A stretch of DNA of 64,000 nucleotides. It comes from Candidatus Zambryskiibacteriota bacterium. Its GTDB lineage: Bacteria > Patescibacteriota > Minisyncoccia > Phycocordibacterales > WO2-35-19. Made by a program: the position numbers and the translations under genes. The notes below the pieces were generated by a model. That model was not told where the DNA came from and did no database searches. It worked only from the letters and a program-made list of their open reading frames with translations. Numbering within the stretch: position 1 is the first letter of the stretch; every line of letters starts with the position of its first letter. The DNA lies in contig JASNZL010000005.1 of assembly GCA_048499675.1 (NCBI GenBank), forward strand, positions 7,386-71,385, in the 5' to 3' direction. This document shows positions 1 to 64,000 of the stretch, one piece after another.

Positions 1-311
1 CCGTTCTTATACCACGGACAAGTGAACCAATATCTCACACCTCCATATCTGCAAGGGGTAGTAGTGAGAGGTATCTTGTAATCAAAGCCCTTTTTCTCCT
101 CTGTGTCTCGGTCCGTCTGGTTGTAGTGGATGCGAAGATATTTATCATCGTATCTTGTTGATACTTCAATACCGACACTGCTTTTATGTTCGCCCCACAT
201 ACCGCTTCTTGTCCAAGTCATCGTGCCAGAGTTCCACCCGCAGAAGTAGTTGTGCTTCTTGAGAAAACTCGTTGATATTTTCTTTGTGTCGTCTGCTGTG
301 CTTTTACTCAT
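1..311 (-). CDS. Partial hypothetical protein with a Cys-containing C-terminal half (MSKSTADDTKK...CRYGGVRYWFTCPWYKNG...), running off the left edge.
   Basis: Manual reverse-complement translation from the ATG at 311. The open frame continues to position 1 and is co-directional with the downstream minus-strand operon. Confidence 0.35.
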   Translation of the reverse strand, partial: MSKSTADDTKKISTSFLKKHNYFCGWNSGTMTWTRSGMWGEHKSSVGIEVSTRYDDKYLRIHYNQTDRDTEEKKGFDYKIPLTTTPCRYGGVRYWFTCPWYKN

Positions 312-427
312 AAAGTGCCGAAATCATTTGAGATTGTCGCTGTTATTTTTCTGATAAAACCGACCTTTTGCTTTTGTATTGCTTGATATTTTCATCTTTT
401 TGAATAAACCGATATTTTCCGATATTT

Positions 428-928
428 TTACGAAACGAACCCATTTTCTTTTCCGTTTGCAATATCAATATCTAATGCAATCGGGGGTGGGACCTTTTCA
501 CCATTTCTCTTTGCTTGAATACGCTCAAGTTCGTGCAGTGCTTTGTATATACCACGCTCAAGCATTGTCTCGTAGCGAAAGAAGCGGTCTGCATCGGCTT
601 TCAATCCGACAGTGCCATCAAAGCTACTCGTGAAGATGACATCATCTTTTTCAAACGAAAGTGCTCGTTTCAATCGCCAGATATTTGATGCGATTTTATC
701 TACGAGCAAGAGTTCAATCTCTGTCGCTGGAGAAAGCTCTGCACGCAAACGCTTCTCAAGTGCAAGAAGTTCCTCCTCGTCTTCGCCGTCAAAGAGTATC
801 TGTTTTGAAAGGATGCCGTGCTTGAGTGCATTGTATTTGCTGACAGCTTTTCCTTCATCGGTTTTCACTCCGCCTTTCTTTCCGTTTTCTCGGTTAGCAT
901 CAATTTGTTTTTGTGATGTATTTTCCAT
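428..928 (-). CDS. Hypothetical protein; last gene of the leftward operon.
   Basis: 166-aa ORF tightly packed after the primase gene; no recognisable motif. Confidence 0.45.
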   Translation of the reverse strand: MENTSQKQIDANRENGKKGGVKTDEGKAVSKYNALKHGILSKQILFDGEDEEELLALEKRLRAELSPATEIELLLVDKIASNIWRLKRALSFEKDDVIFTSSFDGTVGLKADADRFFRYETMLERGIYKALHELERIQAKRNGEKVPPPIALDIDIANGKENGFVS

Positions 929-932
929 AGTG

Positions 933-3122
933 TTAGAAATCTATTTCTTCGCTAGTAATATCTTCACTTTCTTCTTCCGTGTTTTTCACCCCACTCTCTA
1001 TTTCACTATTTCTTTTCTCTGGAGAAAGACGATACAAAGAGGACGGGAATATCATTATTTTTCGCTTGTCGCTCGGGTCCTGTTCTTGAACAATCAATCC
1101 AGCAGTTTCAAGCATCGGGAGTATTTGTTGGCGTAGCTGATGACTATCTAGCATCCTTCCATACACTTCAAAATGCTTATCAAGGACCTCTTGGCGTGAT
1201 AGTCCGAGCTTGCCTGTGATTTCTTCAAACACTTCGCTCCTGTCGCTATTTTTGACCTCCCACGCTGGCAAGATGACCTCTTTGTAGAGGTTGTAGATAT
1301 ATGGCGGTAGATTGAGTTCTTGGCTCACGGCTATCTTGTCCCAGAGCTTGAACGCTTCATTGATGTCCTCCTCGTTTGCAGTGATTGTGGACCCGTTTCT
1401 TTCTCGCCACCACACATTGAGAATTGCAAAAGATTTGATAAGTGAGAGTAATCGTTTGATGTCTCGCTGATGGCGTGGCTTGAGCGTTTTGTTTTTCGTC
1501 AAAAACTTTTCTTCAATCGTCTCGTGCGATGCAATGTTTATCTCCTTTATTTTCTCCAGCTTGATAGCTCGTATACGCTCTTTGAGAAGCATCCTGTCTG
1601 GGTTTTCTTCAAGCCAGCTTTTGAAGTCATCGCTATTTGCTTCCTTGCGGATTGTGGCACTGATACCTTGCTGTATTTTGTCTTGATTGACCTCGGGAGA
1701 GAGAAGAAGAAATCGTGTCGCTTCCTGTTCATCAATACGAAGTCCAGCCGTGCAGAAAATCACTGATGGATAGCCACGCAATAAAATGTTTTTTGTCTTG
1801 GTCCCGTTCTTTTGTGTCTTGTCTGTGATTTTGATAGCAATCTCTTTCTTATCGTGAGAGAGCAGTGGTCGCAATCGTGCAAGAAGTTCATTGTGTGGCT
1901 GGTCCAAAAAAATGAGTATCTTGTGTGAGAGGTCTACCAAGTAGCTGTTTTTATCTTTGTCATACTGACCGACATCGTGAAAGAAAGCCGTGGGTGAACA
2001 GTATGCGATTTCCATCACATCATCTTCGGGGAATAGCCGAGCAATCTCGGTTGGGATGTAGCTTTTTCCAGTTGATGAAGGTGCGTTGTAGCTGATGTTG
2101 AATTGTGCATTTTCGGTATATGCAGAAAGTTCACACAAGAAAGTTGCCAGCTTATTCTCGGCATCGTATTTGATGGTAAGTCCAAGTGTGTCCAAGAGCT
2201 TCTCTGAACTCATTTGAGAAAATTGAGATGTATCAATTCTTTCTGGATATGGTTTTGCATATTTTAAAAATAAGTCATCCACGGACCCTCCGAGTTTTAC
2301 AAAATAATCGGTTATGTCTCCAGCTTCTCCCACTTCTTCGGGAAGTGTGATAATGTGCGTTTCGTATCCACTATTTTCCACCATTTTCGCCACTCGTTCG
2401 GACCCCTTCTTGCCAGCTTCATCGTTATCAAAACAGATATACACTTTTGTATTTTTTGGTATCTTGCTGACCCATTCTTCTTTGAAAGTCATTGCTCCGT
2501 GTGTAGAGGTTATTGCTGACACATTCTTTGAAAGAAGAAGCAATCGGTCCATTTCTCCTTCACTGATAACTAACTGTTTAGCAGTATCAATCTTTGAGAG
2601 AATATCCCAGTCATATACCTGTGCTTCGGCTCCTTTTGGATAGGTGATTTTGTCGTTGCCGAAACTCGGGTCCTGTCTCAATTTGAAAAATGAATAATTG
2701 CCGTAAATATCCTTGATGGGGATAGTAATCCACGGCTTGCGATAGAATTGCCCGTATCCGAGCTTATATTCGTTTATAACCGCATCAGAAAGCCCACGCT
2801 TGTGTAGATACTCTCGGATGTGAGGTGGAAGTGCTTGATGACACTTTTCTACAAGCTCCGCATTGAAAGTGTCTGTCTTCTTTGTCTTGGGACCAGTATC
2901 TCCAAGATGTTTTGCAAGTGTAAAAAGATTTCCTTTTTCTCCACATTTTTTGCAGTCGTATTGTCCTGTCTCAGTGCTGAAATAGAGATGAGCTTCATCA
3001 CCCTTGCTGTCTCTATCGCAGTCATTGAAAAGACATTTTGTAATAAGTTCCTTTCCACTTTCACGAAAGGATATGTTTTTCTCTAACAAGTATTCTCTGA
3101 TAGTAATGTTTGATAGGTTCAT
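933..3122 (-). CDS. DNA primase (zf-CHC2 zinc finger plus Toprim) fused to a C-terminal P-loop NTPase domain; primase-helicase-like protein typical of phage, plasmid or integrative elements.
   Basis: CHC2-type Cys/His cluster (CLFNDCD...HLYF...CKKCGEKG). Toprim E (VISEGEMD) and DxD (ICFDNDEAGKKG). Walker A-like APSSTGKSY and Walker B-like ILIFLDQ. Confidence 0.6.
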   Translation of the reverse strand: MNLSNITIREYLLEKNISFRESGKELITKCLFNDCDRDSKGDEAHLYFSTETGQYDCKKCGEKGNLFTLAKHLGDTGPKTKKTDTFNAELVEKCHQALPPHIREYLHKRGLSDAVINEYKLGYGQFYRKPWITIPIKDIYGNYSFFKLRQDPSFGNDKITYPKGAEAQVYDWDILSKIDTAKQLVISEGEMDRLLLLSKNVSAITSTHGAMTFKEEWVSKIPKNTKVYICFDNDEAGKKGSERVAKMVENSGYETHIITLPEEVGEAGDITDYFVKLGGSVDDLFLKYAKPYPERIDTSQFSQMSSEKLLDTLGLTIKYDAENKLATFLCELSAYTENAQFNISYNAPSSTGKSYIPTEIARLFPEDDVMEIAYCSPTAFFHDVGQYDKDKNSYLVDLSHKILIFLDQPHNELLARLRPLLSHDKKEIAIKITDKTQKNGTKTKNILLRGYPSVIFCTAGLRIDEQEATRFLLLSPEVNQDKIQQGISATIRKEANSDDFKSWLEENPDRMLLKERIRAIKLEKIKEINIASHETIEEKFLTKNKTLKPRHQRDIKRLLSLIKSFAILNVWWRERNGSTITANEEDINEAFKLWDKIAVSQELNLPPYIYNLYKEVILPAWEVKNSDRSEVFEEITGKLGLSRQEVLDKHFEVYGRMLDSHQLRQQILPMLETAGLIVQEQDPSDKRKIMIFPSSLYRLSPEKRNSEIESGVKNTEEESEDITSEEIDF

Positions 3123-3133
3123 ATAGTTTTGTG

Positions 3134-3319
3134 TTAGTTAGTAATGGCTGATGGGACCGCTTCGTCTGCTTTCTTTTTTGCTTCGTGCTTCAAAACAATC
3201 TCCATCAAGCGGATGAGCCGTATGCCTTTTGTGAGAGCTTCGGTAGTGCTGATTTCAACACCAAAATGCTTTTTATACAGCACTTGAAACTCTTTGATAT
3301 GTTCATCCGCTAGTTGCAT
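3134..3319 (-). CDS. Small hypothetical protein.
   Basis: 61-aa ORF inside the operon with a 2-nt intergenic gap. Confidence 0.3.
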   Translation of the reverse strand: MQLADEHIKEFQVLYKKHFGVEISTTEALTKGIRLIRLMEIVLKHEAKKKADEAVPSAITN

Positions 3320-3321
3320 AT

Positions 3322-3681
3322 CTACTCTGAATAAAGTTTATTTTTGAGTGCCTTGAGATGGTCAAAGAACGACCTTGCTTTGACTTCTAACCTGTCCGAA
3401 AAATATCGGTCCGCTACATCTTCAATCTCATCTTCTTTTTGAAAGATGAAAAGAGCTTTGCGTGGGTCCGCTTTGTCTACTGATAAAAGCTGAAAACCCG
3501 CACACAAAAGTGCGGTTGATACGCCGAGGTCGTATGTTGTGAAAACAACAGACGGGTCATCAAGTGGGATGTATCGCCACTCCTCGTTTGTAGATGACTT
3601 TTTGTTTTTATTATTTGCCATATAGATTGGGTAATAATTGTTTGTAAGAGTGTCTTCTTGTCCGACAACAAAAAAACACAC
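3322..3681 (-). CDS. Hypothetical protein; the real start may be the internal ATG at 3621 (MANNKNKK...).
   Basis: ORF in operon context; no motif recognised. Confidence 0.4.
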   Translation of the reverse strand: MCFFVVGQEDTLTNNYYPIYMANNKNKKSSTNEEWRYIPLDDPSVVFTTYDLGVSTALLCAGFQLLSVDKADPRKALFIFQKEDEIEDVADRYFSDRLEVKARSFFDHLKALKNKLYSE

Positions 3682-3748
3682 TTGAAGTGTGCGATTTTTT
3701 GACCAATAAATCGGTCCAGTATTTCTGACTTTTCTCCGTGATTTCTCC

Positions 3749-4726
3749 CTATAATGGGTCCGCCATCATATAATGTCCCTTCGTTGGGATTGTGATGATT
3801 TCATCAATGTATTTCTTGTTTGCCTTTGAACATTTTGTCTTGATTTCATTTTTTATTTTCTGGCAAAACTTTTGAGAAGTTTCGTCCTTTGTCTTTTTTC
3901 CTTCACTTTCTCCCTTGATGAAATTGTGTATCTCGCCGTAGGGTATTTGTCGCATCCAGTTATCCCAGAGATACGAAAGAAGCTGATAATGATTTCCTTT
4001 GAGTGGGGCTGTATAGATGCGATTGTTGTCCAAAAAGAGGTGTCCGTCTTTCTTATCAAAACGAACTCTTCGTATGGCATCAAAGCATTTTACGAACGCT
4101 TTTTTATCAAACACATTCTTCTTATCTTTTGAAGTGATGATTTCTGCCAGCACGCAAGTAAAAAGGTTTTCTTTTCCAGTGATGAGGTCTGCTCTCATCG
4201 TGTTTGTGATGAGCATTTTAGGAAGATTGCCGAGTTCGTTGAAGCGGATTGTCGGTTCAAACGCATCATTGTTGCGAAGGTAATAAACTTCTACTTTCAT
4301 TTTCTTGTCTTTGTCTTCGTATATACCAAGCCGAAAGAAGGTATCGCTTGAGTATGATGCTTCGTCTTTATGTGAACCTCCGTCTACTGAAAGTCCAAGC
4401 TCGTCTGTAAGAGTTTTGAGAAAGTTCGTATTGTCGTAGTCAAAAACAGCTACATCTTCATCGGTTATTTTCTTTGTGCCGTTGCCGTTGTCGCATACAT
4501 AAAAAAGTTTTCCATTCTTATTTCTCACTTGGCACTCGTGGCTTTCATCTGCATCACAAAAATCACAATCAATAGTATCAAGATTGCTTGAGTGTTTGAG
4601 TATTTTCTTTTGAACTAGCTTTGCAAAATCCTCTGCATATTCTGTCCTTTCACTGATGCCGAAAGAGATGGGAAGGGACTGAGCTGATATTCTTTGAAGA
4701 AACCATCTCATAGTTTTATGCGACAT
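3749..4726 (-). CDS. Hypothetical protein with a Cys/His cluster (CDFCDADESHEC...YVCDNGNG).
   Basis: 325-aa ORF overlapping the upstream gene by 11 nt, suggesting translational coupling. Confidence 0.5.
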   Translation of the reverse strand: MSHKTMRWFLQRISAQSLPISFGISERTEYAEDFAKLVQKKILKHSSNLDTIDCDFCDADESHECQVRNKNGKLFYVCDNGNGTKKITDEDVAVFDYDNTNFLKTLTDELGLSVDGGSHKDEASYSSDTFFRLGIYEDKDKKMKVEVYYLRNNDAFEPTIRFNELGNLPKMLITNTMRADLITGKENLFTCVLAEIITSKDKKNVFDKKAFVKCFDAIRRVRFDKKDGHLFLDNNRIYTAPLKGNHYQLLSYLWDNWMRQIPYGEIHNFIKGESEGKKTKDETSQKFCQKIKNEIKTKCSKANKKYIDEIITIPTKGHYMMADPL

Positions 4727-5879
4727 AGATGCCCCAGTCCTTCAATAGCTTTCTTACAATGTCATCTTGGGGACGATTTTTGAGGTCGCAAGTGTTGGGT
4801 GGAGTGATGGATACAGACACTTGCTTTCGGCGACCTTTTCCAATTTGCTTGAATACCACTGTGATTTTTATGCTTTCTGGCTCCCACTCGTTGCTTGCAT
4901 CAAGGTGAAGTTCTTTGAGTATCTTCTGAACCGCATCAGTCCCAGAGTATTGCTCCTTGCCCCCGACATCAATGTAGAGTTTGTGTGGTATACCTTTATT
5001 TTTTAGGCGGATTGATTTCAAATATACTCGTTCCACTCCGTATGATGCGTTTGCGATAAGGTTCAAGTTCGCAAGGTCTTTTACAGAAGAAAGAGAATAG
5101 CGTGTCTCCTCGGTGTTTATTTTATCTATACCAAGAAAGTGAGAACAGAATAGTTTTTGCAGTTCACTCACAATCGGCTTTCCTCCAAGAGCACGAACTC
5201 CGAGCATTTTGAGGTCTGGCTTGTAAATAAAGACGACATCAAACACTGGCTTTCGGATGTGTTTCTCATCAAGCTGTTTTCCGTCAAAAACAGTGTCTCT
5301 TGTTGGTAGGTCTTCAAGGTATGCTCTCAAAATGAGCTTTCCATCGTCTTGAAAAACTTTTATTTTGCATTTTTCACCCTTGAGCGATTTTCTATATACA
5401 TTTTGGACTTTTGTTTCAAACGCTTCAATCTTTGTCTTATCGTTTACTTCTGATAAAGCGACAACACTAGGCAAAGAAAGCTCCTTTACTCCGAGTTCTT
5501 GTATATTCGCCCTACTGTAATACTCATCAAAATCTTTCTGATGATGAGTAAAAGCGAGGAGAGCACGCTCATCGTAAGTGTTCGCACGCTTTTCAATGTC
5601 ATCTTCTCTGTTTATGTCTGGGGACGAGTTGCAGAGAGCAGAGATGTGGTTTTCTGATGAGAGAGAGTTCACATACTCAAGCTCCATAAAAACTTTATTG
5701 CGGAGGTCTTCAGATTGTTTATACATAAAATCAATGAAGCGGTCCGCACACGCTTCTCTTGTTTCTTTTTTATCTCCGATTGCAAAATCTACTCCGTGCA
5801 GTTTCTTCAAATACTCATTGATGAGTTCGCTACTGATATGGAGCACAAAATCTTTCGGGTCTGAATAGTGCGATGACAT
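4716..5879 (-). CDS. Hypothetical protein and first gene of the leftward operon. The long ORF extends to 5936; the likely start is the ATG at 5879 (MSSHYSDPKDF...).
   Basis: 406-aa ORF, divergent from the R-M module; no motif recognised. Confidence 0.5.
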   Translation of the reverse strand: MSSHYSDPKDFVLHISSELINEYLKKLHGVDFAIGDKKETREACADRFIDFMYKQSEDLRNKVFMELEYVNSLSSENHISALCNSSPDINREDDIEKRANTYDERALLAFTHHQKDFDEYYSRANIQELGVKELSLPSVVALSEVNDKTKIEAFETKVQNVYRKSLKGEKCKIKVFQDDGKLILRAYLEDLPTRDTVFDGKQLDEKHIRKPVFDVVFIYKPDLKMLGVRALGGKPIVSELQKLFCSHFLGIDKINTEETRYSLSSVKDLANLNLIANASYGVERVYLKSIRLKNKGIPHKLYIDVGGKEQYSGTDAVQKILKELHLDASNEWEPESIKITVVFKQIGKGRRKQVSVSITPPNTCDLKNRPQDDIVRKLLKDWGIYVA

Positions 5880-5998
5880 AGTAATGTTGCGTAATAGTAA
5901 TAATGGGGCTCTTGTCCCCAGCACGCTTTTTTGCAAAAGAGAGCCCGATGCTGTAAGATAATGGTATCAAATGGTAAGTAGAAAATCAATCAATTTTT

Positions 5999-6217
5999 AT
6001 GTCAAACGACAACAACAAAACGCCACCTGAACAGAAAACGGAGGAGGTCCCAGAACTCCTGACACTGCAAGAAGCGTGTGATTTGCTCAAAGTTCATCCG
6101 AACACGCTCCGCCAGTGGGACAACAATGGCACACTTCCAGCCATCCGTATCGGTGCGAAACGAGTGCGAAGATACCGAAAGGAAGACATTATCAATTATC
6201 TGAAGTCCCACTCGTAA
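5999..6217 (+). CDS. Excisionase/AlpA-type (MerR-superfamily) helix-turn-helix DNA-binding protein; candidate regulator of the downstream R-M genes.
   Basis: LLTLQEACDLLKVHPNTLRQWDNNGTLPAIRIGAKRVRRYRKEDI matches the excisionase-family HTH pattern. The gene sits immediately upstream of mod on the same strand. Confidence 0.6.
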   Translation: MSNDNNKTPPEQKTEEVPELLTLQEACDLLKVHPNTLRQWDNNGTLPAIRIGAKRVRRYRKEDIINYLKSHS

Positions 6218-6245
6218 GGACACATAACCCAAGATTACAATTACT

Positions 6246-8042
6246 ATGAAAAACCAAGAAGCAAAACAACATCAAAAAGTAGAACAAGCGAAAGGTCGTC
6301 CGCTCTTGCAATGGGTCGGTAAGAAACCGCTTGAGAGTGTTCAATTTTATCCAGCACAAGAGACAGAAGTGTATGGAGACAAGGAAGCAAAAGATTTCAA
6401 TAAACTATTTTGGGGCGATAACTTGCAAGTTCTCTCACATCTTTTGAAAGAATATCGTGGCAAGATTGATTTGATATACATTGACCCTCCGTTTGATAGT
6501 AAGGCGGATTATGTTCGTAAGGTTCAAATAAAAGGACAAAAGTATGCTGGTGTTGAGCAGGGTCTTTTTGAAGAAAAACAATACACTGACATCTGGGAGA
6601 AAGATGAATATCTCCAGTTTATGTATGAGCGTCTTTTAATAATGAAAGAGTTGTTGTCTGAAAAAGGTATGTTAGTTTTACATTGCGATTGGCATAAAAA
6701 CTCATACCTCCGTTTGATAATGGATGAAGTGTTTGGTGCTACAAACTTCATCAATGAAATCATCTGGCGATATTTTATGGGTGGTAAATCAAAAGATTTT
6801 TTTGCTCGTAAACACGACACTCTTTTTGTTTATGGTAAAAGTGAAAAAGCAAAGTTGAAAGTAAAAACAAGAGAGAGGATTTTGGATTATAAGCCCACAT
6901 TTATTGATGAGAACTCACTTATCAAGGAGTTCCGTGGAATAGAAACAAAAACAAAGGAAGAAAAGTATTTTTATACGAGCACAGTAAAAGAGGATGATGT
7001 GTGGGAGATTTCTGGTGTTTTCAATATGTCAAAAGAATACTCTGATTATCCTACTCAAAAGCCAGTAGCACTTCTTGAGAGATTGCTGGAAGCAAGCACT
7101 GATGAGGGTGATATTGTCGCAGATTTCTTTATGGGTTCTGGGACCACACAAGTGGTTGCTCAAAAACTCGGTAGAAAGTGGATTGGTTGCGATATAAATC
7201 TTGGAGGTATACAAATAACAACAAAACGGCTCAATCAGATAATTGAGGACCAACAAAAAGAAAAAGCAAAGGGCTTCAAAGGTTCTCTCGGCTTCAAGAT
7301 ACTCAATGTGAACGATTATGATGTTTTCAAGAATGAGATTGAAGCAAAAGAAATCGTAATGGAGATGTATGGCGTAGAGCCAGTGAAGCGAACATACTTT
7401 GACGGCGTGCTTGATAGGAACTTTGTGAAAGTGATGCCGATGAACCGAGTGCTCAACAAGATGGATATTCGAACACTCATCAAAAATGTGGATGATAAAA
7501 AAGACGGCTTCACAGTGAAGACAAAATCAAAAGCTGGCGAGCCAGTGTATGAAGAAGGCGTGCTTGTTATCTGTTCTGGTATGGAACTTGATGTGCTTGA
7601 TTTCATCAAGAAAGAAAACAAGACGGGTGTGAAGATAGAGGTCCGAGACATTTTGACTGACAAGAAAAATCTCATCTTTAAGAAGAAACCAGAAGCAAAG
7701 ATTGATGTGAAAGCAAAAGATAAAAAGCTCACAGTGGAGCTCAAGGATTTCTATTCTCCAATACTGATGCGGAAGCTGGAGATTGAAAATGAAAAGGTTT
7801 TGAAAAAGGACCACAAAGCAAAGGTTGAAGATTTCAAACAGATTATTGATAGCGTGGCGATTGATGTGGACTATAACGGTAAGTTGTTCAATGCAGAAGT
7901 GATGGACTTGCCAGAAAAGAAAGAGGTTATCAAAGCCAAGTATTCGTGGGAGTATCCAAAGAAAGGCAAATACACTGTCGCCATCAAGGTCGTTGATGTG
8001 CTCGGCGAAGAATACTTTGAAACCTTTGAAGTAAACGGATAA
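6246..8042 (+). CDS. mod: Type III restriction-modification Mod subunit (beta-class N6-adenine/N4-cytosine DNA methyltransferase) with a roughly 230-300 aa C-terminal extension of unknown function.
   Basis: Motif IV IYIDPPFDS lies N-terminal of motif I DIVADFFMGSGTT (beta-class order), with a long middle region (putative TRD). Directly followed by res. Confidence 0.75.
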   Translation: MKNQEAKQHQKVEQAKGRPLLQWVGKKPLESVQFYPAQETEVYGDKEAKDFNKLFWGDNLQVLSHLLKEYRGKIDLIYIDPPFDSKADYVRKVQIKGQKYAGVEQGLFEEKQYTDIWEKDEYLQFMYERLLIMKELLSEKGMLVLHCDWHKNSYLRLIMDEVFGATNFINEIIWRYFMGGKSKDFFARKHDTLFVYGKSEKAKLKVKTRERILDYKPTFIDENSLIKEFRGIETKTKEEKYFYTSTVKEDDVWEISGVFNMSKEYSDYPTQKPVALLERLLEASTDEGDIVADFFMGSGTTQVVAQKLGRKWIGCDINLGGIQITTKRLNQIIEDQQKEKAKGFKGSLGFKILNVNDYDVFKNEIEAKEIVMEMYGVEPVKRTYFDGVLDRNFVKVMPMNRVLNKMDIRTLIKNVDDKKDGFTVKTKSKAGEPVYEEGVLVICSGMELDVLDFIKKENKTGVKIEVRDILTDKKNLIFKKKPEAKIDVKAKDKKLTVELKDFYSPILMRKLEIENEKVLKKDHKAKVEDFKQIIDSVAIDVDYNGKLFNAEVMDLPEKKEVIKAKYSWEYPKKGKYTVAIKVVDVLGEEYFETFEVNG

Positions 8043-8046
8043 AAAT

Positions 8047-10590
8047 ATGGACAGTTTATTTCTACAAAATATCCAAAAGCTGGTGGAGAAATGGCGTGCT
8101 GATGGATACAAAGGGGTTCACAAAGAAACCGAAAACATACTCACTCATATCAAGCGAGTGTCTTTTTTGCACGGACCACAGATTGAAGCTCTTGAGACAT
8201 ACATTTTCTTGAAAGAAGTCATCGGCAACAAGTCATCGGTTGAGATTTTCAAAAACTCTTTTGAGAACGAGATTGATTTTATGCAAGGGCTCGGGCTTAC
8301 TGATAAAGAAACGCTTGCGTTGATGCGAGATGCAAAGAAGGAAGAAAAGATACAAGCCATCCTTGATGAAAAGTTTGGGACCTCTGACTATGCAAACCAA
8401 GTGTATGCACTGACGATGGGTTCGGGTAAAACAATTTTGATGGCGGTGATGATGCTCTATGATTTTGTGCTTTCGTATTATCACAAAGACGATGAACGCT
8501 TCGCAAAGAACGCTCTTGTATTTGCTCCCGATACTACAATCATTGAGAGCTTGAAAGAAATCAAAACCTTTGACTATTCTCGGGTCCTTCCAAAAGAATA
8601 CGAGAACATTATTTTGAATATCAAATATCACTATCTTGAGAGCACAGACACAGCTCTTGCTCCCGTTGGCAATTACAATGTTATCGTTTCAAACTCCCAG
8701 AAGATTATCTTGAAGACACGAAGCGGTAATGGCGACAATGCTACCAAGCGATTGTTTGGAGATAAAAACGAGCTTGAGAAAAGAGAGATTGAAAATATGC
8801 GTTTGCAAGCAATCCGACAGCTCGGCTCGCTCCAGATATTCGTGGACGAAGCTCATCACTCATACGGCAAAAACCTTGAAGGAGATTTGAAGAAAACACG
8901 CCAGACGATTGATTATCTTCACAAGCACACTCCACTCATCTCTGTGGTAAACCTCACTGGAACACCCTACGTAAACAACAAGATGATTGCCGATGTTGTG
9001 TATCACTTTGGATTGAAGCAAGGTATTGAAAAAGGCATCTTGAAGAAGGTGAAGATTTTTGACTATGGTGTTGTGCGGTCTCAAAAGTTTATTGAAGAAG
9101 TAGTGGATGTTTTCATCTCTGAATATGGCACAAGACGGCTTGAAGGACGATTGCCGAAAATTGCTTTTTACGCATCAAACATTGCTGATTTGCAAAATGA
9201 TTTGAAGCCAAAACTTGAGCGTATTTTAGCCGAGAAAAATATCTCACTTGATACAATCTTGGAATATCACACAGAAGCCGAAGACAATGCTGATGAGTTC
9301 AAAGCTCTTGATACCGCAGACAGTAAGAAGCGTTTTGTGCTCTTGGTGGGCAAAGGCACAGAAGGATGGAACTGTCGCTCACTTGTCTCTGTGGCACTCT
9401 ACAAGAAGCCGAAAAGCACTATTCTCGTGCTTCAATCTACAACACGATGTCTTCGTTCTATCGGAGACAATTCTACTCGGGCAAGTATCTTTCTCTCAAA
9501 AGAAACAGCTACTATCTTGGACAAAGAGCTTCGCAATAACTTCTCATCAAGCATCAGTGAGTTGAACGCACAGGACCAAAAGATGGTTGAGCATACGCTT
9601 GAAGTTGAGAAGCGAAAGACAATCAAAGTAAAGAAAGTTCTCAAAGAGATTTTAGCGGTGCAAGAAGCAAACGCAGAGAGTATCAAGATTGATTGGAAGA
9701 AATGGAAGCCAGAGCAGTATCAATCATTTGTGAGTGAAGGAAGCATCGCTCTCGGAGAAGACGGCGAAGCTGTATATAAAGAAGCTCGTGCGGTCCGAAA
9801 ACTTGAAGACAAGAGTGATTTCACTTTCTATGAGATAGCAGAAATCATCAATCGTTATACACATCTCCCTTGTCTAACTATTGAAAGTATTATCACTGGA
9901 AGCGGTAAGAAGCGTGATGTTTTTGTTGAGATGGTAAACGAGAACTTTGCTCTCGTGCCTTTTGTGATACAAGAAATCCTCCGCAGTGCATACAAGTATG
10001 AAGAAAAGACGGACATTATTGAAGAAGAAATTGAACTCACAAAACTCTTTCCGTTCAAAATCAGTGTCCAGCAAGGAAGAAATACGCTTGTGATATACAA
10101 AGAAGCCGAAGCAGAAGAAGGACGAAAAGGTCGTCTTGGCTTCCATATCAATCCATACGCTTTTGATAGCGGTGATGAAAAGGATTTGTTCCGATACCTC
10201 CGTGATGTGCTTGATAAAGATGAGACAATCAAAGATGTTTACTTTACTGGAGCTCGTGTATGTGCGGACCCAAGCAGGACTGATTTCTATTTTGAATACT
10301 GGAGCCCAGAGCAAAAGAGAGTGGCACGATACTTTCCAGATTTTCTCATTGAGACAACAAAACGCTTTATTGTGGTGGAAGCAAAAGGAAGTGATGAAAA
10401 AACTGACTACGAAACAAACAAGCAGTCATACAAAGGTAAGATTGAAAATCTTACAAACGAGATTTTGGCAAAAGAGATTGGGTTCAATGAGTTCCAGAGT
10501 GTAAATAAGAACTTCGAGTATCACATCATCTTTGATGCTTCACTCCAGCGTGAGCAGTTGAAGTTGCTTGAAGAACTCAAGAGAAAGTAA
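8047..10590 (+). CDS. res: Type III restriction endonuclease Res subunit (SF2 helicase plus PD-(D/E)xK nuclease).
   Basis: Walker A LTMGSGKT, DEAH box FVDEAHHS, and a C-terminal PD...EAK motif (YFPDFLIETTKRFIVVEAKG). Starts 4 nt after the mod stop. Confidence 0.8.
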   Translation: MDSLFLQNIQKLVEKWRADGYKGVHKETENILTHIKRVSFLHGPQIEALETYIFLKEVIGNKSSVEIFKNSFENEIDFMQGLGLTDKETLALMRDAKKEEKIQAILDEKFGTSDYANQVYALTMGSGKTILMAVMMLYDFVLSYYHKDDERFAKNALVFAPDTTIIESLKEIKTFDYSRVLPKEYENIILNIKYHYLESTDTALAPVGNYNVIVSNSQKIILKTRSGNGDNATKRLFGDKNELEKREIENMRLQAIRQLGSLQIFVDEAHHSYGKNLEGDLKKTRQTIDYLHKHTPLISVVNLTGTPYVNNKMIADVVYHFGLKQGIEKGILKKVKIFDYGVVRSQKFIEEVVDVFISEYGTRRLEGRLPKIAFYASNIADLQNDLKPKLERILAEKNISLDTILEYHTEAEDNADEFKALDTADSKKRFVLLVGKGTEGWNCRSLVSVALYKKPKSTILVLQSTTRCLRSIGDNSTRASIFLSKETATILDKELRNNFSSSISELNAQDQKMVEHTLEVEKRKTIKVKKVLKEILAVQEANAESIKIDWKKWKPEQYQSFVSEGSIALGEDGEAVYKEARAVRKLEDKSDFTFYEIAEIINRYTHLPCLTIESIITGSGKKRDVFVEMVNENFALVPFVIQEILRSAYKYEEKTDIIEEEIELTKLFPFKISVQQGRNTLVIYKEAEAEEGRKGRLGFHINPYAFDSGDEKDLFRYLRDVLDKDETIKDVYFTGARVCADPSRTDFYFEYWSPEQKRVARYFPDFLIETTKRFIVVEAKGSDEKTDYETNKQSYKGKIENLTNEILAKEIGFNEFQSVNKNFEYHIIFDASLQREQLKLLEELKRK

Positions 10591-10835
10591 TGGTCCACAT
10601 TACACCCGAAACTGTCGCTAGTTTCAAAAAGATGTTCAAAGAGAAATATGGGGTTGAGTATTCTGATAGTGAAGCGTGGGAAGCCACTCACAATCTGCTT
10701 GGAGCTTTCGATTGGCTACTCAAGCAGGATATGAAGCAAAATCCACATCTCTACAAGAAAACAAATAGTGATGAACACGGTGGGGTGAAAAAGTATGAAA
10801 ATAAAACTCAAAAAAGAACTTATAAGAAGAATTGA
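10590..10835 (+). CDS. Small hypothetical protein, translationally coupled to res by a TAATG overlap.
   Basis: 81-aa ORF; the ATG overlaps the res stop codon. Confidence 0.3.
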   Translation: MVHITPETVASFKKMFKEKYGVEYSDSEAWEATHNLLGAFDWLLKQDMKQNPHLYKKTNSDEHGGVKKYENKTQKRTYKKN

Positions 10836-11061
10836 ATATGCTGGATACAGAATACATCTATACCCAAAAAAGATGACAGAAAAAGCAATTGAGTTTTATA
10901 TTTTTGACCCAAAAATGAAATTGACCAGAGAAACTATATGGATACCAAAATCATCAATGAGAGACAACAAAGATGGTATTGAGTATTACGGGCTTGATTG
11001 GCTGTTTGATGAATACGAAAAGAAAGAGAAACTTGAAAAGATTGGTTATCGTCTATTTTGA
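10795..11061 (+). CDS. Small hypothetical protein.
   Basis: 88-aa ORF overlapping the previous small ORF; no motif. Confidence 0.25.
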   Translation: MKIKLKKELIRRIEYAGYRIHLYPKKMTEKAIEFYIFDPKMKLTRETIWIPKSSMRDNKDGIEYYGLDWLFDEYEKKEKLEKIGYRLF

Positions 11062-11187
11062 AGTTGTGGCAAAAGCAGGACATCGGTAATAAAACTCGCT
11101 TTCTCCTTGTAGTAAAAGGGTTCTAACTTCGTCCAAGAGGTCCAGCCGTCATATGCTAAGTCAGGTGACTGAGATGCATCAAAATTT

Positions 11188-11682
11188 ATGGAAATAAAAT
11201 CTCAATTTGAATATGATGATAAAATTGCACATGTCACATACAGGGACACGAATTCTTTCGGTGATTTAAGATCTAAAAATGTCACTCAAGTTTACGCTGT
11301 TTGTTTTTGGAAAGATCAGATAGTCCTAGTACATAACAAAAACAGCGACTCTCTAAGTCTGCCGGGTGGAGGTTTGGAAAAAGACGAGACATTTGAAGAT
11401 TGTTTAAAAAGAGAGGTCAAAGAAGAAACTAACATGAAAGTCCTGTCCTTTGCACCGATCGGATATCAGAAAGTTACCGATAACGAATCTCTGGCAGTTT
11501 TTCAATTGAGATATGTCTGCACAGTTGAGCCGTATGGTGATTTTGTTTCCGATCCGGATGGAGATGTGGATCAGATAAAAACTATAAATCCGGAGGAATT
11601 TAAAGAGCACATAAAATGGGGCGAGGTTGGAGACAGAATTTTTGAAAGAGCTATAGAATTTAAAAATAAACTAACAAAATAG
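11188..11682 (+). CDS. Nudix hydrolase (paralog A).
   Basis: Nudix box LPGGGLEKDETFEDCLKREVKEETNM, and a C-terminal EPYGDFVSDPDGDV...GDRI block shared with the other paralogs. Confidence 0.75.
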   Translation: MEIKSQFEYDDKIAHVTYRDTNSFGDLRSKNVTQVYAVCFWKDQIVLVHNKNSDSLSLPGGGLEKDETFEDCLKREVKEETNMKVLSFAPIGYQKVTDNESLAVFQLRYVCTVEPYGDFVSDPDGDVDQIKTINPEEFKEHIKWGEVGDRIFERAIEFKNKLTK

Positions 11683-11684
11683 CC

Positions 11685-12188
11685 ATGGAAATAAAATCAA
11701 CTTTAATAAACAGATCCGGACAGGAATTAGATATTATTTATCATGAAGACGCGAACCCAAACGAAAATTTGGAAGGAAAAATATTACAAGCAGTTCATGG
11801 GCTTTGTTTTTACAATAACAAACTCGTTATCGTCTATGCCGAAGGAAAAGGATATTGGACATTCCCGGGAGGAGGTATAGAACTGGGAGAAACATATGAG
11901 GAAGCAGTAATTCGTGAAGTTAAAGAGGAATCAAACATGAAAGTTCTGCATCAAGAACTCATTGGTTTTCAGGATATTTATGAAAATGGAAAAATAATTA
12001 GACAAACTCGCTCATTTTGTATAGTAGAACCATATGGAGATTTCATTTCTGATCCAGATGGAGATGTTACTGAAATAAAACTTATTGATCCTAAGGATCT
12101 TAAACAATACATTGATTGGAAAAAAATTGGCGATAGAATTTTGGAGAGAGCTTTGGAGATGTTAAAAGAATATAACAAAAATTTATGA
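11685..12188 (+). CDS. Nudix hydrolase (paralog B).
   Basis: Nudix box FPGGGIELGETYEEAVIREVKEESNM; 3-nt gap from paralog A. Confidence 0.75.
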   Translation: MEIKSTLINRSGQELDIIYHEDANPNENLEGKILQAVHGLCFYNNKLVIVYAEGKGYWTFPGGGIELGETYEEAVIREVKEESNMKVLHQELIGFQDIYENGKIIRQTRSFCIVEPYGDFISDPDGDVTEIKLIDPKDLKQYIDWKKIGDRILERALEMLKEYNKNL

Positions 12189-12862
12189 AATTATTTTTAG
12201 GAGGCGGAGGAGGAAAAGAAGACTCAATTGAACTGGATAAAAAATTTGTTGCAAATTTAGATTTGTCTAAGCCTCTTTTGTATATACCAATAGCTATAAA
12301 TACTGGAAAATATCCATATTCGGGCTGTGTAGCTTGGCTTTCAAGTGTTCTCGGGCCTTTAGGAGTCACGAACATTGTAATGTGGGTTGAGGATGATTTG
12401 AAAGGAAAGCAGGAAAAAGATTTTGAGCAATTTGGCGGAGTTTATATCGGCGGAGGAAATACTTTCAAACTTTTGAAAGAACTTAAAGAGTTCGGAACAT
12501 TTGAAATATTAAGAAAATTAGCAAAAAAAGATGTTCCGATTTACGGCGGAAGCGCCGGGGCTATTATTTTCGCCAAAACGGTTATTCCAGCATTATCTGC
12601 GGATGAGAACTTTGTGGAATTAACAGATTTTTCGGCATTCAATTTAGTTAAAAATTATGACATGTGGTGTCATTATTCTGAATCACTGGATCCAATGATA
12701 AAAAGCTATATGGATAAATATAGTCTCAGAAAAATAATAGCGATACCTGAAAATGCTGGGATTTATGTCACAAATAATAATATTGAAATTATTGGTCCTG
12801 CAAACGTGGAAGTTTTTGAAGGAGAGGACATAAAGACCATGGGTCCTGGAATGTTGTTATGA
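12185..12862 (+). CDS. Peptidase family S51 (PepE/cyanophycinase-like, class I glutamine amidotransferase fold).
   Basis: YIGGGNTFKLL and the nucleophile elbow IYGGSAGAII; length about 225 aa as for PepE. Confidence 0.6.
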   Translation: MKLFLGGGGGKEDSIELDKKFVANLDLSKPLLYIPIAINTGKYPYSGCVAWLSSVLGPLGVTNIVMWVEDDLKGKQEKDFEQFGGVYIGGGNTFKLLKELKEFGTFEILRKLAKKDVPIYGGSAGAIIFAKTVIPALSADENFVELTDFSAFNLVKNYDMWCHYSESLDPMIKSYMDKYSLRKIIAIPENAGIYVTNNNIEIIGPANVEVFEGEDIKTMGPGMLL

Positions 12863-13366
12863 CTAAAAATTAGTACTTAAAAAATTGTTGATTTCCTTAT
12901 AAGAAGAAAGTTCCGTGACTTTGTTTTTATGAGGCTCAATCATGGTTTCCAGTGGCAAATCCTGACTGTAATTTTTCTTATATTTTCTGTATGTCACGTG
13001 TTTTAATAGTCCCCACAAATCTTTAAAGCTTTCGTGTTTTCTTTTGAATTTTCTCCTTATTAAAGCTAAATATTGAATAAATATATTTTTGAATTTCAAA
13101 ATATATATCACGTCAGATTTTTCCAGACCTTCTTTGATTAATCTCCTCGTTGTACCTTCTATAATCCAGCTATCTTTCGCGTAAATCTTGGAAATTTCCT
13201 TGACGCTCTCCGCTTTGTCATTCGGCTCAGTGAATTTTACTTTCCAAAAGAAGTCATCGGTAGAATAGTGAGAGATTCCTGTCTTTTTAGAGAGTTTTTG
13301 AGCAAAAGTACTTTTACCTCTGCCGGCATCGCCCAAAATCAAGATTTTTTGATGTTTATATGGCAT
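12863..13366 (-). CDS. P-loop nucleotide kinase-like protein (AAA/adenylate-kinase superfamily, topology-modulation/FlaR-like).
   Basis: N-terminal Walker A ILILGDAGRGKSTFA. Confidence 0.5.
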   Translation of the reverse strand: MPYKHQKILILGDAGRGKSTFAQKLSKKTGISHYSTDDFFWKVKFTEPNDKAESVKEISKIYAKDSWIIEGTTRRLIKEGLEKSDVIYILKFKNIFIQYLALIRRKFKRKHESFKDLWGLLKHVTYRKYKKNYSQDLPLETMIEPHKNKVTELSSYKEINNFLSTNF

Positions 13367-13423
13367 AATGACAATATATCAGATTATAAAAATACAAGGA
13401 AGAGACTAGGAGATTTTAAAAAG

Positions 13424-14707
13424 ATGAAAAAACATATAATTATAGCGACATATGATGGAATTGGAACACACTACAGCGGAGTTGGGACTATTGCAAAAAA
13501 TTTAGTTTTCGCCCTAACAAAGCTTTCGAATAAATATGACTTTAGAGTAAGTATCGCTTACATAAATGTAAACAAACAATCTAAAGTATTTAATAAACAA
13601 TGCTTTGAAGATAGTTCTAATTTGGTCAGTAAAACAGGAGGAACCTTAATACCCCTATGTAACTCAACAAAAGGACAAAGTGAATGGGATATGTGGCGTA
13701 GTTTTAAAGAGTGGGACTATACTAGTGTATCTTTGGTTACTGCACTAAATATTATTCTTGATCCAGATGAAGAGAATTATATTATTCTAAATGACACACC
13801 ATTTTTATTTTTTGCAAAATATAAAGACTTAGTTAATGACAAAAATTTAAGATGTTTTTATTTCCCATTAAGCACAGGAAAGAATCATGCTTTTGGAGAT
13901 ACTGAGTGGAGAAATAATCGAATTAGGGTAGAGCAGACGTGTTTTGATTTAATAACTAACGATAAGAATTCAAAAGTCATCGCCCTTGGTAAAAAGTTTG
14001 CTGAAAGGATGTCAGAAGATTACGGCTTGTCATTTGAAGATGATGATTTCTTGCAAAATGGTTTGTGTTTTGAAAAGTACGAAGATTTTCTGAGTAGTAA
14101 TTTTGATAATCAGTCTTTAAGAAAATATGGAATAGAAATTGAAGATGATAAGCGAATTGTTTTTGCATGGGGTAGGTGCTCAACAGCTAAAGGATTCAAA
14201 GAGTTGGCCCTAGCTTGGTCGATAGCTCATAAAGACTTACCAAACCACTATCTAATTCTTCAGATACCTAATAATTCTGGTGAGGATGCTTATTTTGAGG
14301 AAGTGAAAAATATTTTAAATAGCACTCCTCGTCACATAGTTATTGATGACTTTAATCCTGATATTTGGAAGACTGTTTTAAGGACAGAGGGTACTGATGT
14401 TGTGTGTATACCGTCACTTATGGATCCGTTTCCCCATACATCTATAGAAGCAAAACTTTTCAGTAAGGATATGAATTACATTACTGTTATTAGTGATGTT
14501 GATGGAGCCGTTGATGCATTTGCTAGGGATGAGGCTGTATATGTCGATCCTCGAAACACTGCTTCTTTTGCTAGGGAGTTGGTCAGAGTAATTAACCTGA
14601 GTCCGCAAGAAAAAGAGAAGATTATTGAAAGAAATGTTTCTTCAATTGGTAAATTTAATTTCCCGATGATATTTAGAGATTTTATTAATAAAAATATATC
14701 AAGATGA
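13424..14707 (+). CDS. Glycosyltransferase, GT-B fold (GT4-like).
   Basis: VFAWGRCSTAKGFKELALAW (GR...KG) and a later E-x7-E-like block. The upstream part of the long ORF (from 13268) overlaps the convergent kinase gene, so the start is placed at ATG 13424. Confidence 0.45.
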   Translation: MKKHIIIATYDGIGTHYSGVGTIAKNLVFALTKLSNKYDFRVSIAYINVNKQSKVFNKQCFEDSSNLVSKTGGTLIPLCNSTKGQSEWDMWRSFKEWDYTSVSLVTALNIILDPDEENYIILNDTPFLFFAKYKDLVNDKNLRCFYFPLSTGKNHAFGDTEWRNNRIRVEQTCFDLITNDKNSKVIALGKKFAERMSEDYGLSFEDDDFLQNGLCFEKYEDFLSSNFDNQSLRKYGIEIEDDKRIVFAWGRCSTAKGFKELALAWSIAHKDLPNHYLILQIPNNSGEDAYFEEVKNILNSTPRHIVIDDFNPDIWKTVLRTEGTDVVCIPSLMDPFPHTSIEAKLFSKDMNYITVISDVDGAVDAFARDEAVYVDPRNTASFARELVRVINLSPQEKEKIIERNVSSIGKFNFPMIFRDFINKNISR

Positions 14708-15453
14708 TTTTCAGATGGTCAATATGGGGCGATCATGTTTCTAAAAATATCGAATTACTTCGTTACAGTATTTTATCTTTCAAGAAACACTTTGGGAATA
14801 ATCATCAATACATAGTTTATACGGATGATACAGAGTATGTGTCTCAATATTTTGATTTCGATATTGATCTTAGAGAATTTCCAACACAAGATGATTCAAT
14901 TTTCTCTGTTTCATCAAAAGCAACATGGATGAAATGGTGTCCAACTTCAAGGCTGGATGTCAATCAAACAGAGTTTTATATTGATTCTGATGTCTTTCTG
15001 TTGAGATACCCAAAAGAGATAGATACCTTTTTATCTGATGAGCGTATGGGGTTTGCAATAATGGATGAATATTTTGGCCAGTCCTGGCAACATGGTGCGA
15101 TGGCACGAAAAGCGACAGTAGATACTCCTTTTATAAATGCAGGATTATTTATTCAAAAGGCGGGCTATGATATTACTTCGTCTTTAATAAAAGAATTTAA
15201 TTGGTGGAAAGAAAATATAAGGAAAGAAGACCAGACGCATCATGACGAGCAAGGTGCCTTAGCAATCGCTCTTACGAAGCCAATGTCGGAAGGAGAGTTA
15301 TTGATACTTCCGAAAGATAAATATATGCTCATTGGTCCTAATGAAAATAAGGATGTGACAAATCTTGATAATGTCACAATGTTCCATGCGGTTTACCCTA
15401 ATCATCCCGCGTTCTATAAGTTTAAGGATTATTTAGATGCTTTACTCAAGTAG
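14704..15453 (+). CDS. Nucleotide-diphospho-sugar glycosyltransferase, GT-A fold (GT8-like).
   Basis: DxD motif YIDSDVFLL and INAGLFI (compare the GT8 NSGVM motif). 4-nt overlap with the upstream glycosyltransferase. Confidence 0.45.
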   Translation: MIFRWSIWGDHVSKNIELLRYSILSFKKHFGNNHQYIVYTDDTEYVSQYFDFDIDLREFPTQDDSIFSVSSKATWMKWCPTSRLDVNQTEFYIDSDVFLLRYPKEIDTFLSDERMGFAIMDEYFGQSWQHGAMARKATVDTPFINAGLFIQKAGYDITSSLIKEFNWWKENIRKEDQTHHDEQGALAIALTKPMSEGELLILPKDKYMLIGPNENKDVTNLDNVTMFHAVYPNHPAFYKFKDYLDALLK

Positions 15454-15488
15454 TAATTCTGGTAATTAACCTGAAATGCTATAATTGC

Positions 15489-17183
15489 TTGATGGAGCAA
15501 AGAAAGACCGCAATACTCATGTCCGTGAGGAATGAGGAAGCGTATATAGATTTAAATATTTCCTACCACCTCGACCTCGGGTTCGATTACATTTTTATCG
15601 CTGATCATTGTTCAACAGACGGCACTAAGGATATCCTTGATTCGTATAAAGATGATCCGAAAGTTATTGTGATTAAGGAAACAAATCCTGTGTTTGATCA
15701 CGCGAGAATAACAAACAGTCTTTTAAGATATGCAAAGAATAACTACGAGGTTGACTGGTTCATATTTTTGGACGTTGATGAATTTCTTTCAATAAAAGAA
15801 AAGAATGTACATGAGTTTGTAGATCGCCTAGAAAAAAGCAATATACCCTACGCAACAATCGGCTGGGCTAATGCTCTTTTCGACTACACTTTCAAGGATT
15901 ACACATGCTCTCCGACGCACCCCATTGATACAACAAAATATTTCTATCCGTGGCCGGAGAGGCAATGGCAGGAGTACGGACACTTTAGGAAGGCGATTGT
16001 TAGAAATCATGAAAATATGGAAGTGGTTGTTGGAGGTCATTATGTTCGCACGGAGAATAATCTTGATTTTTTTGGAGCGCACCATTGGAACCCATTTATT
16101 GTCCCATCGACCGAAGCCAAGTTACTTCATTTTGAATTTAGAGGTAAAGCTGAGGATATATATGAAAAGTGGGAAAAACTTGCAGAATTTGAAAATGACT
16201 CTACGTCAAGTTCGGATGCTCCGTGGTTGGAAAGGTTACAGACTATTAAAGGGTATGTTAGAGAGTTCAAGAATAATATTGGAGAGATAAAAAAGAGATG
16301 GTTCTCGGAGCACAGGACATTTTGGGGAACTCTTATTCGCGATGAAAGAATTGTGTACGACGCAACTCTCGTTAAGTGGTATGGGAAATATTTAAGACGA
16401 AAGTTGGAGCGAGGTGATATTGAATCAATATGTCTAGTGAGAAGTGGGCACTTAGGGGATGTCGTAATGACAGAACCCGTTGCAAGATTTCTTTCAAAAT
16501 TTGTTAAGAACGTGTCTCTTGCTACTGAAGTCAAAGAGGCAGATACTCTGTTTAATACCTATGATACGATTTATCCATACAGTGATCTTGTAGAGGGAAA
16601 AATTAGAAGCGATGCTGTTGTTAGACTTGTGCATGAGAGGAGTGATAATGCGAAGACATATATCAATGGATATATGGAATCCGTTGGTTTTTCTGATGTT
16701 GATATTGATGATATTCCTGAACTCAAAGATTCTTGGCAAAGAGTTGAGAAGGAGAAGTATGTTCTTATCGCACCATATACGAGTTTTTGGGAGGAGAAAA
16801 AAAGAAATTGGGGGTATGAGAAATTTATTCAATTGAAAGATCTGATTGAAGACCAGCTTAAAATTAAATGTGTAATTCTAGAAAAAGAATATTCTTTTTC
16901 AGAAATGGTTTCATTAATTCGGCATGCAGAGTCTGTTATAGGTAATGATTCGGGGCCTACGGTTATTGCTCAAAGTTTTAATAAAAAGTCTTGTATCATC
17001 TTCGGAGCTACTCATCCAAAATATTTACATTTATCTAATAATGTGGTATCATTGTACGATAATACTCGCCATGAGTTATGTAGTCATAAGACAAGGGAAG
17101 AAGAGATAAGATGTTGTGAGGAATTCTGTATGGATAGAATTAGGGTTGCTGATGTTTTTGATACCATCAAGGAAAATATATGA
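15489..17183 (+). CDS. Bifunctional glycosyltransferase: N-terminal GT2-like (GT-A) domain fused to a C-terminal GT9 (ADP-heptose:LPS heptosyltransferase-like) domain.
   Basis: N-terminus: MSVRNEEAYI, ADHCSTDGT, FLDVDEF. C-terminus: CLVRSGHLGDVVMTEPV and GNDSGPTVIAQSFNKKSCIIFGATHP, both GT9 signatures. Confidence 0.65.
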   Translation: MMEQRKTAILMSVRNEEAYIDLNISYHLDLGFDYIFIADHCSTDGTKDILDSYKDDPKVIVIKETNPVFDHARITNSLLRYAKNNYEVDWFIFLDVDEFLSIKEKNVHEFVDRLEKSNIPYATIGWANALFDYTFKDYTCSPTHPIDTTKYFYPWPERQWQEYGHFRKAIVRNHENMEVVVGGHYVRTENNLDFFGAHHWNPFIVPSTEAKLLHFEFRGKAEDIYEKWEKLAEFENDSTSSSDAPWLERLQTIKGYVREFKNNIGEIKKRWFSEHRTFWGTLIRDERIVYDATLVKWYGKYLRRKLERGDIESICLVRSGHLGDVVMTEPVARFLSKFVKNVSLATEVKEADTLFNTYDTIYPYSDLVEGKIRSDAVVRLVHERSDNAKTYINGYMESVGFSDVDIDDIPELKDSWQRVEKEKYVLIAPYTSFWEEKKRNWGYEKFIQLKDLIEDQLKIKCVILEKEYSFSEMVSLIRHAESVIGNDSGPTVIAQSFNKKSCIIFGATHPKYLHLSNNVVSLYDNTRHELCSHKTREEEIRCCEEFCMDRIRVADVFDTIKENI

Positions 17184-18208
17184 ACGAATCAGAAATTAAA
17201 TTAAAACTATCTTACGTAATAGGTCTTAAGCCTGTAGTTTTAAAAGAGCTTAAACAGCTCAATTTTGAAATACTTGATGCAGTTGATGATTCTGTTTACG
17301 TATCGTTTTCAAAGAATATTATTTCTGAGATCAAGCATTTAAGGAGTGTTGCCCGAGCATACGTTGTTCTTCATAGCGATAAGTATCATCCTTCATATAT
17401 TTCAAACCACAAATCTATTTTAGGAAGCTTGGTTGATATTGTTATAAATGATGATAAAAAGATATTCAATAGCTTCAAGATTAATTGTGCAGGATCCGAT
17501 TCTCCAGAAGTAAGAAGTATTTCTAAATATATTCAGGAAACATATGATTTGAAAGAAAGTGAGGAGGCAGATTTGAAGATACACATTATTAAACCTGATG
17601 ACATTTGGGAAATTGGCATTCAGATTACACCTCGACCACTATCGGTAAGAGATTATAAGGTTGTAAATATGAGCGGGGCAATGGACTCTACCATTGCTTA
17701 CGCCGTTAATTCTTTTTGTAATCTAGAAAAGGCTACTACCTATCTAAATATCTTTTCTGGAAGTGCCACCTTGCTTATAGAGGCAGGTTTATCTTTTTCT
17801 AATTTGGAAAAATTAGTTGGGTTTGATAATGAAAAGAAACACTTATCACTTTCGGTTCAAAATGTTAAAAAGGCAGGTTTAATTAAAAAGATTCAAATCA
17901 AGGAAGCGGACATTTTTGATAAGCCTGACTTCGGAAAGTTTGATGCGATAGCAACTGATTTACCGTTCGGTATGTTGATTTCAAAGAATGAGAATCTTGA
18001 AAAACTTTATAAGGCTTTTGTTGAATATTGTGAAGAAAAACTGGAACCAAGTGGTAGGTTGGTAGTATATACAAGTGAGCATGAATTGATTGAATCGATA
18101 CTTCTAAAATCACGCTTTAAGATCATTCAATCATTACAATTGAAACTCATAACAAATGCTAATGCGTATCTTAAGCCAAAGATTATTGTCTGTGAATTTA
18201 AAAACTAG
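17180..18208 (+). CDS. SAM-dependent methyltransferase (gamma-class amino-MTase order, DLPFG motif); possibly an N-terminal THUMP-like module.
   Basis: Motif I NIFSGSATLLIEAG followed by motif IV AIATDLPFGM. Confidence 0.5.
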   Translation: MNESEIKLKLSYVIGLKPVVLKELKQLNFEILDAVDDSVYVSFSKNIISEIKHLRSVARAYVVLHSDKYHPSYISNHKSILGSLVDIVINDDKKIFNSFKINCAGSDSPEVRSISKYIQETYDLKESEEADLKIHIIKPDDIWEIGIQITPRPLSVRDYKVVNMSGAMDSTIAYAVNSFCNLEKATTYLNIFSGSATLLIEAGLSFSNLEKLVGFDNEKKHLSLSVQNVKKAGLIKKIQIKEADIFDKPDFGKFDAIATDLPFGMLISKNENLEKLYKAFVEYCEEKLEPSGRLVVYTSEHELIESILLKSRFKIIQSLQLKLITNANAYLKPKIIVCEFKN

Positions 18209-19806
18209 AAATCCATTTTTTCTACAGTACCGTTATAGATAAGGATTTTGGGTCCATCTATTTTGCTATAAATATTTAAACTATCCTCTATTGAGTCTGC
18301 AATAGGATCACCTTTTAAATTTAGTGATGTATTTAATAAAACATATGTACCAGTATTGTCTCCAAAAACTTTTATCAAATCGTAAAGAAATGAATTTGAT
18401 TCTTTGGTGACAGTTTGTACTCGGGCGCTACCATCGTGATGGATAGCTCCTGTTAGTAGTTTTCTTTGAGACTCAACAACATCAAACTTATAGAGCATAA
18501 ATGGCGATTTTTTTGGTCCACTAAAATAATTGTTTACTTTTTCTTCAATGGTTACAGGAGCAACAGGTCTGTAAGATTCTCTTTGTTTTATTTTTTCACT
18601 TAACTTTTTCTTTACTTCAATACTGTCTGGACGAGCAATGAGTGATCTGTTACCAAGTGCTCTTGGGCCGATTTCTGATTTGCCATTGTGTAGAATTACA
18701 ATTCCATTTCGATTTAAGATGTCTACGGCTTTTAATACAGTATCTTTATCGTATGTTATGTTTTCAGCTCCTACTCCTAGATACGGGAGTTTTACATCTG
18801 GGCGACGAGTAAGTTCTTGCATGATCAAAATACTTAGAGCACCCAGCGACTGTCCTGTATCGTCGCAACATGGGGCTATGAATTGTTTTATGTTGGGAAA
18901 CGCATTAAGAATCTCGGTGTTGGTATCAAGATTTAAACTGACCCCGCCTGCCATTACTAAGTTGTTAGGATTTATTCTTGCTTTATCTATTATTCTTGAA
19001 ATATCCTTAACTCTATGTTCAGAAAATAATTTTTGAACCGAAGCAGCAAAGTCCAATTTCTCCTTTTCAAAGACATTGTTACTAAGGCTAATCTCAGAAA
19101 ACTCTTTTCTAAGGATTTTGGTGCTATCAAAATAATGCAGGCGGTTGAGTTCTGAAATAATCTTTTCCAGTTTCCCCAAAATATGTTCATTGGGTTTTCC
19201 GTAACCTGCAAGTGCCATCATCTTTCCTTCGCAGTGCATTTTTTGATAAATAAAATATGAACAAGCTCCATAGAATTTTCCATTAATAAAATCTGTAAAA
19301 TCAACCTTAACTCTAGTTAAGTTGTTGTTATCTGCTTTGAATACCGCGGTACATTCAGAGTCGCCACCACCGTCACATGTAACAACTAAAGCGTTTGTAA
19401 AATTAGACAAATAGTATGTTGCCGCATGAGCTAAGTGATGATTTATAACCAATATTTTTCTTTTTGAATCTAAGATATTGAAATCCATCCAAAACGGTTC
19501 TTTTGGTGTACCGTCATTATCGAAAATATTAATTTGATCATCCCACAGCAGAGGATTTTGCAATGTTGTCATTGCCCAGCCCTCTACATCTGATACGTCT
19601 CTTTTTAAATATTTCAACCCATACTTTATCAGAAATTCCATCTCATCTTTGTTACATCTCTTTCTTTTTTCTTTAAAAATCCTTTCTGCCTCTAATACCA
19701 AGACAACGCTCTCATTTATCGAAAAGGCTACAGAGGAGTCGTGCACATTGTAGGAAAAAGCACAGTAAAGTCGTTCTTTTATCATAATATTGATATAATC
19801 ATACAA
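18205..19806 (-). CDS. Carbamoyltransferase, NodU/CmcH/TobZ family.
   Basis: N-terminal YNVHDSSVAF and NHHLAHAATYY (HHxAHAA signature); length about 530 aa. Confidence 0.65.
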   Translation of the reverse strand: MYDYINIMIKERLYCAFSYNVHDSSVAFSINESVVLVLEAERIFKEKRKRCNKDEMEFLIKYGLKYLKRDVSDVEGWAMTTLQNPLLWDDQINIFDNDGTPKEPFWMDFNILDSKRKILVINHHLAHAATYYLSNFTNALVVTCDGGGDSECTAVFKADNNNLTRVKVDFTDFINGKFYGACSYFIYQKMHCEGKMMALAGYGKPNEHILGKLEKIISELNRLHYFDSTKILRKEFSEISLSNNVFEKEKLDFAASVQKLFSEHRVKDISRIIDKARINPNNLVMAGGVSLNLDTNTEILNAFPNIKQFIAPCCDDTGQSLGALSILIMQELTRRPDVKLPYLGVGAENITYDKDTVLKAVDILNRNGIVILHNGKSEIGPRALGNRSLIARPDSIEVKKKLSEKIKQRESYRPVAPVTIEEKVNNYFSGPKKSPFMLYKFDVVESQRKLLTGAIHHDGSARVQTVTKESNSFLYDLIKVFGDNTGTYVLLNTSLNLKGDPIADSIEDSLNIYSKIDGPKILIYNGTVEKMDF

Positions 19807-19820
19807 TAATTTATTAATTT

Positions 19821-20576
19821 ATGGAGGAACTAGATTTAAAACAGTTTTTAGAAAAATACAGAGGTACATCCGTAGATTTTTACCGTTTTCCCGGTAATTA
19901 TGGCGATTCTCTTATTTGGCATGGTACAAAGGCGTTATTGAAAGTATTAAATATTCGTGAAAATTATGTAGAAATTTCTTCACCAAAAAGCAACGATGTG
20001 TTACTAGTAGATGGCGGTGGTAATTTTGTGGATTATTATTCAGACATAAAAGATTTTTTGGTTAAAAAACCAAATTTATATAAGGAAATTGTTATCCTGC
20101 CTCATACTATTTTTGGAGATGAACAAATTGATGTCTTAAACAGTTTGTCTGGCAGTGTTACAGTATTTTGTAGAGAAAAAGTTTCTTTTGAATTATTAAA
20201 GCAAAAATTCACTAATGGTAATGTTTATTTGTGGCATGATTGCGCTTTTTATAATGTGTTTCAAAAATCTACAAATGGACAGGGGGTGTTGAATGCCTTT
20301 CGTGAAGATAAAGAATCTGTAATGGAAAGCCCATCTGAATCTAATCATGATATTTCTTATAATGGTTACGCAACCAAGCCTTTGGATGAATTTGTGGAGT
20401 ATTTAAGTAAATACAGAGAGATTAATACTGATAGATTACACGTGGCAATTTGCGGGACCTTATTGGGTAAAAAAGTTAATCTCTTTCCTAATTCTTATTA
20501 CAAAAATAAGGCCGTGTTTGGTTATTCTCTTTCTAGATTTCCAAACATTTCATTCTTAGAAAGTGTTAATATTTAA
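19821..20576 (+). CDS. Hypothetical protein (weak polysaccharide pyruvyl transferase-like hints, GGGN).
   Basis: ORF within the glycan locus; weak motif only. Confidence 0.3.
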   Translation: MEELDLKQFLEKYRGTSVDFYRFPGNYGDSLIWHGTKALLKVLNIRENYVEISSPKSNDVLLVDGGGNFVDYYSDIKDFLVKKPNLYKEIVILPHTIFGDEQIDVLNSLSGSVTVFCREKVSFELLKQKFTNGNVYLWHDCAFYNVFQKSTNGQGVLNAFREDKESVMESPSESNHDISYNGYATKPLDEFVEYLSKYREINTDRLHVAICGTLLGKKVNLFPNSYYKNKAVFGYSLSRFPNISFLESVNI

Positions 20577-20578
20577 TT

Positions 20579-21154
20579 ATGAAAATTACCTTTTCAAAAA
20601 TTTCAGAGATATTTTTAGATTTTCTAGAAAACCCTAATAAGGAACTTAATTATGGGGATGAACTTCATCGACTTTTTTACTTAAGCATAAGAACGAATAA
20701 AATTTTATGGGATTTAGAAGATTCTGCAAGGTTATCAGAATTGGGTGATAAGCATGTAGCTGATGCAAAAAAGAATATAGATGTAACAAATCAATCTAGA
20801 AATAATTTGATTAGAGAAATCGATACAATTTTATATAAATCCTTGGACATTGTTCCAAGCTCAGTTGACAAATTTTACAGTGAAAGTCCTGGAATGATCA
20901 TTGATAGGTTGTCGATAATTTTTATTAAACTTTCAATAGTTCGAAAATTAATCTCACTTATAGAAGAAGAGGATTTAAGGTCTGAATATGTAGCCAAAGA
21001 AAGAGTGCTTAGTAATCAAATAGACAATATAGGTCAATTTCTTGATATGTACATTGAAAGGCTTGTAAACAAGGATGTGTTTTTTGAGATACAACAACCT
21101 GTAAAAATTTATAATGACGAAAGGGTTAGAAAATACTTTAAATCCATCAAATAG
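20579..21154 (+). CDS. Hypothetical protein.
   Basis: 191-aa ORF, 2-nt gap to the previous gene. Confidence 0.4.
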   Translation: MKITFSKISEIFLDFLENPNKELNYGDELHRLFYLSIRTNKILWDLEDSARLSELGDKHVADAKKNIDVTNQSRNNLIREIDTILYKSLDIVPSSVDKFYSESPGMIIDRLSIIFIKLSIVRKLISLIEEEDLRSEYVAKERVLSNQIDNIGQFLDMYIERLVNKDVFFEIQQPVKIYNDERVRKYFKSIK

Positions 21155-21287
21155 CTGTTTTTTAATAGAGAGGTCAGGGACTACTTTGTAAATGAGACAG
21201 AGACCGAGACGGGTGTTTTGTGTCTCATCTGTATCATTCACAAAATGACCCCTGAGACCGAGACACCTCATACAAGGAGTAGAAGGG

Positions 21288-22409
21288 ATGGTAAAATACC
21301 CTTACGGGGTCTTACTACGCAAGTTCACATCCGTGACAGTCAGCAAGAGTCAGCGCATTATCGGCGCGACCAGAGAGCATAAAGCCCCTTATGTTATGGA
21401 TGATCAAATTGATTTTGAAAAGTTAAAATATCCAGATCATGAATCAAAGGTATCTGCTCATTTTGGCTATACACACAACCTATTTCTACAAAATGATTTA
21501 AGGAACAAAAATCTGAAGATAGACAACAATCTATCTATAATAAATCAAGAAAAAGGATTTAATTATGTAACATTTCTCTCAAAATTTATTAAAGCAAATA
21601 GAGGGATAAACCATATATCTGGTACTTATTTTTTATACAAGTATACAGGTGAGAGAAAATACTACTTTGAAGCTCAAGATAGGATACGGATGTTTATTAC
21701 CGCTATCAGGATTTATAAAAATACTAGATGTGATTATAAGATTGATTTTTCAATTGAAAATTCTAAATCAAAAAAGTTTTATAAACCTTTTGATTTCTTT
21801 GATTTAACCTCTGACATGTTTGCTACAGATGGAAAATCACAGATCACCTCTAGAAAAGAGTTCAACAAAATCAAGAAAATATATGAAAGATTAAGGGAAT
21901 CGAAATTTGAAAAAAACATTTACTATTCAAAAATCTATAATGCAGTTAAATTTTTTAATCACTCTTATGATGAACATTGGACATTACTTAAAACCACTCT
22001 TGCAATTACAGCACCAGAAAGTCTATTCTCAGATTCAGATAAACAGGAGATAACCTATAAGATTGCAATTAGGTCAGCGTATTTCTTATATCCTAATAAT
22101 CCTGAGCAACGAAAAGAGGTTTTTGATTTAATCAAATATGCGTATGACATAAGGAGCCATTTCGTTCACGGATCTGATGCAGAAAAGAAAGTTGCCAAGA
22201 TCGAAAAGAAATTACATGAAAGAAAGGGCGGTGACTATTACAGTTTTCATCATCATTTTGTAAAAGATTTGAATACGGTGATTACGGGCTGTCTGTCAAA
22301 AGCTCTTCTAGATGACGATTACTTTATGTTTTTTAACTCAACTAAAATTTCTTCTGATGATGAAAGTGAGTTTTATAATAAAATTGTTCTATCAAACAAT
22401 GCTCATTAA
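21288..22409 (+). CDS. Abi_2-family (AbiD/AbiF-like) HEPN-type abortive-infection protein candidate.
   Basis: R-[NS]-x3-H-like motif IRSHFVHGSD in the C-terminal third. The first ~100 nt are GC-rich and the rest AT-rich. Converges on the recombinase gene. Confidence 0.35.
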   Translation: MVKYPYGVLLRKFTSVTVSKSQRIIGATREHKAPYVMDDQIDFEKLKYPDHESKVSAHFGYTHNLFLQNDLRNKNLKIDNNLSIINQEKGFNYVTFLSKFIKANRGINHISGTYFLYKYTGERKYYFEAQDRIRMFITAIRIYKNTRCDYKIDFSIENSKSKKFYKPFDFFDLTSDMFATDGKSQITSRKEFNKIKKIYERLRESKFEKNIYYSKIYNAVKFFNHSYDEHWTLLKTTLAITAPESLFSDSDKQEITYKIAIRSAYFLYPNNPEQRKEVFDLIKYAYDIRSHFVHGSDAEKKVAKIEKKLHERKGGDYYSFHHHFVKDLNTVITGCLSKALLDDDYFMFFNSTKISSDDESEFYNKIVLSNNAH

Positions 22410-23693
22410 TTTAATGTAATAGCCTTATTTTTGAGAATAATCTTGCTTTTTATTGATCCAAGAAATAGCCTCTTCTCTTCAATTGATCCTTGAGTCAGGA
22501 TATACACGACGTATTGTTTTTGATCAAAATCTACTTTGCTTAATTCTGGCTTAACTCCATAGAATTGCTGCTGGAATTTCTTGGCTCGCTCTCGCTCTTC
22601 GTTAAACCTCTTAAGGATAAAATTGTCGTCCAACTCCAGACCACTAATCTGTTCAATTAGTTGTTTGATAATTTCTTCTTCTCGTACATACCCACATTTG
22701 CAATCCCGATTTCTTGATCTTGAGCACCCATAGTATATGTATTTTGCTACTCCACCCTTTGACTAGTTTTTTAAACTTCTCATCAGCAGTAATACCAGAA
22801 CCACAAAGTCCACAAGACATCATTTTTGTAAAAGCGAATTCTTTGTTCTCCGATCGAATAATTGATCTGGTTGTTTGTTCCTGAACTTGATCAAACAATT
22901 CTTTGGTAATTAAAGGTGTGTGTTTACCTGTATACCAATTATTGCTTTTAACAGGATATTCAAATACGCCATAATAAAAAGGGTTCTGTAAAAGTTGAAA
23001 AATATTTCTAAGACTTAACCCCTTATTACCAGTTACACTTTTAAAATTGAGATCAAATTTAAGCCAATTGTATACTTTTCTTCCACTCCATTTTTCGTAA
23101 GCCACTTTCTCAAACATTTTCTTAATAATAGGTCCTCGTTCTGGATCGATAAGCGTCTCACATTTTCTATCCATTCGTTTTTCTTTGAAATATCCAGTTG
23201 GAGCAGGGGCGGGCCATAGTCCAAGTTCACATTTAGTCTTAAGTCCACGCTTCACATTTATACTCTTGTTGTCATTTTCGAGCTTTGCTTGAAAGCCTAG
23301 TATCATAAGAAGGAACTTCTCGTTGGGGTTATTAGTAAAGCTCTGACTGTATGTGCGTATCTCGACTAGCTTTTGTTGATCGAGTAGGTCTACCACTGCT
23401 CCTAAGTCACCGGCATTCCTAGCCAATCTATCTGGATGCCAAACTAATATTCCGTTAAATTTACCTTCTCGTATATCTAGTAATAGTTTGTTATATACAG
23501 GTCGCTGACCACAGTCTTTGGCAGAGTGAGACTCTCTATACATATCTACAATATTGAGATTGTCTCTTTGAGCGATTGTTAGCATCTCCTTGATCTGGCT
23601 GTCGATGCTCATCGCCTGGCGCTCATCCGACTCGGTACTCTTTCTTGCATAGAGGCAGTACCTCAGTTCCTCTCTTGATATGTTTGGTCCCAT
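22406..23693 (-). pseudogene. Large serine recombinase (phage-integrase type) with an apparent frameshift near 22755-22765.
   Basis: N-terminal catalytic motif LYARKSTESDE (Ser nucleophile) and a recombinase domain. The zinc ribbon CGLCGSGITADEKFKKLVKG continues in another frame as GVAKYIYYGCSRSRNRDCKCGYVREEE plus a coiled-coil tail (ORF 22406-22633). Confidence 0.65.
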
Positions 23694-24174
23694 ATATGTT
23701 GTGTGATTATTTTTGTTAATTAATTCCTCGACACAACACAAGGAATGACGCGACCCTTTTGGGGAGTCCAGACCCCGCTGTTGGTAACTTTTGCTTCGCA
23801 AGTCTCTATTACTAAGCTAGAACACAAGGGCCAGCAGGCAGTCTTGGGTCATCGGTTACTACGGTTATCGATGTACTCAAGATTCAAGTCCAATCCGGAT
23901 TTGGCACTGGCGGGAAACCTGTACGCAGGCAGAGGCTCCGATTTCCTGATCTCCACGGAGAGGCGGAGAAACAGAAGCCCTTCCCGCCAGAACCAAGTCC
24001 AGACCAAACGACTTCATATCACCCTAAATTACAGTTTGAGTGAGCACCAAAACATAACTCGTCTTTTGATTTGGTCCTTGTGTGAAGCAATAAATTGTGT
24101 TATGGTGGTGCCGATGAGAAATCCATGGCGGCTTTCTCAAAACAGTTCATTCACAATCAAAAAAGGAGTCAATC

Positions 24175-24897
24175 ATGTCCAGTAAAGGTCTCTTGATGCT
24201 CGAATTGGAGTCCCGACTCCTTTGCGAGTACGATGATGGGAATTTCTGCTCGCTGATATTCGGTCTCAGCCGTAACACAGTGCTTGAACTTCCTTCAGGA
24301 TATACCCATTTCGGCCTACTGGTCGAAGGTCGCGCGGCGGTCTCGCACAATGGAAGAATTCGTCATCTGTATGATGGTGACTTCTTCTCTGTTGTCGGAC
24401 CTGCCAAGGTCATCAGTAAGGGAATGGGAATTGTCACTTCAGCCAAAGGTTACCGAGGATTCAATGTCTTCGGTGGCCCATTGGAGGAAAAAGGCAAGCT
24501 CCGCTACATCAACGGTTGCACCGACACTTTGTTGGTACCTCCGGTGCGGAAAGGTGATCCTTGTCTGAATCACCTGCATTTCCCGCCACACTCTGTGCAG
24601 ACACCCCACACGCACCCTTCGGTACGCGTTAACATCGTCTACCGCGGATCGGGTGTATGCCTGGTGCCAGAAGACGAGAAAAAGCGGGTACCGCTCGTGA
24701 AAGGTTACGTCTTCATCATGAAGACGAATACTTTACACAGCTTCGACACTGAAGATGAAAGCATGGACGTCATCACTTTCCATCCCGATAGTGATGTCGG
24801 AATGACTGATGACGATCATCCCATGGTCAATCGCACGATTGTTGATGGGGTAAGTGCGAAATTCATCGACCACATCAGAACAGGAGGTGGAGAATGA
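24175..24897 (+). CDS. Cupin-domain protein.
   Basis: HLHFPPHSVQTPHTHP-type cupin motif; GC-rich gene with SD AAAGGAG. Confidence 0.4.
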   Translation: MSSKGLLMLELESRLLCEYDDGNFCSLIFGLSRNTVLELPSGYTHFGLLVEGRAAVSHNGRIRHLYDGDFFSVVGPAKVISKGMGIVTSAKGYRGFNVFGGPLEEKGKLRYINGCTDTLLVPPVRKGDPCLNHLHFPPHSVQTPHTHPSVRVNIVYRGSGVCLVPEDEKKRVPLVKGYVFIMKTNTLHSFDTEDESMDVITFHPDSDVGMTDDDHPMVNRTIVDGVSAKFIDHIRTGGGE

Positions 24898-25592
24898 AAA
24901 CACTGCACGTGAGCGCTGGTGGCCGCGGTGAACGTATCGCGGCCTACATCTCATCCATCCGACCGTTTCTCCCGAAGCACCTCTTGCCAATTCCTACGGA
25001 AGGCAGGACAATCTTGGGTGAGATAATCTTCAAAGCACATACGCATTTCGAGGAAATCACGGTCTGGTCAAGCAAGGAGACCTATCCTCGGATTGCGTTG
25101 GCGCTCGAATATCTGATGCCTGTCGGGGTGCGAGTGGATGCGAAAATGACTGGTCCGCTAGGGCCGATGGTACGGAGGTTGCTCGCAACGAGACAGCGCA
25201 CGTTCGGTTGTGCCGGCGACTTCTATTGCGATTTTTCTTGGAAGGAGTTCGAGAAATTCCATGAAGCTCATGGACTCCCGATCTCAATCCTCGTCGCAAA
25301 GAGTGTTCCGGCTCCCGGTGGCGCACGTTTTCATCTGAACGGTGGCGACATCACAGGGTGGGAACGAGTCGAAAAGACTACCAAGGACGATAGGATCAAC
25401 ATTGGCTGTTACATCATTGATCCCGTTCCCGAGGTCGTCGCCTGTCTTGAGGCAATGAAGAAACACAAAGAAGATCCATTCTTTGACATCTTCATACCCA
25501 AGAAGCTCGTTGCCGGATATGACCCAGGCTTATCCGGCTTCAACGTCAATGTTGCGGAAGTGTATGAACATCTCCTGCACGTCTTGGCGTAG
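24894..25592 (+). CDS. Nucleotidyltransferase-family protein (sugar-phosphate/MobA-like NTP transferase).
   Basis: N-terminal LHVSAGGRGERI, G-G-x-G-x-R-like; 4-nt overlap with the cupin gene. Confidence 0.4.
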   Translation: MKTLHVSAGGRGERIAAYISSIRPFLPKHLLPIPTEGRTILGEIIFKAHTHFEEITVWSSKETYPRIALALEYLMPVGVRVDAKMTGPLGPMVRRLLATRQRTFGCAGDFYCDFSWKEFEKFHEAHGLPISILVAKSVPAPGGARFHLNGGDITGWERVEKTTKDDRINIGCYIIDPVPEVVACLEAMKKHKEDPFFDIFIPKKLVAGYDPGLSGFNVNVAEVYEHLLHVLA

Positions 25593-25646
25593 GGAGGGCG
25601 TAGAAGCATGCGTCCTCCCTTTTCCTAACTCAAAACCAAAGGAGCA

Positions 25647-26102
25647 ATGATGAAAGTAATAACTGAGTGCACGATCAAACTCGCCAAGAGGCGAAAGATC
25701 CAAGACGTCATCAGGGCGAGTAAATACGATGAGGTTAATTTCCTCATCACGGAAGGAGCCAGTAAAAAAAGACTGTCTCTTAGTGACGAGGAAGTTGGCG
25801 AGCGGACGATCGTTGTCGTCAGCACTGATGACGAAAGTATCAGTTCAGGCGATGTGCTTTCCGAAGCACGGCGCATGGGATTGGTTCGTCCAAGCTATGG
25901 AGATGCCTTCCTTATCGGGGAGCAACATCCTGACGAGCAGATTGCAGGGCCGATCGTCTTTCTCCACGATCCGCAGTACATGTGGAGCGGACACTCCTTC
26001 AATCTTGTTCTCGACGTAAGTCGGAAGGGGCGGATCATCAGTTTCGTATCTTCCGGCGGTTGGTGGCATAGTGGTTTTCGCTTCGCTTTCAGAAAGAAGT
26101 GA
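25647..26102 (+). CDS. Hypothetical protein.
   Basis: SD AAAGGAG; followed by a strong terminator hairpin at 26139-26176. Confidence 0.45.
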   Translation: MMKVITECTIKLAKRRKIQDVIRASKYDEVNFLITEGASKKRLSLSDEEVGERTIVVVSTDDESISSGDVLSEARRMGLVRPSYGDAFLIGEQHPDEQIAGPIVFLHDPQYMWSGHSFNLVLDVSRKGRIISFVSSGGWWHSGFRFAFRKK

Positions 26103-26138
26103 CGCCAATACTGCGCCATCGCGTCAACCCTAGCAGGT

Positions 26139-26176
26139 AACGGTCAATCGTTACCTGCTTTCTTTTTTCATAAAAA
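26139..26176 (+). terminator. Rho-independent terminator.
   Basis: AGCAGGTAACG-gtcaat-CGTTACCTGCT followed by TTTCTTTTTTC. Confidence 0.6.
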
Positions 26177-26187
26177 TAATTTACAAT

Positions 26188-26760
26188 GTGATCACTATGG
26201 GAAAAACAAAAGTCATTTTTCTGCGCCACGCTGACACACAGAAAGACCCAAATCTCAATGCGGCTATGTGGGGACTTTCCGAAGAAGGAAAAAAACAGGC
26301 CGAAGACATTGCGAGTTTGCCAATCATGAATGAGGTAGACGTAATTTACGTCTCTGAAGAGAGGAAAACAGCCTTGACTGTTGAATCATTGGCAAAAAAA
26401 TTGGGAAAAGAGGCAGTTCCTCTCGCGTTTTTTGATGAGGTAAAAAGAGGGGATAAATTTCTAACGAAAGAAGAGTTTGAAGCGGAGAAAGCAAAACAAC
26501 TCAAAGACCTTGATTATCAGGCTTTTGGTGGTGAATCAGGCAAAGAAGCTCTCGCGCGGTTCAAACAGGGTGTCGAACAAATATTAAAGGAAAATCCGGG
26601 TAAAACAGTTCTCATTGTTACTCACGGCACTGTTCTGAATATTTACTTTGCCGATTTGTTGAATGCGTACGATAAGCTCCCAGAACGTTGGCAAAAGACC
26701 GCCTTCTGCGCGTATGGGGTGGTTGAAGATGGGAGTGTGGCGAAAGATATAATCTCTTAA
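26188..26760 (+). CDS. Histidine phosphatase (phosphoglycerate mutase-like) family protein.
   Basis: VIFLRHADT (RH motif) and LIVTHGTV. Confidence 0.6.
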   Translation: MITMGKTKVIFLRHADTQKDPNLNAAMWGLSEEGKKQAEDIASLPIMNEVDVIYVSEERKTALTVESLAKKLGKEAVPLAFFDEVKRGDKFLTKEEFEAEKAKQLKDLDYQAFGGESGKEALARFKQGVEQILKENPGKTVLIVTHGTVLNIYFADLLNAYDKLPERWQKTAFCAYGVVEDGSVAKDIIS

Positions 26761-26764
26761 CTTT

Positions 26765-28222
26765 TTAAAGTATTGTAATTTCTCCCCTCGTTGCGTCAAC
26801 CCTTACTTTTTGGCCATCTTTCAGAATTCTTGTTGCTTCTTTAACACCGATACAGCATGGTTTGTTAATTTCCCTGCATACAACTGAAGCATGGCTCAAG
26901 ATGCCACCTTCTTCAGTAATGACAGCAGCCGAACGATACATCGCTTCTATTAAATCAAAGTCTGTTCCAATAGCGATCATAATGTCACCTTGGAGAACCT
27001 TGTTACTATCTTCTTTTGTCAAAACAATTTTGCATTCTCCTTCACAGACTCCCCGTGACGCGCATTGTCCGCGAAGAATGTTCGGTGTTGCATCTTCCGA
27101 TTGTATTGGTAATACGTCTGCTGTATGTAATTTAAAATCTTCAAACCGTGTAAATGTTACCCCGTTTGTTTTTCTTGAAATAATTTCTTTTGTGTCCAAC
27201 TTCTTTGCATGACGTAATAAGTCGGTTATTTCTGCCAAAAGGTAGAAGTTGAGGTTATCTCTGGTTTCTAAATTTCTGCTCGCAATTCCATCAAGTATCT
27301 CAAACCGATACTTAACACTTTGGCCCAAAAGAGCTTTGTTAGTATCTCTAAAAAGCCCACCTTGTACCAACAGAGGTACAAGCACATTTAATTTTTTGTT
27401 GTTTATCTTGCGTAGTAAATTACTTGATTCCTTGGAAAGAAGCTTTGGAAGAATAGTATGTTTTTGAGGCTTAACTTCACCCGATAGAAACTTCTGAAAG
27501 TCAGACCAGAAAACTTCAAATTTAGCCGGATCTTCACCGTATGCTGAATAGAGATACTTGTACCTTTCATAATGACGCTGAACGTCCTTTTTGGCTTTTT
27601 GCTCGTTAAAAAACGATAGTTTTTTCAAGACTCTCCATTTTCTAGCGATTTTATAGAGTTTCGTTTTTTCATTTTGTGAGGCAGACGGCTTTTCCGTTTG
27701 AATCAAACGCACAAATAAATCCTCTACCTTTTCTTTGTCGGCCTCTATCTCGCTGATAACTCTTTTAACAGCGATATTTAAACCGTGCTCTACCTGAACG
27801 AAATTCAAAACATACAATTCACCCAAAACGATAGATTGGAAATGAATCAGTAATGATGCTAAGTCCTTGTTCGGTAATTCGGAAAACTTTGTTTGTTGAA
27901 GCTTTTTTATAAAAGCATGAAAATGTTCTCGTTTTCGTCGATAGAGTATTTCAGTGCTCTCTATTAAAATCGGATCAAGCGAATAATATTGGTCGCTAAG
28001 AATTTCTCCTAATCTGTCCCATTCATGAACCGGAGCGTAAGAATTCACAATTCCATCTTTCCAAATGGTGATTGTGTGTCTAAATCTGATTGAGTTTATT
28101 TTTGGTTCATGCCGGTTATAAAGATCATGAATAAATTCAACACCCAGTAAATGGGCAATACTCCGCATATTTATTCGTCTCCATTCGGTCGACTTATTTT
28201 TTACATCTATATTTTCAATCAT
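26765..28222 (-). CDS. PEP-utilising-enzyme mobile (phosphohistidine) domain protein; C-terminal half of a rifampin-phosphotransferase/PEP-synthase-like kinase.
   Basis: C-terminal GGILSHASVVCREINKPCCIGV (swivelling His domain). Lies 4 nt downstream of the ATP-grasp gene. Confidence 0.6.
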   Translation of the reverse strand: MIENIDVKNKSTEWRRINMRSIAHLLGVEFIHDLYNRHEPKINSIRFRHTITIWKDGIVNSYAPVHEWDRLGEILSDQYYSLDPILIESTEILYRRKREHFHAFIKKLQQTKFSELPNKDLASLLIHFQSIVLGELYVLNFVQVEHGLNIAVKRVISEIEADKEKVEDLFVRLIQTEKPSASQNEKTKLYKIARKWRVLKKLSFFNEQKAKKDVQRHYERYKYLYSAYGEDPAKFEVFWSDFQKFLSGEVKPQKHTILPKLLSKESSNLLRKINNKKLNVLVPLLVQGGLFRDTNKALLGQSVKYRFEILDGIASRNLETRDNLNFYLLAEITDLLRHAKKLDTKEIISRKTNGVTFTRFEDFKLHTADVLPIQSEDATPNILRGQCASRGVCEGECKIVLTKEDSNKVLQGDIMIAIGTDFDLIEAMYRSAAVITEEGGILSHASVVCREINKPCCIGVKEATRILKDGQKVRVDATRGEITIL

Positions 28223-28226
28223 AATG

Positions 28227-29174
28227 TTATGGTTTTAAAGTAGTTATAGGTCTTGCTTGCAGAAGCTTAAATCTGCCGTTTTCTGTTGCCCATTCGATAT
28301 CAACCGGATATCCAAAAACTTTTTCAATTTGCAAAACCAATTCTGCAAGTTCTATAATTTCGTTATCAGACAGAACTTGTTTTTCACCTGTTTCTTTTAG
28401 TATTTCGCGCCATTCATTTCCACCTCTTTCTGCACGATAAAGACCTTTTGTTTGAATCTGAATATTCTTATCAATAATCCGCACTGACTGTTTTTCTGCC
28501 ACATAGGTATCCGGTGTAACTTGTCCGGATACGATGGGCTCACCCAATCCGAATCCCGCCTCTATGATAAGTTGATTTCTATCTTGCGTTATTGGATGAA
28601 CAGAAAAAGCGATACCCGACCTATCGCTTTCAACCATTTTTTGGATCACTATAGCGATGGATAGTGCCGAGTCATTTAGGTTTTTCTGAAAACGGTAAAA
28701 GATAGCACGGGGAGCAAATAATGAAGCCCAACATCTTCTGATATTTTCCAACAGATTTTCTTCTGTGGTGTTTAGGTAACTTTCAAGCTGCCCAGCCCAC
28801 GCTGCATTTGTTGAATCTTCAGCGGTAGCCGAAGAACGAACAGCGACATATTTTGAATCAAGGTCCTTGAAAGACCTTTTGATTTCATCAGCAATATCTT
28901 CCGGTATTTCAGCTCCAAATATTAAAGCTTGGATTTTTTCAGAAACATTCTCAATCGTGTGTATTTCTTTGTGATTAACAGAAGCTAGCGCAGCGTCAAT
29001 TTCCACATTCAAATCAGTTTCTTTTAGAAAATTCTCAAAGGCAGTTGTAAGTACGACAAAACCAGATGGAACTGGTATTCCTGCTTTTGTCATTTCTCCG
29101 AGCGAAGCGCCTTTACCTCCGGCAAGAGCAACATCGTTCCTACTGATTTTTTCAATTGATTGTATAAACTCCAT
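28227..29174 (-). CDS. PEP/pyruvate-binding ATP-grasp domain protein (PPDK_N-like); N-terminal half of a rifampin-phosphotransferase/PEP-synthase-like kinase.
   Basis: N-terminal ALAGGKGASLGEM. Confidence 0.6.
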   Translation of the reverse strand: MEFIQSIEKISRNDVALAGGKGASLGEMTKAGIPVPSGFVVLTTAFENFLKETDLNVEIDAALASVNHKEIHTIENVSEKIQALIFGAEIPEDIADEIKRSFKDLDSKYVAVRSSATAEDSTNAAWAGQLESYLNTTEENLLENIRRCWASLFAPRAIFYRFQKNLNDSALSIAIVIQKMVESDRSGIAFSVHPITQDRNQLIIEAGFGLGEPIVSGQVTPDTYVAEKQSVRIIDKNIQIQTKGLYRAERGGNEWREILKETGEKQVLSDNEIIELAELVLQIEKVFGYPVDIEWATENGRFKLLQARPITTLKP

Positions 29175-29271
29175 GAGACATTTATGATTTTATCAAATTT
29201 ACGCTTAGTCTCATAATTCACCAAACAGATCAAGCCTCCATCTCCAAAAAAGATTGTGCTAAAATACACCC

Positions 29272-29757
29272 ATGATCATCTTCCTCAACGGTTCCATAAA
29301 TGCGGGCAAGAGCACGGTGGCGAGACTCTTGGCAAAAGAACTGCCGAATGTAGCACTTGTGGAGATTGACGCTTTGCGCGAGATGATTGCTTGGATGCCG
29401 ATTGACGAGACGGTGCCTATTAATCTCGAGAATGCCGTATCGCTCATCCGCAATTTCGTCAAAAGAGGTTTGAATGTCATCGTCCCATACCCGCTCTCGG
29501 AGAAAAACTATCACTATGTGATGGAAGGATTGAAAGACCTGGGTGCGGTAATACACGTCTTCACGCTTGCGCCGAGTATGGAGGCGGCACAAGCCAATCG
29601 AGGCGAAAGAGAAATCACCATGCAGGAGCGAGAACGGATCAAATATCACTACGACATCGGCATACACAGCCCCTCGTTCGGGGAAGTGATAGACAATACC
29701 GACCAAAGTCCGGAGGAAACAGCGAGGTATATTCTTGAGCGCCTCAAAATTCTTTGA
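29272..29757 (+). CDS. Chloramphenicol phosphotransferase-like (CPT family) P-loop kinase.
   Basis: MIIFLNGSINAGKST...IDALREMIAWMP resembles the CPT N-terminus; about 160 aa. Confidence 0.5.
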   Translation: MIIFLNGSINAGKSTVARLLAKELPNVALVEIDALREMIAWMPIDETVPINLENAVSLIRNFVKRGLNVIVPYPLSEKNYHYVMEGLKDLGAVIHVFTLAPSMEAAQANRGEREITMQERERIKYHYDIGIHSPSFGEVIDNTDQSPEETARYILERLKIL

Positions 29758-30040
29758 CAATCTTTTTAGTCACGGCATCCACAAAAAGTCGAAACGTAGG
29801 CCTGTTTTCTTTTTCATACAACATCCTTATCCCAAGCACATGCCCTTTTGGGCAGGCAAATTCTTTCCCGCTCGTCTCGACTGCTGGCTCATTGATACGA
29901 TCAATGTACATGCGGCGCAAATGTCCCGGTCCGTCTTTTTGATAGAAGCAAATGAAGGCGTTGCATTTTCTACAGCGGATATCCAAAAAACGTGAATAGC
30001 CGCCCCGAGATTTCTTATATTTATCGTTCTTTATTTTCAT
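29744..30040 (-). CDS. Small Zn-ribbon hypothetical protein.
   Basis: CRKCNAF...CPKGH four-Cys/His pattern. Confidence 0.3.
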   Translation of the reverse strand: MKIKNDKYKKSRGGYSRFLDIRCRKCNAFICFYQKDGPGHLRRMYIDRINEPAVETSGKEFACPKGHVLGIRMLYEKENRPTFRLFVDAVTKKIVKEF

Positions 30041-30602
30041 AGATTCGAATAAAGTCTTCTTGGTCTTTTAGTCTTCCTTCTATAACCGCATCATAAATTT
30101 CTTGACTGACCATCGGCAACTTGTTTCGATTGCGATATTCTTTACAAGAGAGAATAAGAGACCGTTGTTCTGCTGAAAGATTCGCCATCCGCGTATCGTT
30201 TGCGGAACGTTTTTTGAATTCTTTTTCACTCACAAACCATACATCCACCTTCCAACGTTCCCCGTTGATTTTCTCTTTTAATCCGATATAGTATCCTTCC
30301 GGAAATTTCGCTCCTTTACGCGGATCATCCCAATCCCCGCCGATAAAGTAGCTACGGAATGTTCCCTTGAAATATAACGCCCTAAAGATTTCAAACACCT
30401 CCTCAACCGCATATGGCTTTTCACGAACCACAGAAATATCGATATCGCCATGCAACATGAGGTTGTATTTATACGCACCGGTGAAGTGTACCGTGCCGTA
30501 GCGTGAGAGATCGGCAATGAAGCCTGTCTTCGACAAGAGCTCATCGGCTTTCTGTTTCCATATATTGGTTGCGATTAGTATGTCGTCCGGTTTTCTATCC
30601 AT
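30021..30602 (-). CDS. Nucleotidyltransferase-fold protein (Pol-beta superfamily; ANT/Lnu-like).
   Basis: FTGAYKYNLMLHGDIDISV (G..10..DxD). Confidence 0.35.
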   Translation of the reverse strand: MDRKPDDILIATNIWKQKADELLSKTGFIADLSRYGTVHFTGAYKYNLMLHGDIDISVVREKPYAVEEVFEIFRALYFKGTFRSYFIGGDWDDPRKGAKFPEGYYIGLKEKINGERWKVDVWFVSEKEFKKRSANDTRMANLSAEQRSLILSCKEYRNRNKLPMVSQEIYDAVIEGRLKDQEDFIRIYENKER

Positions 30603-30625
30603 ATTGCTTCATTTATTCAGTTTTT

Positions 30626-31450
30626 TTATTCATTCTTACTTACACTTTCCCACCACTTCTCGAGCTTCGGCTTGTATCCTTCTTTCCACGATATCGGGAT
30701 CACGAAATCGTCCGACCACTTTTGGTATTCGCCGTGCAGGGTTTTTTCAAAAAGCTGTCTGTAGCAACTCATCCTATCGTCGATATTTTGGCTCGCGGAA
30801 TAACGGTGAAAAAGCGATCGGAAATCCGGGTCATTTTTCTCAAGGTACTTTATCGCCGTCTTTTCCCCACGCCATGGAATATCTCGGAAAGAGAAATAAG
30901 CGGTAATGAGTTCCATGGTGCTATAGAGCAGGCGCATTTCCAAAGCTTCCTGATATAACGTGTCATTCGAGTCATAGTAGCGAGAATTCGCGATGAAGTT
31001 GTAATTGATTTTGATCCAAAAGTCTTTTTTCTCCGCATCGGGAACTTTCTGCATCGGTGGTTTGCTCTTGATCTCCTGCTTCAAGTTTGCGAGTAGATTT
31101 TCATAGTCATATTCCACTTTGCCTTTCGAGAGCCATTCCAAAAACATTCCCTCAAAAGCATTGGAGAGAATTTCCTTTTTATCCCCCAATTTTTGGACAA
31201 AATCAGTATCAAAAAAGAATATATCGGCGAAATGATTTTCCGCCATTGTGTAAACCGATTTTATATCCTCGCTGTTCCTGTCAAGAACAACGACAAGGTC
31301 GATGTCACTCGAAGGAGAAAGGGATGTCGCGGTGGTACCGGTGGTGAAGATCCCCCTCACTCTTGGCGAGGCTTTCAATGTATCTATGAGTTTTTCTAAT
31401 TTCATCGTTCTGCTTATTTTATCAAATTTCCATTCAGTCTCATAATCCAT
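30626..31450 (-). CDS. Aminoglycoside-adenylyltransferase-like nucleotidyltransferase (ANT/AadA-like).
   Basis: GIFTTGTTATSLSPSSDIDLVVVL. The start is placed at the ATG overlapping the upstream stop (ATGGATTATGA). Confidence 0.5.
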   Translation of the reverse strand: MDYETEWKFDKISRTMKLEKLIDTLKASPRVRGIFTTGTTATSLSPSSDIDLVVVLDRNSEDIKSVYTMAENHFADIFFFDTDFVQKLGDKKEILSNAFEGMFLEWLSKGKVEYDYENLLANLKQEIKSKPPMQKVPDAEKKDFWIKINYNFIANSRYYDSNDTLYQEALEMRLLYSTMELITAYFSFRDIPWRGEKTAIKYLEKNDPDFRSLFHRYSASQNIDDRMSCYRQLFEKTLHGEYQKWSDDFVIPISWKEGYKPKLEKWWESVSKNE

Positions 31451-31760
31451 CAAATGGATCGAAATCAGCCATCTCCTCCGTGAGCTTCTCCATCTCCACG
31501 AGGACTTTGCGATAGATGGTTTTGATGCGTTCTTTGTCCGTTCCCTCAATCACAGCGTCGACATCTTCATCGGGCACAAACGAGGCGAGCGATATGTATG
31601 AACCCACCAGCAAGCGAACGCGCTCCTTGATGGCGCGCTTCAGCCGCTTCTTTGATTCGGGAAGGCGGGAAATGCGGTTAAGCAAAACCTTATCCGGCCT
31701 TTCGTGGAATCGGTAATGCTGCGCCTCTTTGATGACTTCCTCGATGTCGTCTCCCTGCAT
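31440..31760 (-). CDS. Small helical hypothetical protein, translationally coupled to the nucleotidyltransferase.
   Basis: 106-aa ORF; ATGA-type overlap. Confidence 0.35.
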   Translation of the reverse strand: MQGDDIEEVIKEAQHYRFHERPDKVLLNRISRLPESKKRLKRAIKERVRLLVGSYISLASFVPDEDVDAVIEGTDKERIKTIYRKVLVEMEKLTEEMADFDPFDGL

Positions 31761-32391
31761 GCTTCAAGGGATGACACTGATCGCTTGGGGAGGCAAGTTG
31801 GTAAGTCAAGGTGACACGTCAGCATAACCAGAAACATGTCACTTTGTGTCACATTCAGCTGCTAATATCCTGCATATTCACCAAATGAGACACCGAAAGA
31901 GGAGTTCTAAGGTGTGTCTCATTTGTCTCTGTCTCACCCTGCTCCTGGCAAAAGTGACACTCCAAAATGCCGTTTTCGTGTCACTTTTGTCACTTTTTGG
32001 GTGCCAGAAAATTGGCATTTGTTGGCATTTGAGACATAGCCTAATACCCCTTACCTATGTCCCATTCGTCTCAGAAAGAGACCCCGACCTAAGAGCGTCA
32101 GTGGCATGGGCGGAAAACGTCTCAAAAACGCTTACGGGGTCTCACTGTCCGGGCACCAGACCTAAGAGGTCAGCAAACGAGGGAAGCTCTGTTTGATGGG
32201 GAGAGCAAAGCAACAGTTTGCTTTGTGGACAGGGCTCGAAAACCTTGAGTATATTTTTGAAAAGCTTTGTTTAGAAAAAATACAAAAGGTGTACAGCGTC
32301 TGTAAGACGAGAGACCCCTGGCTCCCCAGCCAACTTCTCATGTGTTTCAGTTTATACTTGTCGCCTTATATTCCAAAATCTGTTATAATGT

Positions 32392-33129
32392 ATGTATATG
32401 AAAAACATAAAAATAATTGGGGTGGTTGTTGCCCTAGCAATAATTATTGGATTGGTTTGGTTTAATAGAGGTGGAGGAGAGCAACAAGTTTCAAGACTTG
32501 ATGTTGTTGATACTGCAAGAGGTTTTTATGATGAGTGGCTTCTTGCCTTGAAAGAACCAGAAACTGCAGAGCCGAATATAAAGACTTTGGCCAAGTCTCC
32601 TATTTTGAGCAAAGAGCTTAGAGACAAGATTAAAAAAGCGCAAAAGAACGAAGAGGTAGATCCTGTTTTGTGTCAAACTACTGTGCCGGAAGAAATTTCT
32701 ATGAGAAGAGTTTATTTGAGTGAAGAGGAAGTACAAATGCTTGTCACATCAAAAGACACAAATGTTACCGAGCAAGCTCTTGTTGTATTAAAAAGTTTAA
32801 ACGAAGGATGGTATATAAATGATATAAGGTGTTCGCTTGGAGAGTTTGCACCAGAGAGAGAATTTAGTTTTGAAAAAGAAGGATTCTTGCTGAAAGATTC
32901 TGTCCCAGCTCCTTATGACTCAAAAAATTGGCATTTGGTTTTTGAACAAGATGGACAAATGGGTCATGTAGTGCCACTTTTGTTTGATGGAGAGAGTGAG
33001 TGTACTAGTTTGGATGGAACTAAATCTACCTGTGACACAAGCACTTTTGCTGAAGCTCTAAAAGTTGTTGTTAAGAGTCAAATGACTGAAAGGGGGGCGG
33101 AAGTAAAGTATTTGGAGTTTGTTAAATAA
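32392..33129 (+). CDS. Membrane-anchored hypothetical protein.
   Basis: N-terminal TM IIGVVVALAIIIGLVWF; AT-rich host-like composition. Confidence 0.5.
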   Translation: MYMKNIKIIGVVVALAIIIGLVWFNRGGGEQQVSRLDVVDTARGFYDEWLLALKEPETAEPNIKTLAKSPILSKELRDKIKKAQKNEEVDPVLCQTTVPEEISMRRVYLSEEEVQMLVTSKDTNVTEQALVVLKSLNEGWYINDIRCSLGEFAPEREFSFEKEGFLLKDSVPAPYDSKNWHLVFEQDGQMGHVVPLLFDGESECTSLDGTKSTCDTSTFAEALKVVVKSQMTERGAEVKYLEFVK

Positions 33130-33176
33130 ATATCATTGAAGATTGTTGGGGTTTGATTTGTAAAAAATAAAAGAAG

Positions 33177-33209
33177 AGGGTCGGGCGAGTCTGTGACTCG
33201 CCCGACCTC
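33177..33209 (-). terminator. Rho-independent terminator for the minus-strand gene 33215-33529, possibly bidirectional.
   Basis: GGGTCGGGCGAGTC-tgt-GACTCGCCCGACC, with a T-run on the minus strand. Confidence 0.55.
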
Positions 33210-33214
33210 TGATT

Positions 33215-33529
33215 TCAGATATTGAACTGCTCTTTGGCTTCCTTTCGCCCCTTGAAGCGCATTTTGGCGGAGACGCTCCGCATCTCCTCGGTGAGGGCCC
33301 GCCTCTGCTCGAGGAGAGGGTTGAGTACGTCTGTCTCAAAGTTGATGATTTTCGAGACGAGTCCAATTCTCATATAGTTGGAGTCTTCATCATCCCGATC
33401 GCCGAGATCGGCGAGTTTTTTGTTTTGGACTCTCTGGAATTCGAGGACCCCGATTATTCGGTTCTCGATTTTTTGGATCTGGGCAGAGATCCACACAATT
33501 CTCTCAACTCGCGCTTCCTTTTTGGTCAT
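33215..33529 (-). CDS. Hypothetical protein (GC-rich islet).
   Basis: 104-aa ORF ending at the terminator. Confidence 0.35.
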   Translation of the reverse strand: MTKKEARVERIVWISAQIQKIENRIIGVLEFQRVQNKKLADLGDRDDEDSNYMRIGLVSKIINFETDVLNPLLEQRRALTEEMRSVSAKMRFKGRKEAKEQFNI

Positions 33530-33618
33530 CTTGACCTCCTTACTATATTATACCAAATTTGGAGAAAAAAAGCAAGTTTTTTGTTGGGTCAAAATGTATT
33601 AAGAACTTGTGTTAAAAT

Positions 33619-34128
33619 TTGATTATGGAAATAAAATCTAAAATGGTAAATAGGTTGGGTCAGGATTTGGACCTTATATATTATGAAGGACTTAATCCAA
33701 ATGAGAATTTAGAAGGTAAAATATTGCAAGCGGTTCATGGTTTTTGTTTTTATGGAGATAAGATTGTCATTGTTTTCGCTGAAGAAAAAGGATACTGGAC
33801 TTTTCCGGGCGGAGGAATAGAAATTGGAGAAACTTATGAGGAAGCAACAGTTCGTGAAGTTAGAGAAGAATCTAATATGAAAGTATCACATCAAGAACTA
33901 ATTGGATTTCAAGATATTTTTGAACCTGATAGGGTAGTCAGGCAAACTCGCTCTTTTTGTTTGGTTGAACCGTATGGAGAATTTGCAGGTGATCCTGATG
34001 GTGATATTACTGAAATAAAACTAATTGATCCGAAAGATATCAAAAAATATATTGATTGGAAAGAAATAGGAGATAGAATTATGAAAAGAGCGCTCCAAAT
34101 GAAAGAGGAGTATTACAGTAAGATTTAA
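33619..34128 (+). CDS. Nudix hydrolase (paralog B', about 70% identical to 11685-12188).
   Basis: FPGGGIEIGETYEEATVREVREESNM and EPYGEFAGDPDGDITEIKLIDPKD. Confidence 0.75.
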   Translation: MIMEIKSKMVNRLGQDLDLIYYEGLNPNENLEGKILQAVHGFCFYGDKIVIVFAEEKGYWTFPGGGIEIGETYEEATVREVREESNMKVSHQELIGFQDIFEPDRVVRQTRSFCLVEPYGEFAGDPDGDITEIKLIDPKDIKKYIDWKEIGDRIMKRALQMKEEYYSKI

Positions 34129-34143
34129 GCTAGAGATATATTA

Positions 34144-35133
34144 TTGTATTATTACAATATGGAAAATACTTTAGGGATTTTTATAATATTGCTTTTGGCT
34201 TCTGGATTCACTTCGGGAGTTGAAATTGCATATTTTTCTTTGAGCAGGGGTAGGGTGAGGAGTATGGTCACAAATGGATTAAGGTGGGCGAGTCTGGTTG
34301 AAAGATTAAAACAAAAACCAAAAAAACTTCTAATAACAATTCTTACAGCCAATAACCTTATAAATATTTTTGCTACTGCCGTTGCGACACAATACACACT
34401 TTCTCGTTTTGGTTCTAATGGGGTCGCTATTGCAACTGGGGTTGTGACTTTTCTCATTCTTACTTTTGGGGAAATAATGCCAAAAGCTTTTGCTCAAAGT
34501 TATGCTGAAAAAATAAGTCGGTATTCGTCTCCCATTGTCTTTGTGTTAGAAATTATTCTCTATCCCGTTGTTTTGTTTTTTAAAGGAATTATGAATATTT
34601 TTTCTTTTGGTAGTGAAAAACAATCAACCAAAATAGCTGAAGATGAGATTAGGTCACTTTTTCAAATTGGAGTAGAGGAGGGAACGCTTGAGAAAAACGA
34701 AAAGGAATTTGCAGAAAGATTGTTTAGGTTTAATGACTTGCTTGCAAACGCGGTTATGAAGCCACTCCAAGATGTTTTTATGTTGGACGGTAAATTAAAA
34801 ATAGAAGAGGTGCTCAAAATCATTATTGATTCTGGGTATTCCAGAGCTCCAGTTTTTGAAGGTAATTCTAAAAATATAGTAGGTATTGTTCATATAAAAG
34901 AAATTATTAAATCAGATATCGATCTCCACAAAACAGAGGATATATTGAGTATTGCAAAACCTGTCATTTCTGTGGATGAATACGAAATGCTCTCTGATGT
35001 TTTCAGACTTATGATAAGAAAACGAACACAGTTTGTTGTAGTAAGAAATAATTCGGGCGCTCCGGTTGGGATAGTAACTTTTGAAGATGTGATAGAAGAA
35101 CTCTTGGGGAAAATTTATGACGAGACTGATTAG
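34144..35133 (+). CDS. CNNM/HlyC/CorC-family transporter-associated protein (DUF21 plus CBS pair).
   Basis: N-terminal multi-TM region (GIFIILLLASGFTSGVEIAYFSL) and a C-terminal CBS-like region. Confidence 0.6.
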   Translation: MYYYNMENTLGIFIILLLASGFTSGVEIAYFSLSRGRVRSMVTNGLRWASLVERLKQKPKKLLITILTANNLINIFATAVATQYTLSRFGSNGVAIATGVVTFLILTFGEIMPKAFAQSYAEKISRYSSPIVFVLEIILYPVVLFFKGIMNIFSFGSEKQSTKIAEDEIRSLFQIGVEEGTLEKNEKEFAERLFRFNDLLANAVMKPLQDVFMLDGKLKIEEVLKIIIDSGYSRAPVFEGNSKNIVGIVHIKEIIKSDIDLHKTEDILSIAKPVISVDEYEMLSDVFRLMIRKRTQFVVVRNNSGAPVGIVTFEDVIEELLGKIYDETD

Positions 35134-35176
35134 ATAGTCTCAAACAAATTCTCAAAGATTTGAAGAAGTGTTAGAC

Positions 35177-35917
35177 CTATTCTAGAAATAAAAGTAGAGC
35201 CATAGAACCCACTCCAACAGCTATTGATACAAGTTGGAGAATAGATTGGCCAGTTTTGTTTGATTTTTGAAGTTCGGGTACGAGGTCTGATAGGGCAATA
35301 TATACAAAACCGCCAGAAGCGATAGGTATGAGAAACATTGTTATATTTTCTATATATTTGGAAATTGTAAATACAAACAAAACACCAACAATAGAGAATA
35401 GGGCAGAGATGAAATTGTAAAGCAGGGCTTTTGCTTTTGTGTAGCCCGAATGTATCAAAACACCAAAGTCACCAATTTCTTGAGGAATTTCGTGAATGAT
35501 GATTGCAAGTGTGGTTGCGATACCGATTTCTATACTCACAAGATAACTTGCTCCAATAATTAGACCGTCAATAAAATTGTGTATTCCATCAGAAAATAGA
35601 ATCATTTTGCCGACCGGGTGAGGATTTTTGCAATCAGTTTCGTGGTGGTGCCAGTGAAGAAACTTTTCAAGAATAAAGAAAATCAAAATACCTACAATTA
35701 CAAAAATTGAAACGAGGTTTTTGTTTTCAAATTCTTCGTAAGCTTCTGGAAGAAGGTGTAGGAATACATCTCCGAGAAGGGCTCCAACTGCGAGAGCAAC
35801 CAAAACAAAAACATACTTCTTTAATAGGTCCTCCCTTATAGAAATTGTAAGTGCTCCGATTAGTGAAATTAGGCTTACCAAAATGACACTTCCAAACGAA
35901 TAAATATATATTTCCAT
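35177..35917 (-). CDS. ZIP-family metal (zinc) transporter.
   Basis: HNFIDGLIIGASY and HEIPQEIGDFGVL motifs. Confidence 0.7.
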   Translation of the reverse strand: MEIYIYSFGSVILVSLISLIGALTISIREDLLKKYVFVLVALAVGALLGDVFLHLLPEAYEEFENKNLVSIFVIVGILIFFILEKFLHWHHHETDCKNPHPVGKMILFSDGIHNFIDGLIIGASYLVSIEIGIATTLAIIIHEIPQEIGDFGVLIHSGYTKAKALLYNFISALFSIVGVLFVFTISKYIENITMFLIPIASGGFVYIALSDLVPELQKSNKTGQSILQLVSIAVGVGSMALLLFLE

Positions 35918-36005
35918 ACAAATAATTGAGTTATAAAAAGTAATATATTAACAATGAAGAGTATAACATTTTTTTAAATTTCATATTATGGAGTATAATT
36001 GAAAT

Positions 36006-36272
36006 ATGAAAAAAAGTAGCGCTCACAGAATTGGTGTAATGTTGGAATTTTTTGTTTTTGGTGTACTTATTGGTATTACTGAGGATTTGCTTGCTATTAA
36101 ATTTGCAACTGACGCAGAAATTACATGGGATGTTATTTGGATTGTTGTACTAGTAGCAATACCTTTTGCAATTTTAGGGGAGCTGGTGGTGGATAATATA
36201 GATATGGGGAAGTATGTGGAGAAGTGGTTTGATAACAGTAAGAAAGTTCATAAAGGCGCAAGTAAAAAGTAA
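36006..36272 (+). CDS. Small membrane protein.
   Basis: 88 aa with two TM segments. Confidence 0.4.
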   Translation: MKKSSAHRIGVMLEFFVFGVLIGITEDLLAIKFATDAEITWDVIWIVVLVAIPFAILGELVVDNIDMGKYVEKWFDNSKKVHKGASKK

Positions 36273-36481
36273 AGCACAATACAAATATGCCTGCCCGCAA
36301 TGCTACCGCATAAGCGTTGCAGGTGGGCCAATGCGGTTGATAAAAAATTTAAAGTTGAAAAATCAAAATGTAAAATGGCAATTTGAAATACAAAATTATT
36401 ATTAGAAAAAGCCTTGGGATTAAGTTTTTTTACTTTTAATTTTGCATTGCAATTTTGATTTTTGACTTTTACATTTTTAAC

Positions 36482-38629
36482 TTATAGCGGCCACTTTTCT
36501 ACAATCAATAACCCTCTATCTTTTAGGGGCATATGAGACCAAATTTCTTCAGTAACAAAAGGCATAAAAGGATGTAGAACAATCAAGCAATTTTTTAAAA
36601 TTTTGAGTAAGGTTTGTTGTCTCGATTTTTTATTTTCTTCGTTTTCTTCATTTAGTATTGCTTTGCTTTCTTCTATTATTTCATCTGCAAATCTGTGCCA
36701 AACATAATGATATATTTTTTCTGAAGCCAAGTGAAATCTATAGTTTTCGAAGTCTTCGGTGATGTCTTTTAAAATATCTTCAAATTCTTTTATCAAATCT
36801 TTGTCATTCTGGCTCGTTATATTTGAATCATTGTATTCTAAATTTTCGGTATTTTGTAGTACAAATCTCGCTATATTCCAAATTTTGTTTGCAAAATTTT
36901 TGTAACCTTTTATTTTGTTTTCTGACATTGCGGTATCGCTTCCAGCAGGATTTCCTACTACAAGAGACATACGAAGCGCATCTGTGCCGTACTTTTCGGT
37001 CATATCTAAAGGGTTAACAACATTGCCTTTGCTTTTGCTCATTTTTTTGCCTTTTTCATCATTTACTAAACCGTGTAGATATACTGTATGGAAAGGTTCT
37101 TTTTTGGCAAGATAAAGACCAAACATAATCATTCGGGGTACCCATTTAAAAATCAAATCGTGCCCAGTCTCCATTACATCTGTGGGATAAAAATTTTTGA
37201 AATCGATACCGTCTGGATGATTTGTGACAAGAAGAGGCCATTGGCCAGAAGAAAACCAAGTGTCAAAAGTGTCTGGATCTTTGACCCATCCTTCGCCTGG
37301 AGAGTCCACTCCAACTTTTATTTCTCCATCTTTAAACCAAGCAGGAATAGGGATACCCCAAACAATTTGTCTTGAGATATTCCAGTCCAGAGTGTTTTCC
37401 ATCCAATATCTAAAAATCTTTTCGTAGTTGTCGGGAATAAATCTTATCTTTTTTTCGTCCACCGCTTTTAACGCCATCTCTGCAAGAGGTTTCATTTTTA
37501 CAAACCATTGGTCTTTTATTTGTGGCTCGATTAGTGTGTTGCATTTGTAACATCTCTTTGTTACGTGAACATAATTTTCATCTATTTTTTCAACTAAACC
37601 TTTTTCTTTTAATTTCTCGATTATTTTTTCTCTCGCTTCTAGAATTTTCATTCCTTCAAATTCTTTTGCGATAGGTAGTAGTTTACCCCTCCAGTCAATT
37701 ATTTGTTCTGCTTCTAGGTTGTGTCTTTCTGCGATTTCAAAATCTATTTGTGAATGCCATGGGGTAATTGTCATTACGCCCGTACCAAATTCCATATCTA
37801 TGCTAGAATCTTTTATAACGGTGGCAGTGATTTTGCCGTTTATCCATTCTACTTCTAGAGTTTGGCCATGCTCGTAGTCTTTATATCTTTTGTCGTCTGG
37901 ATGCATCACTACATATTTGTCTCCAAATTTTGTTTCTGGTCTTGCTGTAGCTATTACAAAAGGTCCATATTTTAGGTAATAAAATTTGTTTGTCTCTTCG
38001 CTGTTTTCGGTCTCAACATCTGATAGGGAAGTTTGGTGTTTGGGACACCAGTTTATTGTTCTTTTGCCTCTATAAATTAATCCATCATCATACATTTTTA
38101 TAAAAGATTCTTGCACTTTGTTTATGATGTCTGGATCTAATGTAAATCGCTCTCTACTCCAGTCACAAGAAGCTCCCATTTGTTTGACCTGAGCTTCCAT
38201 ATTTTTTTTATTCTCCAAAGTGAAAGAATATATCTCGTCAAAAAGAGCTTGTGGTTGCATTCCAAATCTTGATCTTCCTTCTTTTTCTAATTTTTTCTCA
38301 TACACTACTTGAGTCTCAAATCCTGCGTGATCCGCTCCTGGAATCCAGAGTGTTTTGAATCCTTTCATTCTTTTATAACGAATCATTACATCCTCGAGTG
38401 TTATAAAAAGGGAATGCCCAACATGCAGATTTCCGTTTGCGTTTGGTGGAGGCATTACTATAGTAAAGCTTTTAGGTTCTAGCTTAGAGGTTGAAGTAGA
38501 TACAGGAAGATTGTCGGGGTTAAAAAAACCAGAATCTTCCCAGATCTTGTATATTCTGCCCTCTGTTTCCTTTGGGTTGTACGGTTTGTTGAATTTATCT
38601 TCCGTCATATTTTTTTGCCAGTATAACAC
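36482..38629 (-). CDS. valS: Valyl-tRNA synthetase (short form).
   Basis: PPPNANGNLHVGHS (HIGH) and KMSKSKGN (KMSKS). Possible alternative start at ATG 38608. Confidence 0.8.
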   Translation of the reverse strand: MLYWQKNMTEDKFNKPYNPKETEGRIYKIWEDSGFFNPDNLPVSTSTSKLEPKSFTIVMPPPNANGNLHVGHSLFITLEDVMIRYKRMKGFKTLWIPGADHAGFETQVVYEKKLEKEGRSRFGMQPQALFDEIYSFTLENKKNMEAQVKQMGASCDWSRERFTLDPDIINKVQESFIKMYDDGLIYRGKRTINWCPKHQTSLSDVETENSEETNKFYYLKYGPFVIATARPETKFGDKYVVMHPDDKRYKDYEHGQTLEVEWINGKITATVIKDSSIDMEFGTGVMTITPWHSQIDFEIAERHNLEAEQIIDWRGKLLPIAKEFEGMKILEAREKIIEKLKEKGLVEKIDENYVHVTKRCYKCNTLIEPQIKDQWFVKMKPLAEMALKAVDEKKIRFIPDNYEKIFRYWMENTLDWNISRQIVWGIPIPAWFKDGEIKVGVDSPGEGWVKDPDTFDTWFSSGQWPLLVTNHPDGIDFKNFYPTDVMETGHDLIFKWVPRMIMFGLYLAKKEPFHTVYLHGLVNDEKGKKMSKSKGNVVNPLDMTEKYGTDALRMSLVVGNPAGSDTAMSENKIKGYKNFANKIWNIARFVLQNTENLEYNDSNITSQNDKDLIKEFEDILKDITEDFENYRFHLASEKIYHYVWHRFADEIIEESKAILNEENEENKKSRQQTLLKILKNCLIVLHPFMPFVTEEIWSHMPLKDRGLLIVEKWPL

Positions 38630-38655
38630 TTTTCACTTTCAATTTAAATGTTTTT

Positions 38656-40272
38656 TTGATTGTGTGTTTAAGTTATAATGTCTCTATGTATTCGTTTATT
38701 GCAAGTATTCCATTTTTGGTTTTTTTCCTTTTGATACTTTTTGCTAAAAGGGGAGTGTTGTTTTCTATTGTTATTGCTTTTGCTGTCTTACTTTTTACAA
38801 GTGTAAATTATTGGGGTATGGAGTGGCTCAGAATATTTTCTGCTATGGGCAAAGGAGTTTTGGTTGCAACTGAAATAATACTAATTGTTTTTGGCGCACT
38901 ACTTATACTTGAATCTCTCAAAACAAAAAAGATGCTTTTGTTTTTGAAAGACTTTTTTGAATCTATTTCAATGGACAAAAGAGTTCATATAGTTTTGATT
39001 GCTTTTGCTTTGATTTTTTTTCTTGAAGGCGTTGCTGGTTTTGGTGCGCCGGTGATAATTGCTGTACCAATTTTGATAGCTCTCGGTTTTGCTCCGCTTA
39101 CAGCGGTGATACTCGCTTTGATCGGGGACAGTTTGCCTGTTATTTTTGGAGCAATAGGTTTGCCTATTACTTATGGTATGAGAATACCGCTCGAACAGTT
39201 TATGCTCGGAGCTCTTTTTGAAAATAGTATTACGCTTGTGATAGCAATGTTTAACATTCTTGGTTCTGTAATTATTCCTTTTATATTGCTTTTTGTATTT
39301 ACAAAAATGGAAGACAAACCAATTTCTCATTTTTTTGAATTTATACCGTTTGCTTTTGTTGCTGGATTATCTGCTTCTGTTCCGGCACTTATAACCGCTT
39401 ATTTTATTGGACCAGAATTACCCTCGGTAATCGGTGGAATATGTGCAATATTTTCAATTGCTTTTATGGCAAAGAAAGGCATTTTGATTATTCGTACCGA
39501 GAAGAGCGAAGAGCTTAGACCTGTCGCGGAAACCTCAAGAGAGAATATAAAAATGTTTAAAGCAGTTTTCCCTTACATTCTTATATCTGCAATTCTTTTT
39601 TTGACTAGAATTCCATATCTGCCATTCAAGAATATTGTTTCTAATTTTTCCGTAATAAAAATAGATACGATTTTTGGTGAATATGTAAACTATTCTTTTG
39701 CGCCATTTTATTCAGCGGGGATAATTTTGATATTTGTTGCTTGTGTCTCGTTTTTAATTTTGAGGTTAGATAGGGAAGATTTAAAAAAGACTTTTATAAA
39801 TTCTTATAACAAAATTAAAACTCCGTATTTATCGTTAATTGTGATGCTTGGATTTGTACAAGTGTTTATGTATTCAGGTGAAAATCTTTTTGATTTAAAA
39901 TCAATGCCTACAATTCTTGCAGAAGGAGGGAGTTTTGTATTTGGCTCTGTCTGGCCAATCTTTGCTCCATTTATTGGAGCTCTAGGGTCATTTACGAGTG
40001 GGAGTGCTACAGTTTCTAATCTTATTTTTTCTAGTATTCAGTATGAGACAGCAGTATTATCTGGTTTTTCTCCGGTCATAATACTTGCGCTACAAGGTAT
40101 CGGAGCAGCTGGGGGCAATATGATTGCTCTCCACAATGTAATCGCAGGCCTTGCTGTTGCTGGAATTGTTGGTAAGGAGGGTTTAGTTGTTAGAAAAAAT
40201 ATGATACCTTTAATTTTTTACTTACTTATAATTGGTCTTTTGGGTTTTATAATATCTGTTATTAAAATTTAA
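38656..40272 (+). CDS. L-lactate permease (LctP) family transporter.
   Basis: Polytopic membrane protein; GFGAPVIIAVPIL-type block. Confidence 0.5.
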   Translation: MIVCLSYNVSMYSFIASIPFLVFFLLILFAKRGVLFSIVIAFAVLLFTSVNYWGMEWLRIFSAMGKGVLVATEIILIVFGALLILESLKTKKMLLFLKDFFESISMDKRVHIVLIAFALIFFLEGVAGFGAPVIIAVPILIALGFAPLTAVILALIGDSLPVIFGAIGLPITYGMRIPLEQFMLGALFENSITLVIAMFNILGSVIIPFILLFVFTKMEDKPISHFFEFIPFAFVAGLSASVPALITAYFIGPELPSVIGGICAIFSIAFMAKKGILIIRTEKSEELRPVAETSRENIKMFKAVFPYILISAILFLTRIPYLPFKNIVSNFSVIKIDTIFGEYVNYSFAPFYSAGIILIFVACVSFLILRLDREDLKKTFINSYNKIKTPYLSLIVMLGFVQVFMYSGENLFDLKSMPTILAEGGSFVFGSVWPIFAPFIGALGSFTSGSATVSNLIFSSIQYETAVLSGFSPVIILALQGIGAAGGNMIALHNVIAGLAVAGIVGKEGLVVRKNMIPLIFYLLIIGLLGFIISVIKI

Positions 40273-40286
40273 TTTAATATGTTTAT

Positions 40287-40946
40287 ATGAAGATATCCAT
40301 ATCTGCAATAGCTTTAGCATTAATATTATCTCTGGGTGTTTGGTATTTTGTTAGAACCAAAGAAAAAACCAGTCCTATTTTGGGAAATGAATATGGCCAA
40401 AATCAAAATGTAGAAGCGGGTAATGTTTCAGACAAAAGTCCGTCTTTAGAAAATAATCAACAAAAAATTATGAAAGGAACAATAAACACAAACAAAGGAA
40501 GTATTACAATTGAGTTTTTGGAAAATTTTGCTCCAAATACTGTGGCTAATTTTGTAAAACTTGCCGAGTCTGGTTTTTATAATGGAGTGAAATTTCACAG
40601 AGTAATACCGGGGTTTATGATTCAGGGAGGGGATCCTTTGACAAAAGATGATAGTAAAAAAGCTATGTGGGGCACAGGTGGTCCGGGGTATCAATTTGCT
40701 GATGAGATAAGTGCGAACAATAAAAATTCTTACGGTACGATATCGATGGCTAATTCTGGACCAAATACCAACGGAAGCCAGTTTTTTATAAATGTTGCAG
40801 ATAATAATTTTCTTGATCCTAAACATACAGTATTTGGAAAAGTGACAGAAGGTATGGAAGTTGTAGAAATGATTTCAAAAGTAGCTACTGACGCAAACGA
40901 TAGACCACTTGAGGAAGTTGTTATTTTGAGCATAAAGTTTGATTAA
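40287..40946 (+). CDS. Peptidyl-prolyl cis-trans isomerase, cyclophilin type, with an N-terminal membrane anchor or signal.
   Basis: [15 protein letters not shown]. Confidence 0.85.
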
Positions 40947-40970
40947 TTAATTATAAGCTAATTTAAAAAA

Positions 40971-41336
40971 ATGGTATTAAATACAATATTAAATTGGTTT
41001 TTGTCTGCTCTCGCTATTTTTGCAATTGCATACTTTTTGCCAGGGGTTTATGTGGCAGGATTTTTTACTGCGGTAGTTGTGGCACTGGTATTGGGGCTTG
41101 TGAATGCATTTGTTAAACCAGTCGTGTTGTTGTTAACTTTGCCAATAAATATATTAACTCTTGGACTCTTTACGCTAGTTGTAAATACCCTAATGATACT
41201 ACTTGCAACTTGGATTGTTCCTGGTTTTGAAGTAAGCAATTTTCTTTGGGCGCTACTATTCAGTGTGGTTTTATGGTTTGTAAATATTTTTCTCAAGGGA
41301 AGTGCAAAATCAGTGAACCCTTTGGCCCGAGGATAA
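40971..41336 (+). CDS. Small 4-TM membrane protein (DUF360/phage-holin-4-like).
   Basis: 121 aa, highly hydrophobic. Confidence 0.4.
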   Translation: MVLNTILNWFLSALAIFAIAYFLPGVYVAGFFTAVVVALVLGLVNAFVKPVVLLLTLPINILTLGLFTLVVNTLMILLATWIVPGFEVSNFLWALLFSVVLWFVNIFLKGSAKSVNPLARG

Positions 41337-41352
41337 TTCTCAAAATAAATTT

Positions 41353-42213
41353 ATGAAAGAAAAATTTAAAGTAATTTTATTTTATAAATTTACTAAAATA
41401 AAAAATCCAAAAGCGTTTGTAATAAAGCAAAAAAAGATTTGCTCAGATTTTGGTTTGAAGGGGAGAATTTTGGTTGCAGAAGAGGGAATAAACGGAACAC
41501 TAGAAGGGAAATTGTCTCAAATAAACAAATATAAAAAAACTATGAGGTCAATGGCCCCTTTCAAAGGACTTGTATTTAAAGAAAGTGATAGTTTTGGCAA
41601 ATCATTCACAGGATTAAAGATAAAAGTAAGAAATGAAATTGTCACACTTAAAGCTGGGACTTTTAATATCAAAAAAGAAACAGCAAAAGAAGTGAGTGCG
41701 ATAGAGCTCGAGAGGATGTATAAAAAAGATGAGGATTTTTTGGTCCTTGATTTGCGTAATGATTATGAGGTGAAGGTGGGGCAATTTAATAAAACATACA
41801 ATCCCAAGCTAAATAATTTTTACGAACTACCAAATAAATTAAAAGAATTAGCTCACCTAAAAGACAAAAAATTGGTGGCTGTCTGCACTGGGGGAATAAG
41901 GTGTGAAAAGGCGACGTGTCTACTTAAGCGAGAGGGTTTTAAAAATCTATATCAACTCAAAGATGGAATTCATACATATATAAAAAAGTATCCTAATAAA
42001 AATTTCAAAGGGTCACTATTTGTTTTTGATAATCGGATGACTACACCTGTTGTTGATGTTCCAAAAAGAGAAATAATAGGAAGGTGTGAATTTTGTGACA
42101 GGAAATGCGAAACATTTTTTAGTGACGATTCAGTAAGGCCTTCTAGAAAACTTATATCTTGCAAAGATTGTGCAAAAAATAGGAAAAATTTAAGGGAGAG
42201 CGTTACAGTTTAG
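41353..42213 (+). CDS. Rhodanese-domain protein, UPF0176/TrhO-like (tRNA U34 hydroxylase family).
   Basis: N-terminal ILFYKFTKI...AEEGINGT and a rhodanese Cys loop CTGGIRCEKA. Confidence 0.55.
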   Translation: MKEKFKVILFYKFTKIKNPKAFVIKQKKICSDFGLKGRILVAEEGINGTLEGKLSQINKYKKTMRSMAPFKGLVFKESDSFGKSFTGLKIKVRNEIVTLKAGTFNIKKETAKEVSAIELERMYKKDEDFLVLDLRNDYEVKVGQFNKTYNPKLNNFYELPNKLKELAHLKDKKLVAVCTGGIRCEKATCLLKREGFKNLYQLKDGIHTYIKKYPNKNFKGSLFVFDNRMTTPVVDVPKREIIGRCEFCDRKCETFFSDDSVRPSRKLISCKDCAKNRKNLRESVTV

Positions 42214-42290
42214 CTTGCAAATTTTAGCGAAAAGATGTATAATTATTAGAACAGGCCCGATTTGGGTTTTGTTTTTTCTAGTAAAAAGTT

Positions 42291-44084
42291 ATGGAAATAA
42301 GAAACATTGCAATTATAGCCCATGTTGACCATGGCAAAACAACACTCACAGATGCTATTTTGAAGCAGACAGGTTTTGTCCTAGATGGGGCTTCTATGGA
42401 TTCAAATGCGCTTGAGCGAGAGCGTGGTATTACTATTTACTCAAAAAACGCGTCTATTATTTATCCAAACAAAAATGGAGAACAAACCAAAATAAATATT
42501 GTAGATACTCCGGGGCACGCGGATTTTGGCTCAGAAGTTGAACGAATTTTGAGATCAATTGATTCGGTTTTGCTAGTGGTTGATGCCCAAGAAGGTCCGA
42601 TGCCACAAACTCGTTTTGTACTAAAAAAATCATTAGAGATAGGACACAAACCTATTGTTATATTAAACAAAATTGATAAACCGGGGGCTAATCCGAAATG
42701 GGCTCACGATGAAGTTTTTGAGCTATTTTTTGAGCTTGGGGCTTCTGAAGAACAGCTGGACTTTCCATTTTGTTATGCGGTAGGAAAAGATGGCGTTGCT
42801 TTTTTAAATTTGGAAGATGAGAGAAAAGATATGAGACCACTCCTTGATTTGATTATAGAAAAAGTTGAATGTGCAAAAAATGATAAAGAATCTCCACTCA
42901 AGGCACAACCATTTAATCTGGCCTATGATAATTTTTTGGGTAGACTTGCTATTGCAAGAGTTTATGATGGAATTTTGAAAAATGGTAAAAAAGTTTTTGT
43001 AAAAAAACCAGATGGTACTACAGAAGAAGGTAAAGTCACAAAACTTTTTGTTTTTGATGGAACAAAAAGAAAGGAAGTAGAAGAGGCCGAGGCGGGTGAA
43101 ATAGTTTTGGTTGCAGGACTTCCTAATATATATATTGGAGACACTATTACCGATAGTTTGGAGACTCAGATTTTGCCTACAATTCATGTTGATGAGCCAA
43201 CCATTGCAGTTAATTTTTTGGTCAATAATTCTCCGTTTGCAGGTAAAGAGGGCAAGTTTGTTACAGGAAGACAGATTAGAGAAAGATTAGAAAAAGAATT
43301 GGAAATAAATGTTGGACTAAAAGTTGATTTTTCGGATGACACAATGAAAGTTTATGGTAGAGGAGAATTGCACATAGCGATACTCATTGAAAATATGAGA
43401 AGAGAAGGTTTTGAACTCCAAGTCTCTCAACCTCAAGTAATCATAAAAGAAGAAGGTGGTGTGAAAGTTGAGCCATTTGAAGAAATAACAATAGATGTGC
43501 CAGAAGAAACACAAGGGGTAGTTATTGAGAAGCTTGGAATGAGGGGGGCGGTACTTCACAATGTCAAAAGTCACGATGGAAGAATTCGTCTAATTTTTGA
43601 AGGTCCAACCAGAGGTCTCTTGGGGTACAGAGGACAGTTTATAGTTGATACAAAAGGTGAGGGTATTATGGCGAGTAGAGTGCTTGGCTTTAGACCCTAT
43701 GCCGGTGAAATACAAAAAAGAAATACTGGCTCTATGGTATCAATGGCAAAAGGCAAATCTTTGGCTTTTGCATTAGACAATCTCCAAAATAGAGGAACTC
43801 TATATATCACTCCGGGAATTGAGATTTATGAGGGTATGGTTGTTGGCGACACTTCAAAAGGTGATGATATGACAGTTAATCCGACAAAAGGCAAGCAATT
43901 AACAAATATGAGAGCGAGTGGGAGTGACGACAAGGTTTATTTGGCTCCAGCAAAAGAACTAACAATTGAAAGCGGACTTGAAATAATGTCAGAAGACGAA
44001 TACCTAGAAATTACTCCAAAAAGCGTTAGACTACGAAAAAAGTTTCTTACTGAAGCAGAGAGAAACAAAAATAGGGTGAGTTAG
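42291..44084 (+). CDS. typA: Translational GTPase TypA/BipA.
   Basis: [27 protein letters not shown]; about 600 aa. Confidence 0.9.
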
Positions 44085-44119
44085 TGTTGGGCTATTTAAA
44101 TTTTTTATATAATTAAAAA

Positions 44120-44776
44120 ATGAATATAAAAAATAATCTAAAAAAAATACTAAATAAAGAAGAGTTGAAAATAGTAGAACGCCTAAATACTCCAAGTAAA
44201 ATACAAGATTACATAGATAAAATCCCTTTCAATTTTGAAAAGGATGCCGAAACGTATCACTCTCCAAGGACTGTCCTTGGAGAAAAAGTGATGCATTGTT
44301 TTGAAGGGGCTTTGTTTGCAACCCTTTGTCTTTCGTATCATGGATATAAAAATTTTTTGATTGATTTAAAGATCGACAAGAAATTTAAAAAATTTGATAG
44401 TGACCATGTCTTATCTGTTTTTGAAATAAATGGATATTTAGGTGCTATAAGCAAGACCAATCACTCGGTGCTTCGTTGGCGAGACCCGATTTATAAAGAC
44501 TACAAAGAAATAGCAAAAACTTATTTCCATGAATATTTTTTGGATAGTGGTGAGAAAACTCTGAAATCTTTTTCAAAACCTTTTGATGTTTTTAAAAAAT
44601 TTGGACTTGATTGGGTGACAAGTGAAGAAGATTTGGATTTGGTTGCGGAGGCACTTGATAATTCAGAGCATCTTGATTTTGTGCCGAACAAAAATTTGAA
44701 ATATATTCGTAGGGTTGGTAAAACTGAGATAGAGGGGGCGGGGGTGGAGGAGTGGAAAAATAAGTTAAAAAGTTAA
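44120..44776 (+). CDS. Hypothetical protein.
   Basis: 218-aa ORF; no motif. Confidence 0.4.
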   Translation: MNIKNNLKKILNKEELKIVERLNTPSKIQDYIDKIPFNFEKDAETYHSPRTVLGEKVMHCFEGALFATLCLSYHGYKNFLIDLKIDKKFKKFDSDHVLSVFEINGYLGAISKTNHSVLRWRDPIYKDYKEIAKTYFHEYFLDSGEKTLKSFSKPFDVFKKFGLDWVTSEEDLDLVAEALDNSEHLDFVPNKNLKYIRRVGKTEIEGAGVEEWKNKLKS

Positions 44777-44961
44777 AAAGTTAGAAAGTTTGTAAAGTGA
44801 AATCGGAAAATATCCAAGGGTAACCCTTGGATAATTTATGTGTTGAAAAATAAGGATAAAAACACACCAAGGGCTACCCTTGGTGTGTTTGGGCGGGAGC
44901 GGTTACATTTTTGGTTTAATTATTGTAATATAATGAACATTAATTGATAAAAAACTAAATA

Positions 44962-45477
44962 ATGAAAAATCAAATAACATATATTGTCGTTGGTATCGCG
45001 GTTATTATTGGGGGGATACTTATTTTTACTTATGGAAGTAAACCAGTTTTGCCAGAAGTGGCTGAAGACGGGACAATTAAGGGAAATTATTCTATAGAAG
45101 GTATTATTGCTTTGGGTAAACCATATGTTTGTACTTTTGAAAAAACTGATTCAACATCAAAGGTTTTGGGCATAATGAGAACGGATGGTGAAAATATGTA
45201 TGGAGAATTTAGAATAGAAACAGAATTGATGCCGGCACCATTTTCGAGCTTTCTGATTGTAAAAAATAATGAAACTTATACATGGACGACTCTTGCCCCA
45301 ATGGGTTATAGAGCACCTGTAGCCAAGAGTGCAAACAGAAATGCGTCTCCGGAGGAGCAAGCTCAACTAATAGGAACAAAAGACGAAGTATATTATGAGT
45401 GTGAGGTTTGGGAAGAAGTAGATTCTACATATTTTGATTTACCAGATGGAGTTGTGTTTGAGGAGATGAAGAGTTAG
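44962..45477 (+). CDS. Membrane-anchored hypothetical protein.
   Basis: N-terminal TM ITYIVVGIAVIIGGILIF. Confidence 0.45.
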   Translation: MKNQITYIVVGIAVIIGGILIFTYGSKPVLPEVAEDGTIKGNYSIEGIIALGKPYVCTFEKTDSTSKVLGIMRTDGENMYGEFRIETELMPAPFSSFLIVKNNETYTWTTLAPMGYRAPVAKSANRNASPEEQAQLIGTKDEVYYECEVWEEVDSTYFDLPDGVVFEEMKS

Positions 45478-45792
45478 AAGAAAGGGGGGATTAAATTACT
45501 CTAATTATTTTAATTTCTAATTGTTCTAAAAAAGTCAAAAAAATTCTAAATTACAAATCCCAAATTACAAACAATATAAAAATAACAAAATCCAAATCGC
45601 AAACCTAATCTTATTCTTCGACTTTTATTATTGGCTATGATTAGTGTGCATTAGTGGATTAGCGGGTAACTTTATAAACCTTCAGTTTTTTTGATTTGTG
45701 TTTTTTGTGCTTTGTTTGTAATTTCTGCCTAGTCGGCAGACAGGTGGTTCCTGTGTTTTGTGTTTTCATACTTTTATCCCCAATTTAATTAT

Positions 45793-45821
45793 TTGACACT
45801 TGATGTATTTAGGTGTAATGT
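45793..45821 (+). promoter_or_regulatory. Sigma70-like promoter TTGACA-N17-TAATGT, upstream of 45862.
   Basis: Read directly from the sequence; about 40 nt upstream of the SD GAAGGAG. Confidence 0.4.
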
Positions 45822-45861
45822 TTTTTGAGGTAGTAAATTCGTTTGGTTTGAAGGAGTTCGC

Positions 45862-46254
45862 GTGATCCCTAACAACTTCAAGAGGCCTCAAAAGGGCCAC
45901 CAGAAGAGAAAGCCGGAAGGCTTCAATAGGAGAGAGGGAGGCGACCTTAATCAATTCGAGGTCGTCACACAGCAACCCAAGAGTCCGTTGCGGATTCTGA
46001 AACCTCATCAAGCCCTTCTAATGATTGAGAGCTTGAGCTTGCTCATGTGCGGTGACTCTGTCCCGATACATGTGGTGGGTCACCAGAACGAGGAAGAAAA
46101 ATGTCTCGCTGTTTCGAGGATCCGGGACATTGTTTGTTGCAGGCCCGATATTCCTGTGAAGGTTCTTTTTGGGGAGCCCTCGCAGAGCGCGTTCAGACCG
46201 ATTATCGCACGCCTGAAAGACGGCGAAATTGTGCCCATGACTTTCGCTCGGTAA
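45862..46254 (+). CDS. Hypothetical basic protein (GC-rich islet; GTG start).
   Basis: SD AAGGAG 5 nt upstream of the GTG; ends 8 nt before the terminator. Confidence 0.4.
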   Translation: MIPNNFKRPQKGHQKRKPEGFNRREGGDLNQFEVVTQQPKSPLRILKPHQALLMIESLSLLMCGDSVPIHVVGHQNEEEKCLAVSRIRDIVCCRPDIPVKVLFGEPSQSAFRPIIARLKDGEIVPMTFAR

Positions 46255-46262
46255 AGTTTTCC

Positions 46263-46303
46263 AAAGGCCGTCTGGGAGAGTTTTCCCCAGATGGCCTTTT
46301 CTG
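46263..46303 (+). terminator. Rho-independent terminator.
   Basis: AAAGGCC-gt-CTGGG-agagtttt-CCCAG-at-GGCCTTTTCTGTTGTG. Confidence 0.65.
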
Positions 46304-46387
46304 TTGTGTATTGATTTTTGCTTTGTATTTATGTATAAATAAATAAGATCTTAACCTCCCCCGAGGTAAAGCAGAGAGAGGAGAAGT

Positions 46388-46711
46388 TTGATGCCCAGTC
46401 CAAGCAATGGACATCCACCGGGAGCATACTGCCCTTATTGCCACATTCGCAACGTGTATCGTTGTGAGAATGAAGCATCTTCACAAAAGGGTGTGTACAG
46501 CAAGACATCAAAATGTGAGAGCTGTCATGCCTCACTTTTGTGGCAGAGGGAGCTCCAATTTGATGATAACGGTAAACTTTGTGGTTCTACCGTAACCCTT
46601 GTTTCATCGGAGCCTCCAGCTAAGCGCAATAAGGGGGGAGCAAAACCCGCCACGAAAGGAGGACAAGTTCAAACCAGAAAAATTGTACCGTTGCGCCAGA
46701 TCTACGTTTAG
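46388..46711 (+). CDS. Small Zn-ribbon protein with a basic C-terminus.
   Basis: CPYCH...CESCH; SD GAGGAG upstream. Confidence 0.35.
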   Translation: MMPSPSNGHPPGAYCPYCHIRNVYRCENEASSQKGVYSKTSKCESCHASLLWQRELQFDDNGKLCGSTVTLVSSEPPAKRNKGGAKPATKGGQVQTRKIVPLRQIYV

Positions 46712-46791
46712 GTTTGGCTGTCTCGGGTGGGACAAAAAGAGTGCTTACGCTGTTTCGCTAGGTGCTCTTTTTTTTGTGCTAAAATGGCTAA

Positions 46792-47949
46792 ATGAGTAAA
46801 TTAAATAAAACAAAAAAAATATTACCCGTATTGTTCGTATTCTTTTTCTTTTTTTTAACATCTTTTAGTTTTGTATCTGCTCAGGCGATACACAATGATT
46901 TGCAAGGGGAATGGAAAGCCAAAGTTTTGGAAGTCATGTTTGAAGAAGAGCAAATAATCCCAGGGACGGAAGTGCTAACTTGGTACCAAGAGCTTCGAGT
47001 AGAACTTTTGGAGGGATACAAAGAAGGAGAAGAGGTAATCGTAAAAAATGATTTTCATAGATTAAAAAAGGGAGATAAGTTTTATGTAAACTATTTGATC
47101 ACAGTAAATGGAGAGGAATTTTATGTAGCTGGAGAACCATATAGAATAAATGTTTTGATATTTTTTACTCTTCTATTTTTTGCAACCATTTTAATTTTTG
47201 GTAAGAAAGATGGAATTCGTTCTATAGTATCTTTGTTGGGAAGTTTTTTGGTCCTTATTTTTTTGATGTTGCCGTTTTTGCTAAAAGGTTATCCGCCGGT
47301 GCCAACCATTGTTATTTTCTCGGCTTTGATGCTTGCATCGGCAATGTATATAACCCATGGTTGGAATAGAGTAACGCATTCGGCATTTTTGGGAACAGTT
47401 ATTACTATTGTTGTTGTAAGTATTCTTGCAAAAATTGGAGTGGAGGTAGGTAAGTTATCTGGCTTTGCATCAGATGAGGCACTGTATCTCAATATTAATT
47501 CGGGAGGCACACTGGACCTATCCGGTATACTTCTCGGCTCTATTATAATTGGAGCTCTTGGTATATTGGATGATATTGCTATTACTCAAGCGGCGGCTGT
47601 TAGAGAATTATTTCATCTTGCACCAAATGAAAGTAGAAAAGAAATATACACAAAAGCTCTTAGGATAGGTAAAGAGCATGTAGGGGCGCTTGTTAATACT
47701 CTGGCTCTCGCTTATGCTGGTGCATCTTTGCCACTTTTACTTCTCTTTTCTCAATCTGAAATTTCTACTATTACTATTATGAACAGGGAAATATTTGCTA
47801 CAGAAGTTATCAGAACTGTTGCTGGGTCTATTGGACTTATTCTCGCGGTTCCTCTTGCTACACTGATTGCGGTCGTGTTATTAAAAAAAGAAAAGGACGA
47901 TAATTTAGACAAGGGTAGTCACGGACACGCTCATTTTCATAGACATTAG
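46792..47949 (+). CDS. YibE/F-family membrane protein.
   Basis: N-terminal signal/TM, an extracellular region, then a polytopic C-terminus with a GILDDIAITQAAAV block. Confidence 0.5.
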   Translation: MSKLNKTKKILPVLFVFFFFFLTSFSFVSAQAIHNDLQGEWKAKVLEVMFEEEQIIPGTEVLTWYQELRVELLEGYKEGEEVIVKNDFHRLKKGDKFYVNYLITVNGEEFYVAGEPYRINVLIFFTLLFFATILIFGKKDGIRSIVSLLGSFLVLIFLMLPFLLKGYPPVPTIVIFSALMLASAMYITHGWNRVTHSAFLGTVITIVVVSILAKIGVEVGKLSGFASDEALYLNINSGGTLDLSGILLGSIIIGALGILDDIAITQAAAVRELFHLAPNESRKEIYTKALRIGKEHVGALVNTLALAYAGASLPLLLLFSQSEISTITIMNREIFATEVIRTVAGSIGLILAVPLATLIAVVLLKKEKDDNLDKGSHGHAHFHRH

Positions 47950-47969
47950 TAAGTTGTTATAATTAAAAT

Positions 47970-48995
47970 ATGAATTTAAATTACGATAAATCAAAATATA
48001 TATTTATCTTTGGGATTGGTGGTTCTAATTTGGCATCAAAAGCTATATGGGACGCTATCACATTACATAAAAATAACGACAAAAGAGTTTTTTTTGTTGA
48101 ATCTCCTGATAATAGGGAATATGAGGAAATAGAAAATCTGATAAAAAACGAAATAAATGATAAGGAAGAGATTGCTTTTGTTGCGACGAGTAAATCTGGA
48201 GAAACCACCGAAACACTTTTTGCATTTAGAAAAGTTTTTGAAATGATGGTAGAAAAATTTGGTGACGAAGTTTCAAAAAGAGGTATTGTGATTACTACAT
48301 CTGGAAGAGAGCTACACAAATTAGCAGAAGAAAAAAATATTGAATTTGTTTCTTGGGAAGGTGATGTTGGGGGTAGGTTTAGTGCTTTTACAATAGCACA
48401 CACGTCAGTGCTAGAAATTTTGGGGCTCGATGCGGAAAATTTTGTCTCTGGAGGTAATGAAGCAAATCTATATGACGCAAGTCAAAATTCCGCAGACAAT
48501 TTGGCAAAGACAATTTTTGATGAATATAATGCAGGAAAAAATATTTTGGACTTTTTCTTTTTTAATTCTGAATTAGAGTCACTTGGAAAATGGGCACGTC
48601 AACTTGTGGCAGAAAGTTTGGGCAAAGAAAATATAGACGGACAAAAAGTGGGGATTGTGCCTACTGTTTCTATTGGTCCTACAGACCTTCATTCAATGTT
48701 GCAACTTGCATTAGGTGGTCCACAAAATAGGTTTACTATTTTTGTGAGGTCAATTGAAGAAACAAAAGGAGGAGTAAACGAAAAAGCTTTTAATGATGTA
48801 ATCGGTGGCTACAAAAATGAAGGACTGGGCTTTTTTAAATATGAAATGAAAAAAATCGAAGAAAAGGAAATTGGAAAATTTATGGCTTATATGATGCTTG
48901 TTGTTTTGGAGCTAGGAACACTTCTCGGAGTTGACCCGTATGGGCAGGAGGAAGTGGAGAGGTATAAAGACAAAATTCGAAATTCTAAACTCTAA
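47970..48995 (+). CDS. pgi: Glucose-6-phosphate isomerase (short SIS/PGI type).
   Basis: IFGIGGSNLASKA and VGGRFSAFT PGI signatures. Confidence 0.65.
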   Translation: MNLNYDKSKYIFIFGIGGSNLASKAIWDAITLHKNNDKRVFFVESPDNREYEEIENLIKNEINDKEEIAFVATSKSGETTETLFAFRKVFEMMVEKFGDEVSKRGIVITTSGRELHKLAEEKNIEFVSWEGDVGGRFSAFTIAHTSVLEILGLDAENFVSGGNEANLYDASQNSADNLAKTIFDEYNAGKNILDFFFFNSELESLGKWARQLVAESLGKENIDGQKVGIVPTVSIGPTDLHSMLQLALGGPQNRFTIFVRSIEETKGGVNEKAFNDVIGGYKNEGLGFFKYEMKKIEEKEIGKFMAYMMLVVLELGTLLGVDPYGQEEVERYKDKIRNSKL

Positions 48996-49048
48996 ATCCG
49001 AAGCAAATGAATCAGAAAAGAGTTCATAAAGGCGCAAGTTAGAAAGTT

Positions 49049-49393
49049 ATGAAAGTAGAAAAATTTGAACAAATATTGACATGGCAGAAATCGAGAAATT
49101 TATGTTTATTGGTTTATAGGTATTTTAAGTATGTGAAAGATTATGGTTTTAGAGATCAGGTAAATAGAGCTTCTGTCTCGGTAATGAATAATATTGCAGA
49201 AGGTTTTGAAAGAAAGGGTAACAAGGAGTTTAAAAAGTTTCTATACATCTCTAAAGGTTCTTGTGGGGAAGTTAGGTCTATGTTGTACCTTGCCTTAGAT
49301 ATAGGATATATTAATAAAGAAGAATTCGATGAGTTGTTTGGTTTGTCGGTTGAGATATCCAAAATGCTTTCTGGTTTTATAAAAACTTTATAA
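49049..49393 (+). CDS. Four-helix-bundle protein (23S rRNA intervening-sequence protein family).
   Basis: NNIAEGFERKGNKEFKKFLYISKGSCGEVRSML is characteristic of the family. Confidence 0.75.
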   Translation: MKVEKFEQILTWQKSRNLCLLVYRYFKYVKDYGFRDQVNRASVSVMNNIAEGFERKGNKEFKKFLYISKGSCGEVRSMLYLALDIGYINKEEFDELFGLSVEISKMLSGFIKTL

Positions 49394-49433
49394 ACTTTAT
49401 AAACTTTTTAACTTTATAAACTTTCTAACTTAT

Positions 49434-50204
49434 ATGTATTTACTATTTGACATCGGGAGGACAAAGACGAGGGTTGCTTATTATGAAGGTGGAGATGGTT
49501 TTGAAGAACCTATTGTTTTTGAAACATCGAGTGATTTTGATACGCAAATTGAATTGTTTGTTTCAAATGTGCAAATTGTTGCAAAAGGGAGAGAAATAAA
49601 AGAAGTAGCTGGAGGAATGACAAGAGCGCTCTTTGGTGGTGACTATGAAAATTTTAAAAACAAACTAAGCGAGAAGATGGACGCGGAAGTTTTGGTAGAA
49701 AATGATTCTGCAGTAGTGGGTTTGGGAGAAGCAAATTTTGGTGCAGGGCGGGGTTTTCCTATTGTTGCATACATAACTGTGTCTACTGGTGTTGGTGGGG
49801 CAAGAATTGTAGATGGGGATATCGACGAGAGAGCGATTGGGTTTGAACCCGGCAAACAAATTATAGACATAGTGGATGGGGAAGGTGTTGTTCTAGAAAA
49901 TTTGATTTCTGGCAAGGCGCTACAAGAAAGAACAGGTAAACACCCAAAAGAAATAACAGATTCAGGCGTTTGGGACTTGCATGCAAAATATTTGGCAATT
50001 GGACTGAATAATATTATTGTTGAATGGTCGCCCAATGTTGTTGTACTTGGTGGCTCAATGATTACGGGAGATCCAGTAATACCTCTTAATAAGACCGAAG
50101 ATTATCTGAAAGAAATACTAAAAGTATATCCAGAAATTCCAGTTATAAAAAAAGCAGAGCTCGGTGATTTTGGCGGACTCTATGGTGCAATGAAATTAAT
50201 TTAA
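49434..50204 (+). CDS. ROK-family sugar kinase (glucokinase-like).
   Basis: LFDIGRTKTRVA (ATP-binding), VENDSAVVGLGE, VSTGVGGARIV. Confidence 0.55.
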   Translation: MYLLFDIGRTKTRVAYYEGGDGFEEPIVFETSSDFDTQIELFVSNVQIVAKGREIKEVAGGMTRALFGGDYENFKNKLSEKMDAEVLVENDSAVVGLGEANFGAGRGFPIVAYITVSTGVGGARIVDGDIDERAIGFEPGKQIIDIVDGEGVVLENLISGKALQERTGKHPKEITDSGVWDLHAKYLAIGLNNIIVEWSPNVVVLGGSMITGDPVIPLNKTEDYLKEILKVYPEIPVIKKAELGDFGGLYGAMKLI

Positions 50205-50326
50205 AAAGGTGTGTATAACTCCTATTTGACTATTTTGCTGTAGGGTGTAAATTTATACCAGACTGTCCTGCAGACATGATTGATTCATGTACTGTTACAA
50301 TTAATGTGAACCGCAGGAGGAAACTC

Positions 50327-50404
50327 ATGCCGGCAAACCACTCGCCCCCGGTAGCGATCACCGCCAACCACCGGAACAGCCAGTCCGAGCAGAAGACGAC
50401 CTGA
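50327..50404 (+). CDS. Putative 25-codon small ORF (MPANHSPPVAITANHRNSQSEQKTT) in a GC-rich islet.
   Basis: Perfect SD AGGAGG 6 nt upstream; followed by a terminator at 50428-50460. Confidence 0.25.
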   Translation: MPANHSPPVAITANHRNSQSEQKTT

Positions 50405-50427
50405 AACCGCGCCATGGTCAAAGGTCA

Positions 50428-50460
50428 AAGGGCACCCCCGTGGGCGCCCTTTTAATTTTT
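50428..50460 (+). terminator. Rho-independent terminator.
   Basis: AAGGGCacccccgtgggcGCCCTT followed by TTAATTTTT. Confidence 0.5.
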
Positions 50461-50517
50461 CTATTTTTAATTAATACTTGTTAACTTTTTACTTTATAAA
50501 CTTTTTAACTTATTTAT

Positions 50518-50754
50518 ATGGGCATAAAAGATTTTTTTATGAGAAAAATGATTGAGTCAAAAATGAAAGATGTTCCAAAGGAGGAACAAGAAAGAATTTT
50601 GAATTTGATTCAAAAGAATCCAGAGCTATTTAAAAAAATAGCTGAGGAGATACAAGTGGAGATGGGTAAAGGAAAAGACCAGATGGAAGCTTCTATGGAA
50701 GTTATGATGAAGTATAAGGATGAGGTGGAAAGGGTAATGAAAGATACGAAGTAA
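50518..50754 (+). CDS. Small hypothetical protein.
   Basis: 78-aa ORF preceded by the ACTTTATAAACTTTTTAACTTAT motif. Confidence 0.35.
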   Translation: MGIKDFFMRKMIESKMKDVPKEEQERILNLIQKNPELFKKIAEEIQVEMGKGKDQMEASMEVMMKYKDEVERVMKDTK

Positions 50755-50856
50755 CGAATAGGTTAACGAATTGATACGAATGACACGGATTAAGAACGAT
50801 ATAAGTGGTTGAAAGTTGTGGTTTGGGGGTATATTATTCAGATAGAGAGGTGAGCT

Positions 50857-51105
50857 ATGCTTGCGTCAACCGAGATTTATTTCTTGCAGAACTTGGTACT
50901 TTTTGCAAATGGTGGAGTTGTTACTCCTGATCAAATTAAAAAGGATTGGGACACGATTCTCCGTCACGAAAGAAAAGGATCAAATCAAGTCATCGGTGAA
51001 CTCCAAGAGGAATCGGATCGGCTCCATCATGGGATTCAAATCAAACCGCTTTTGAAAAAGGCGGGAGTAAGGATTCCACCTACCTTCGCAGAAGTGTTTG
51101 GGTAA
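50857..51105 (+). CDS. Small hypothetical protein.
   Basis: 82-aa ORF with SD GAGAGGTGAG. Confidence 0.3.
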   Translation: MLASTEIYFLQNLVLFANGGVVTPDQIKKDWDTILRHERKGSNQVIGELQEESDRLHHGIQIKPLLKKAGVRIPPTFAEVFG

Positions 51106-52045
51106 TAATCAAAAACCCGGGCGTCGACTAAGTGTCGCGCTCGGGTGTTTTGTTCATCTCGGGATGAGGGAACTTACATCGGGAGCTTCCAAACCGTTTG
51201 TGCCGACTTGTGGAATCAAGGCACTTGCAGTGTTGAATAACTCAACCAATGTTTTCTCTCCTGCCGAGAAAACTTCGGACATAAGGAACTTGAGGATAAG
51301 AATCATTAACCCAAGTCCCAACGCGCGTCTAATCATACGATTAAATATTGCGGGGGCTGTATGCGAAGCTGACGAAGCTTTGCATGAGAGTTAATGACTC
51401 TCCTCCCTCCGGATACTGTCCCCACACTTTGTTGGGACCAATATCCGGAGGCTTTCCTTATATCTTTTTCAATTTACCTATATTAATTATAGCAAATTAC
51501 AACACAAAAATCAACTTGTTATTTACAAAAAATGTGATTAAATCTTGATAGAGGCTTAACACAATGAGTATTCTTGATGAACATTTCAAAGAAGAACAAG
51601 AAAAGACAAAGAAGTGTCTTGAGGGTTTAATGCGGTTATTATCGCATGACACTTCTCCTACCCGAAGACAACTCGCAATCCTTCTCAGACAACAAGCGGA
51701 CATGATTCACAACCAAGCTGTAACCGATTCCATTCTCTTTATGAGTCAGCCAATTGTGAAAAAAGGTGGGGAAGGGAAAGATTAGTGCTCAGAATGAAAA
51801 AGGGGCAATGAGAAAGTTAGGTTCCTTGAGTAATGGAGAGCTAAGGAGGACTCGGATTCGTTTCTATCTGGTCCGAGACTCATCTCTTTTTACCCCACTA
51901 CAACATATAAGTGAGCAGGATTATTTCTACGTTGTAAACCTGGTACGTGCCGTTACGTTCAATCGTGACGGCTTTCTTTTGTCTAATTAAGTCTTTTTGC
52001 AAGTCATAATGAATAATGTTAGCTTGATTTAAGAGGTGAACATTG

Positions 52046-52759
52046 ATGTTTAATAGAGATATTATTCTTGTGCGCCATGGTGAATCTATAGGCAACACTA
52101 TGTCTCAAAATGAGAGAGCTCTGCTCGACATTCCTAACCATAAATACCAACTAACTCCAAGAGGGCACGAGCAGGCGAGGTTGGCTGGCGAATACCTTGG
52201 GTCGTTTGTTGATCAGCAGAGAAATTATCGAATTGTTAGAGTGTTTCAATCGACTTTTGTTCGGACACAGGAGACACTTCGAGTAATCATGGAACAACTC
52301 GGATTGAGAATCAATCCTATTACCGACGCGCGACTCGATGAAAAGTGGGACGGAATCTTTCATGAACTCTCAAAGAGTGAGATTGAAATGAGGTATCCTG
52401 AGCAAATTCGACAGAGAGAGCGTTCTGGATATTATCACTACCGAGCTCCGGGCGGAGAAAGTTGTCCTGATGTTGAACTACGAATTCGCAGTTTCATTGA
52501 AGGAGAACTTTTGGCAAGCAATCAGAAATCATCTGAGGATATTTGTGGGTGTGATTTGATTGTGTGTCATGGGAGATGGTTACAAGTGTGTAATAAACTC
52601 CTGCGACGACTTACTGTCGAGGAATTTTTGCACAATATTAAACATGCAGAGATGCCCAACTGTTCCATTACGGTTTACAGTTTTAACGGTAAACTACTCA
52701 TGGATTGTGGGAATCCATGGGAAGGAAAACTTGAAGATGGGAAAAACACCTTTGCTTAG
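52046..52759 (+). CDS. Histidine phosphatase (phosphoglycerate-mutase-like) family protein.
   Basis: ILVRHGESIGN (RHG motif); SD AAGAGGTG. Confidence 0.65.
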   Translation: MFNRDIILVRHGESIGNTMSQNERALLDIPNHKYQLTPRGHEQARLAGEYLGSFVDQQRNYRIVRVFQSTFVRTQETLRVIMEQLGLRINPITDARLDEKWDGIFHELSKSEIEMRYPEQIRQRERSGYYHYRAPGGESCPDVELRIRSFIEGELLASNQKSSEDICGCDLIVCHGRWLQVCNKLLRRLTVEEFLHNIKHAEMPNCSITVYSFNGKLLMDCGNPWEGKLEDGKNTFA

Positions 52760-52856
52760 TCATGGGTTTGGGGCGATCAGAGATGGTCGCCCTTTATTTA
52801 TAGGATTTACGTTTAAATTCGGATAAAAAATATGAGATAATGATTAGTAAAGATAT

Positions 52857-53702
52857 ATGAATTTTTTTAAGAAAAATAAATGCAGAAAATTTTTGTCTGG
52901 GATAGGGATTATTTTGATAGTTTTTGTTCTTTGGCAAATTTTTGATAAACCCTCTATGGATGGGGATTGGCAGGAGCAACTCGAGATTGCTTCTATTGCA
53001 GAATTTGATGGAGATTTGGTTACTGTGAGAAATGTCCGAAACTTCCGTTATTACCCAGAAGAAAAAGATACTCATCCAAACTATTACGACCGACAATATG
53101 ATATGTCTAAAGTAAAACAGGTTTGGTATACATCAGAACCGTTTAATGAGAACAGATTGGCTGGACATACATATGTAACTTTTGAATTTGAGAACGGCGA
53201 TTTTTTGGCGATTACTATTGAGGCAAGAAAAAGAAAAGACCAATCATACAGCATTTGGAAAGGAATGTTGCACACGTATCCTCTAATATATATTGCTGCT
53301 GATGAACGAGACATAACACTCCTGAGGGCAAATTTAAGAAAAGACAAAGTATATGTTTATCCGGTAAAATTGTCAGATTCCAAAAATGGTGGGGTCTTAT
53401 TAAAAAATATGCTGATAGAAATGAATGATCTATTAGAAAATCCAAGGTGGTACAATACAATTTTTTCAAACTGTACTTCTGAAATAGCAAAACATGTAAA
53501 TAAAATAACTCCAAAAAGAATATCAATTTTTTCTTGGCAATTGGTTCTCACGGCATCGGCAGACGAGCTTGCGCTGGAGCACGGACTTCTCGATACGGAG
53601 CTTCCTATAAAAGAAGCTAGAGAAAAATTTAATATCAATGAAGCATCTATGAGAATAGGGGACTCACCAAACTATTCCGCTCTAATTAGAAAATTTAAAT
53701 AA
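52857..53702 (+). CDS. Membrane-anchored hypothetical protein (possibly DUF4105-like).
   Basis: N-terminal TM GIGIILIVFVLWQIF; FSNCTSE block. Confidence 0.4.
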   Translation: MNFFKKNKCRKFLSGIGIILIVFVLWQIFDKPSMDGDWQEQLEIASIAEFDGDLVTVRNVRNFRYYPEEKDTHPNYYDRQYDMSKVKQVWYTSEPFNENRLAGHTYVTFEFENGDFLAITIEARKRKDQSYSIWKGMLHTYPLIYIAADERDITLLRANLRKDKVYVYPVKLSDSKNGGVLLKNMLIEMNDLLENPRWYNTIFSNCTSEIAKHVNKITPKRISIFSWQLVLTASADELALEHGLLDTELPIKEAREKFNINEASMRIGDSPNYSALIRKFK

Positions 53703-54101
53703 AAATTTTGAGCGGTTCTTTGTTGTGTAAATTATAATTACTTCAGGTAATAGTGGTGTTGTTGGTGACCATGTGTCTGGAGTATAACTCCCAAACACTC
53801 TTGTGCTTGCAAACAAAAACTTTCTTGATTAACTTCAGGGAAGTTTTTGTGTTATAAATATGGAATGGCAAATATATCTGTGGGCACGGGCGGAACACAA
53901 ACCAACTTTTTGAAAACCCTCTGTTTTCCAAGCAAATCCCATTCTTTTTTGAGGTAAAATTACCACCTCCACTACGAAGGGGAATAGACTACGGCATCAC
54001 TAAAGACAACCGGTGGGTCTTTACAGTCGACAAATCGGGTAAGGTATAGAAAAAGCCACCCGTTGATGTAATCGCGGGGCGGCTTGGGAAGGACGGTGCA
54101 T

Positions 54102-54647
54102 TTACTTCTCCTGCTGAACTTCTTGAAGGAGGGTCATGCCTTGGTATCGGTGCCAGAAGACCTCTCTTGTCTCGAGGCCGGTTCCACCTTCAGGAATATC
54201 CTCTTTGCTGATCTTCTCCTCTCCGCTGAAGTGATCGAAGGTGCCGATCCAGTTGTTTGTATACTCCAAATGTGGAACGACGGCTGATTTGTCGTGAAGT
54301 TTCCCCCTTCCGCCGTAGAACGTGCGGCTCAGATAGGCTTTGGTGAGGACCACCTTCAGAAGGCCTATGATTTCTCCGTCGTCATTTTCGCACCAGCCGT
54401 GATACTGCATGATCCACGCCGGAACGAAGACGGACGAACCCTCAGGCTTGATATAGATGACCGTTTGGCCACCACTTTGTTCGCCGTTGGTGAAGTAGGT
54501 GTCGATGTAGAGGAAGTTTCCTTTCTCGTATCGATATACCTTTGACTTGGGCAGGCCTTCGATGGAAGTTTTGGTCCCGTGACCAGCATACGTCTCTCGA
54601 GCTGCCTCGAAGAAAAACTCCTGTAATTCCAGGGACAATTGATGCAT
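54102..54647 (-). CDS. Hypothetical protein (DUF5680-like).
   Basis: SD AAGGAG; repeated Y..G / GEE..I blocks. Confidence 0.4.
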   Translation of the reverse strand: MHQLSLELQEFFFEAARETYAGHGTKTSIEGLPKSKVYRYEKGNFLYIDTYFTNGEQSGGQTVIYIKPEGSSVFVPAWIMQYHGWCENDDGEIIGLLKVVLTKAYLSRTFYGGRGKLHDKSAVVPHLEYTNNWIGTFDHFSGEEKISKEDIPEGGTGLETREVFWHRYQGMTLLQEVQQEK

Positions 54648-54746
54648 TCGGACTCCTTTTCCGATGGCATACTAGCAAAAATCGATTGCTATTGCAAGGT
54701 TTGATAAAATATGGTTAAATAGAAAACAGGAAAGGAGTTCTTCAAC

Positions 54747-55322
54747 ATGTTTCTGAATGTTCTGTACGCCTGCTTTATCGGTTTCTTTTTGGGAATGATG
54801 TTTGTCAGACCCGAAGGAACCAACCTGTTTATCGTTGCCGTGATCAGTGTCTTGTTCCACGCTATCGTATTTTTGATGGTGAGGTTCATGATGGACACAA
54901 AGAAGGCACTCGTTACGACGGGCATCACGCTGTCAGTTATGGTCTCAACGATTGGCCTAGCTTTAATTGGTCAGGTGGTCGGCAACAAGTACCACAACGA
55001 TCCGGTATTCCACGCCAAGGTCAACGCCTATGTGTTCATGGATGCTCGGTATCAGGCACAACTTGATTCGGAGTGGTTTGAAAAGAGAAGAGCAAGAATT
55101 GCTCGCTACACTCTCTATGTCCAAGGGATGAGATCTATGTGTGGCGACCCAGTTCACTATCGCCAAGTTGTCGGCACATACAACCGTGTGATCGACGAAT
55201 ACAACACAGTGATCGTCAGCTCGATGGTCGGCAGTCAGTATGCCGAGCCGGTGAAGCAACTATTCGTTCCGCAATTCAACGATCAGCTCGTTCCGTGTGG
55301 AGCAGTGTTCAAACCGATTTAG
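54747..55322 (+). CDS. Membrane protein, 3-4 TM.
   Basis: SD AAGGAG; hydrophobic segments. Confidence 0.45.
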   Translation: MFLNVLYACFIGFFLGMMFVRPEGTNLFIVAVISVLFHAIVFLMVRFMMDTKKALVTTGITLSVMVSTIGLALIGQVVGNKYHNDPVFHAKVNAYVFMDARYQAQLDSEWFEKRRARIARYTLYVQGMRSMCGDPVHYRQVVGTYNRVIDEYNTVIVSSMVGSQYAEPVKQLFVPQFNDQLVPCGAVFKPI

Positions 55323-55331
55323 GAGAAGAAG

Positions 55332-55598
55332 ATGCTCACGTTCAAAGTTTGCAACAACGATCTCGGGCTTCCCGATGAAATCTGTCCGAGCAATAAACCA
55401 CACGGACATCTATGGGATGGAGTGGGACGAGAAATGCCAGTCTCTCTGTATCCAATCCTTACAAACAAAACCATCGCCCTCCAGATCCTATTCGAATTAA
55501 GCGACTTGGTTCTGGCCGGCGGAGCTCTGGGATCTAACCCCAACATTGATCGGGTCAAGAACCAGATAGCGGAGTGTAATCTGCCCGAGGAGGGATAA
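55332..55598 (+). CDS. Small hypothetical protein.
   Basis: SD AGGAG; operon with the flanking genes. Confidence 0.4.
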   Translation: MLTFKVCNNDLGLPDEICPSNKPHGHLWDGVGREMPVSLYPILTNKTIALQILFELSDLVLAGGALGSNPNIDRVKNQIAECNLPEEG

Positions 55599-55874
55599 AT
55601 GACCTTCTTGGTTGGATTGGAAACGCCGTCTCGCGGATCCTATACCCTCGGCTTTATCAAAGTTGAGGACGAGGAAACTCCGAAGAAGACAAGACAGTCA
55701 GCACAAAACAAAGTAGTTGAAGCATTAGTTGCTGCCGGTTTTCCACGAGAGAAGATCGGCATACAAGTTACAGACAATAGTTCCCTTGAGATTGGACTTC
55801 ATCGAGTGGTGATTGTTCCGATCAAAGAGTTCGACGGCCAAGTGGCTTCGGCTCTGGCCGCCTTACTTCGGTAG
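55599..55874 (+). CDS. Small hypothetical protein.
   Basis: SD GAGGAGGG; TAAATG junction with the previous gene. Confidence 0.4.
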   Translation: MTFLVGLETPSRGSYTLGFIKVEDEETPKKTRQSAQNKVVEALVAAGFPREKIGIQVTDNSSLEIGLHRVVIVPIKEFDGQVASALAALLR

Positions 55875-55916
55875 GGCGGTCTTTCTTTTTACCTAAATTT
55901 TCATTACACTTTTAAT

Positions 55917-56432
55917 ATGAGAATTTTAATTACAGGAATATCGGGAACTGGGAAAACGACTACTTTAGCAGAGCTACAAAAGCACGGATATGCTGTTATT
56001 GATCTTGATGCTACTGGCATCTGCAAATGGAAGAATAAAGAGACACAAGAGGTAACAGAATATGGTCCTGATGGGAGAGATTTGGAGTGGCTTAATTTAC
56101 ACGGCTGGTATTGCGATATACCTACACTTCAAAAATTACTTTCCTGTATACGAGAGGACAAGGATGTTTTTGTGGCTGCTATTGCAGAGAATATAGAGGA
56201 AGTGGCAAAAGAATTTAATAGGGTATTTGTTCTTAATACTAGCGATGAGGTGATTAGAGAACGATTAAATACTCGGACCAATAATCACTTTGCTAAAAAA
56301 GAAGAGGAACAGAATTTTATTTTTGAGCAGAGCAGATATTTGATGTCGAAGCTCAAGGATTTTATAGAAGTAAATGTAGATAAAACTCCCGCCGAAATCA
56401 CCGATTATATTTTAAACAATTTGAAAAAATAA
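55917..56432 (+). CDS. P-loop kinase (AAA_33/adenylate-kinase-like).
   Basis: MRILITGISGTGKTT Walker A. Confidence 0.5.
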   Translation: MRILITGISGTGKTTTLAELQKHGYAVIDLDATGICKWKNKETQEVTEYGPDGRDLEWLNLHGWYCDIPTLQKLLSCIREDKDVFVAAIAENIEEVAKEFNRVFVLNTSDEVIRERLNTRTNNHFAKKEEEQNFIFEQSRYLMSKLKDFIEVNVDKTPAEITDYILNNLKK

Positions 56433-56623
56433 TCATGGTCATAGATATAGAACTTACATTAAATAGATTTGGGCTTGGTAAAATTGCAGAGAATAAATTT
56501 CAACTTTTCTTTCTGAGATTTAGTAAATGGAAAATTCCCGGCAAACACTCAATCTCTTTTGAAATAAATTGGAAGACAAAAGACAGAGTGGAAGAAAAAC
56601 AAAAAATAAAGTAGATTGTAGAA

Positions 56624-57640
56624 ATGGCAAATATATCTGTGGGAATCGTGGGGTTACCAAACGTCGGGAAATCGACGCTTTTTAACGCACTTACCAAAAA
56701 GAGTGTGCCTGCTGAGAATTATCCGTTTTGCACAATTGACCCGAGTGTTGGGATAGTTCCCGTACCGGATCCTCGGCTAGAGAAGTTAAATGAATTTTCT
56801 AAGTCGGAGAAAAAAGTTCCGGCCGTCGTTGAATTTACTGATATAGCTGGACTTGTAAAAGGAGCATCAGAAGGGGAAGGACTCGGTAACCAATTCCTTG
56901 CACACATAAGAGAAGTTGATGCGATTGCACAGGTAGTAAGAATTTTTGAAGACAAAGATATTTTGCATGTGGCTGGAAGTGTTGATCCGCTTTTTGATAT
57001 AGAGACAATAAACCTAGAACTTATTTTGGCTGATTTGCAGACAGTTAATAAAAGGTTGGGAACTTTGGAAAAGGATTTGAAAAGAGGTGACAAAGAAGCA
57101 GTTATATTAAGTGAGGCTCTTAAAAAAATAAAAGATAATTTGGAAAATCAAAAATTTGCAAACGACTTGAGTTTTAACGAAAAAGAAATACCTCTTGTTA
57201 AACAAATGCAACTCCTCACAATGAAGCCGATTTTTTATGTACTTAATATTTCTTCTATAAGTGAAAATTTTAATATTGAAAATTTACTTGAAAATTCTAA
57301 ATTGAAAATTGAAAATTTTGTATTGATTGATCCTGTTTTTGAAAAGGGATTTGAAGAGCTCATAAAAAAAGCATACGAAACGCTTGATTTAATAACTTTT
57401 TTCACTACCGGTAAAGATGAGACAAGGGGATGGACAACAAAAAGAGATTCTACTGCTCCAGAGGCGGGGACAGCAATCCACACTGATTTTAGAGATAAAT
57501 TTATAAGAGCAGAAATTATAGAATGGGATAAGCTTTTGGAAGCTGGAAGTTACGCAAATGCTCGCGAAAAAGGCCTCCTCCGCACCGAGGGCAAAGAATA
57601 CATCGTCAAAGACGGTGACGTGATTGAGTTTAAGGTGTAG
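56624..57640 (+). CDS. ychF: Ribosome-binding ATPase YchF (Obg-like ATPase).
   Basis: GIVGLPNVGKSTLFNALT, DIAGLVKGASEGEGLGNQFL, and a C-terminal TGS-like YIVKDGDV. Confidence 0.9.
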   Translation: MANISVGIVGLPNVGKSTLFNALTKKSVPAENYPFCTIDPSVGIVPVPDPRLEKLNEFSKSEKKVPAVVEFTDIAGLVKGASEGEGLGNQFLAHIREVDAIAQVVRIFEDKDILHVAGSVDPLFDIETINLELILADLQTVNKRLGTLEKDLKRGDKEAVILSEALKKIKDNLENQKFANDLSFNEKEIPLVKQMQLLTMKPIFYVLNISSISENFNIENLLENSKLKIENFVLIDPVFEKGFEELIKKAYETLDLITFFTTGKDETRGWTTKRDSTAPEAGTAIHTDFRDKFIRAEIIEWDKLLEAGSYANAREKGLLRTEGKEYIVKDGDVIEFKV

Positions 57641-57663
57641 GAAAATTATTATAGAATAAATTC

Positions 57664-58107
57664 ATGACAATAATTTACGAAACTGAAAACTTTGTAATCG
57701 AATCACATGAAAAGCCAGAAGTAGATAGGCTCGAAGGTGGTCATATTAAGATAAGTCCCAAAGTTGATGTTGAGGATAGAACCAAACTATCTCCACGACA
57801 AGCGATCGAACTTATGAGACTTACCATGGTTGCCGGAGAAGCTCTAGTTAAAATGATGGCTTCAATTGGAGTAGAGATTGGAAGAATCAATTATCAGGAT
57901 AATGGTAATTGGAAACCATCTCTACATGTCCATCTTTACGGAAGAGCCAAAAGTGCAGTAATGCAAAAATTTGGCGATCCAATTATCCCTGGCCACAAAG
58001 AAGAATACGAACCCTTAACTGATTCCGATATTCAGATCTTAAAGGCAGAAGTTGAGGCTAAATCTAGTGAAGAAAAGTATTCAGATGCGGCTTGGGGGTT
58101 GAAATAG
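57664..58107 (+). CDS. HIT-family-like protein.
   Basis: GGHIKISPK and SLHVHLYGR (His-phi-His-phi). Confidence 0.4.
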   Translation: MTIIYETENFVIESHEKPEVDRLEGGHIKISPKVDVEDRTKLSPRQAIELMRLTMVAGEALVKMMASIGVEIGRINYQDNGNWKPSLHVHLYGRAKSAVMQKFGDPIIPGHKEEYEPLTDSDIQILKAEVEAKSSEEKYSDAAWGLK

Positions 58108-58493
58108 AAGACGGAGGTCTCATAGAGTTTAAAATATAGTACCGCGAGGTATTATATTTTAAACTCGAAGATGCCGAAATTTGCCCACAAAGCAAATTTC
58201 GGCGTGGAGAATACGGTCAAAAGAAAGCCTGTGATCCTATCAAGATTACAGGCCTTTGGGCTGAATATTGCACAGTGCGTTCATCTCCGCCGTATGGGGA
58301 AAAGGCAAAAACCACGGGTTCATTGATTCAGCACCCAAGCAATACTCCCTGACGCCTTTATACTTCGGTTGCCCGAAACTATATTAACCGAAAGTATTAG
58401 AAGATGAAAGTACTATAGAATTTAAAATTTAGACAATAATAAAGACCCCTTTACCTTTGCGCTTTTGCATTGATATTGGGGTCTGCCGAAATC

Positions 58494-58563
58494 CGAAGTC
58501 GGAAGTCGGAAGTCGGAAGTCGGAAGTCGGAAGTCGGAAGTCGGAAGTCGGAAGTCGGAAGTC
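58494..58563. repeat. Heptanucleotide microsatellite (GGAAGTC)x~10.
   Basis: Perfect tandem copies read directly; about 255 nt upstream of the next gene. Confidence 0.9.
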
Positions 58564-58819
58564 TTTCTTAATTATACACAATATCGTTTATTTGTCAAAG
58601 TTGCTCAGTTATTAAATTCCAACTCAATCAATTTGAGCGAACAGATGATGGCTGAGAGGTTTCTTTTTTTGAACATTTAGAATTTTTGATTTGTTTAGGA
58701 TTTCTGATTTAGAATTTAGAATTTTATTCTAAAATATGGTATAATAGTCATATTAAAATTAATCGAAGTTGGGTCGCACTCCAATCGGCGTATCGTGCGA
58801 CATGATCTCGCTAAATCAT

Positions 58820-59719
58820 ATGGAAAATAAAACATCGGCAAAAGATTTCTTCCTTCACTTGGGTGTGACAATATCTTTGTACGCTACAGTTATAGCTTTT
58901 CTTAATCTATTATTTAGAGTAATAGACAAAGCTTTTCCAAACATGGTCACAAATGGATATTATTGGAGTAGTGGTGCAGGCATCAGTATGCCGGTCGCAA
59001 CCCTTATTGTCATCTTTCCTATTTTTGTTTTTCTATCATGGCTTGTATATAAAAGTTATGAAGAAAATCAGAGTAAGAAAGATTTAGGAATTAGAAAGTG
59101 GCTCATATACATAACTCTTTTTGTGGCTGGGATAATTTTGGCAGGTGACTTGGTTTCCATAATATACAAATTTCTCGACGGACAAGATTTGACTTATGCC
59201 TTTCTCCTTAAATCACTTTCTGTTTTTGTTGTGATGGGCGCTGTCTTTGGATATTTCTTGTGTGATTTGAGAGATAAAATGACCTCGCAAAAAAGAAAAA
59301 TTTGGACTGTCTCGGTTTCCGTTTTAATCCTGCTTGCTATAATTTTGGGCTTTAGTGTAATTGGAAGTCCTAAGACACAAAGGTTACTCAAGTACGATAA
59401 CGAGAAAATAAATTCACTTTCAAATATGCAGTGGATGGTTGTAAATTATTGGCAAGAAAATGGAATGCTTCCAGAAACATTGCCTAACCCTCCAATTGAT
59501 AGACAAACAGGCAAACCTTTTGAATACAAAAAAACAGGTGATATGACTTATGAAATTTGCGCAGAATTCAATCTTCCAAATGAAATGCAAAATGATAATA
59601 CAGGAATTTATAGAGATAAGTTTATGGGACAAAATGAAGATTGGGACCATTCTGCCGGAAGACATTGTTTTGAAAGAGAGATTGACCCCGTGATGTATCC
59701 AACGAGGGTGAGAGGGTAA
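58820..59719 (+). CDS. Polytopic membrane protein with a C-terminal soluble Cys-containing domain. The long ORF begins at 58769; the likely start is ATG 58820.
   Basis: Multiple TM segments. Confidence 0.45.
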   Translation: MENKTSAKDFFLHLGVTISLYATVIAFLNLLFRVIDKAFPNMVTNGYYWSSGAGISMPVATLIVIFPIFVFLSWLVYKSYEENQSKKDLGIRKWLIYITLFVAGIILAGDLVSIIYKFLDGQDLTYAFLLKSLSVFVVMGAVFGYFLCDLRDKMTSQKRKIWTVSVSVLILLAIILGFSVIGSPKTQRLLKYDNEKINSLSNMQWMVVNYWQENGMLPETLPNPPIDRQTGKPFEYKKTGDMTYEICAEFNLPNEMQNDNTGIYRDKFMGQNEDWDHSAGRHCFEREIDPVMYPTRVRG

Positions 59720-59933
59720 GAAAGTAAATTACTCTAATTTCTAATTGACCTAATTATTCTAAAGGGGAAGCTTAGAGCTTAGAGATAAGAGGTTGGAGGC
59801 AAGAGTGGATAAATTTCTAATTACCCTAATTAATCTAATTATTCTAAATATCAAACGACTAAAACGAGCGGTTTGAGATTTTAGATAAAAAATAAGAAAA
59901 AACTATTATTTTTTAGAATAGTGTTGTATATTT

Positions 59934-62900
59934 TTGTATATGGAAGAAAAAGAAAAAAATAATAATTACGAACATAAAAACATTGAATCTAAGTGGCCCC
60001 ACTCCGCTGAAGCTTTGCGGGGCAAGCAGAATTATAGTCATAAAGAGATTGAGCTAAAGTGGCAAAATATTTGGAAGGAAAATAAACTTTTCGAAACCCC
60101 TAACGAAGTTCCTGGAAAAAAGAATTTTTATACGTTAGTAGAATTTCCATATCCATCTGGTAATTTACATATTGGACATTGGTATGCGTTTGCGGTGCCG
60201 GATATTTTTGCACGAGCAAAAAGAATGCAAGATTATAATGTTTTGTTTCCAATCGGTTTTGACTCTTTTGGATTGCCAGCAGAAAACGCGGCGATAAAAA
60301 GAGGACTTGATCCAAAAAAATGGACCTACGAAAATATTGAATATATGGAGAAGCAACTTGCTTCAATGGGTAACAGCTTTGATTGGTCTCGTAAAGTGAT
60401 AACTTCTGATCCAGAATACTACAAATGGACTCAATGGCTTTTTTTGGAGCTCTTTAAAAAAGGTTTGGCCTACAAGAAAAAGGCGCTTGTAAATTGGTGT
60501 CCGTCTTGTCAGACGGTGCTTGCAAATGAGCAAGTGGTAAATGGTAAATGTGAAAGATGTGATAGTGAGGTGGTGCAAAAAGATTTGGAGCAGTGGTTTT
60601 TCAAAATAACTGATTATGCCGAGAGACTTCTTGCTGATATGGATAATTTGGATTGGCCAGAACCTATAAAGGAAGCGCAGAGGAATTGGATAGGTAAGAG
60701 TGTTGGAACAGTAATAGATTTTAAGATCCAACACTCTTCGCAGAAAGACGCAGAAGAAACGCAGAATAACCCAGAAAATATTCAGCAAAGTTCTGCGTCT
60801 ATTCAGCGTAGTTTTGCGACTTCGGTAGAAGTATTTACAACAAGGGCGGATACTTTGTTTGGAGCAACGTATATTGTTCTCGCGCCAGAATACAAAGAAA
60901 TTGAAAATTTAAAATTGAAAATTGAAAATTGGGACGAAGTCCAAGATTACATAAACGGAGCAAAGAGGAAAACGGAAATAGAGAGGACGGATGTAAAAAA
61001 AGAGAAAACGGGTGTAGAAATAGAAGGAATAAAAGCAGTAAATCCAGCAACAGGAGAAGAAATACCAGTCTGGGTTGCTGATTATGTTTTGGGAAATTAT
61101 GGAACCGGAGCAGTGATGGCTGTGCCAGCTCATGACGAACGCGACTTTGAGTTTGCCAAGAAATATAATTTGCCAATTAGACAAGTCATAGAACCAAAAT
61201 TTGTAGGATTGACTGGGGATGGGGCCGTTAAACCAGATATGGATTTTGTAAAGAGAGAAGCTGTGTGTGCTGTTGTGAGAAATCCAAAAGATGATAGTTA
61301 TCTTTGTGTCAGTTGGAAAAATTTTGTAATGAATGGGCTTGTTACTGGCGGGATAGAAGATGGGGAAGATCCTGTAGATTGCGCAAGAAGAGAAATTAGA
61401 GAAGAGACAGGTTACAAAAATTTGAAATTTGTAAGAAAATCAAATATTGCGATAAATACTTTTTTCTATCACCGTGTAAAAGAACAAAATCGCCACGCTC
61501 ATTTTCAATTTGTCTTTTTTGATTTGGAAAACGAAGAGAAAGATGTGGTGGATGAAAAAGAAAGCGCTTTGCATGAGATCGTGTGGAAAAAGAAAGATGA
61601 GCTAAAAGATTTTTTCACTGTTTTTGAGGGTGATTTTATAGTAAATATTTTGGATGATGATAAATTTGTATATACAGACGAAGGAATCGTGTCTAACTCA
61701 AAAGAATTTAATGGAATGGAAAGTGAGTCTGCGAGGGAGAAGATAGCAGAAAAATTTGGTCAAAAGGAGATTAAATATAAATTAAGAGATTGGCTCTTGA
61801 GTAGGCAGAGATATTGGGGTTGTCCAATACCAGTTGTTTACGATCCGGAAGGCAACCCTCATCCAGTCAAAGAAGAACACTTACCTTGGCTTTTGCCAGA
61901 GGACAATATTGATTTTACTCCAAAGGGCACATCACCCCTTGCGTCATCAAAAGAATTAAAAGAGAGGGTAGAAAAATTATATGGTAAGGGGTGGACTCCA
62001 GAATTTGACACTATGGATACTTTTGTCGATTCCTCATGGTACTTCATCGCGTATTGTATACGCGAAAATCTCAAATCCCAAATTCCAATTTCCAAACAAT
62101 TTCAAAATTCAGAAATTCAAAATAAGCTTAAATCATGGATGCCGATTTCGAGGTATTCCGGTGGGGCAGAACACACCACTATGCATCTTTTGTATTCCAG
62201 ATTTTTTCATAAAGCACTATTTGATTTGGGTTTGGTAAATGAGTCAGAGCCATTTAAAGTGAGAATGAATAGAGGACTTATACTTGGACCAGATGGTCAA
62301 AAGATGAGTAAGTCAAAAGGTAATGTGATTGATCCGGGTGAGTGGATAGAAAAAGTAGGAGCCGATACGGTGAGGATGTATCTTGCTTTTATTGGTCCAT
62401 ACAATGGAGCGGGACAGTATCCATGGGATTTGGGAGGAATTGCAGGGATGAGGAGATTTTTGGAGAGAGTATGGAAGATTCAGTTACTAATCGCTAAGCG
62501 CGAGACACTAACAGAAGAGAAAGATACAAAAAAGCTAGCGACTAGCGACTCGCGTCTAGAAACTTTACTCCACAAAACTATAAAAAAGGTGACGGAGGAT
62601 ATAGAGAGTTATAAATTTAATACAGCTATTTCTAGTATGATGATTTTGTTAAATGAACTGGACACTAATTCACGAGTGAATGCAAATGACACGAATAAAA
62701 TACCAAAAGGAATTTTTGAAATATTTTTGAAGTTGCTCGCTCCTTTTGCTCCACACATAACAGAAGAAATTTGGTCCAATTTTGGCCATACTACATCGAT
62801 ACATTTGGAAGATTGGCCAAAATATGATGAAAGTAAAATAAAGTCAGAAAGTGTTAATATTGCTATTTCTATAAACGGCAAAGTAAGACTTGTAAAGGAG

Positions 62901-63038
62901 TTTAAAGAGGGGATAGAAGAAGAAGAATTAAAAAAGCTGGTTTTGGAGATGGAAGAGGTCAAGAAATGGATTTCTCAAAAAGAAATTAAGAAGATTATTT
63001 ACGTAAAAAACAAGCTAATAAACTTTGTTTTGGGTTAG
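59934..63038 (+). CDS. leuS: Leucyl-tRNA synthetase with an inserted Nudix-like domain and a shortened CP1 editing region.
   Basis: PYPSGNLHIGHWY (HIGH), KMSKSKGN, YGTGAVMAVPAHDERDFEFAKKY. The inserted block GGIEDGEDPVDCARREIREETGY fits the Nudix box GX5EX7REUXEEXGU. Total length 1034 aa. Confidence 0.8.
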   Translation: MYMEEKEKNNNYEHKNIESKWPHSAEALRGKQNYSHKEIELKWQNIWKENKLFETPNEVPGKKNFYTLVEFPYPSGNLHIGHWYAFAVPDIFARAKRMQDYNVLFPIGFDSFGLPAENAAIKRGLDPKKWTYENIEYMEKQLASMGNSFDWSRKVITSDPEYYKWTQWLFLELFKKGLAYKKKALVNWCPSCQTVLANEQVVNGKCERCDSEVVQKDLEQWFFKITDYAERLLADMDNLDWPEPIKEAQRNWIGKSVGTVIDFKIQHSSQKDAEETQNNPENIQQSSASIQRSFATSVEVFTTRADTLFGATYIVLAPEYKEIENLKLKIENWDEVQDYINGAKRKTEIERTDVKKEKTGVEIEGIKAVNPATGEEIPVWVADYVLGNYGTGAVMAVPAHDERDFEFAKKYNLPIRQVIEPKFVGLTGDGAVKPDMDFVKREAVCAVVRNPKDDSYLCVSWKNFVMNGLVTGGIEDGEDPVDCARREIREETGYKNLKFVRKSNIAINTFFYHRVKEQNRHAHFQFVFFDLENEEKDVVDEKESALHEIVWKKKDELKDFFTVFEGDFIVNILDDDKFVYTDEGIVSNSKEFNGMESESAREKIAEKFGQKEIKYKLRDWLLSRQRYWGCPIPVVYDPEGNPHPVKEEHLPWLLPEDNIDFTPKGTSPLASSKELKERVEKLYGKGWTPEFDTMDTFVDSSWYFIAYCIRENLKSQIPISKQFQNSEIQNKLKSWMPISRYSGGAEHTTMHLLYSRFFHKALFDLGLVNESEPFKVRMNRGLILGPDGQKMSKSKGNVIDPGEWIEKVGADTVRMYLAFIGPYNGAGQYPWDLGGIAGMRRFLERVWKIQLLIAKRETLTEEKDTKKLATSDSRLETLLHKTIKKVTEDIESYKFNTAISSMMILLNELDTNSRVNANDTNKIPKGIFEIFLKLLAPFAPHITEEIWSNFGHTTSIHLEDWPKYDESKIKSESVNIAISINGKVRLVKEFKEGIEEEELKKLVLEMEEVKKWISQKEIKKIIYVKNKLINFVLG

Positions 63039-63191
63039 ATTGTTATTCACAGGTATTAAATTATTATAAAATACAGCCAAAAATAAGGATATTTCAATAT
63101 ACACTTTATATTTGACAAAAAAATGAGGTGTGATATTGTGTATAAGTAAATGTGGTATAATATTTAAAACTAAAATACTAATAATTAATTT

Positions 63192-64000
63192 ATGAAAAAA
63201 GAAAATAGACCAAAGACATACTCACTCTCATTTAATGCAAAACAAGTTGTCAAAAAACTTTTAAGCTCGTTGCCTCCAAGAGCGCAAGATGTGCTTATTG
63301 GTAGATTTGGTTTGAATAAGGACGGAGATGAAATGACCCTTGATGCTATAGGCAAAAAATATGGAATAACAAGAGAAAGAGTAAGACAGATTGAAAATTA
63401 TGCCCTAAACCATATCAGGAAATCAGATCAATACGAAAAAGAAAAAGACGTATTTGAGGAATTGACAACCATAATAAATAAAATGGGGGGAATTATTTCA
63501 GAAGAAGATCTTTTGGATACACTATCAAAAGATGATGCTTCAAAAAAATCTATACATTTTATTTTGGTTGTTGGAGATCAGTTTAATAAAGTAAAAGAGG
63601 ATTTGGAATTTAAGCACAGGTGGCATGTTGATAAAAACCTTTCAGATAAAATACACGAAGCTTTAAAAAATCTATACGAAAAATTAGGCGATGATGAGAT
63701 AATTCCGGAATCAGAAATGGTATCCTCATTTTTGGACCACCTAAAAGATGTTTCTGATGATTACAAAAAAGATGAAATTATAACTAGGTGGCTATCTATT
63801 TCAAAAAATATTTCTAAGAATCCTCTTGGTGAGTGGGGAAGAACAAAATCTTCAAATATAAAAACAAAGGGGGTGAGGGATTATGCGTATTTGATTTTGA
63901 GAAAGCATGGTTCGCCAATTCATTTTAGAGAAGTGGCAAAACTAATAGGAGAAGTTTTCAAAAAGAAGGCTCATGTGGCAACCACACACAACGAGTTAAT
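63192..64000 (+). CDS. Partial sigma-70 region-4 (HTH) domain protein, running off the right edge.
   Basis: MTLDAIGKKYGITRERVRQIENYALNHIRK (sigma70 r4-type HTH). Upstream TTGACA and an extended -10 TGtgGTATAAT. Confidence 0.45.
   Translation, partial: MKKENRPKTYSLSFNAKQVVKKLLSSLPPRAQDVLIGRFGLNKDGDEMTLDAIGKKYGITRERVRQIENYALNHIRKSDQYEKEKDVFEELTTIINKMGGIISEEDLLDTLSKDDASKKSIHFILVVGDQFNKVKEDLEFKHRWHVDKNLSDKIHEALKNLYEKLGDDEIIPESEMVSSFLDHLKDVSDDYKKDEIITRWLSISKNISKNPLGEWGRTKSSNIKTKGVRDYAYLILRKHGSPIHFREVAKLIGEVFKKKAHVATTHNEL

Follow-up and report, generated by a model that had tools for sequence, protein, structure and literature searches.

A disabled large serine recombinase island, probably the distal of two stacked behind tRNA-Gln in a patescibacterial genome

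Gene content and composition of the region

Between positions 21190 and 32323 of the window, as we refer to the whole 64-kb stretch of DNA analyzed, lie a large serine recombinase (LSR) gene, cargo ORFs on both sides of it, two conserved non-coding modules, two perfect palindromes and an edge of native host DNA (Table 1). The recombinase, LSR1, has the serine-nucleophile catalytic domain of the resolvases (PF00239, E=5.3e-24, residues 50-192), a Recombinase domain (PF07508, E=6e-12) and a YARKST motif, as an earlier note on this DNA had recognized. The gene is not intact: three-frame translation placed a frameshift near 22750-22765, within the zinc ribbon. LSR1 is consequently split into a 346-aa ORF and a 75-aa ORF, with the C-terminal 80-90 residues in the other frame, in place of a single ORF in which PF07508 is followed by the PF13408 zinc-ribbon/coiled-coil; the repaired protein has 428 residues. 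The truncated 346-aa product is recorded in four contigs from independent assemblies, and the same frameshift is present in at least three assemblies besides this one. Among Patescibacteria sequences there are thousands of intact homologues (430-445 aa, 63-73% identity) in which PF13408 is present, P0003 being the truncated form. LSR1 therefore belongs to the LSR class by descent but is inactivated, and the frameshift leaves its element, which we term element B, unable to move by itself and now fixed. Element B is a real mobile island of a Patescibacteria host, but a disabled one. No candidate for a recombination directionality factor was identified.

Table 1. Features at and around element B, with coordinates in the window. 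"Scans" denotes searches with Pfam, NCBIfam, PADLOC and PHROGs, by which the cargo at 24175-31760 was annotated.
Feature	Position	Strand	Evidence
Left module, type 1, ~155 nt, non-coding; right end of upstream element A	21190-21344	+	nhmmer, alignments A1 and A2
P' arm of LSR attachment site, AAGAGTCAGCGCATTATCGGCGCGACCAGAGAGC...; left end of element B	21345-21392	+	Comparison with other loci
Cargo ORF, 337 aa	21396-22409	+	ORF list, gene calls, translation
LSR1, large serine recombinase pseudogene	22406-23693	minus	Pfam PF00239 and PF07508, three-frame translation, homologues
Conserved non-coding stretch 5' of LSR start	23710-23819	minus	blastn
Cargo block: cupin, three function-unassigned ORFs, histidine phosphatase	within 24175-31760		Scans
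PPDK_N / PEP-utilizers enzyme, split in two ORFs	26765-29174	minus	Scans
P-loop kinase	29272-29757		Scans
ORFs of 98 and 193 aa	within 24175-31760		Scans
Pol-beta-type nucleotidyltransferase	30626-31450	minus	Scans
106-aa ORF	31440-31760	minus	Scans
palA, perfect palindrome CAAATGAGACAC-N18-GTGTCTCATTTG followed by TGTCTC repeats	31883-31936	+	Sequence
palB, AAAAGTGACAC-N17-GTGTCACTTTTG, overlapping GTCACTTTTGTCACTTTTTG	31951-31999	+	Sequence
Right module, diverged, element B's own; ends ...CACCAGACCTAAGAGGTCAGC, the P arm	32012-32174	+	nhmmer, alignment A3 with the L155 and L156 modules
Native host DNA (B' side), outside the element	32175-32323	+	L159 comparison

The non-coding stretch 5' of the LSR start is probably a promoter or leader; it has a blastn match just upstream of the LSR in locus L132 (70%, 121 nt) and also matches L142 and L091. 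Gene calls for the first cargo ORF gave 337 or 373 residues, depending on the assembly; the longer version, which starts at 21288, extends too far, taking in part of the conserved non-coding module. This ORF had no match in Pfam, NCBIfam or PADLOC, and its putative assignment as a HEPN nuclease comes solely from an R-x4-H motif (RSHFVH) found by eye. To the right of the recombinase GC content rises to 49-51% at 24-26 kb, as opposed to ~33-35% for host DNA, a switch that had been described in the note.

Comparison with an empty tRNA-Gln site

We compared the region with two viral contigs, 26 loci from metagenomes and seven loci of LSR homologues. An empty site was provided by L159, from a close relative, in which synteny with the window extends 12 kb rightward at 86-91% identity. 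Window positions 32171-32330 align with L159 positions 6829-6987 (89.4%), and in L159 this sequence lies directly 3' of a tRNA-Gln gene (6761-6832), representing an uninterrupted attB. In the strain studied here the tRNA-Gln is found 34.2 kb upstream, 2.05 kb left of the window, beside a second LSR (LSR2). Locus L164, which is 100% identical to window positions 1-10545, carries this end of the region: the first element abuts the tRNA 3' end with its integrase adjoining, LSR2 extends at its 3' end into tRNA-Gln(ttg), and the DNA upstream of the tRNA is syntenic with L159. This first element, element A (~23.4 kb), begins at tRNA-Gln and ends in the left module; besides an LSR of its own (550 aa), it carries a primase, a glycosylation cluster and a type III restriction system. 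In these alignments, the tRNA-Gln site is occupied by two tandem islands, together 34 kb, and we consider it highly probable that positions 21345-32174 constitute the distal one, element B (10.83 kb), and that its LSR family targets the tRNA-Gln 3' end. Housekeeping genes are encoded in the window right of 36 kb, which identifies the DNA as chromosome.

The ~11-kb integrated LSR element proposed in the note was accordingly real as an insertion, being absent from L159, but is one unit of a 34-kb tandem array and not a solitary island. The same data bear on whether there was any insertion at all, since the region could be ancestral chromosome of locally odd composition. It is present in all available assemblies of the strain, and neither an excised circle nor a same-strain empty site was seen among them. 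Ancestral contiguity of these genes in relatives, without a recombinase, was an observation named in the note as able to overturn an insertion, and L159 has the opposite arrangement: it is without the whole insert, its tRNA-Gln directly abutting the homologue of 32175 onward (gap of 0 bp vs. 34.2 kb here). Together with the GC content of 43-51%, against 33-35% in host DNA, this leaves an ancestral origin with next to no likelihood.

Junctions and layout of the family

The crossover junctions of element B fall between 21344 and 21345 and between 32174 and 32175. All junctions of the family lie immediately after ...CAGC, and comparison localizes the junction to a shared CAGC(A), with a TCGA-type motif that by eye occupies approximately mirror-image positions, 15-20 bp away on either arm. 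The P' arm at the left end of element B follows a module in the window and in L096, and the same arm is directly 3' of a genuine tRNA-Gln in L151-154 and L068-071. When integrated, members of the family have a common layout: tRNA-Gln, joined to the P' arm, then cargo ORF(s), the LSR (convergent), more cargo and the module, which is joined to native downstream DNA. In all four informative independent LSR loci (L068, L151, L156 and L158) the tRNA-Gln is on the 3' side of the LSR in the same relative orientation, and L156 contains a 13-kb island with tRNA-Gln at one end and a module at the other. Other loci exhibit the remaining junction types: L141, in which tRNA-Gln is joined to B', has downstream DNA in common with L139 and L124, in which the module is joined to B', and L145 has a module joined to an LSR2-type P' arm. 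These arrangements indicate that the LSRs form a Patescibacteria-wide, compact family that inserts at the 3' end of tRNA-Gln.

The left junction of element B (module to P') and its right junction (module to native DNA) are the products that would be expected of conservative site-specific recombination into an occupied site. We infer that the tRNA-like end of the module re-creates a usable landing site, and that elements may therefore accrete in tandem. Under the canonical rules LSRs recombine only attP with attB, and integration into a module-B' or tRNA-P' site would therefore be unorthodox. The same layout could also have originated through homologous recombination, or if a fused or dimeric element had integrated.

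The conserved module

The module is a new, previously undescribed conserved non-coding element, with members in 26 metagenome loci and 2 viral elements, and it lies 0-3 kb from the LSR in seven loci and 7-10 kb from it in two further loci. An nhmmer profile built on 24 family members matched the left module at 21191-21344 (E=3.8e-45) and the right module at 32056-32174 (E=0.026), the 5' flank of the latter being common to L135. The left module holds GAGACA-GAGACC-GAGACG, a second GAGACCGAGAC and an imperfect palindrome, and its 3' end, AGTTCACATCCGTGACAGTCAGC, mimics the tRNA-Gln 3' end. The left module and the right one differ greatly, which counts against our main reading. Both have GGTTC...CAGC in the 23-nt register of tRNA-Gln, as a degenerate copy, not an identical one, and over its final ~25 nt (GGTTCAAGACC...CAGC) the module reproduces the T-loop and acceptor of the tRNA, equally far from the junction. 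The tRNA 3' end is in this way copied at both the internal and the distal junctions of the array. The left unit has no palA, and its similarity to the unit of L096 sets in sharply at the stop codon of DUF4254, a hint of an additional deletion. Candidate terminators downstream of the module were rejected, as they are native DNA that follows tRNA-Gln.

The module might have been conserved for an RNA function, as a small tRNA-like or regulatory RNA gene, a 5' leader or a 3' UTR, its position at the element end being secondary. It is co-oriented with flanking genes in ~19 of 24 loci, one subgroup has an extended -10-like box at a fixed upstream distance, the 3' end is T-loop-like, and variants with differing sequences retain the potential for a hairpin between the two GAGACCGAGAC blocks. 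However, the RNAalifold consensus was -4.9 kcal/mol with almost no covariation, MFE z-scores were about -0.7 on both strands, a pair scan produced no helix of convincing covariation and ARAGORN detected no tRNA. Searches of the window against Rfam 15 likewise gave no match at the gathering threshold, and permissive searches gave chance hairpin matches only. We regard an RNA as the rather less likely explanation and favor the module as the end of an LSR island.

GAGAC/GTCTC clusters and palindromes

GAGAC/GTCTC occurs 115 times in the 64 kb (1.8 per kb), and the two densest 200-bp windows are 31887-32086 (7 copies; Poisson probability per window 1.1e-7) and 21189-21388 (6 copies; 2.2e-6), with three or fewer copies everywhere else. 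The note had reported more than five and more than nine copies at the two ends and we counted 6 within 21194-21260 and 10 within 31887-32311; the motif is far from equally frequent across the window, equal frequency genome-wide being the result that the note had said would count against its reading. Its perfect inverted repeats are also present, at 31883-31924 and 31951-31991, as is the block CTTACGGGGTCT(T/C)ACT that it saw at both ends (21301-21316 and 32131-32146, repeat D9). A third, imperfect copy lies at 21190-21231 in the left module, with ATGAGACA-N21-TGTCTCAT at 21192-21228. palA opens the right-end unit of element B, as it does the conserved unit of seven other loci (L096, L133, L136, L137, L140, L142 and L145), while the GTCACTTTTGTCACTTTTTG motif starts the far-end modules of L155 and L156.

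What these repeats do is a separate matter. In the note the iteron-like repeats were taken to fit the termini or regulatory sites of a mobile element; so read, they would be recombinase-binding ends, transposon-like or iterons, in which recombination would occur. The clusters are indeed highly non-random and close to both junctions, such a palindrome always begins the conserved unit, and its geometry (8-12-bp arms 18-21 bp apart) is compatible with an LSR att site. Against this, the breakpoints of occupied, empty and circular-type junctions are all at CAGC, with which each module terminates, and lie 110-290 bp from the palindromes; both palindromes are intact and not hybrid; and where this LSR family has formed attL sites at true tRNA-Gln genes (L151, L068), there is no GAGAC cluster. 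An iteron origin is similarly disfavored, as the repeats are 5-6-bp units plus palindromes and not 17-22-bp direct iterons, and Pfam scans gave no Rep-family domain and no Rep gene. We therefore consider it very unlikely that the repeats are the termini. The non-coding ends do mark the junctions, but the left block is the end of element A and ~150 bp of the right block is host DNA.

The palindromes could also flank a 10.7-kb segment that the serine recombinase inverts, and TGAGACAGAGAC is oppositely oriented at the two ends; in addition, in L004 a homologue of the nucleotidyltransferase directly follows DUF4254 on the other strand. Yet the left junction is crossed in a single orientation by three independent assemblies, no reads or contigs were seen that connect 21.2 kb with 31.9 kb in inverted orientation, the modules are directly and not invertedly repeated, in contrast to the arrangement of a serine invertase, the recombinase is frameshifted, and the L159 comparison accounts for the layout without inversion, making this idea extremely improbable. 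By our preferred reading of element B as a stacked island, the GAGAC motifs are conserved parts of the module and not crossover sites. It may be, as a weak inference, that the hexamer runs and ATGAGACA/GTGACAC palindromes are putative binding sites for accessory or regulatory proteins in the right-end unit.

Comparison with known systems

LSRs are known from prophages and islands such as Bxb1, phiC31, A118 and TP901-1. The family described here resembles the Bxb1/phiC31-type elements in its resolvase, recombinase and zinc-ribbon/coiled-coil architecture, an integrase gene 0-2 kb from one end, sharp junctions without long identical repeats, and cargo. It differs in the unusually small size (about 430-445 aa) and high conservation (63-73% identity) of its recombinases, in having one att arm that extends into a conserved 155-nt tRNA-mimicking module, and in its target, a tRNA gene. 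In 2020, serine integrases that target t(m)RNA genes were described as not having been reported before, and just 14 of 297 elements were predicted to use such a target (PMC7192596). Tyrosine integrases build tandem island arrays at tRNA genes (Islander/TIGER work; PMC7192596). Such arrays have in common with ours insertion at the tRNA 3' end, a distal copy of the tRNA 3' portion and a second island at the regenerated site, whereas the integrases here are serine enzymes, which need no extended identity, and the distal repeat is a degenerate in-register mimic and not an exact duplicate.

A further parallel is with SCCmec-type islands, in which CcrAB serine recombinases act at the 3' end of rlmH/orfX. 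There too a conserved gene receives cargo at its 3' end through serine recombinases, the far-end site is regenerated and composite or tandem islands occur; the host phylum, the tRNA target and the recombinase subfamily are different, as are the single recombinase gene per element and the long conserved module, and our system is known from sequence alone. Iteron origins, Tn3 res sites and the terminal repeats of transposons likewise have short repeated motifs and palindromes clustered along a non-coding margin of mobile DNA; they differ from element B in that it has no Rep or transposase gene, its repeat units are 5-6 bp compared with 17-22-bp iterons, and its junctions are elsewhere.

Implications

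The genomes of Patescibacteria (CPR) are tiny, and their mobile DNA is very poorly known. If our reading is correct, it would provide a sequence-level model, spanning attB, attP-type, attL and attR junctions, of a very abundant serine-integrase family that imports restriction, CBASS, Gabija-like and glycosylation cargo. It would also place serine integrases at a target class held to be the domain of tyrosine integrases and at most tentatively predicted for them (PMC7192596). We can further envisage, as a speculation that we think has the lesser chance of being right, that each element leaves a functional decoy of the tRNA-Gln arm in its 155-nt module, creating a self-renewing pad for integron-like stacking of defence and metabolic islands, with the GAGAC/palindrome array acting as a platform for accessory factors or as the template of a small tRNA-like RNA that controls junction use. 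If our main reading holds, the family could also be of practical interest as an integration tool, since its LSR is compact and conserved, its tRNA-Gln target is near-universal and its attP-side module is defined.

A 34.2-kb Insert Downstream of tRNA-Gln

The closest relatives of the proteins flanking the island are found in Patescibacteria metagenome-assembled genomes (MAGs), e.g., Yonathbacteria, Zambryskibacteria and Paceibacterota. A right-flank protein has an 89% identical homolog in comparison contig L159, which is 86-91% identical to window positions 32396-44405. Alignment to relatives had been suggested as a way to the empty attB, and L159 provides it: its tRNA-Gln (6761-6832) is directly followed by a homolog (89.4% identical) of window 32171-32330. 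On the left side, window 1-10545 is matched at 100% identity by L164, a same-strain contig that reaches 2.4 kb further left. This contig encodes a second large serine recombinase (LSR), LSR2 (550 aa; L164 11004-12667, ~0.5-2.1 kb beyond the left end of the window), which shares 32% identity with LSR1 of element B. The 3' end of LSR2 overlaps a tRNA-Gln(ttg), and the DNA upstream of this tRNA is syntenic with L159. With its tRNA-Gln(ttg), LSR2 marks where the 34-kb island array truly begins on the left. The L159 and L164 comparisons therefore place 34.2 kb between tRNA-Gln and its native downstream DNA in this strain.

The insert consists of two elements, A (from the tRNA to the end of the left copy of a conserved non-coding module, 21344) and B, to the right of which lies host DNA (see table). 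The earlier note had proposed a mobile element here; the element is real, with refined borders and a dead integrase, and is a single unit within a tandem array.

Features of the island array and its flanks, in window coordinates
Feature	Position	Strand	Remarks
Toprim primase and type III restriction system	1-10.6 kb
NUDIX paralogs	11188-12188
Glycosylation cluster	13268-21154		eight genes
Imperfect palindrome	21190-21231
Left module	21190-21344
Element B	21345-32174		in order: P' arm, HEPN-like ORF, LSR1 pseudogene, cargo genes, palA, palB, right module
P' arm	21345-21392		left end of element B
LSR1	22406-23693	minus
146-aa ORF	23745-24185		looks spurious
PPDK_N/PEP-utilizers enzyme	26765-29174	minus	two ORFs
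45-nt direct repeat	29187-29231, 31416-31460		MDYETEWKFDKI / VNYETKRKFDKI
palA, perfect palindrome	31883-31924
palB, perfect palindrome	31951-31991
Right module	32012-32174
Host DNA	32175-32323		native segment after tRNA-Gln
NUDIX paralog	33619-34128
Housekeeping genes	from 36 kb rightwards		two class I tRNA synthetases, BipA, PGI, YchF, others

At the end of the 147-nt native segment after tRNA-Gln (L159 6833-7020) stands another tRNA-like 3' end (GGCTCCCCAGC). A P'-like arm (ACGAGTGAACATGGTATCGGTGTGACCAGAGAG) comes next in L159, with NUDIX and peptidase S51 genes beyond it. This second end may represent either a fossil junction or an additional landing site. Domains of similar type (ACAGGGAC...GTCCCTGT) come after the module in L124, L126, L130, L134, and L139. 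Three NUDIX paralogs flank the array, those at 11.2-12.2 kb lying inside element A, and the sole sizeable polymorphism among the assemblies of this strain (10791-11070 vs. L001 319-490) falls within small ORFs that immediately precede the first NUDIX gene. Other short GC-rich patches occur at 46-47 and 54-56 kb (45-48% GC within DNA of 33-36% GC).

A Module Family Ending Like a tRNA

The ~155-nt module is common to all loci of its family, opening at GTAAATGAGACAG and ending abruptly at GACAGTCAGC. A copy of 21190-21392 (74-84% identical) accompanies an LSR homolog in two viral elements, L096/L091 and L117, and a pattern built from invariant blocks recovered 25 more module loci from metagenomes. 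An LSR gene lies ≤3 kb from the module in seven loci and at 7-10 kb in two more. A further match to the family profile, a weak one, lies on the same strand of the window (32056-32174, E=0.026). The opening motif of this right module, GTCACTTTTGTCACTTTTTG, also occurs in the far-end modules of L155 and L156, and its 5' flank is shared with L135. In one subgroup an extended -10-like box and a palindrome of the palA type lie upstream of the module. To our knowledge, this 155-nt tRNA-mimic module has not been described.

The last ~25 nt of the module are in exact register with the T-loop and acceptor end of the tRNA, GGTTC lying 23 nt from the junction in both. Loci of the LSR-family protein P0074, which is 93-95% identical to the L096 LSR, are without the module and contain, directly 3' of tRNA-Gln, the 49 nt found behind the module in both L096 and the window (the P' arm). 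Loci of a further LSR, P0004, show the same arrangement. In L156 and L158 the tRNA-Gln is on the 3' side of the LSR, across 2.6 and 6.5 kb of cargo, respectively, and the 13-kb L156 island has the module at the end opposite the tRNA. L141 joins tRNA-Gln to DNA that comes after the module in L139 and L124, and thus all four junction classes are observed (tRNA|native DNA, tRNA|P', module|P', and module|native DNA), all meeting at ...CAGC|. Both LSR types pair with the module family, because in L145 the module is joined to an LSR2-type P' arm.

We also considered, and rejected, a crossover between palA and the module, an idea arising from the unit being split across the island ends; there is no dyad symmetry at that position, and the CAGC junctions fit all comparisons. 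An inversion model was dropped, as assemblies crossing the left junction show one orientation.

GAGAC Repeats and Palindromes

The 64-kb window holds 115 copies of GAGAC/GTCTC, the densest 200-bp stretches being 31887-32086 (seven copies; Poisson probability per 200-bp window 1.1e-7) and 21189-21388 (six; 2.2e-6), with ≤3 everywhere else. The perfect palindromes claimed earlier are both present, near the right end (palA and palB), and so are the direct GTCAC repeats and the common CTTACGGGGTCT block. As conserved constituents of the right-end unit, the palindromes and GAGAC runs lie at 110-290 bp from the crossover, and we take them to be putative accessory or regulatory protein sites. Their 5' part resembles DNA natively downstream of tRNA-Gln in other genomes.

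GAGAC clusters were not found in the LSR-homolog loci, the true tRNA junctions being without them. Their absence at first suggested that LSR and module are not linked; the link proved to be the P' arm. In viral contigs, pattern scans returned nothing for the TTGGCATTTG repeat, the complete palindrome or the CTTACGGGG block common to both ends, palindrome matches were mostly due to chance, and the single match to a looser 3'-block pattern was a chance one inside a ligase gene.

The evidence for the module acting as an RNA is weak. Its RNAalifold consensus (-4.9 kcal/mol) and MFE z-scores (~-0.7 on both strands) gave no convincing structure, a scan for paired positions detected no convincingly covarying helix, and Rfam searches found no module match. 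An intrinsic terminator after the module, considered as sRNA evidence, is more readily accounted for by the native sequence that follows tRNA-Gln. The LSR-bearing contig L130 contains a LOOT RNA (RF03000, 68 bits; 269-382, minus strand) at a distance of 4 kb from its module.

LSR1 and the Cargo of the Two Elements

Resolvase and Recombinase domains were detected in LSR1, bearing out its identification as a large serine recombinase, and the DNA to its right is indeed GC-rich (49-51% vs. ~33-35% in the surroundings). LSR1 is frameshifted near 22750-22765, in the zinc ribbon, which leaves a 346-aa ORF and puts the final ~80-90 residues into a different frame. A sequencing error is not the cause, since the truncated protein (P0003) is on record in four contigs of independent runs. 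Composition shifts mid-gene (23300-23700) from a GC-rich 5' half to a 3' half that is AT-rich like the host, which suggests that LSR1 is a mosaic gene. The 470-bp stretch holding the 146-aa ORF is probably non-coding; a 110-nt block within it is conserved upstream of the LSRs in L132, L142, and L091.

Annotation of the cargo by PADLOC, NCBIfam and PHROGs was almost uninformative, and a 106-aa ORF had no detectable homology to the gene diverging from palA in L096. The PPDK_N/PEP-utilizers enzyme has a rifampin-phosphotransferase-like architecture split into 315- and 485-aa ORFs 4 nt apart, which may mean that it is naturally divided or has become a pseudogene; a fused 1042-aa version adjoins the LSR in L068. 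Through the 45-nt direct repeat (82% identity between copies), the stretch joining the end of a small ORF to the start of a nucleotidyltransferase is present twice, as a scar of internal duplication or replacement.

Element A carries the glycosylation cluster (glycosyltransferases, carbamoyltransferase, pyruvyl transferase, DUF4254) as cargo. Across MAGs from many Patescibacteria lineages, and even bins of Bacteroidota and Proteobacteria, the proteins of the cluster are conserved at 50-83% identity, and in L003 the cluster lies 0.9 kb after a tRNA-Gln. The cluster recurs in many phyla, with synteny stopping beyond its last gene. Synteny of the left-flank DUF4254 gene across 185,000 genomes revealed no empty site, because the cluster itself has been widely transferred and synteny ends after it.

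Islands of the LSR family (L151, L155, L156, L158, and L067) are rich in defense genes, including type I and type III-like restriction, ThsB-TIR, CBASS (SMODS/SAVED, Cap15, CD-NTase), a Gabija-like AAA_15 and UvrD pair, and MutH with Dcm. They also carry ParB-methylase and small and large terminase-like genes, which suggests that they are phage-satellite-like elements.

Integration at tRNA-Gln and Tandem Stacking

The recombinase and island logic of element B match those of LSR elements, and the tandem stacking is similar to that of tyrosine-integrase tRNA islands and SCCmec-type composites. The use of tRNA genes by serine integrases was called previously unreported, and in need of proof, in 2020 (PMC7192596).

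Our comparisons establish conservative junctions at CAGC|, an empty site, a tandem layout and an inactivated LSR1; either element, A or B, may have come first. Canonical LSR rules disallow attP x attR and attP x attL, and for this reason the tandem array may also have arisen when a fused element integrated or through homologous recombination. For integration at the tRNA itself, we infer that LSR dimers would recombine attP (module end plus P') with attB (tRNA-Gln end plus native DNA), and the tRNA-like end of the module would then permit reuse of the occupied site.

Follow-up and report, generated by a model that had tools for sequence, protein, structure and literature searches.

This locus raises the question of whether its enzyme genes inactivate antibiotics or belong to a pathway of another kind. 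A sequence-only reading of the window (the whole 64,000-nucleotide stretch of DNA analysed) had treated 26765-31760 as one 5-kb cluster of resistance or self-immunity determinants, or alternatively as a nucleotide-based modification pathway. The genes it named were present where it had placed them and its domain assignments held (Pfam, profiles), with domain calls far beyond chance. Small-molecule enzymes do lie here, in a region of odd composition with a serine recombinase beside it, and the genome is of Patescibacteria type. The predicted functional unit, however, is a different set of genes, located at 24175-29174:

24175-24897, plus strand: cupin, 240 aa (Cupin_2, E 1.1e-6)
24894-25592, plus strand: p232, putative sugar-1-phosphate-type nucleotidyltransferase (GT-A-like), 232 aa (family profile; SAGGxGxR...PKHLLP motif)
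25647-26102, plus strand: p151, module accessory in this clade, fold without known match, 151 aa
26188-26760, plus strand: histidine phosphatase (branch 1), 190 aa (His_Phos_1, E 2.5e-21; RH...THG catalytic motifs, intact)
26765-28222, minus strand: dikinase subunit B, 485 aa, with a helical substrate-binding domain (residues ~1-370) and a phosphohistidine swivel domain (His444) (PEP-utilizers, E 1.7e-18)
28227-29174, minus strand: dikinase subunit A, ATP-grasp nucleotide-binding domain, 315 aa (PPDK_N, E 4.5e-96)

The kinase pair is Rph/PEP-synthase-like, as had been proposed. The PPDK_N alignment in the 315-aa protein covered positions 2-312 of the 328 profile positions, and the top NCBIfam match was PEP synthase (324.7 bits), with Rph at 292.4 bits; both scores were below the equivalog cutoffs. 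In the 485-aa protein, the PEP-utilizers swivel domain occupies residues 411-480 and carries the GGILSHASVV histidine motif. PEP synthase was the best match of this domain, and His444 aligned with the catalytic histidine of PEP synthase and Rph. The closest solved structure to the AF2 model of the 485-aa protein (pLDDT 94) was the Listeria rifampin phosphotransferase (Rph-Lm, 5fbt; Foldseek E 3e-15, ~580 columns), with the match spanning the substrate and histidine domains. The PEP synthase matches of the ATP-grasp ORF and the swivel domain could be consistent with a housekeeping PEP synthase or PPDK, merely split and bearing no relation to its neighbours. This is most improbable: the scores fall short of the equivalog cutoffs of 598 and 739 bits, and the PEP/pyruvate TIM-barrel domain was absent from both ORFs and from the conserved neighbours (Pfam, NCBIfam). 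Furthermore, no PEP synthase matched residues 1-320 of the 485-aa protein, a stretch that superposes on the substrate domain of Rph, and the fusion partners of the dikinase are a nucleotidyltransferase and a phosphatase.

The two ORFs are separated by 4 nt (TAA-catt-ATG), as previously noted, and a frameshift had been suggested as a possible cause. The split is natural, because more than 120 homologues of the 485-aa protein (40-83% identity) are each a separate protein of ~485 aa with a conserved N-terminus, and because the ATP-grasp genes are reordered or unlinked. The ATP-grasp gene lies upstream of the 485-aa gene in loci L002 and L008, downstream in L010, L011, L017 and L018, kilobases away in L012, and not nearby in L005 and L006; elsewhere the pair is fused in the opposite order. 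A frameshift or broken gene was thus ruled out by the homologue lengths and the gene-order variation. Judging from these homologues, a layout of two separate genes has been conserved.

A p232 orthologue was present within 5 kb of the dikinase in 18 of the 22 distinct loci. In L020 and L021, one ORF comprises the substrate domain, PEP-utilizers, PPDK_N and NTP_transferase, the last of which matches PF00483 in the L020 fusion. In L018 (Aenigmatarchaeota), one ORF comprises the substrate domain, PEP-utilizers and His_Phos_1, and its neighbours on either side are an NTP_transferase+LbH gene and a PPDK_N gene. Because of this conserved synteny and these gene fusions, the dikinase belongs with the cupin, p232, p151 and the histidine phosphatase rather than with the 5-kb grouping first proposed. 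The cupin and the histidine phosphatase occur in a subset of module loci only; cupin orthologues adjoin the module in seven loci, including fused Rickettsiales- and Proteobacteria-labelled versions. p151 occurs in five module loci; 11 others have FBP_C proteins instead, and no locus has both. Patescibacteria share the module with DPANN and with MAGs labelled Rickettsiales, Mollicutes or Firmicutes; most occurrences fall in lineages with reduced genomes (those labelled Patescibacteria, DPANN, Rickettsiales and Mollicutes). No characterised orthologue was found.

The earlier calls of a histidine phosphatase, an NTP-transferase and a cupin upstream were borne out. A Pfam search with the p232 of the window as a single sequence gave no match; the family profile matched human GMPPB (7d72, E 2.5e-12), other GDP-Man pyrophosphorylases (E ~1e-8) and GlmU (E ~1e-3) in the PDB. 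The predicted similarity to sugar-1-phosphate enzymes is remote at this profile score. Known members of the PF00483/GMPP-like family of p232 are sugar-1-phosphate enzymes. The cupin gene overlaps the p232 gene by 4 nt, and its product has conserved metal-site histidines (H145/H147/H188) and a conserved C-terminal extension (HPDSxxGxTDxxHPM); its profile matched generic cupins only in the PDB. p151 had no match in Pfam, NCBIfam, PADLOC or PDB sequences, and its AF2 model (pLDDT 91.6) had no significant match among PDB folds, the best being C-type-lectin-like (E 0.07, TM ~0.35). The closest PDB entry to the histidine phosphatase was the phosphoserine phosphatase 4ij5 (E 4e-7), and its best NCBIfam matches, alpha-ribazole phosphatase and PspA, were both below cutoff.

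We consider that the core module (24175-29174) probably encodes a conserved pathway, mobile by horizontal transfer, in which a small molecule is phosphorylated and the product then nucleotidylated. The 315-aa and 485-aa proteins would form a two-subunit dikinase of the rifampin-phosphotransferase/PEP-synthase type, in which ATP would be held by the ATP-grasp subunit, and His444 of the swivel domain would accept the beta-phosphate, with release of AMP and Pi. A small acceptor X, probably polar and bound in the family-specific helical domain, would then receive the phosphate from His444 to give X-P. p232 would convert X-P and NTP to NDP-X and PPi. Precursor preparation or removal of a surplus phosphate may fall to p151, the histidine phosphatase and the isomerase- or epimerase-like cupin. 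We assume that the kinase step precedes the nucleotidyltransferase step, and we infer the nature of X. The product is most likely a nucleotide-activated sugar or sugar-like donor, which organisms of limited biosynthetic ability would obtain through salvage.

Some recurrent neighbours, namely the NMT1-type importers and the ADI/DDAH-like, HIT and FBP_C proteins, do not obviously fit a sugar pathway. HIT proteins lie near the module in seven loci, AAA_17 P-loop kinases in five, with a further AAA_17 protein in L097, and NMT1-type ABC importer genes (substrate-binding and permease proteins) adjoin the dikinase in three (L012, L019 and L023); in L096 a complete NMT1-type importer adjoins the dikinase gene. 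The HIT, AAA_17 and importer neighbours handle nucleotides or an imported compound. The four loci with NMT1/THI5-type importers and the concentration in reduced-genome lineages would suit cofactor or nutrient salvage, whereby a vitamin-like compound taken up from outside would receive first a phosphate and then a nucleotide, as in riboflavin to FMN to FAD, or cobinamide to Cbi-P to GDP-Cbi followed by the CobC phosphatase. The top NCBIfam match of the histidine phosphatase was indeed alpha-ribazole phosphatase CobC (E 9.6e-13), but at 47.9 bits against a cutoff of 162.9. No other cofactor-pathway gene (e.g., CobS, RibF) was found in the examined neighbourhoods and the nearest relatives of p232 are sugar-1-phosphate enzymes, and we regard cofactor salvage as doubtful.

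The remainder of the cluster first proposed lies to the right of the dikinase:

29272-29757, plus strand: CPT/TmrB-like P-loop kinase, 161 aa (Pfam CPT, E 4.9e-8, 33.4 bits against a cutoff of 22)
29744-30040, minus strand: putative Zn-ribbon protein, 98 aa (CxxC...CxxxH motif only), last gene of the NT259-NT193 operon
30021-30602, minus strand: NT193, Pol-beta-fold nucleotidyltransferase of an uncharacterised ~190-aa family, 193 aa
30626-31405, minus strand: NT259, Pol-beta-superfamily nucleotidyltransferase, 259 aa (homologue lengths, profile scores)
31440-31760, minus strand: ORF without assigned function, 106 aa (GC3 0.645)

The CPT-like kinase and the two Pol-beta-fold nucleotidyltransferases had been correctly recognised. 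The kinase gene is divergent from the dikinase operon; its closest PDB entry is 2vli, deposited as an 'antibiotic resistance protein' (E 0.0017), and it weakly resembles the APS-kinase subfamily NF004041 (E 3e-4). The putative Zn-ribbon protein had no family match (including Pfam and NCBIfam). NT193 had no Pfam match as a single sequence and was assigned through its family profile (544 cluster representatives at E<=1e-3), which matched the TdT and poly(A)-polymerase (PAP) catalytic region (E 0.004-0.007); DNA_pol_B_palm was matched by 8 of 47 family members, and G42, D55 and D120 do not vary in the family, at least 90% of which retains D53. The listed ORF for NT259 (30626-31549, minus strand) was over-extended, and 120 homologues of 259-260 aa place the real start at 31405. 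NT259 scored 22.1 bits for Polbeta (cutoff 26.9) and 21.1 bits for NTP_transf_2 (cutoff 21), with no NCBIfam match and no PDB match to its family profile. G23, S33, D34, D36 and the helical C-terminal domain are conserved in this CPR-wide family, the four residues invariantly, and NT259 is solitary in other genomes. The CPT-like kinase, Zn ribbon and both nucleotidyltransferases co-occur with the dikinase only in identical-strain contigs, to which the 106-aa ORF and Zn-ribbon gene are themselves confined; none of the right-hand genes was found in any other module locus or in other NT259 contexts. These five genes are strain-specific accessory genes accreted beside the module.

Under a model of antibiotic or xenobiotic inactivation, a mobile element would be carrying resistance or self-immunity genes as cargo, and the Rph-like kinase, the CPT-like kinase and the Pol-beta nucleotidyltransferases would each disable a drug. 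The Rph-Lm match of the 485-aa model, the Pfam CPT score, the 2vli match, and the nearby serine recombinase and atypical GC content are consistent with this, and rph-, aad- and phenicol-type 'AR-like' genes have been listed for CPR at similarly remote similarity (PMC8651080). Antibiotic inactivation is nevertheless unlikely, and we allow the cargo model only a slim chance. No gene reached a curated resistance-family threshold in NCBIfam (Rph, 292+74 bits against 999; CPT, 15.8 bits against 250), and the shortfalls were large. The AadA/ANT-like label given to one nucleotidyltransferase was not upheld, and neither Pol-beta nucleotidyltransferase had a match in NCBIfam, ANT and Lnu families included; the NT259 profile likewise lacked a PDB match. 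Synteny and fusion link the dikinase to a sugar-1-phosphate-type nucleotidyltransferase, a phosphatase and a cupin, none of which a one-step drug kinase needs. The invariant residues of its substrate domain include many polar ones (R20, E29, H32, N43, N140, Q143, E145, H217, R292, D293 and K296). No full-length relative was found on plasmid or phage records, and the putative resistance genes are not found as a group in other genomes. The modification pathway offered earlier comes near to the phosphorylation-then-nucleotidylation reading.

Four further features lie in or beside the region:

22406-23801, minus strand: large serine recombinase, N-terminal part 22653-23801 and C-terminal part 22406-22633 (Resolvase, E 5.3e-24; Recombinase, E 6.2e-12)
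26132-26159, plus strand: terminator-like hairpin, 12-bp stem and T tract, after the cupin-NTase-p151 unit
29187-29231, minus strand: promoter-like element copy A, 45 nt (ATGAGA-16-TGnTAAAAT), 13 nt upstream of the ATP-grasp ATG
31416-31460, minus strand: promoter-like element copy B, 45 nt, 11 nt upstream of the NT259 ATG and overlapping the 106-aa ORF stop

The recombinase matched a PHROG integrase (E 4.6e-55) and is apparently a frameshifted pseudogene, as three-frame translation showed its Zn-ribbon region carrying on in another frame near 22640-22700. GC3 was 0.55-0.60 in the cupin, p232 and p151 genes and 0.28-0.33 in the dikinase genes, and the copy in the window is therefore mosaic. 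The hairpin coincides with a GC3 drop from 0.55-0.60 to 0.41. The dikinase and NT259 operons have near-identical promoter-like elements (two matches, none expected); the NT259 operon could thus be co-regulated with the dikinase, and hence functionally linked. Genes of glycan biosynthesis occupy a region upstream, at 13-21 kb.

A possible, if rather unlikely, alternative is a MeOPN-like or PAPS-like donor pathway for decorating a surface glycan or other target, in which the dikinase would phosphorylate an amide or non-sugar group, the nucleotidyltransferase would form NDP-X and a P-loop kinase, possibly the CPT-like one, would add a 3'-phosphate. The precedent is Cj1418/Cj1416/Cj1417/Cj1415, with Cj1418 acting on L-glutamine (PMC11800397, PMC10971088). 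The P-loop kinases beside the module in five loci and in L097, where PAPS-synthesis genes also lie near the module, the HIT proteins, sulfotransferase-like proteins in four loci, the upstream glycan region, and the divergently adjacent CPT-like kinase with its weak APS-kinase likeness would suit this model. Several points speak against it: no Cj1417-type amidohydrolase came to light, p232 is of the PF00483/GMPP-like kind, the sulfotransferase match is a weak one below cutoff (E 6e-4), and the CPT-like kinase is unrelated to the AAA_17 module kinases and absent from other module loci. The favoured phosphorylation-then-nucleotidylation pathway would be one undescribed so far and common to many tiny-genome microbes. 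Its nearest known logic is that of Campylobacter Cj1418/Cj1416, where Cj1418, with Cj1415, Cj1416 and Cj1417, converts glutamine, ATP and CTP to CDP-phosphoramidate 3'-phosphate (PMC10971088, PMC11800397).

The open reading frames named in the sequence-only reading were found in the window as described, and their domain assignments were upheld overall by Pfam and profile searches. For the zinc-ribbon protein, the sole support is the CxxC...CxxxH motif. No tRNA genes or Rfam families were found anywhere in the window.

Genes of the predicted dikinase module and its right-hand neighbours
24175-24897, +: cupin, 240 aa; Cupin_2, E 1.1e-6
24894-25592, +: p232, a 232-aa putative nucleotidyltransferase; no Pfam match by itself; GDP-mannose pyrophosphorylases (7d72, E 2.5e-12) and GlmU matched by a profile of 15 orthologues
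25647-26102, +: p151, a 151-aa protein
26188-26760, +: His phosphatase, 190 aa; His_Phos_1, E 2.5e-21
26765-28222, -: substrate/swivel gene, 485 aa; PEP-utilizers at residues 411-480, E 1.7e-18
28227-29174, -: ATP-grasp gene, 315 aa; full-length PPDK_N, E 4.5e-96
29272-29757, +: CPT-like kinase, 161 aa; Pfam CPT 33.4 bits against a cutoff of 22, passed
29744-30040, -: putative Zn-ribbon protein, 98 aa; CxxC...CxxxH motif, nothing more
30021-30602, -: NT193, a 193-aa Pol-beta nucleotidyltransferase; no match by itself; its family profile hits the catalytic core of TdT and poly(A) polymerase, E 0.004-0.007
30626-31405, -: NT259, a 259-aa Pol-beta nucleotidyltransferase; true gene inside an over-extended '307-aa' ORF; Polbeta and NTP_transf_2 borderline

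The 4-nt split between the two dikinase ORFs had been raised as a possible frameshift. This was rejected on the junction, the lengths of the homologues and the gene order in relatives. The junction reads TAA-catt-ATG. With the 485-aa protein as query, at least 120 homologues (40-83% identity) were retrieved, all of about 485 aa, in which the swivel is the sole domain and the N-terminus is conserved from W14; they are Patescibacteria proteins wherever annotation exists. The position of the ATP-grasp gene was compared in 22 distinct related loci. In L002 it is immediately upstream of the 485-aa gene and overlaps it by 4 nt, in L010, L011 and L018 it is immediately downstream, and in L012 it is approximately 3 kb distant; there is none close by in L005 and L006, and it is fused C-terminal to the swivel domain in L019, L020, L021 and L023. 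The stand-alone homologues of ~485 aa and the variable position of the ATP-grasp gene indicate that the 315-aa and 485-aa proteins are separate subunits that assemble in trans.

The AlphaFold model of the 485-aa protein (pLDDT 94) had the Listeria rifampin phosphotransferase (Rph) as its top solved relative (E 3e-15, 15% identity), aligning with it through the substrate-binding and His domains. His444, within the motif TEEGGILSHASVV, was aligned to the catalytic His of PEP synthase and Rph. The parts of Rph, namely the ATP-grasp, the helical substrate domain and the His-swivel with its catalytic His, are thus all present, on two polypeptides. Neither ORF reached the curated cutoffs for these enzymes. 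The ATP-grasp and 485-aa ORFs scored 292.4 and 73.6 bits, respectively, against the Rph equivalog NF041857 (cutoff 999 bits), 196.9 and 51.9 bits against the Rph model NF000283 (cutoff 1700 bits), and 324.7 and 89.6 bits against the PEP synthase equivalog (cutoff 598 bits). A Pfam scan found the PEP/pyruvate TIM-barrel domain in neither ORF. The missing TIM-barrel and scores far under the PEP synthase and Rph cutoffs point to a dikinase of Rph architecture with its own acceptor domain. Many of the invariant residues of this domain are polar, a hint of a hydrophilic substrate.

Gene neighbourhoods were inspected in contigs of Saccharibacteria, Paceibacterota and other Patescibacteria, as well as of Aenigmatarchaeota and MAGs labelled 'Rickettsiales', 'Proteobacteria', 'Mollicutes' and 'Firmicutes'. 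The 485-aa gene co-travels with the ATP-grasp gene and is accompanied by a p232 orthologue in 18 of the 22 distinct loci, frequently by a His phosphatase, and in seven loci by a cupin gene. In L020 and L021, one ORF joins the substrate domain, swivel, ATP-grasp and NTP_transferase, with a cupin gene just upstream; in L018, one ORF joins the substrate domain, swivel and His_Phos_1, and has an NTP_transferase+LbH gene on one side and the ATP-grasp gene on the other. These single-ORF fusions support a link between the dikinase, the nucleotidyltransferase and the His phosphatase. Other repeated neighbours were HIT proteins, AAA_17 P-loop kinases, ADI/DDAH-like enzymes, weak sulfotransferase-like proteins and NMT1-type ABC importers. 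The conserved module therefore corresponds to 24175-29174 in the window. The 5-kb cluster proposed from the sequence alone did not hold as a unit: the CPT-like kinase, the Zn ribbon, NT193 and NT259 adjoin the module solely in contigs identical to the window, as does p106 (a 106-aa ORF at 31440-31760). The NT259 family is CPR-wide and stands alone in other genomes.

The window p232 on its own falls under Pfam detection. Its family profile matched GMPPB with an E-value of 2.5e-12 over residues 8-219; the N-terminal GGxGxR...K motif has G10, R14 and K28 invariant, and PF00483 is matched by versions that are fused to the dikinase or lie beside it (L018, E 1.2e-9; L020, E 2.3e-4). On its GT-A-like character, motif and family similarity, p232 is predicted to be a PF00483-type sugar-1-phosphate nucleotidyltransferase. 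Profile comparison with the PDB gave only generic cupin matches for the window cupin (E>0.004). The AF2 model of p151 (pLDDT 91.6) had no significant PDB fold match. p151 is present in five loci and FBP_C treble-clef zinc-finger proteins occupy its place in 11, the two being mutually exclusive. Similarity between them was undetectable, and p151 as a degenerate FBP_C zinc finger was rejected (hhalign probability 0.1%).

Several module variants carry additional genes. Saccharibacteria-type loci (L097 3048-8953; L015, L022 and L026) have ADI/DDAH-like enzymes and sulfotransferase-like proteins beside the module, and L097 also has a fused ATP-sulfurylase/APS-kinase; these are hints of PAPS-like chemistry in those variants. 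NUDIX genes occur in the vicinity of the module, both in the window (33619-34128) and in L002, L005, L022 and L097, and P0155, a homologue of NT259, is 425 aa long and carries a fused NUDIX domain. In Candidatus Microsaccharimonas sossegonensis (L014 1389-2843), the 485-aa gene is in two ORFs (1389-2525 and 2571-2843), which may be a real disruption or a sequencing error.

The reading of this region as an antibiotic-inactivation cluster was not sustained, as every curated resistance-family threshold was missed. The CPT-like kinase matches the broad Pfam CPT family alone; on the CPT equivalog NF033114 it scored 15.8 bits, where the cutoff is 250. The Pol-beta nucleotidyltransferases, one of which had been called AadA/ANT-like, had no NCBIfam match, ANT and Lnu models included. 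Neither the NT259 sequence nor its family profile matched any PDB entry, and hence no solved ANT structure; for the NT193 profile, the TdT and PAP catalytic core was the sole match in the PDB. G42, D55 and D120 never vary in the NT193 family, and at least 90% of its sequences keep D53. NT193 and NT259 were also considered as the MNT antitoxin of a HEPN-MNT pair and rejected, being 193 and 259 aa against the ~100-140 aa expected; no HEPN domain was present in the adjacent ORFs scanned. The CPT-like kinase was rejected as an orthologue of the module-associated AAA_17 kinases, with which it shares no HMM similarity. Remote matches of this kind in CPR genomes were tallied as 'AR-like' genes in a published survey (PMC8651080). 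The genomic coupling of the dikinase to a nucleotidyltransferase counts against such a reading, and against a rifamycin kinase. The interpretation given in the sequence-only reading was partly supported: its alternative, a nucleotide-based modification pathway, fared better than its resistance half.

The module lies in a region of distinct composition (~23.5-33.5 kb; GC 0.41-0.53 compared with ~0.30-0.36 in the flanks), which starts beside a large serine recombinase (22406-23801, -). The recombinase has a frameshift inside its Zn-ribbon region, where ...FKKLVKG is followed by GVAKYIYYGCSRSRNRDCKCGYVREEE in a different reading frame. This recombinase is a probable pseudogene, and the island may thus be immobilised. 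In L002 (6129-14238), a 70%-identical relative, the whole module sits between pheS and pheT with a 60-aa ORF and an rve_3 transposase fragment, and in L097 and L020 the module is near recombinases. Its locations in different genomes are unrelated to one another, and horizontal mobility is plausible. A phage origin was rejected, the PHROGs matches being limited to the recombinase and generic kinases, as was a defence system, for which PADLOC returned two negligible matches only. Plasmid and phage records held no full-length relative of the 485-aa protein, with swivel-domain matches only, at no more than 41% coverage. A 23-nt imperfect direct repeat (21294-21316 and 32124-32146; 87% identical, 10.8 kb apart) brackets the whole island; it was not taken as an att site because short two-copy repeat families often arise by chance.

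Within the island, GC3 is 0.55-0.60 for the cupin, p232 and p151, 0.61 for the CPT-like kinase and 0.65 for p106, and 0.28-0.33 for the dikinase genes, near that of flanking host genes; parts of 24175-31760 seem to be of different origin or age. There is a strong terminator-like hairpin 3' of p151. A 45-nt element is present in two minus-strand copies, A (29187-29231) and B (31416-31460), that are 82% identical and share the 29-nt core TATGAGACTnnnnGnAAATTTGATAAAAT (chance expectation 0 matches). Copy A precedes the ATP-grasp gene and copy B precedes NT259, with 11-13 nt between element and start codon, and the element includes an extended -10-like TGnTAAAAT. The 3' end of p106 (..DPFDGL*) runs into copy B, and a remnant, ..DLFGEL*, precedes copy A. 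The element resembles a promoter or gene-end cassette that has been duplicated, which suggests co-regulation or a recombination seam. It was absent from the non-identical loci.

From the known chemistry of the family, the dikinase would transfer the beta-phosphate of ATP to His444 and from there to a small acceptor, X. Given the fusions and its similarity to sugar-1-phosphate nucleotidyltransferases, p232 would then convert X-P and an NTP to NDP-X, with the cupin, His phosphatase and p151 predicted to act before or after these steps. A sugar-like X is favoured because the p232 relatives named in the PDB matches are sugar-1-phosphate enzymes; a non-sugar X is also possible given the importer, HIT and DDAH-like neighbours. 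A glycan-modification gene set at 13268-21154, upstream of the recombinase (GT1, a GT2+GT9 heptosyltransferase-like fusion, methyltransferase, carbamoyltransferase, polysaccharide pyruvyl transferase and DUF4254), is a possible consumer of the activated product; this set is not kept alongside the module in other genomes. A literature search for this gene combination found no report, and the pathway appears undescribed. We tentatively propose, with rather less than even confidence in the whole, that the 315-aa and 485-aa proteins together make up a new two-subunit water-dikinase (a new EC 2.7.9.x) that works with a dedicated nucleotidyltransferase towards a nucleotide-activated metabolite not known so far; that horizontal transfer has carried the module through ultra-small host-dependent lineages (Patescibacteria, DPANN, Rickettsiales-/Mollicutes-like MAGs), replacing a missing conventional activation route or yielding a surface or signalling molecule of importance to the epibiotic lifestyle; and that p151 is a new fold.

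Metabolic reconstructions of candidate-phyla bacteria routinely label genes of this sort 'PEP synthase', or such genes are tallied as rifampin, chloramphenicol or aminoglycoside 'resistance-like' (PMC8651080). Both labels are probably wrong for this dikinase family. Characterised acceptors of dikinase-family enzymes include pyruvate, glucans, selenide, rifampin, glutamine, flavonoids and prodiginine precursors, and the module, if the proposal is true, would bring a new acceptor class to this small enzyme family. It may point to a nucleotide-activated compound used by epibionts in surface building or host scavenging, and offers a concrete, testable way into unexplored metabolism in organisms that do not grow in pure culture.

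Among known systems, Rph (EC 2.7.9.6; Listeria RPH-Lm, PDB 5fbt/5hv1) shares with the window pair the ATP-grasp, helical substrate domain and C-terminal phosphohistidine swivel, and presumably the reaction ATP + X + H2O -> AMP + Pi + X-P. However, the window enzyme consists of two polypeptides of variable gene order, with identity of only ~15%, a pocket domain with many polar invariant residues and a score far under the Rph equivalog cutoff, and it belongs to a conserved operon, in some genomes fused, with a nucleotidyltransferase and His phosphatase. PEP synthase/PPDK has a homologous ATP-grasp and swivel, whereas the window proteins lack its PEP/pyruvate TIM-barrel and have a different acceptor domain. 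The 161-aa kinase resembles CPT and TmrB-TmrD-type P-loop proteins in passing Pfam CPT; its top PDB match is 2vli, deposited as 'antibiotic resistance protein', a TmrD-type tunicamycin-resistance protein. Its similarity is mostly in the P-loop region, and the gene is not conserved with the module.

Campylobacter Cj1418, once annotated as PEP synthase/PPDK, is the L-glutamine kinase of the MeOPN pathway, and together with Cj1415, Cj1416 and Cj1417 converts glutamine, ATP and CTP to CDP-phosphoramidate 3'-phosphate (PMC10971088, PMC11800397). By analogy, this is the nearest documented logic, 'phosphorylate, then nucleotidylate', to that proposed for the module. Cj1416 is a cytidylyltransferase acting on the kinase product and Cj1415 a P-loop kinase. 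As with Cj1418 and Cj1416, a PEPS-like His-swivel kinase is genetically coupled to an NTP-transferase, in 18/22 loci and in the L020 and L021 fusions, and a P-loop kinase adjoins the module in the window. A Cj1417-like hydrolase is missing, and the recurrent neighbourhood families include no GATase-like gene; the module partners are instead a cupin, a His phosphatase and p151 or FBP_C, and p232 resembles sugar-1-phosphate nucleotidyltransferases.

NDP-sugar salvage routes that pair a kinase with a pyrophosphorylase include Fkp, AmgK/MurU/MupP and HddA/GmhB/HddC, and kinase-pyrophosphorylase fusions are known, Fkp among them. Their set of activities (isomerase, kinase, phosphatase and sugar-1-phosphate nucleotidyltransferase) is as in the module. 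These routes have no orthology to it and use GHMP/APH-type kinases and HAD phosphatases, whereas the module has a His-swivel dikinase, a histidine-phosphatase-superfamily phosphatase and a cupin as isomerase candidate. The module is best classed as following an already known dikinase-plus-nucleotidyltransferase logic in a new variant form.

Follow-up and report, generated by a model that had tools for sequence, protein, structure and literature searches.

Mobile elements that integrate by means of a large serine recombinase (LSR), such as phiC31, Bxb1, A118 and the pipolins, combine an enzyme made up of Resolvase and Recombinase domains, a zinc ribbon and a coiled coil with short att sites, a conserved protein-coding target gene, a circular free form and hybrid attL and attR sites around the integrated form. 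LSR-encoding pipolins have been reported to integrate into ychF (PMC11551731). In the self-splitting ("suicidal") integrases, among them those of SSV1, pTN3 and pT26-2, which a 2021 review described as exclusive to archaea (PMC8371274, PMC7253208), the recombination site lies within the integrase gene, integration splits the gene into two fragments that border the element, and integrated remnants accumulate ("gene capture"); these enzymes are tyrosine recombinases that target tRNA genes. Further, the Streptococcus pneumoniae prophage PPH005 has its attB between a DUF951 gene and ychF (PMC8637289).

Here we describe a 2.76-kb island at the 5' end of ychF in a 64-kb stretch of Patescibacteria DNA (the window), which is very likely the degraded remnant of an element inserted by an LSR into codon 7 of ychF. 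Like cis-mobilisable elements (CIMEs) and decayed prophage or island remnants, it has attL and attR at its two ends and accessory genes inside, with no gene of its own for recombination or transfer; unlike those of CIMEs, its att sites stem from a split-integrase LSR system.

The repeat at ychF and the island between its copies

The 21-mer AATGGCAAATATATCTGTGGG, which corresponds to the ychF start plus about 6.7 codons, occurs in two exact copies on the + strand of the window (53864-53884 and 56623-56643), 2759 bp apart. Shuffled sequences gave an expectation of 0 matches, bearing out the preliminary description, which had placed the repeat beyond chance; the 21-mer is also the sole high-complexity exact repeat of its kind within the window. 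As that description had further noted, an intact ychF, the target gene (56624-57640, + strand; TIGR00092, E=7.6e-118), follows the right copy, and the left copy is an orphan 5' fragment of ychF that runs into GC-rich DNA. This fragment (ATG plus MANISVG) is host-derived and makes up the attL B arm. At the left repeat, GC content rises abruptly, to ∼0.50 across 53900-55900 compared with ∼0.35 in the flanks.

The ORFs and Pfam matches between the repeats agreed with the gene content given in the preliminary description. A DUF5680-domain protein of 181 aa is encoded on the - strand (54102-54647; PF18931, E=1.8e-7). On the + strand follow a 191-aa membrane protein (54747-55322) for which three TM helices are predicted and whose helical C-terminal domain is conserved, an 88-aa ORF (55332-55598) and a 91-aa ORF (55599-55874) in the same frame with a single TAA between them, a terminator-like hairpin detected by terminator scan (55856-55910), and the AT-rich genes for a P-loop kinase (AAA_18, 55917-56432; Pfam E=1.2e-12) and for a 59-aa ORF (56435-56614).

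Comparison with a related locus (L084) revealed 77% aa identity for the DUF5680 protein and 93% and 92% nt identity for the 88-aa and 91-aa ORFs, respectively, with changes mostly at third codon positions; overall, cassette identity is a mosaic of 76-98%. The homology stops at about 55898-55910, the conserved GC-rich block ending at ∼55910 with the hairpin, and at the position of the kinase and 59-aa ORF this one related copy has Lactamase_B, CYTH, Glyoxalase and NUDIX genes instead. The interior of the island is cargo of mixed origin, comprising a GC-rich block (DUF5680, membrane and two small proteins) and the AT-rich kinase/59-aa ORF pair, and part of it may have arrived separately because the latter pair is AT-rich like the host and absent from L084. 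In this respect the preliminary description, which took the 2.76 kb as one cassette, needed amending. Nothing supported the suggestion of a defence or toxin-like cargo: beyond DUF5680, no PADLOC, PHROG, Pfam or NCBIfam match pointed to such a role, and the 88-aa and 91-aa ORFs had no family matches.

The integrase gene tail and the junction motif

Although no complete integrase lies between the repeats, as had been stated previously, the 3' end of an integrase gene is found directly after the left copy. This relic (53882-54049, + strand), which forms the tail, or P' arm, of attL, reads GHGRNTNQLFENPLFSKQIPFFFEVKLPPPLRRGIDYGITKDNRWVFTVDKSGKV up to a stop codon in the -1 frame relative to the ychF ATG; it has no start codon of its own, and its frame is open across 53858-54049. 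In tblastn searches, the C-termini of the intact LSRs P0165 (532-567), P0175 and P0200 matched 53876-54004 with 50-64% identity (E=5e-5 to 2e-4), and a profile built from the tail ORF retrieved LSR C-termini. An exhaustive profile search with the tail yielded 125 cluster representatives, and in the long ones the tail segment is the C-terminus of proteins with a recombinase zinc ribbon and a coiled coil; P0052 matches Zn_ribbon_recom (E=1.5e-7).

Directly 3' of the ychF fragment is a junction motif, GGCAYG-N4-GAACACAA, which begins at 53883 in the window. In 1.2 Mb of loci the motif occurs only there and in L002, L021 and L028; all four occurrences lie upstream of ychF and share one orientation. 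A metagenome scan detected 50 loci with the motif; in ∼38 of them it is preceded by a ychF-like start (ATG plus M-x-L-S-I/V-G codons), and many have ychF 0.5-13 kb downstream. The segment after the motif is conserved in the -1 frame (RHGxNTTRH...IPFEFKIKLPxP), with variable third codon positions and closed antisense frames.

Tail-only scars are found upstream of ychF in many Patescibacteria, some as tandem arrays, and several loci contain repeated units of ychF fragment plus tail in tandem, as expected from repeated integration. These resemble integron cassette arrays in their uniform orientation, in the conserved ∼130-150-nt unit between cassettes and in the fixed chromosomal position that they adjoin. 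However, they have neither an IntI tyrosine recombinase adjoining attI nor cassettes that end in attC palindromes, the repeated unit being coding-derived (ychF fragment plus LSR gene tail), and neither the Pfam matches listed (90 cargo ORFs, the 25 most frequent of 57 matched families) nor phmmer with XerD revealed a tyrosine recombinase inside the islands or next to them.

The overlap between attL and attR varies in length among genomes, from 5 nt (L205) to 43 nt (L028), and the 21 exact nt shared by attL and attR of the window are far above both the LSR requirement and the 5 nt of L205, a length that speaks against the LSR reading. Given this range, we rejected the 21-mer as a target-site duplication or a fixed 21-bp core; the repeat is the overlap of the host ychF start (in attL) with an element-carried replacement ychF start (in attR).

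The attL of the window is complete (21-mer plus LSR tail, 53864-54049), and its attR consists of just ∼30 nt of element arm (P arm, 56592-56622, + strand; about 80% identical to L084 1-34, the stretch 5' of the 21-mer copy in L084) plus the right 21-mer. In the LSR frame, this arm reads ...KTKNKVDCRN-GKYICG, and it appears to be the last remnant of the free-form sequence that preceded the attachment core. The same nucleotides now act as the upstream region of ychF. Beyond the tail, tblastn with seven full LSRs detected no LSR body or remnant of more than ∼30 nt in the island (53.8-56.7 kb), so that just the last ∼55 codons of such a gene are present. The one LSR gene that the window does have, at 22653-23801, is only distantly related (a paralogue, ∼23% identical), and no ychF-type LSR was seen in the window. 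Its sequence marks the island as a degraded copy, devoid of the LSR body that it once had, and not as an autonomous member of the family. No close relative was found to have an empty ychF site; YchF identity to the nearest genome is just 71%.

A split integrase gene in free and integrated relatives

A related element, L221, comprises 15,290 bp with a 127-bp terminal repeat, corresponding to a circle of 15,163 bp, and three further assemblies are 100% identical circular permutations of it; these assemblies point to a circular molecule. L221 does not contain ychF but encodes an intact 569-aa LSR, P0194 (Resolvase, Recombinase and Zn_ribbon_recom), and a ychF-like start, ATGTCTTCACTATCAATCGG (MSSLSIG), is embedded in an overlapping frame in the 3' end of the P0194 gene. 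The same dual coding is seen in two other free forms (L182 and L201), and in all three the stop codon of the LSR gene follows ∼35-45 codons after the ychF-like core. The predicted attP of the free form is thereby placed inside the 3' end of the LSR gene.

L205, by contrast to these free forms, is a complete integrated copy, consisting of the host ychF fragment with LSR tail, 13.4 kb of cargo, an LSR body and ychF. The LSR body (548 aa) ends in YKTSH followed by RNCRATKRWEINAF and a stop codon, this last segment being out-of-frame ychF, and the ychF ATG lies inside the LSR ORF; the LSR gene is partitioned into a tail at attL and a body at attR, 13.4 kb apart. P0141 and P0142, which are 96% and 84% identical to the L205 LSR, contain PF00239, PF07508 and PF13408, the same three domains as P0194. 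Among the 60 closest LSR homologues, 5 are intact with the tail and 55 are without it, their C-termini matching the -1-frame translation of genuine ychF. Most split copies retain long intact ORFs, which suggests that the truncated LSR may remain functional.

Consistent with an LSR reaction, the sites are hybrid in the integrated state (attL, B+P'; attR, P+B'; window and L205) and P+P' in the free form (L221), and the crossover is predicted within "ATCGG" in L205 and at or just before the "GG" of ychF codon 7 in the window. In L084, homologues of the left arm of the window attR (P) and of the right arm of the window attL (P') adjoin each other, which makes an attP-type junction. L084 is a 4.3-kb contig fragment, and this junction could equally be the joint of two tandem elements.

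We propose that, in the free circle, attP lies within the 3' end of the LSR gene, where the same ∼20 nt encode ...N-V-x-x-x-x-x-R in the LSR frame and, in the +1 frame, ATG plus M-x-L-S-I-G, a ychF start. The LSR gene would be split on recombining with ychF, at the Gly codon ("GG"): the last ∼35-55 LSR codons would be left at the left end (attL), out of frame with the original ychF start of the host, and the LSR body would come to lie directly upstream of ychF (attR), the overlapping frame providing a new start codon and N-terminus and leaving ychF intact. In the window copy, the LSR body would later have been deleted. The homology of the tail, the three states among related sequences and the dual coding are established by sequence comparison. 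We infer that the window copy arose by the same reaction, and likewise infer when its LSR body was lost; because the island contains no LSR body, the mechanism for this copy rests on the homology of its ends. Overall, the results support the earlier suggestions of site-specific attachment at the 5' end of ychF and of an inserted element between the two repeats.

The ychF elements differ from those of phiC31, Bxb1, A118 and the pipolins in that attP lies in the integrase ORF and integration would remove the C-terminal ∼35-55 residues of the enzyme, in that the target gene is left undisrupted with a new start from an overlapping frame of the integrase gene, and in their Patescibacteria hosts; the window copy, in addition, has no integrase body. 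With the SSV type they share a recombination site within the integrase gene (L221, L182 and L201), a gene split into two element-bordering fragments (L205 and 55 of the 60 homologues) and the accumulation of integrated remnants. Here, however, the enzyme is a serine recombinase with a Resolvase domain, the target is the 5' end of ychF, the hosts are bacteria (Patescibacteria) and only a short C-terminal tail is removed. The relation to SSV-type integrases is thus one of analogy, not membership, and the ychF elements may be viewed as a bacterial, serine-type counterpart of the archaeal self-splitting integrases. PPH005, too, is a mobile element that sits just upstream of ychF and has its integrase beside that gene, but its att site is intergenic, its host belongs to another phylum, and neither integrase splitting nor replacement of the ychF start is reported for it.

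Other origins of the island and meaning for Patescibacteria

Because the genome is metagenome-derived and the left repeat coincides with a jump in GC content, the duplication might have come from a chimeric join or from mis-assembly of a repeat, as the preliminary description had cautioned. This is contradicted by the Logan assembly of SRR21762701, an independent contig that is 100% identical over 49747-57453, both junctions included, and the arrangement is therefore not one assembler's artefact; with 21 nt being shorter than usual assembly k-mers, and the same architecture present in dozens of unrelated assemblies, we regard an artefact as scarcely conceivable. It is also extremely unlikely that the left 21-mer and the DNA after it are a decayed partial duplicate of ychF, with unrelated genes inserted later between the copies. 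The left copy does match the ychF start exactly, and the tail ORF has a weak "EFKI" likeness to the YchF C-terminus, but past the Gly codon no ychF similarity remains, hhalign of the tail profile with YchF C-termini was not significant (P=0.35), and the tail matches LSR C-termini instead; moreover, conservation of a pseudogene would be unexpected across lineages whose YchF is only 50-70% identical. Recombinase-free uptake would require natural transformation followed by homology-facilitated illegitimate recombination or a Campbell-type single crossover, in which conserved ychF would act as anchor and the 21-mer would supply the short homology. Competence and pilus genes are common in Patescibacteria (PMC12455944), the island contains no recombinase, the attL/attR identity ranges from 5 to 43 nt, and the mosaic cassette identity (76-98%) shows that homologous recombination reshapes the cargo. 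Such uptake may well explain later cargo turnover, but not the junctions: it leaves unexplained that the same LSR C-terminal segment always stands beside the ychF fragment, joined at the same nucleotide, that a free circle has attP inside its LSR gene and that LSR bodies are fused to ychF, and we consider it very improbable as the origin of the island.

The island might also be a live integrase-less satellite which, like a cis-mobilisable element, excises and reintegrates through the LSR of an autonomous relative in trans. The att arms are both intact, and the identity over 21 nt points to a recent event. Arrays of tail-bearing cassettes devoid of LSR bodies are common, and the attP-type junction of L084 is what a closely related element lacking an integrase would form on circularisation. 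However, that junction has the tandem-element reading given above, the window has no ychF-type LSR, and no recombination directionality factor was identified; we therefore judge a live satellite to be unlikely compared with a degraded remnant. For such a remnant, mobility, if any, would have to be in trans.

The serine-integrase family to which these elements point appears to be widespread in Patescibacteria and is apparently undescribed. Truncated fusions probably account for hundreds of ∼545-aa entries annotated as "recombinase family protein", and many of the short "hypothetical proteins" are probably severed tails of such LSRs. Large serine recombinases are genome-engineering tools. Work on directionality control could benefit from an LSR family whose target, the P-loop-proximal 5' end of ychF, is defined and conserved and whose enzyme occurs naturally as a full-length and a truncated isoform. 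To our knowledge, genetic manipulation of Patescibacteria is not yet possible, and ychF-type LSRs could also yield an integration system for them.

In the dual coding described here, one DNA stretch serves as att site, integrase C-terminus and start of an essential-type host gene, and the split-integrase system explains the route by which foreign genes, among them restriction-modification systems, Abi/toxin-antitoxin genes and NYN nucleases, arrive at a single fixed site in tiny Patescibacteria genomes. A wider proposal, which we advance tentatively and as a possibility, is that Patescibacteria host a large unrecognised family of serine integrases that have their own C-terminal tail clipped on integration and supply the ychF start from an overlapping frame, and whose full-length (episomal) and truncated (integrated) isoforms differ in activity, the state of the element setting the direction of recombination. 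If so, the isoform difference would be a built-in directionality switch, the tail-only scars and integrase-less cassettes, including that of the window, would be satellites moved in trans, and the 5' end of ychF would be a cassette-accretion platform for defence and accessory genes in minimal genomes.

Duplicated ychF starts and the motif at their left junctions

The exact 21-mer AATGGCAAATATATCTGTGGG occurs twice in the window, at 53864-53884 and 56623-56643, and not at all in shuffled sequence, bearing out the repeat reported in the preliminary description; it is the sole high-complexity exact repeat of its kind within the 64 kb. The right copy opens ychF (56624-57640; TIGR00092, E = 7.6e-118). 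Between the copies lie, in order, a DUF5680 gene on the minus strand, a gene for a 191-aa membrane protein, ORFs of 88 and 91 aa, an AAA_18 P-loop kinase gene and a 59-aa ORF, and the GC content is ∼0.50 over 53900-55900 compared with ∼0.35 on either side. Because 49747-57453 is 100% identical in a Logan assembly of SRR21762701, the arrangement is not the artefact of one assembler. Neither an Rfam search over 53600-56700 nor ARAGORN, run as a check for RNA elements, returned an RNA element or a tRNA, respectively. The host belongs to the Patescibacteria (Paceibacteria), and because YchF identity to the nearest reference genome is only 71%, it allowed no direct empty-site comparison; exact-protein look-ups with ychF, LnbN, HIT and the kinase recovered nothing other than the same contig or a fragment of 1 kb. 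In relatives, ychF is directly followed by the gene for the 316-aa membrane protein that the window also encodes, and the upstream side is not conserved.

In 80 ychF loci, we looked upstream of each gene for further copies of its start. Duplicates of 17 nt (L002; spacing 1695 bp), of the first 46 nt of ychF (L022, 9095-10043; spacing 903 bp) and of 58 nt at 90% identity (L028; spacing 1669 bp) were found in three comparison loci that differ in cargo and contain no recombinase in it, and isolated repeats elsewhere within the scanned loci were rare. L022 has a single KilA-N-domain gene between its copies, with neither the recombinase tail nor the junction motif described below, and its duplication represents an insertion of another kind at this site.

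The left junctions of the window, L002 and L028 continue with GGCAYG-N4-GAACACAA, which over 1.2 Mb was seen only there and at a further locus, L021, each time upstream of ychF and in the orientation of that gene. With the extended motif, 50 loci were recovered from metagenomes; in ∼38 of these the motif is preceded by ATG and M-x-L-S-I/V-G codons, and on sufficiently long contigs ychF is often found 0.5-13 kb downstream. A phage origin was rejected: the 78 motif matches in IMG/VR, none beside a ychF-like fragment, are attributed to chance. On folding, 27 junction regions showed mixed z-scores and had no helix in common. Separately, comparison locus L005 contains three copies (at 7354, 7702 and 9918) of a 17-25-nt palindromic sequence beginning CTTATTCGTACGAATAGG, one of them ∼80 nt upstream of ychF.

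The tail segment and the integrase gene it ends

In the -1 frame, the motif is followed by a conserved coding segment, RHGxNTTRH-(5-15 aa)-IPFEFKIKLPxP, which shows third-position variation and has no in-frame start codon. Pfam gave no match to it and a word-indexed search recovered short ORFs only; an exhaustive profile search returned 125 cluster representatives. In the longer of these the segment is C-terminal, after a recombinase zinc ribbon, a coiled coil and ...VVGTxxxLQVYGYIPIxSNINVFTxxRHG...; these long tail-bearing proteins are large serine recombinases (LSRs). The tails of three intact LSRs (P0165, P0175 and P0200) align to window 53876-54004 with 50-64% identity. Other readings of the segment fared less well: an independent small gene was dropped given the blank Pfam result and a disordered AF2 model (pLDDT 60), an antisense gene because the antisense frames are closed, and a relative of the YchF C terminus on an hhalign P of 0.35, and a likeness to Pth or to a dif/Xer site was seen by eye only and is unsupported. 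Programmed -1 frameshifting or stop-start coupling from the ychF ATG was set aside once the LSR parent had been identified. At the left junctions (attL) of L028, L181, L193, L199 and other loci, a mini-ORF from the ychF ATG ends at a TGA overlapping a tail-frame GTG, TTG or CTG (GTGA/TTGA/CTGA). Such overlap occurs at 17 of 30 junctions compared with ∼19% expected, and may be due to chance or be a relic of translational coupling.

The free form of the element carries the undivided gene, represented by that of P0194, a 569-aa protein with Resolvase, Recombinase and Zn_ribbon_recom domains. Its gene lies on a contig (L221) of 15,290 bp with an exact terminal repeat of 127 bp, and three further assemblies hold 100% identical circular permutations, which together imply a circle of 15,163 bp. 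The 3' end of the gene reads NINVFTINRHGVNITRH... in the LSR frame and ATG TCT TCA CTA TCA ATC GG (MSSLSIG) in the +1 frame, and the same dual coding is found in L182 and L201. The contig (1-15290; JGI Ga0193753_10002291) also encodes an AAA_25 helicase, a KAP-family NTPase and a 2020-aa RHS/YD-repeat protein, and it appears to be a small extrachromosomal Patescibacteria element with polymorphic-toxin-like cargo.

An integrated complete copy is found in L205. At its left end, a host ychF fragment (MSLSIG) is joined to the LSR tail; the cargo that follows (13.4 kb) includes, as candidates judged by eye, a primase-helicase-like protein and an excisionase-like HTH ORF; then comes the LSR body of 548 aa, ending ...YQNYVEYKTSH|RNCRATKRWEINAF*, and after it ychF, which has its ATG within the LSR ORF. 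This LSR has at least 1700 homologous clusters (E ≤ 1e-30). Among its 60 closest homologues, 5 are intact with the tail present and 55 are without it, their terminal peptides being the -1-frame translation of genuine ychF. Two or three [ychF fragment + tail] units in the same orientation, 1.4-5 kb apart, occur at six further metagenome loci (L204, L191, L190, L210, L172 and L187), where the unit common to the tandem copies is only ∼110-150 nt at 81-87% identity; such scars accumulate. Among the cargo of these islands are NYN domains, restriction-modification genes of type I and Eco57I type, AbiEii, GmrSD, DUF3800, NUDIX and radical SAM proteins and, by eye, toxin-antitoxin pairs. No recombinase was found in cargo by Pfam, either in 10 ORFs or, in a 90-ORF scan, among the 25 most frequent of 57 matched families, nor by phmmer with approximate XerD and gamma-delta resolvase query sequences.

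The window copy, its cargo and neighbouring features

The window island very probably is the scar of an LSR insertion at ychF. Its attL would consist of the host ychF start (53864-53884) and the LSR tail (53882-54049), and its attR side of the element arm (56592-56622) and the replacement ychF start (56623-56643). The LSR body is absent from the island, and the window copy is a recombinase-less remnant. The 21-nt identity is not a target duplication; rather, the element-borne ychF start equals the host allele. Elsewhere, identity of the paired ychF starts extends over 5 to 43 nt, and some pairs differ (e.g. MSSLKIG and MSKTQIG in L174). The preliminary description, which proposed a site-specifically inserted and possibly mobilisable cassette at the ychF 5' end, was thus right in essence about the site, and its mechanism, the nature of the repeat and the state of the copy need correcting. 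An integron model was dropped.

A second copy of the cassette was found through the membrane protein, whose family is tiny (11 clusters): a relative with 97% identity is encoded on NCBI contig CAZHJF010000057.1 (L084) alongside the same DUF5680, 88-aa and 91-aa genes. The alignment of L084 35-2099 with window 53864-55910 shows 87.6% identity. The homology begins precisely at the left 21-mer, where L084 reads AATGGCAAAcATATCaGTtGG, and stops just short of the kinase, in whose position L084 has different genes. L084 1-34, which precedes its own 21-mer, is ∼80% identical to what precedes the right copy in the window, and the remainder matches the sequence after the left copy. L084 therefore shows the attP-type junction that a circularised window element, or two tandem elements, would give. 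The shared cassette is a mosaic of identities: the membrane-protein gene reaches 98.3%, the two small ORFs 92-93%, the LSR-tail region 78-85% and DUF5680 76%, which suggests recent recombination within the cargo. As the source of the junctions, transformation or homology-facilitated illegitimate recombination was dropped; it is kept only as the likely source of later cargo exchange. In both the window (55596-55601) and L084, the 88-aa and 91-aa ORFs share one frame, separated by a single TAA with an ATG immediately after it.

The suggestion that the cargo serves in defence or as a toxin found no support, since Pfam, NCBIfam, PADLOC and PHROGs recognised nothing beyond DUF5680 and AAA_18. The membrane-protein model has three TM helices and a helical hairpin (pLDDT 68), with no informative structural neighbour. 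The three-gene module to which the membrane protein belongs is found again in other genomic contexts.

Other repeats and a further recombinase lie in the window. The 3' end of ychF (I-E-F-K-x-stop; pattern ATHGARTTTAARRTNTAG) has three plus-strand copies, at 57623-57640, 58122-58139 and 58415-58432, with 0 expected. Between the first two lies a HIT-family gene (57664-58107) that is absent in relatives, where the 316-aa membrane-protein gene comes directly after ychF. The ychF 3' end thereby resembles a second insertion site, and a comparable 18-nt repeat is present in L022. After the HIT gene, in the spacer that leads to the gene for the 316-aa membrane protein, stand ∼11 tandem copies of the heptamer GAAGTCG (58488-58564). 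At 22653-23801, the minus strand encodes a 381-aa Resolvase and Recombinase protein, only ∼23% identical to the ychF-targeting LSRs, with an odd and possibly frameshifted C terminus. It adjoins a second GC-rich block (23800-26100; 0.49-0.51) with ORFs of 240, 232 and 151 aa, and the two together (22653-26100) are probably another integrated element. A 45-nt direct repeat at 29187-29231 and 31416-31460 (82% identity; spacing 2229 bp) may reflect paralogous genes.

Relation to known integrases

LSR integrative elements are well known. LSR pipolins in Actinomycetota have been reported to target ychF (PMC11551731), and a pneumococcal prophage inserts just upstream of it (PMC8637289). Integrases that carry attP within their ORF and are split by integration have been described only among archaeal SSV-type tyrosine recombinases (PMC8371274; PMC7253208), and are exclusive to archaea according to a 2021 review (PMC8371274). 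A published study of Patescibacteria genomic islands mentions neither integrases nor ychF, and our literature search turned up no paper that connects serine recombinases with Patescibacteria in this self-splitting manner. The system is therefore new: a variant in which a bacterial, serine-type integrase splits itself and, by overlapping coding, gives its target gene a replacement start. In contrast to the self-splitting integrases of archaea, the ychF LSRs lose only a short tail, and most split LSR genes keep long ORFs, so the truncated LSR may still be active. Overall, the feature in the window is itself a relic, and it is the family revealed by it that is of real interest.
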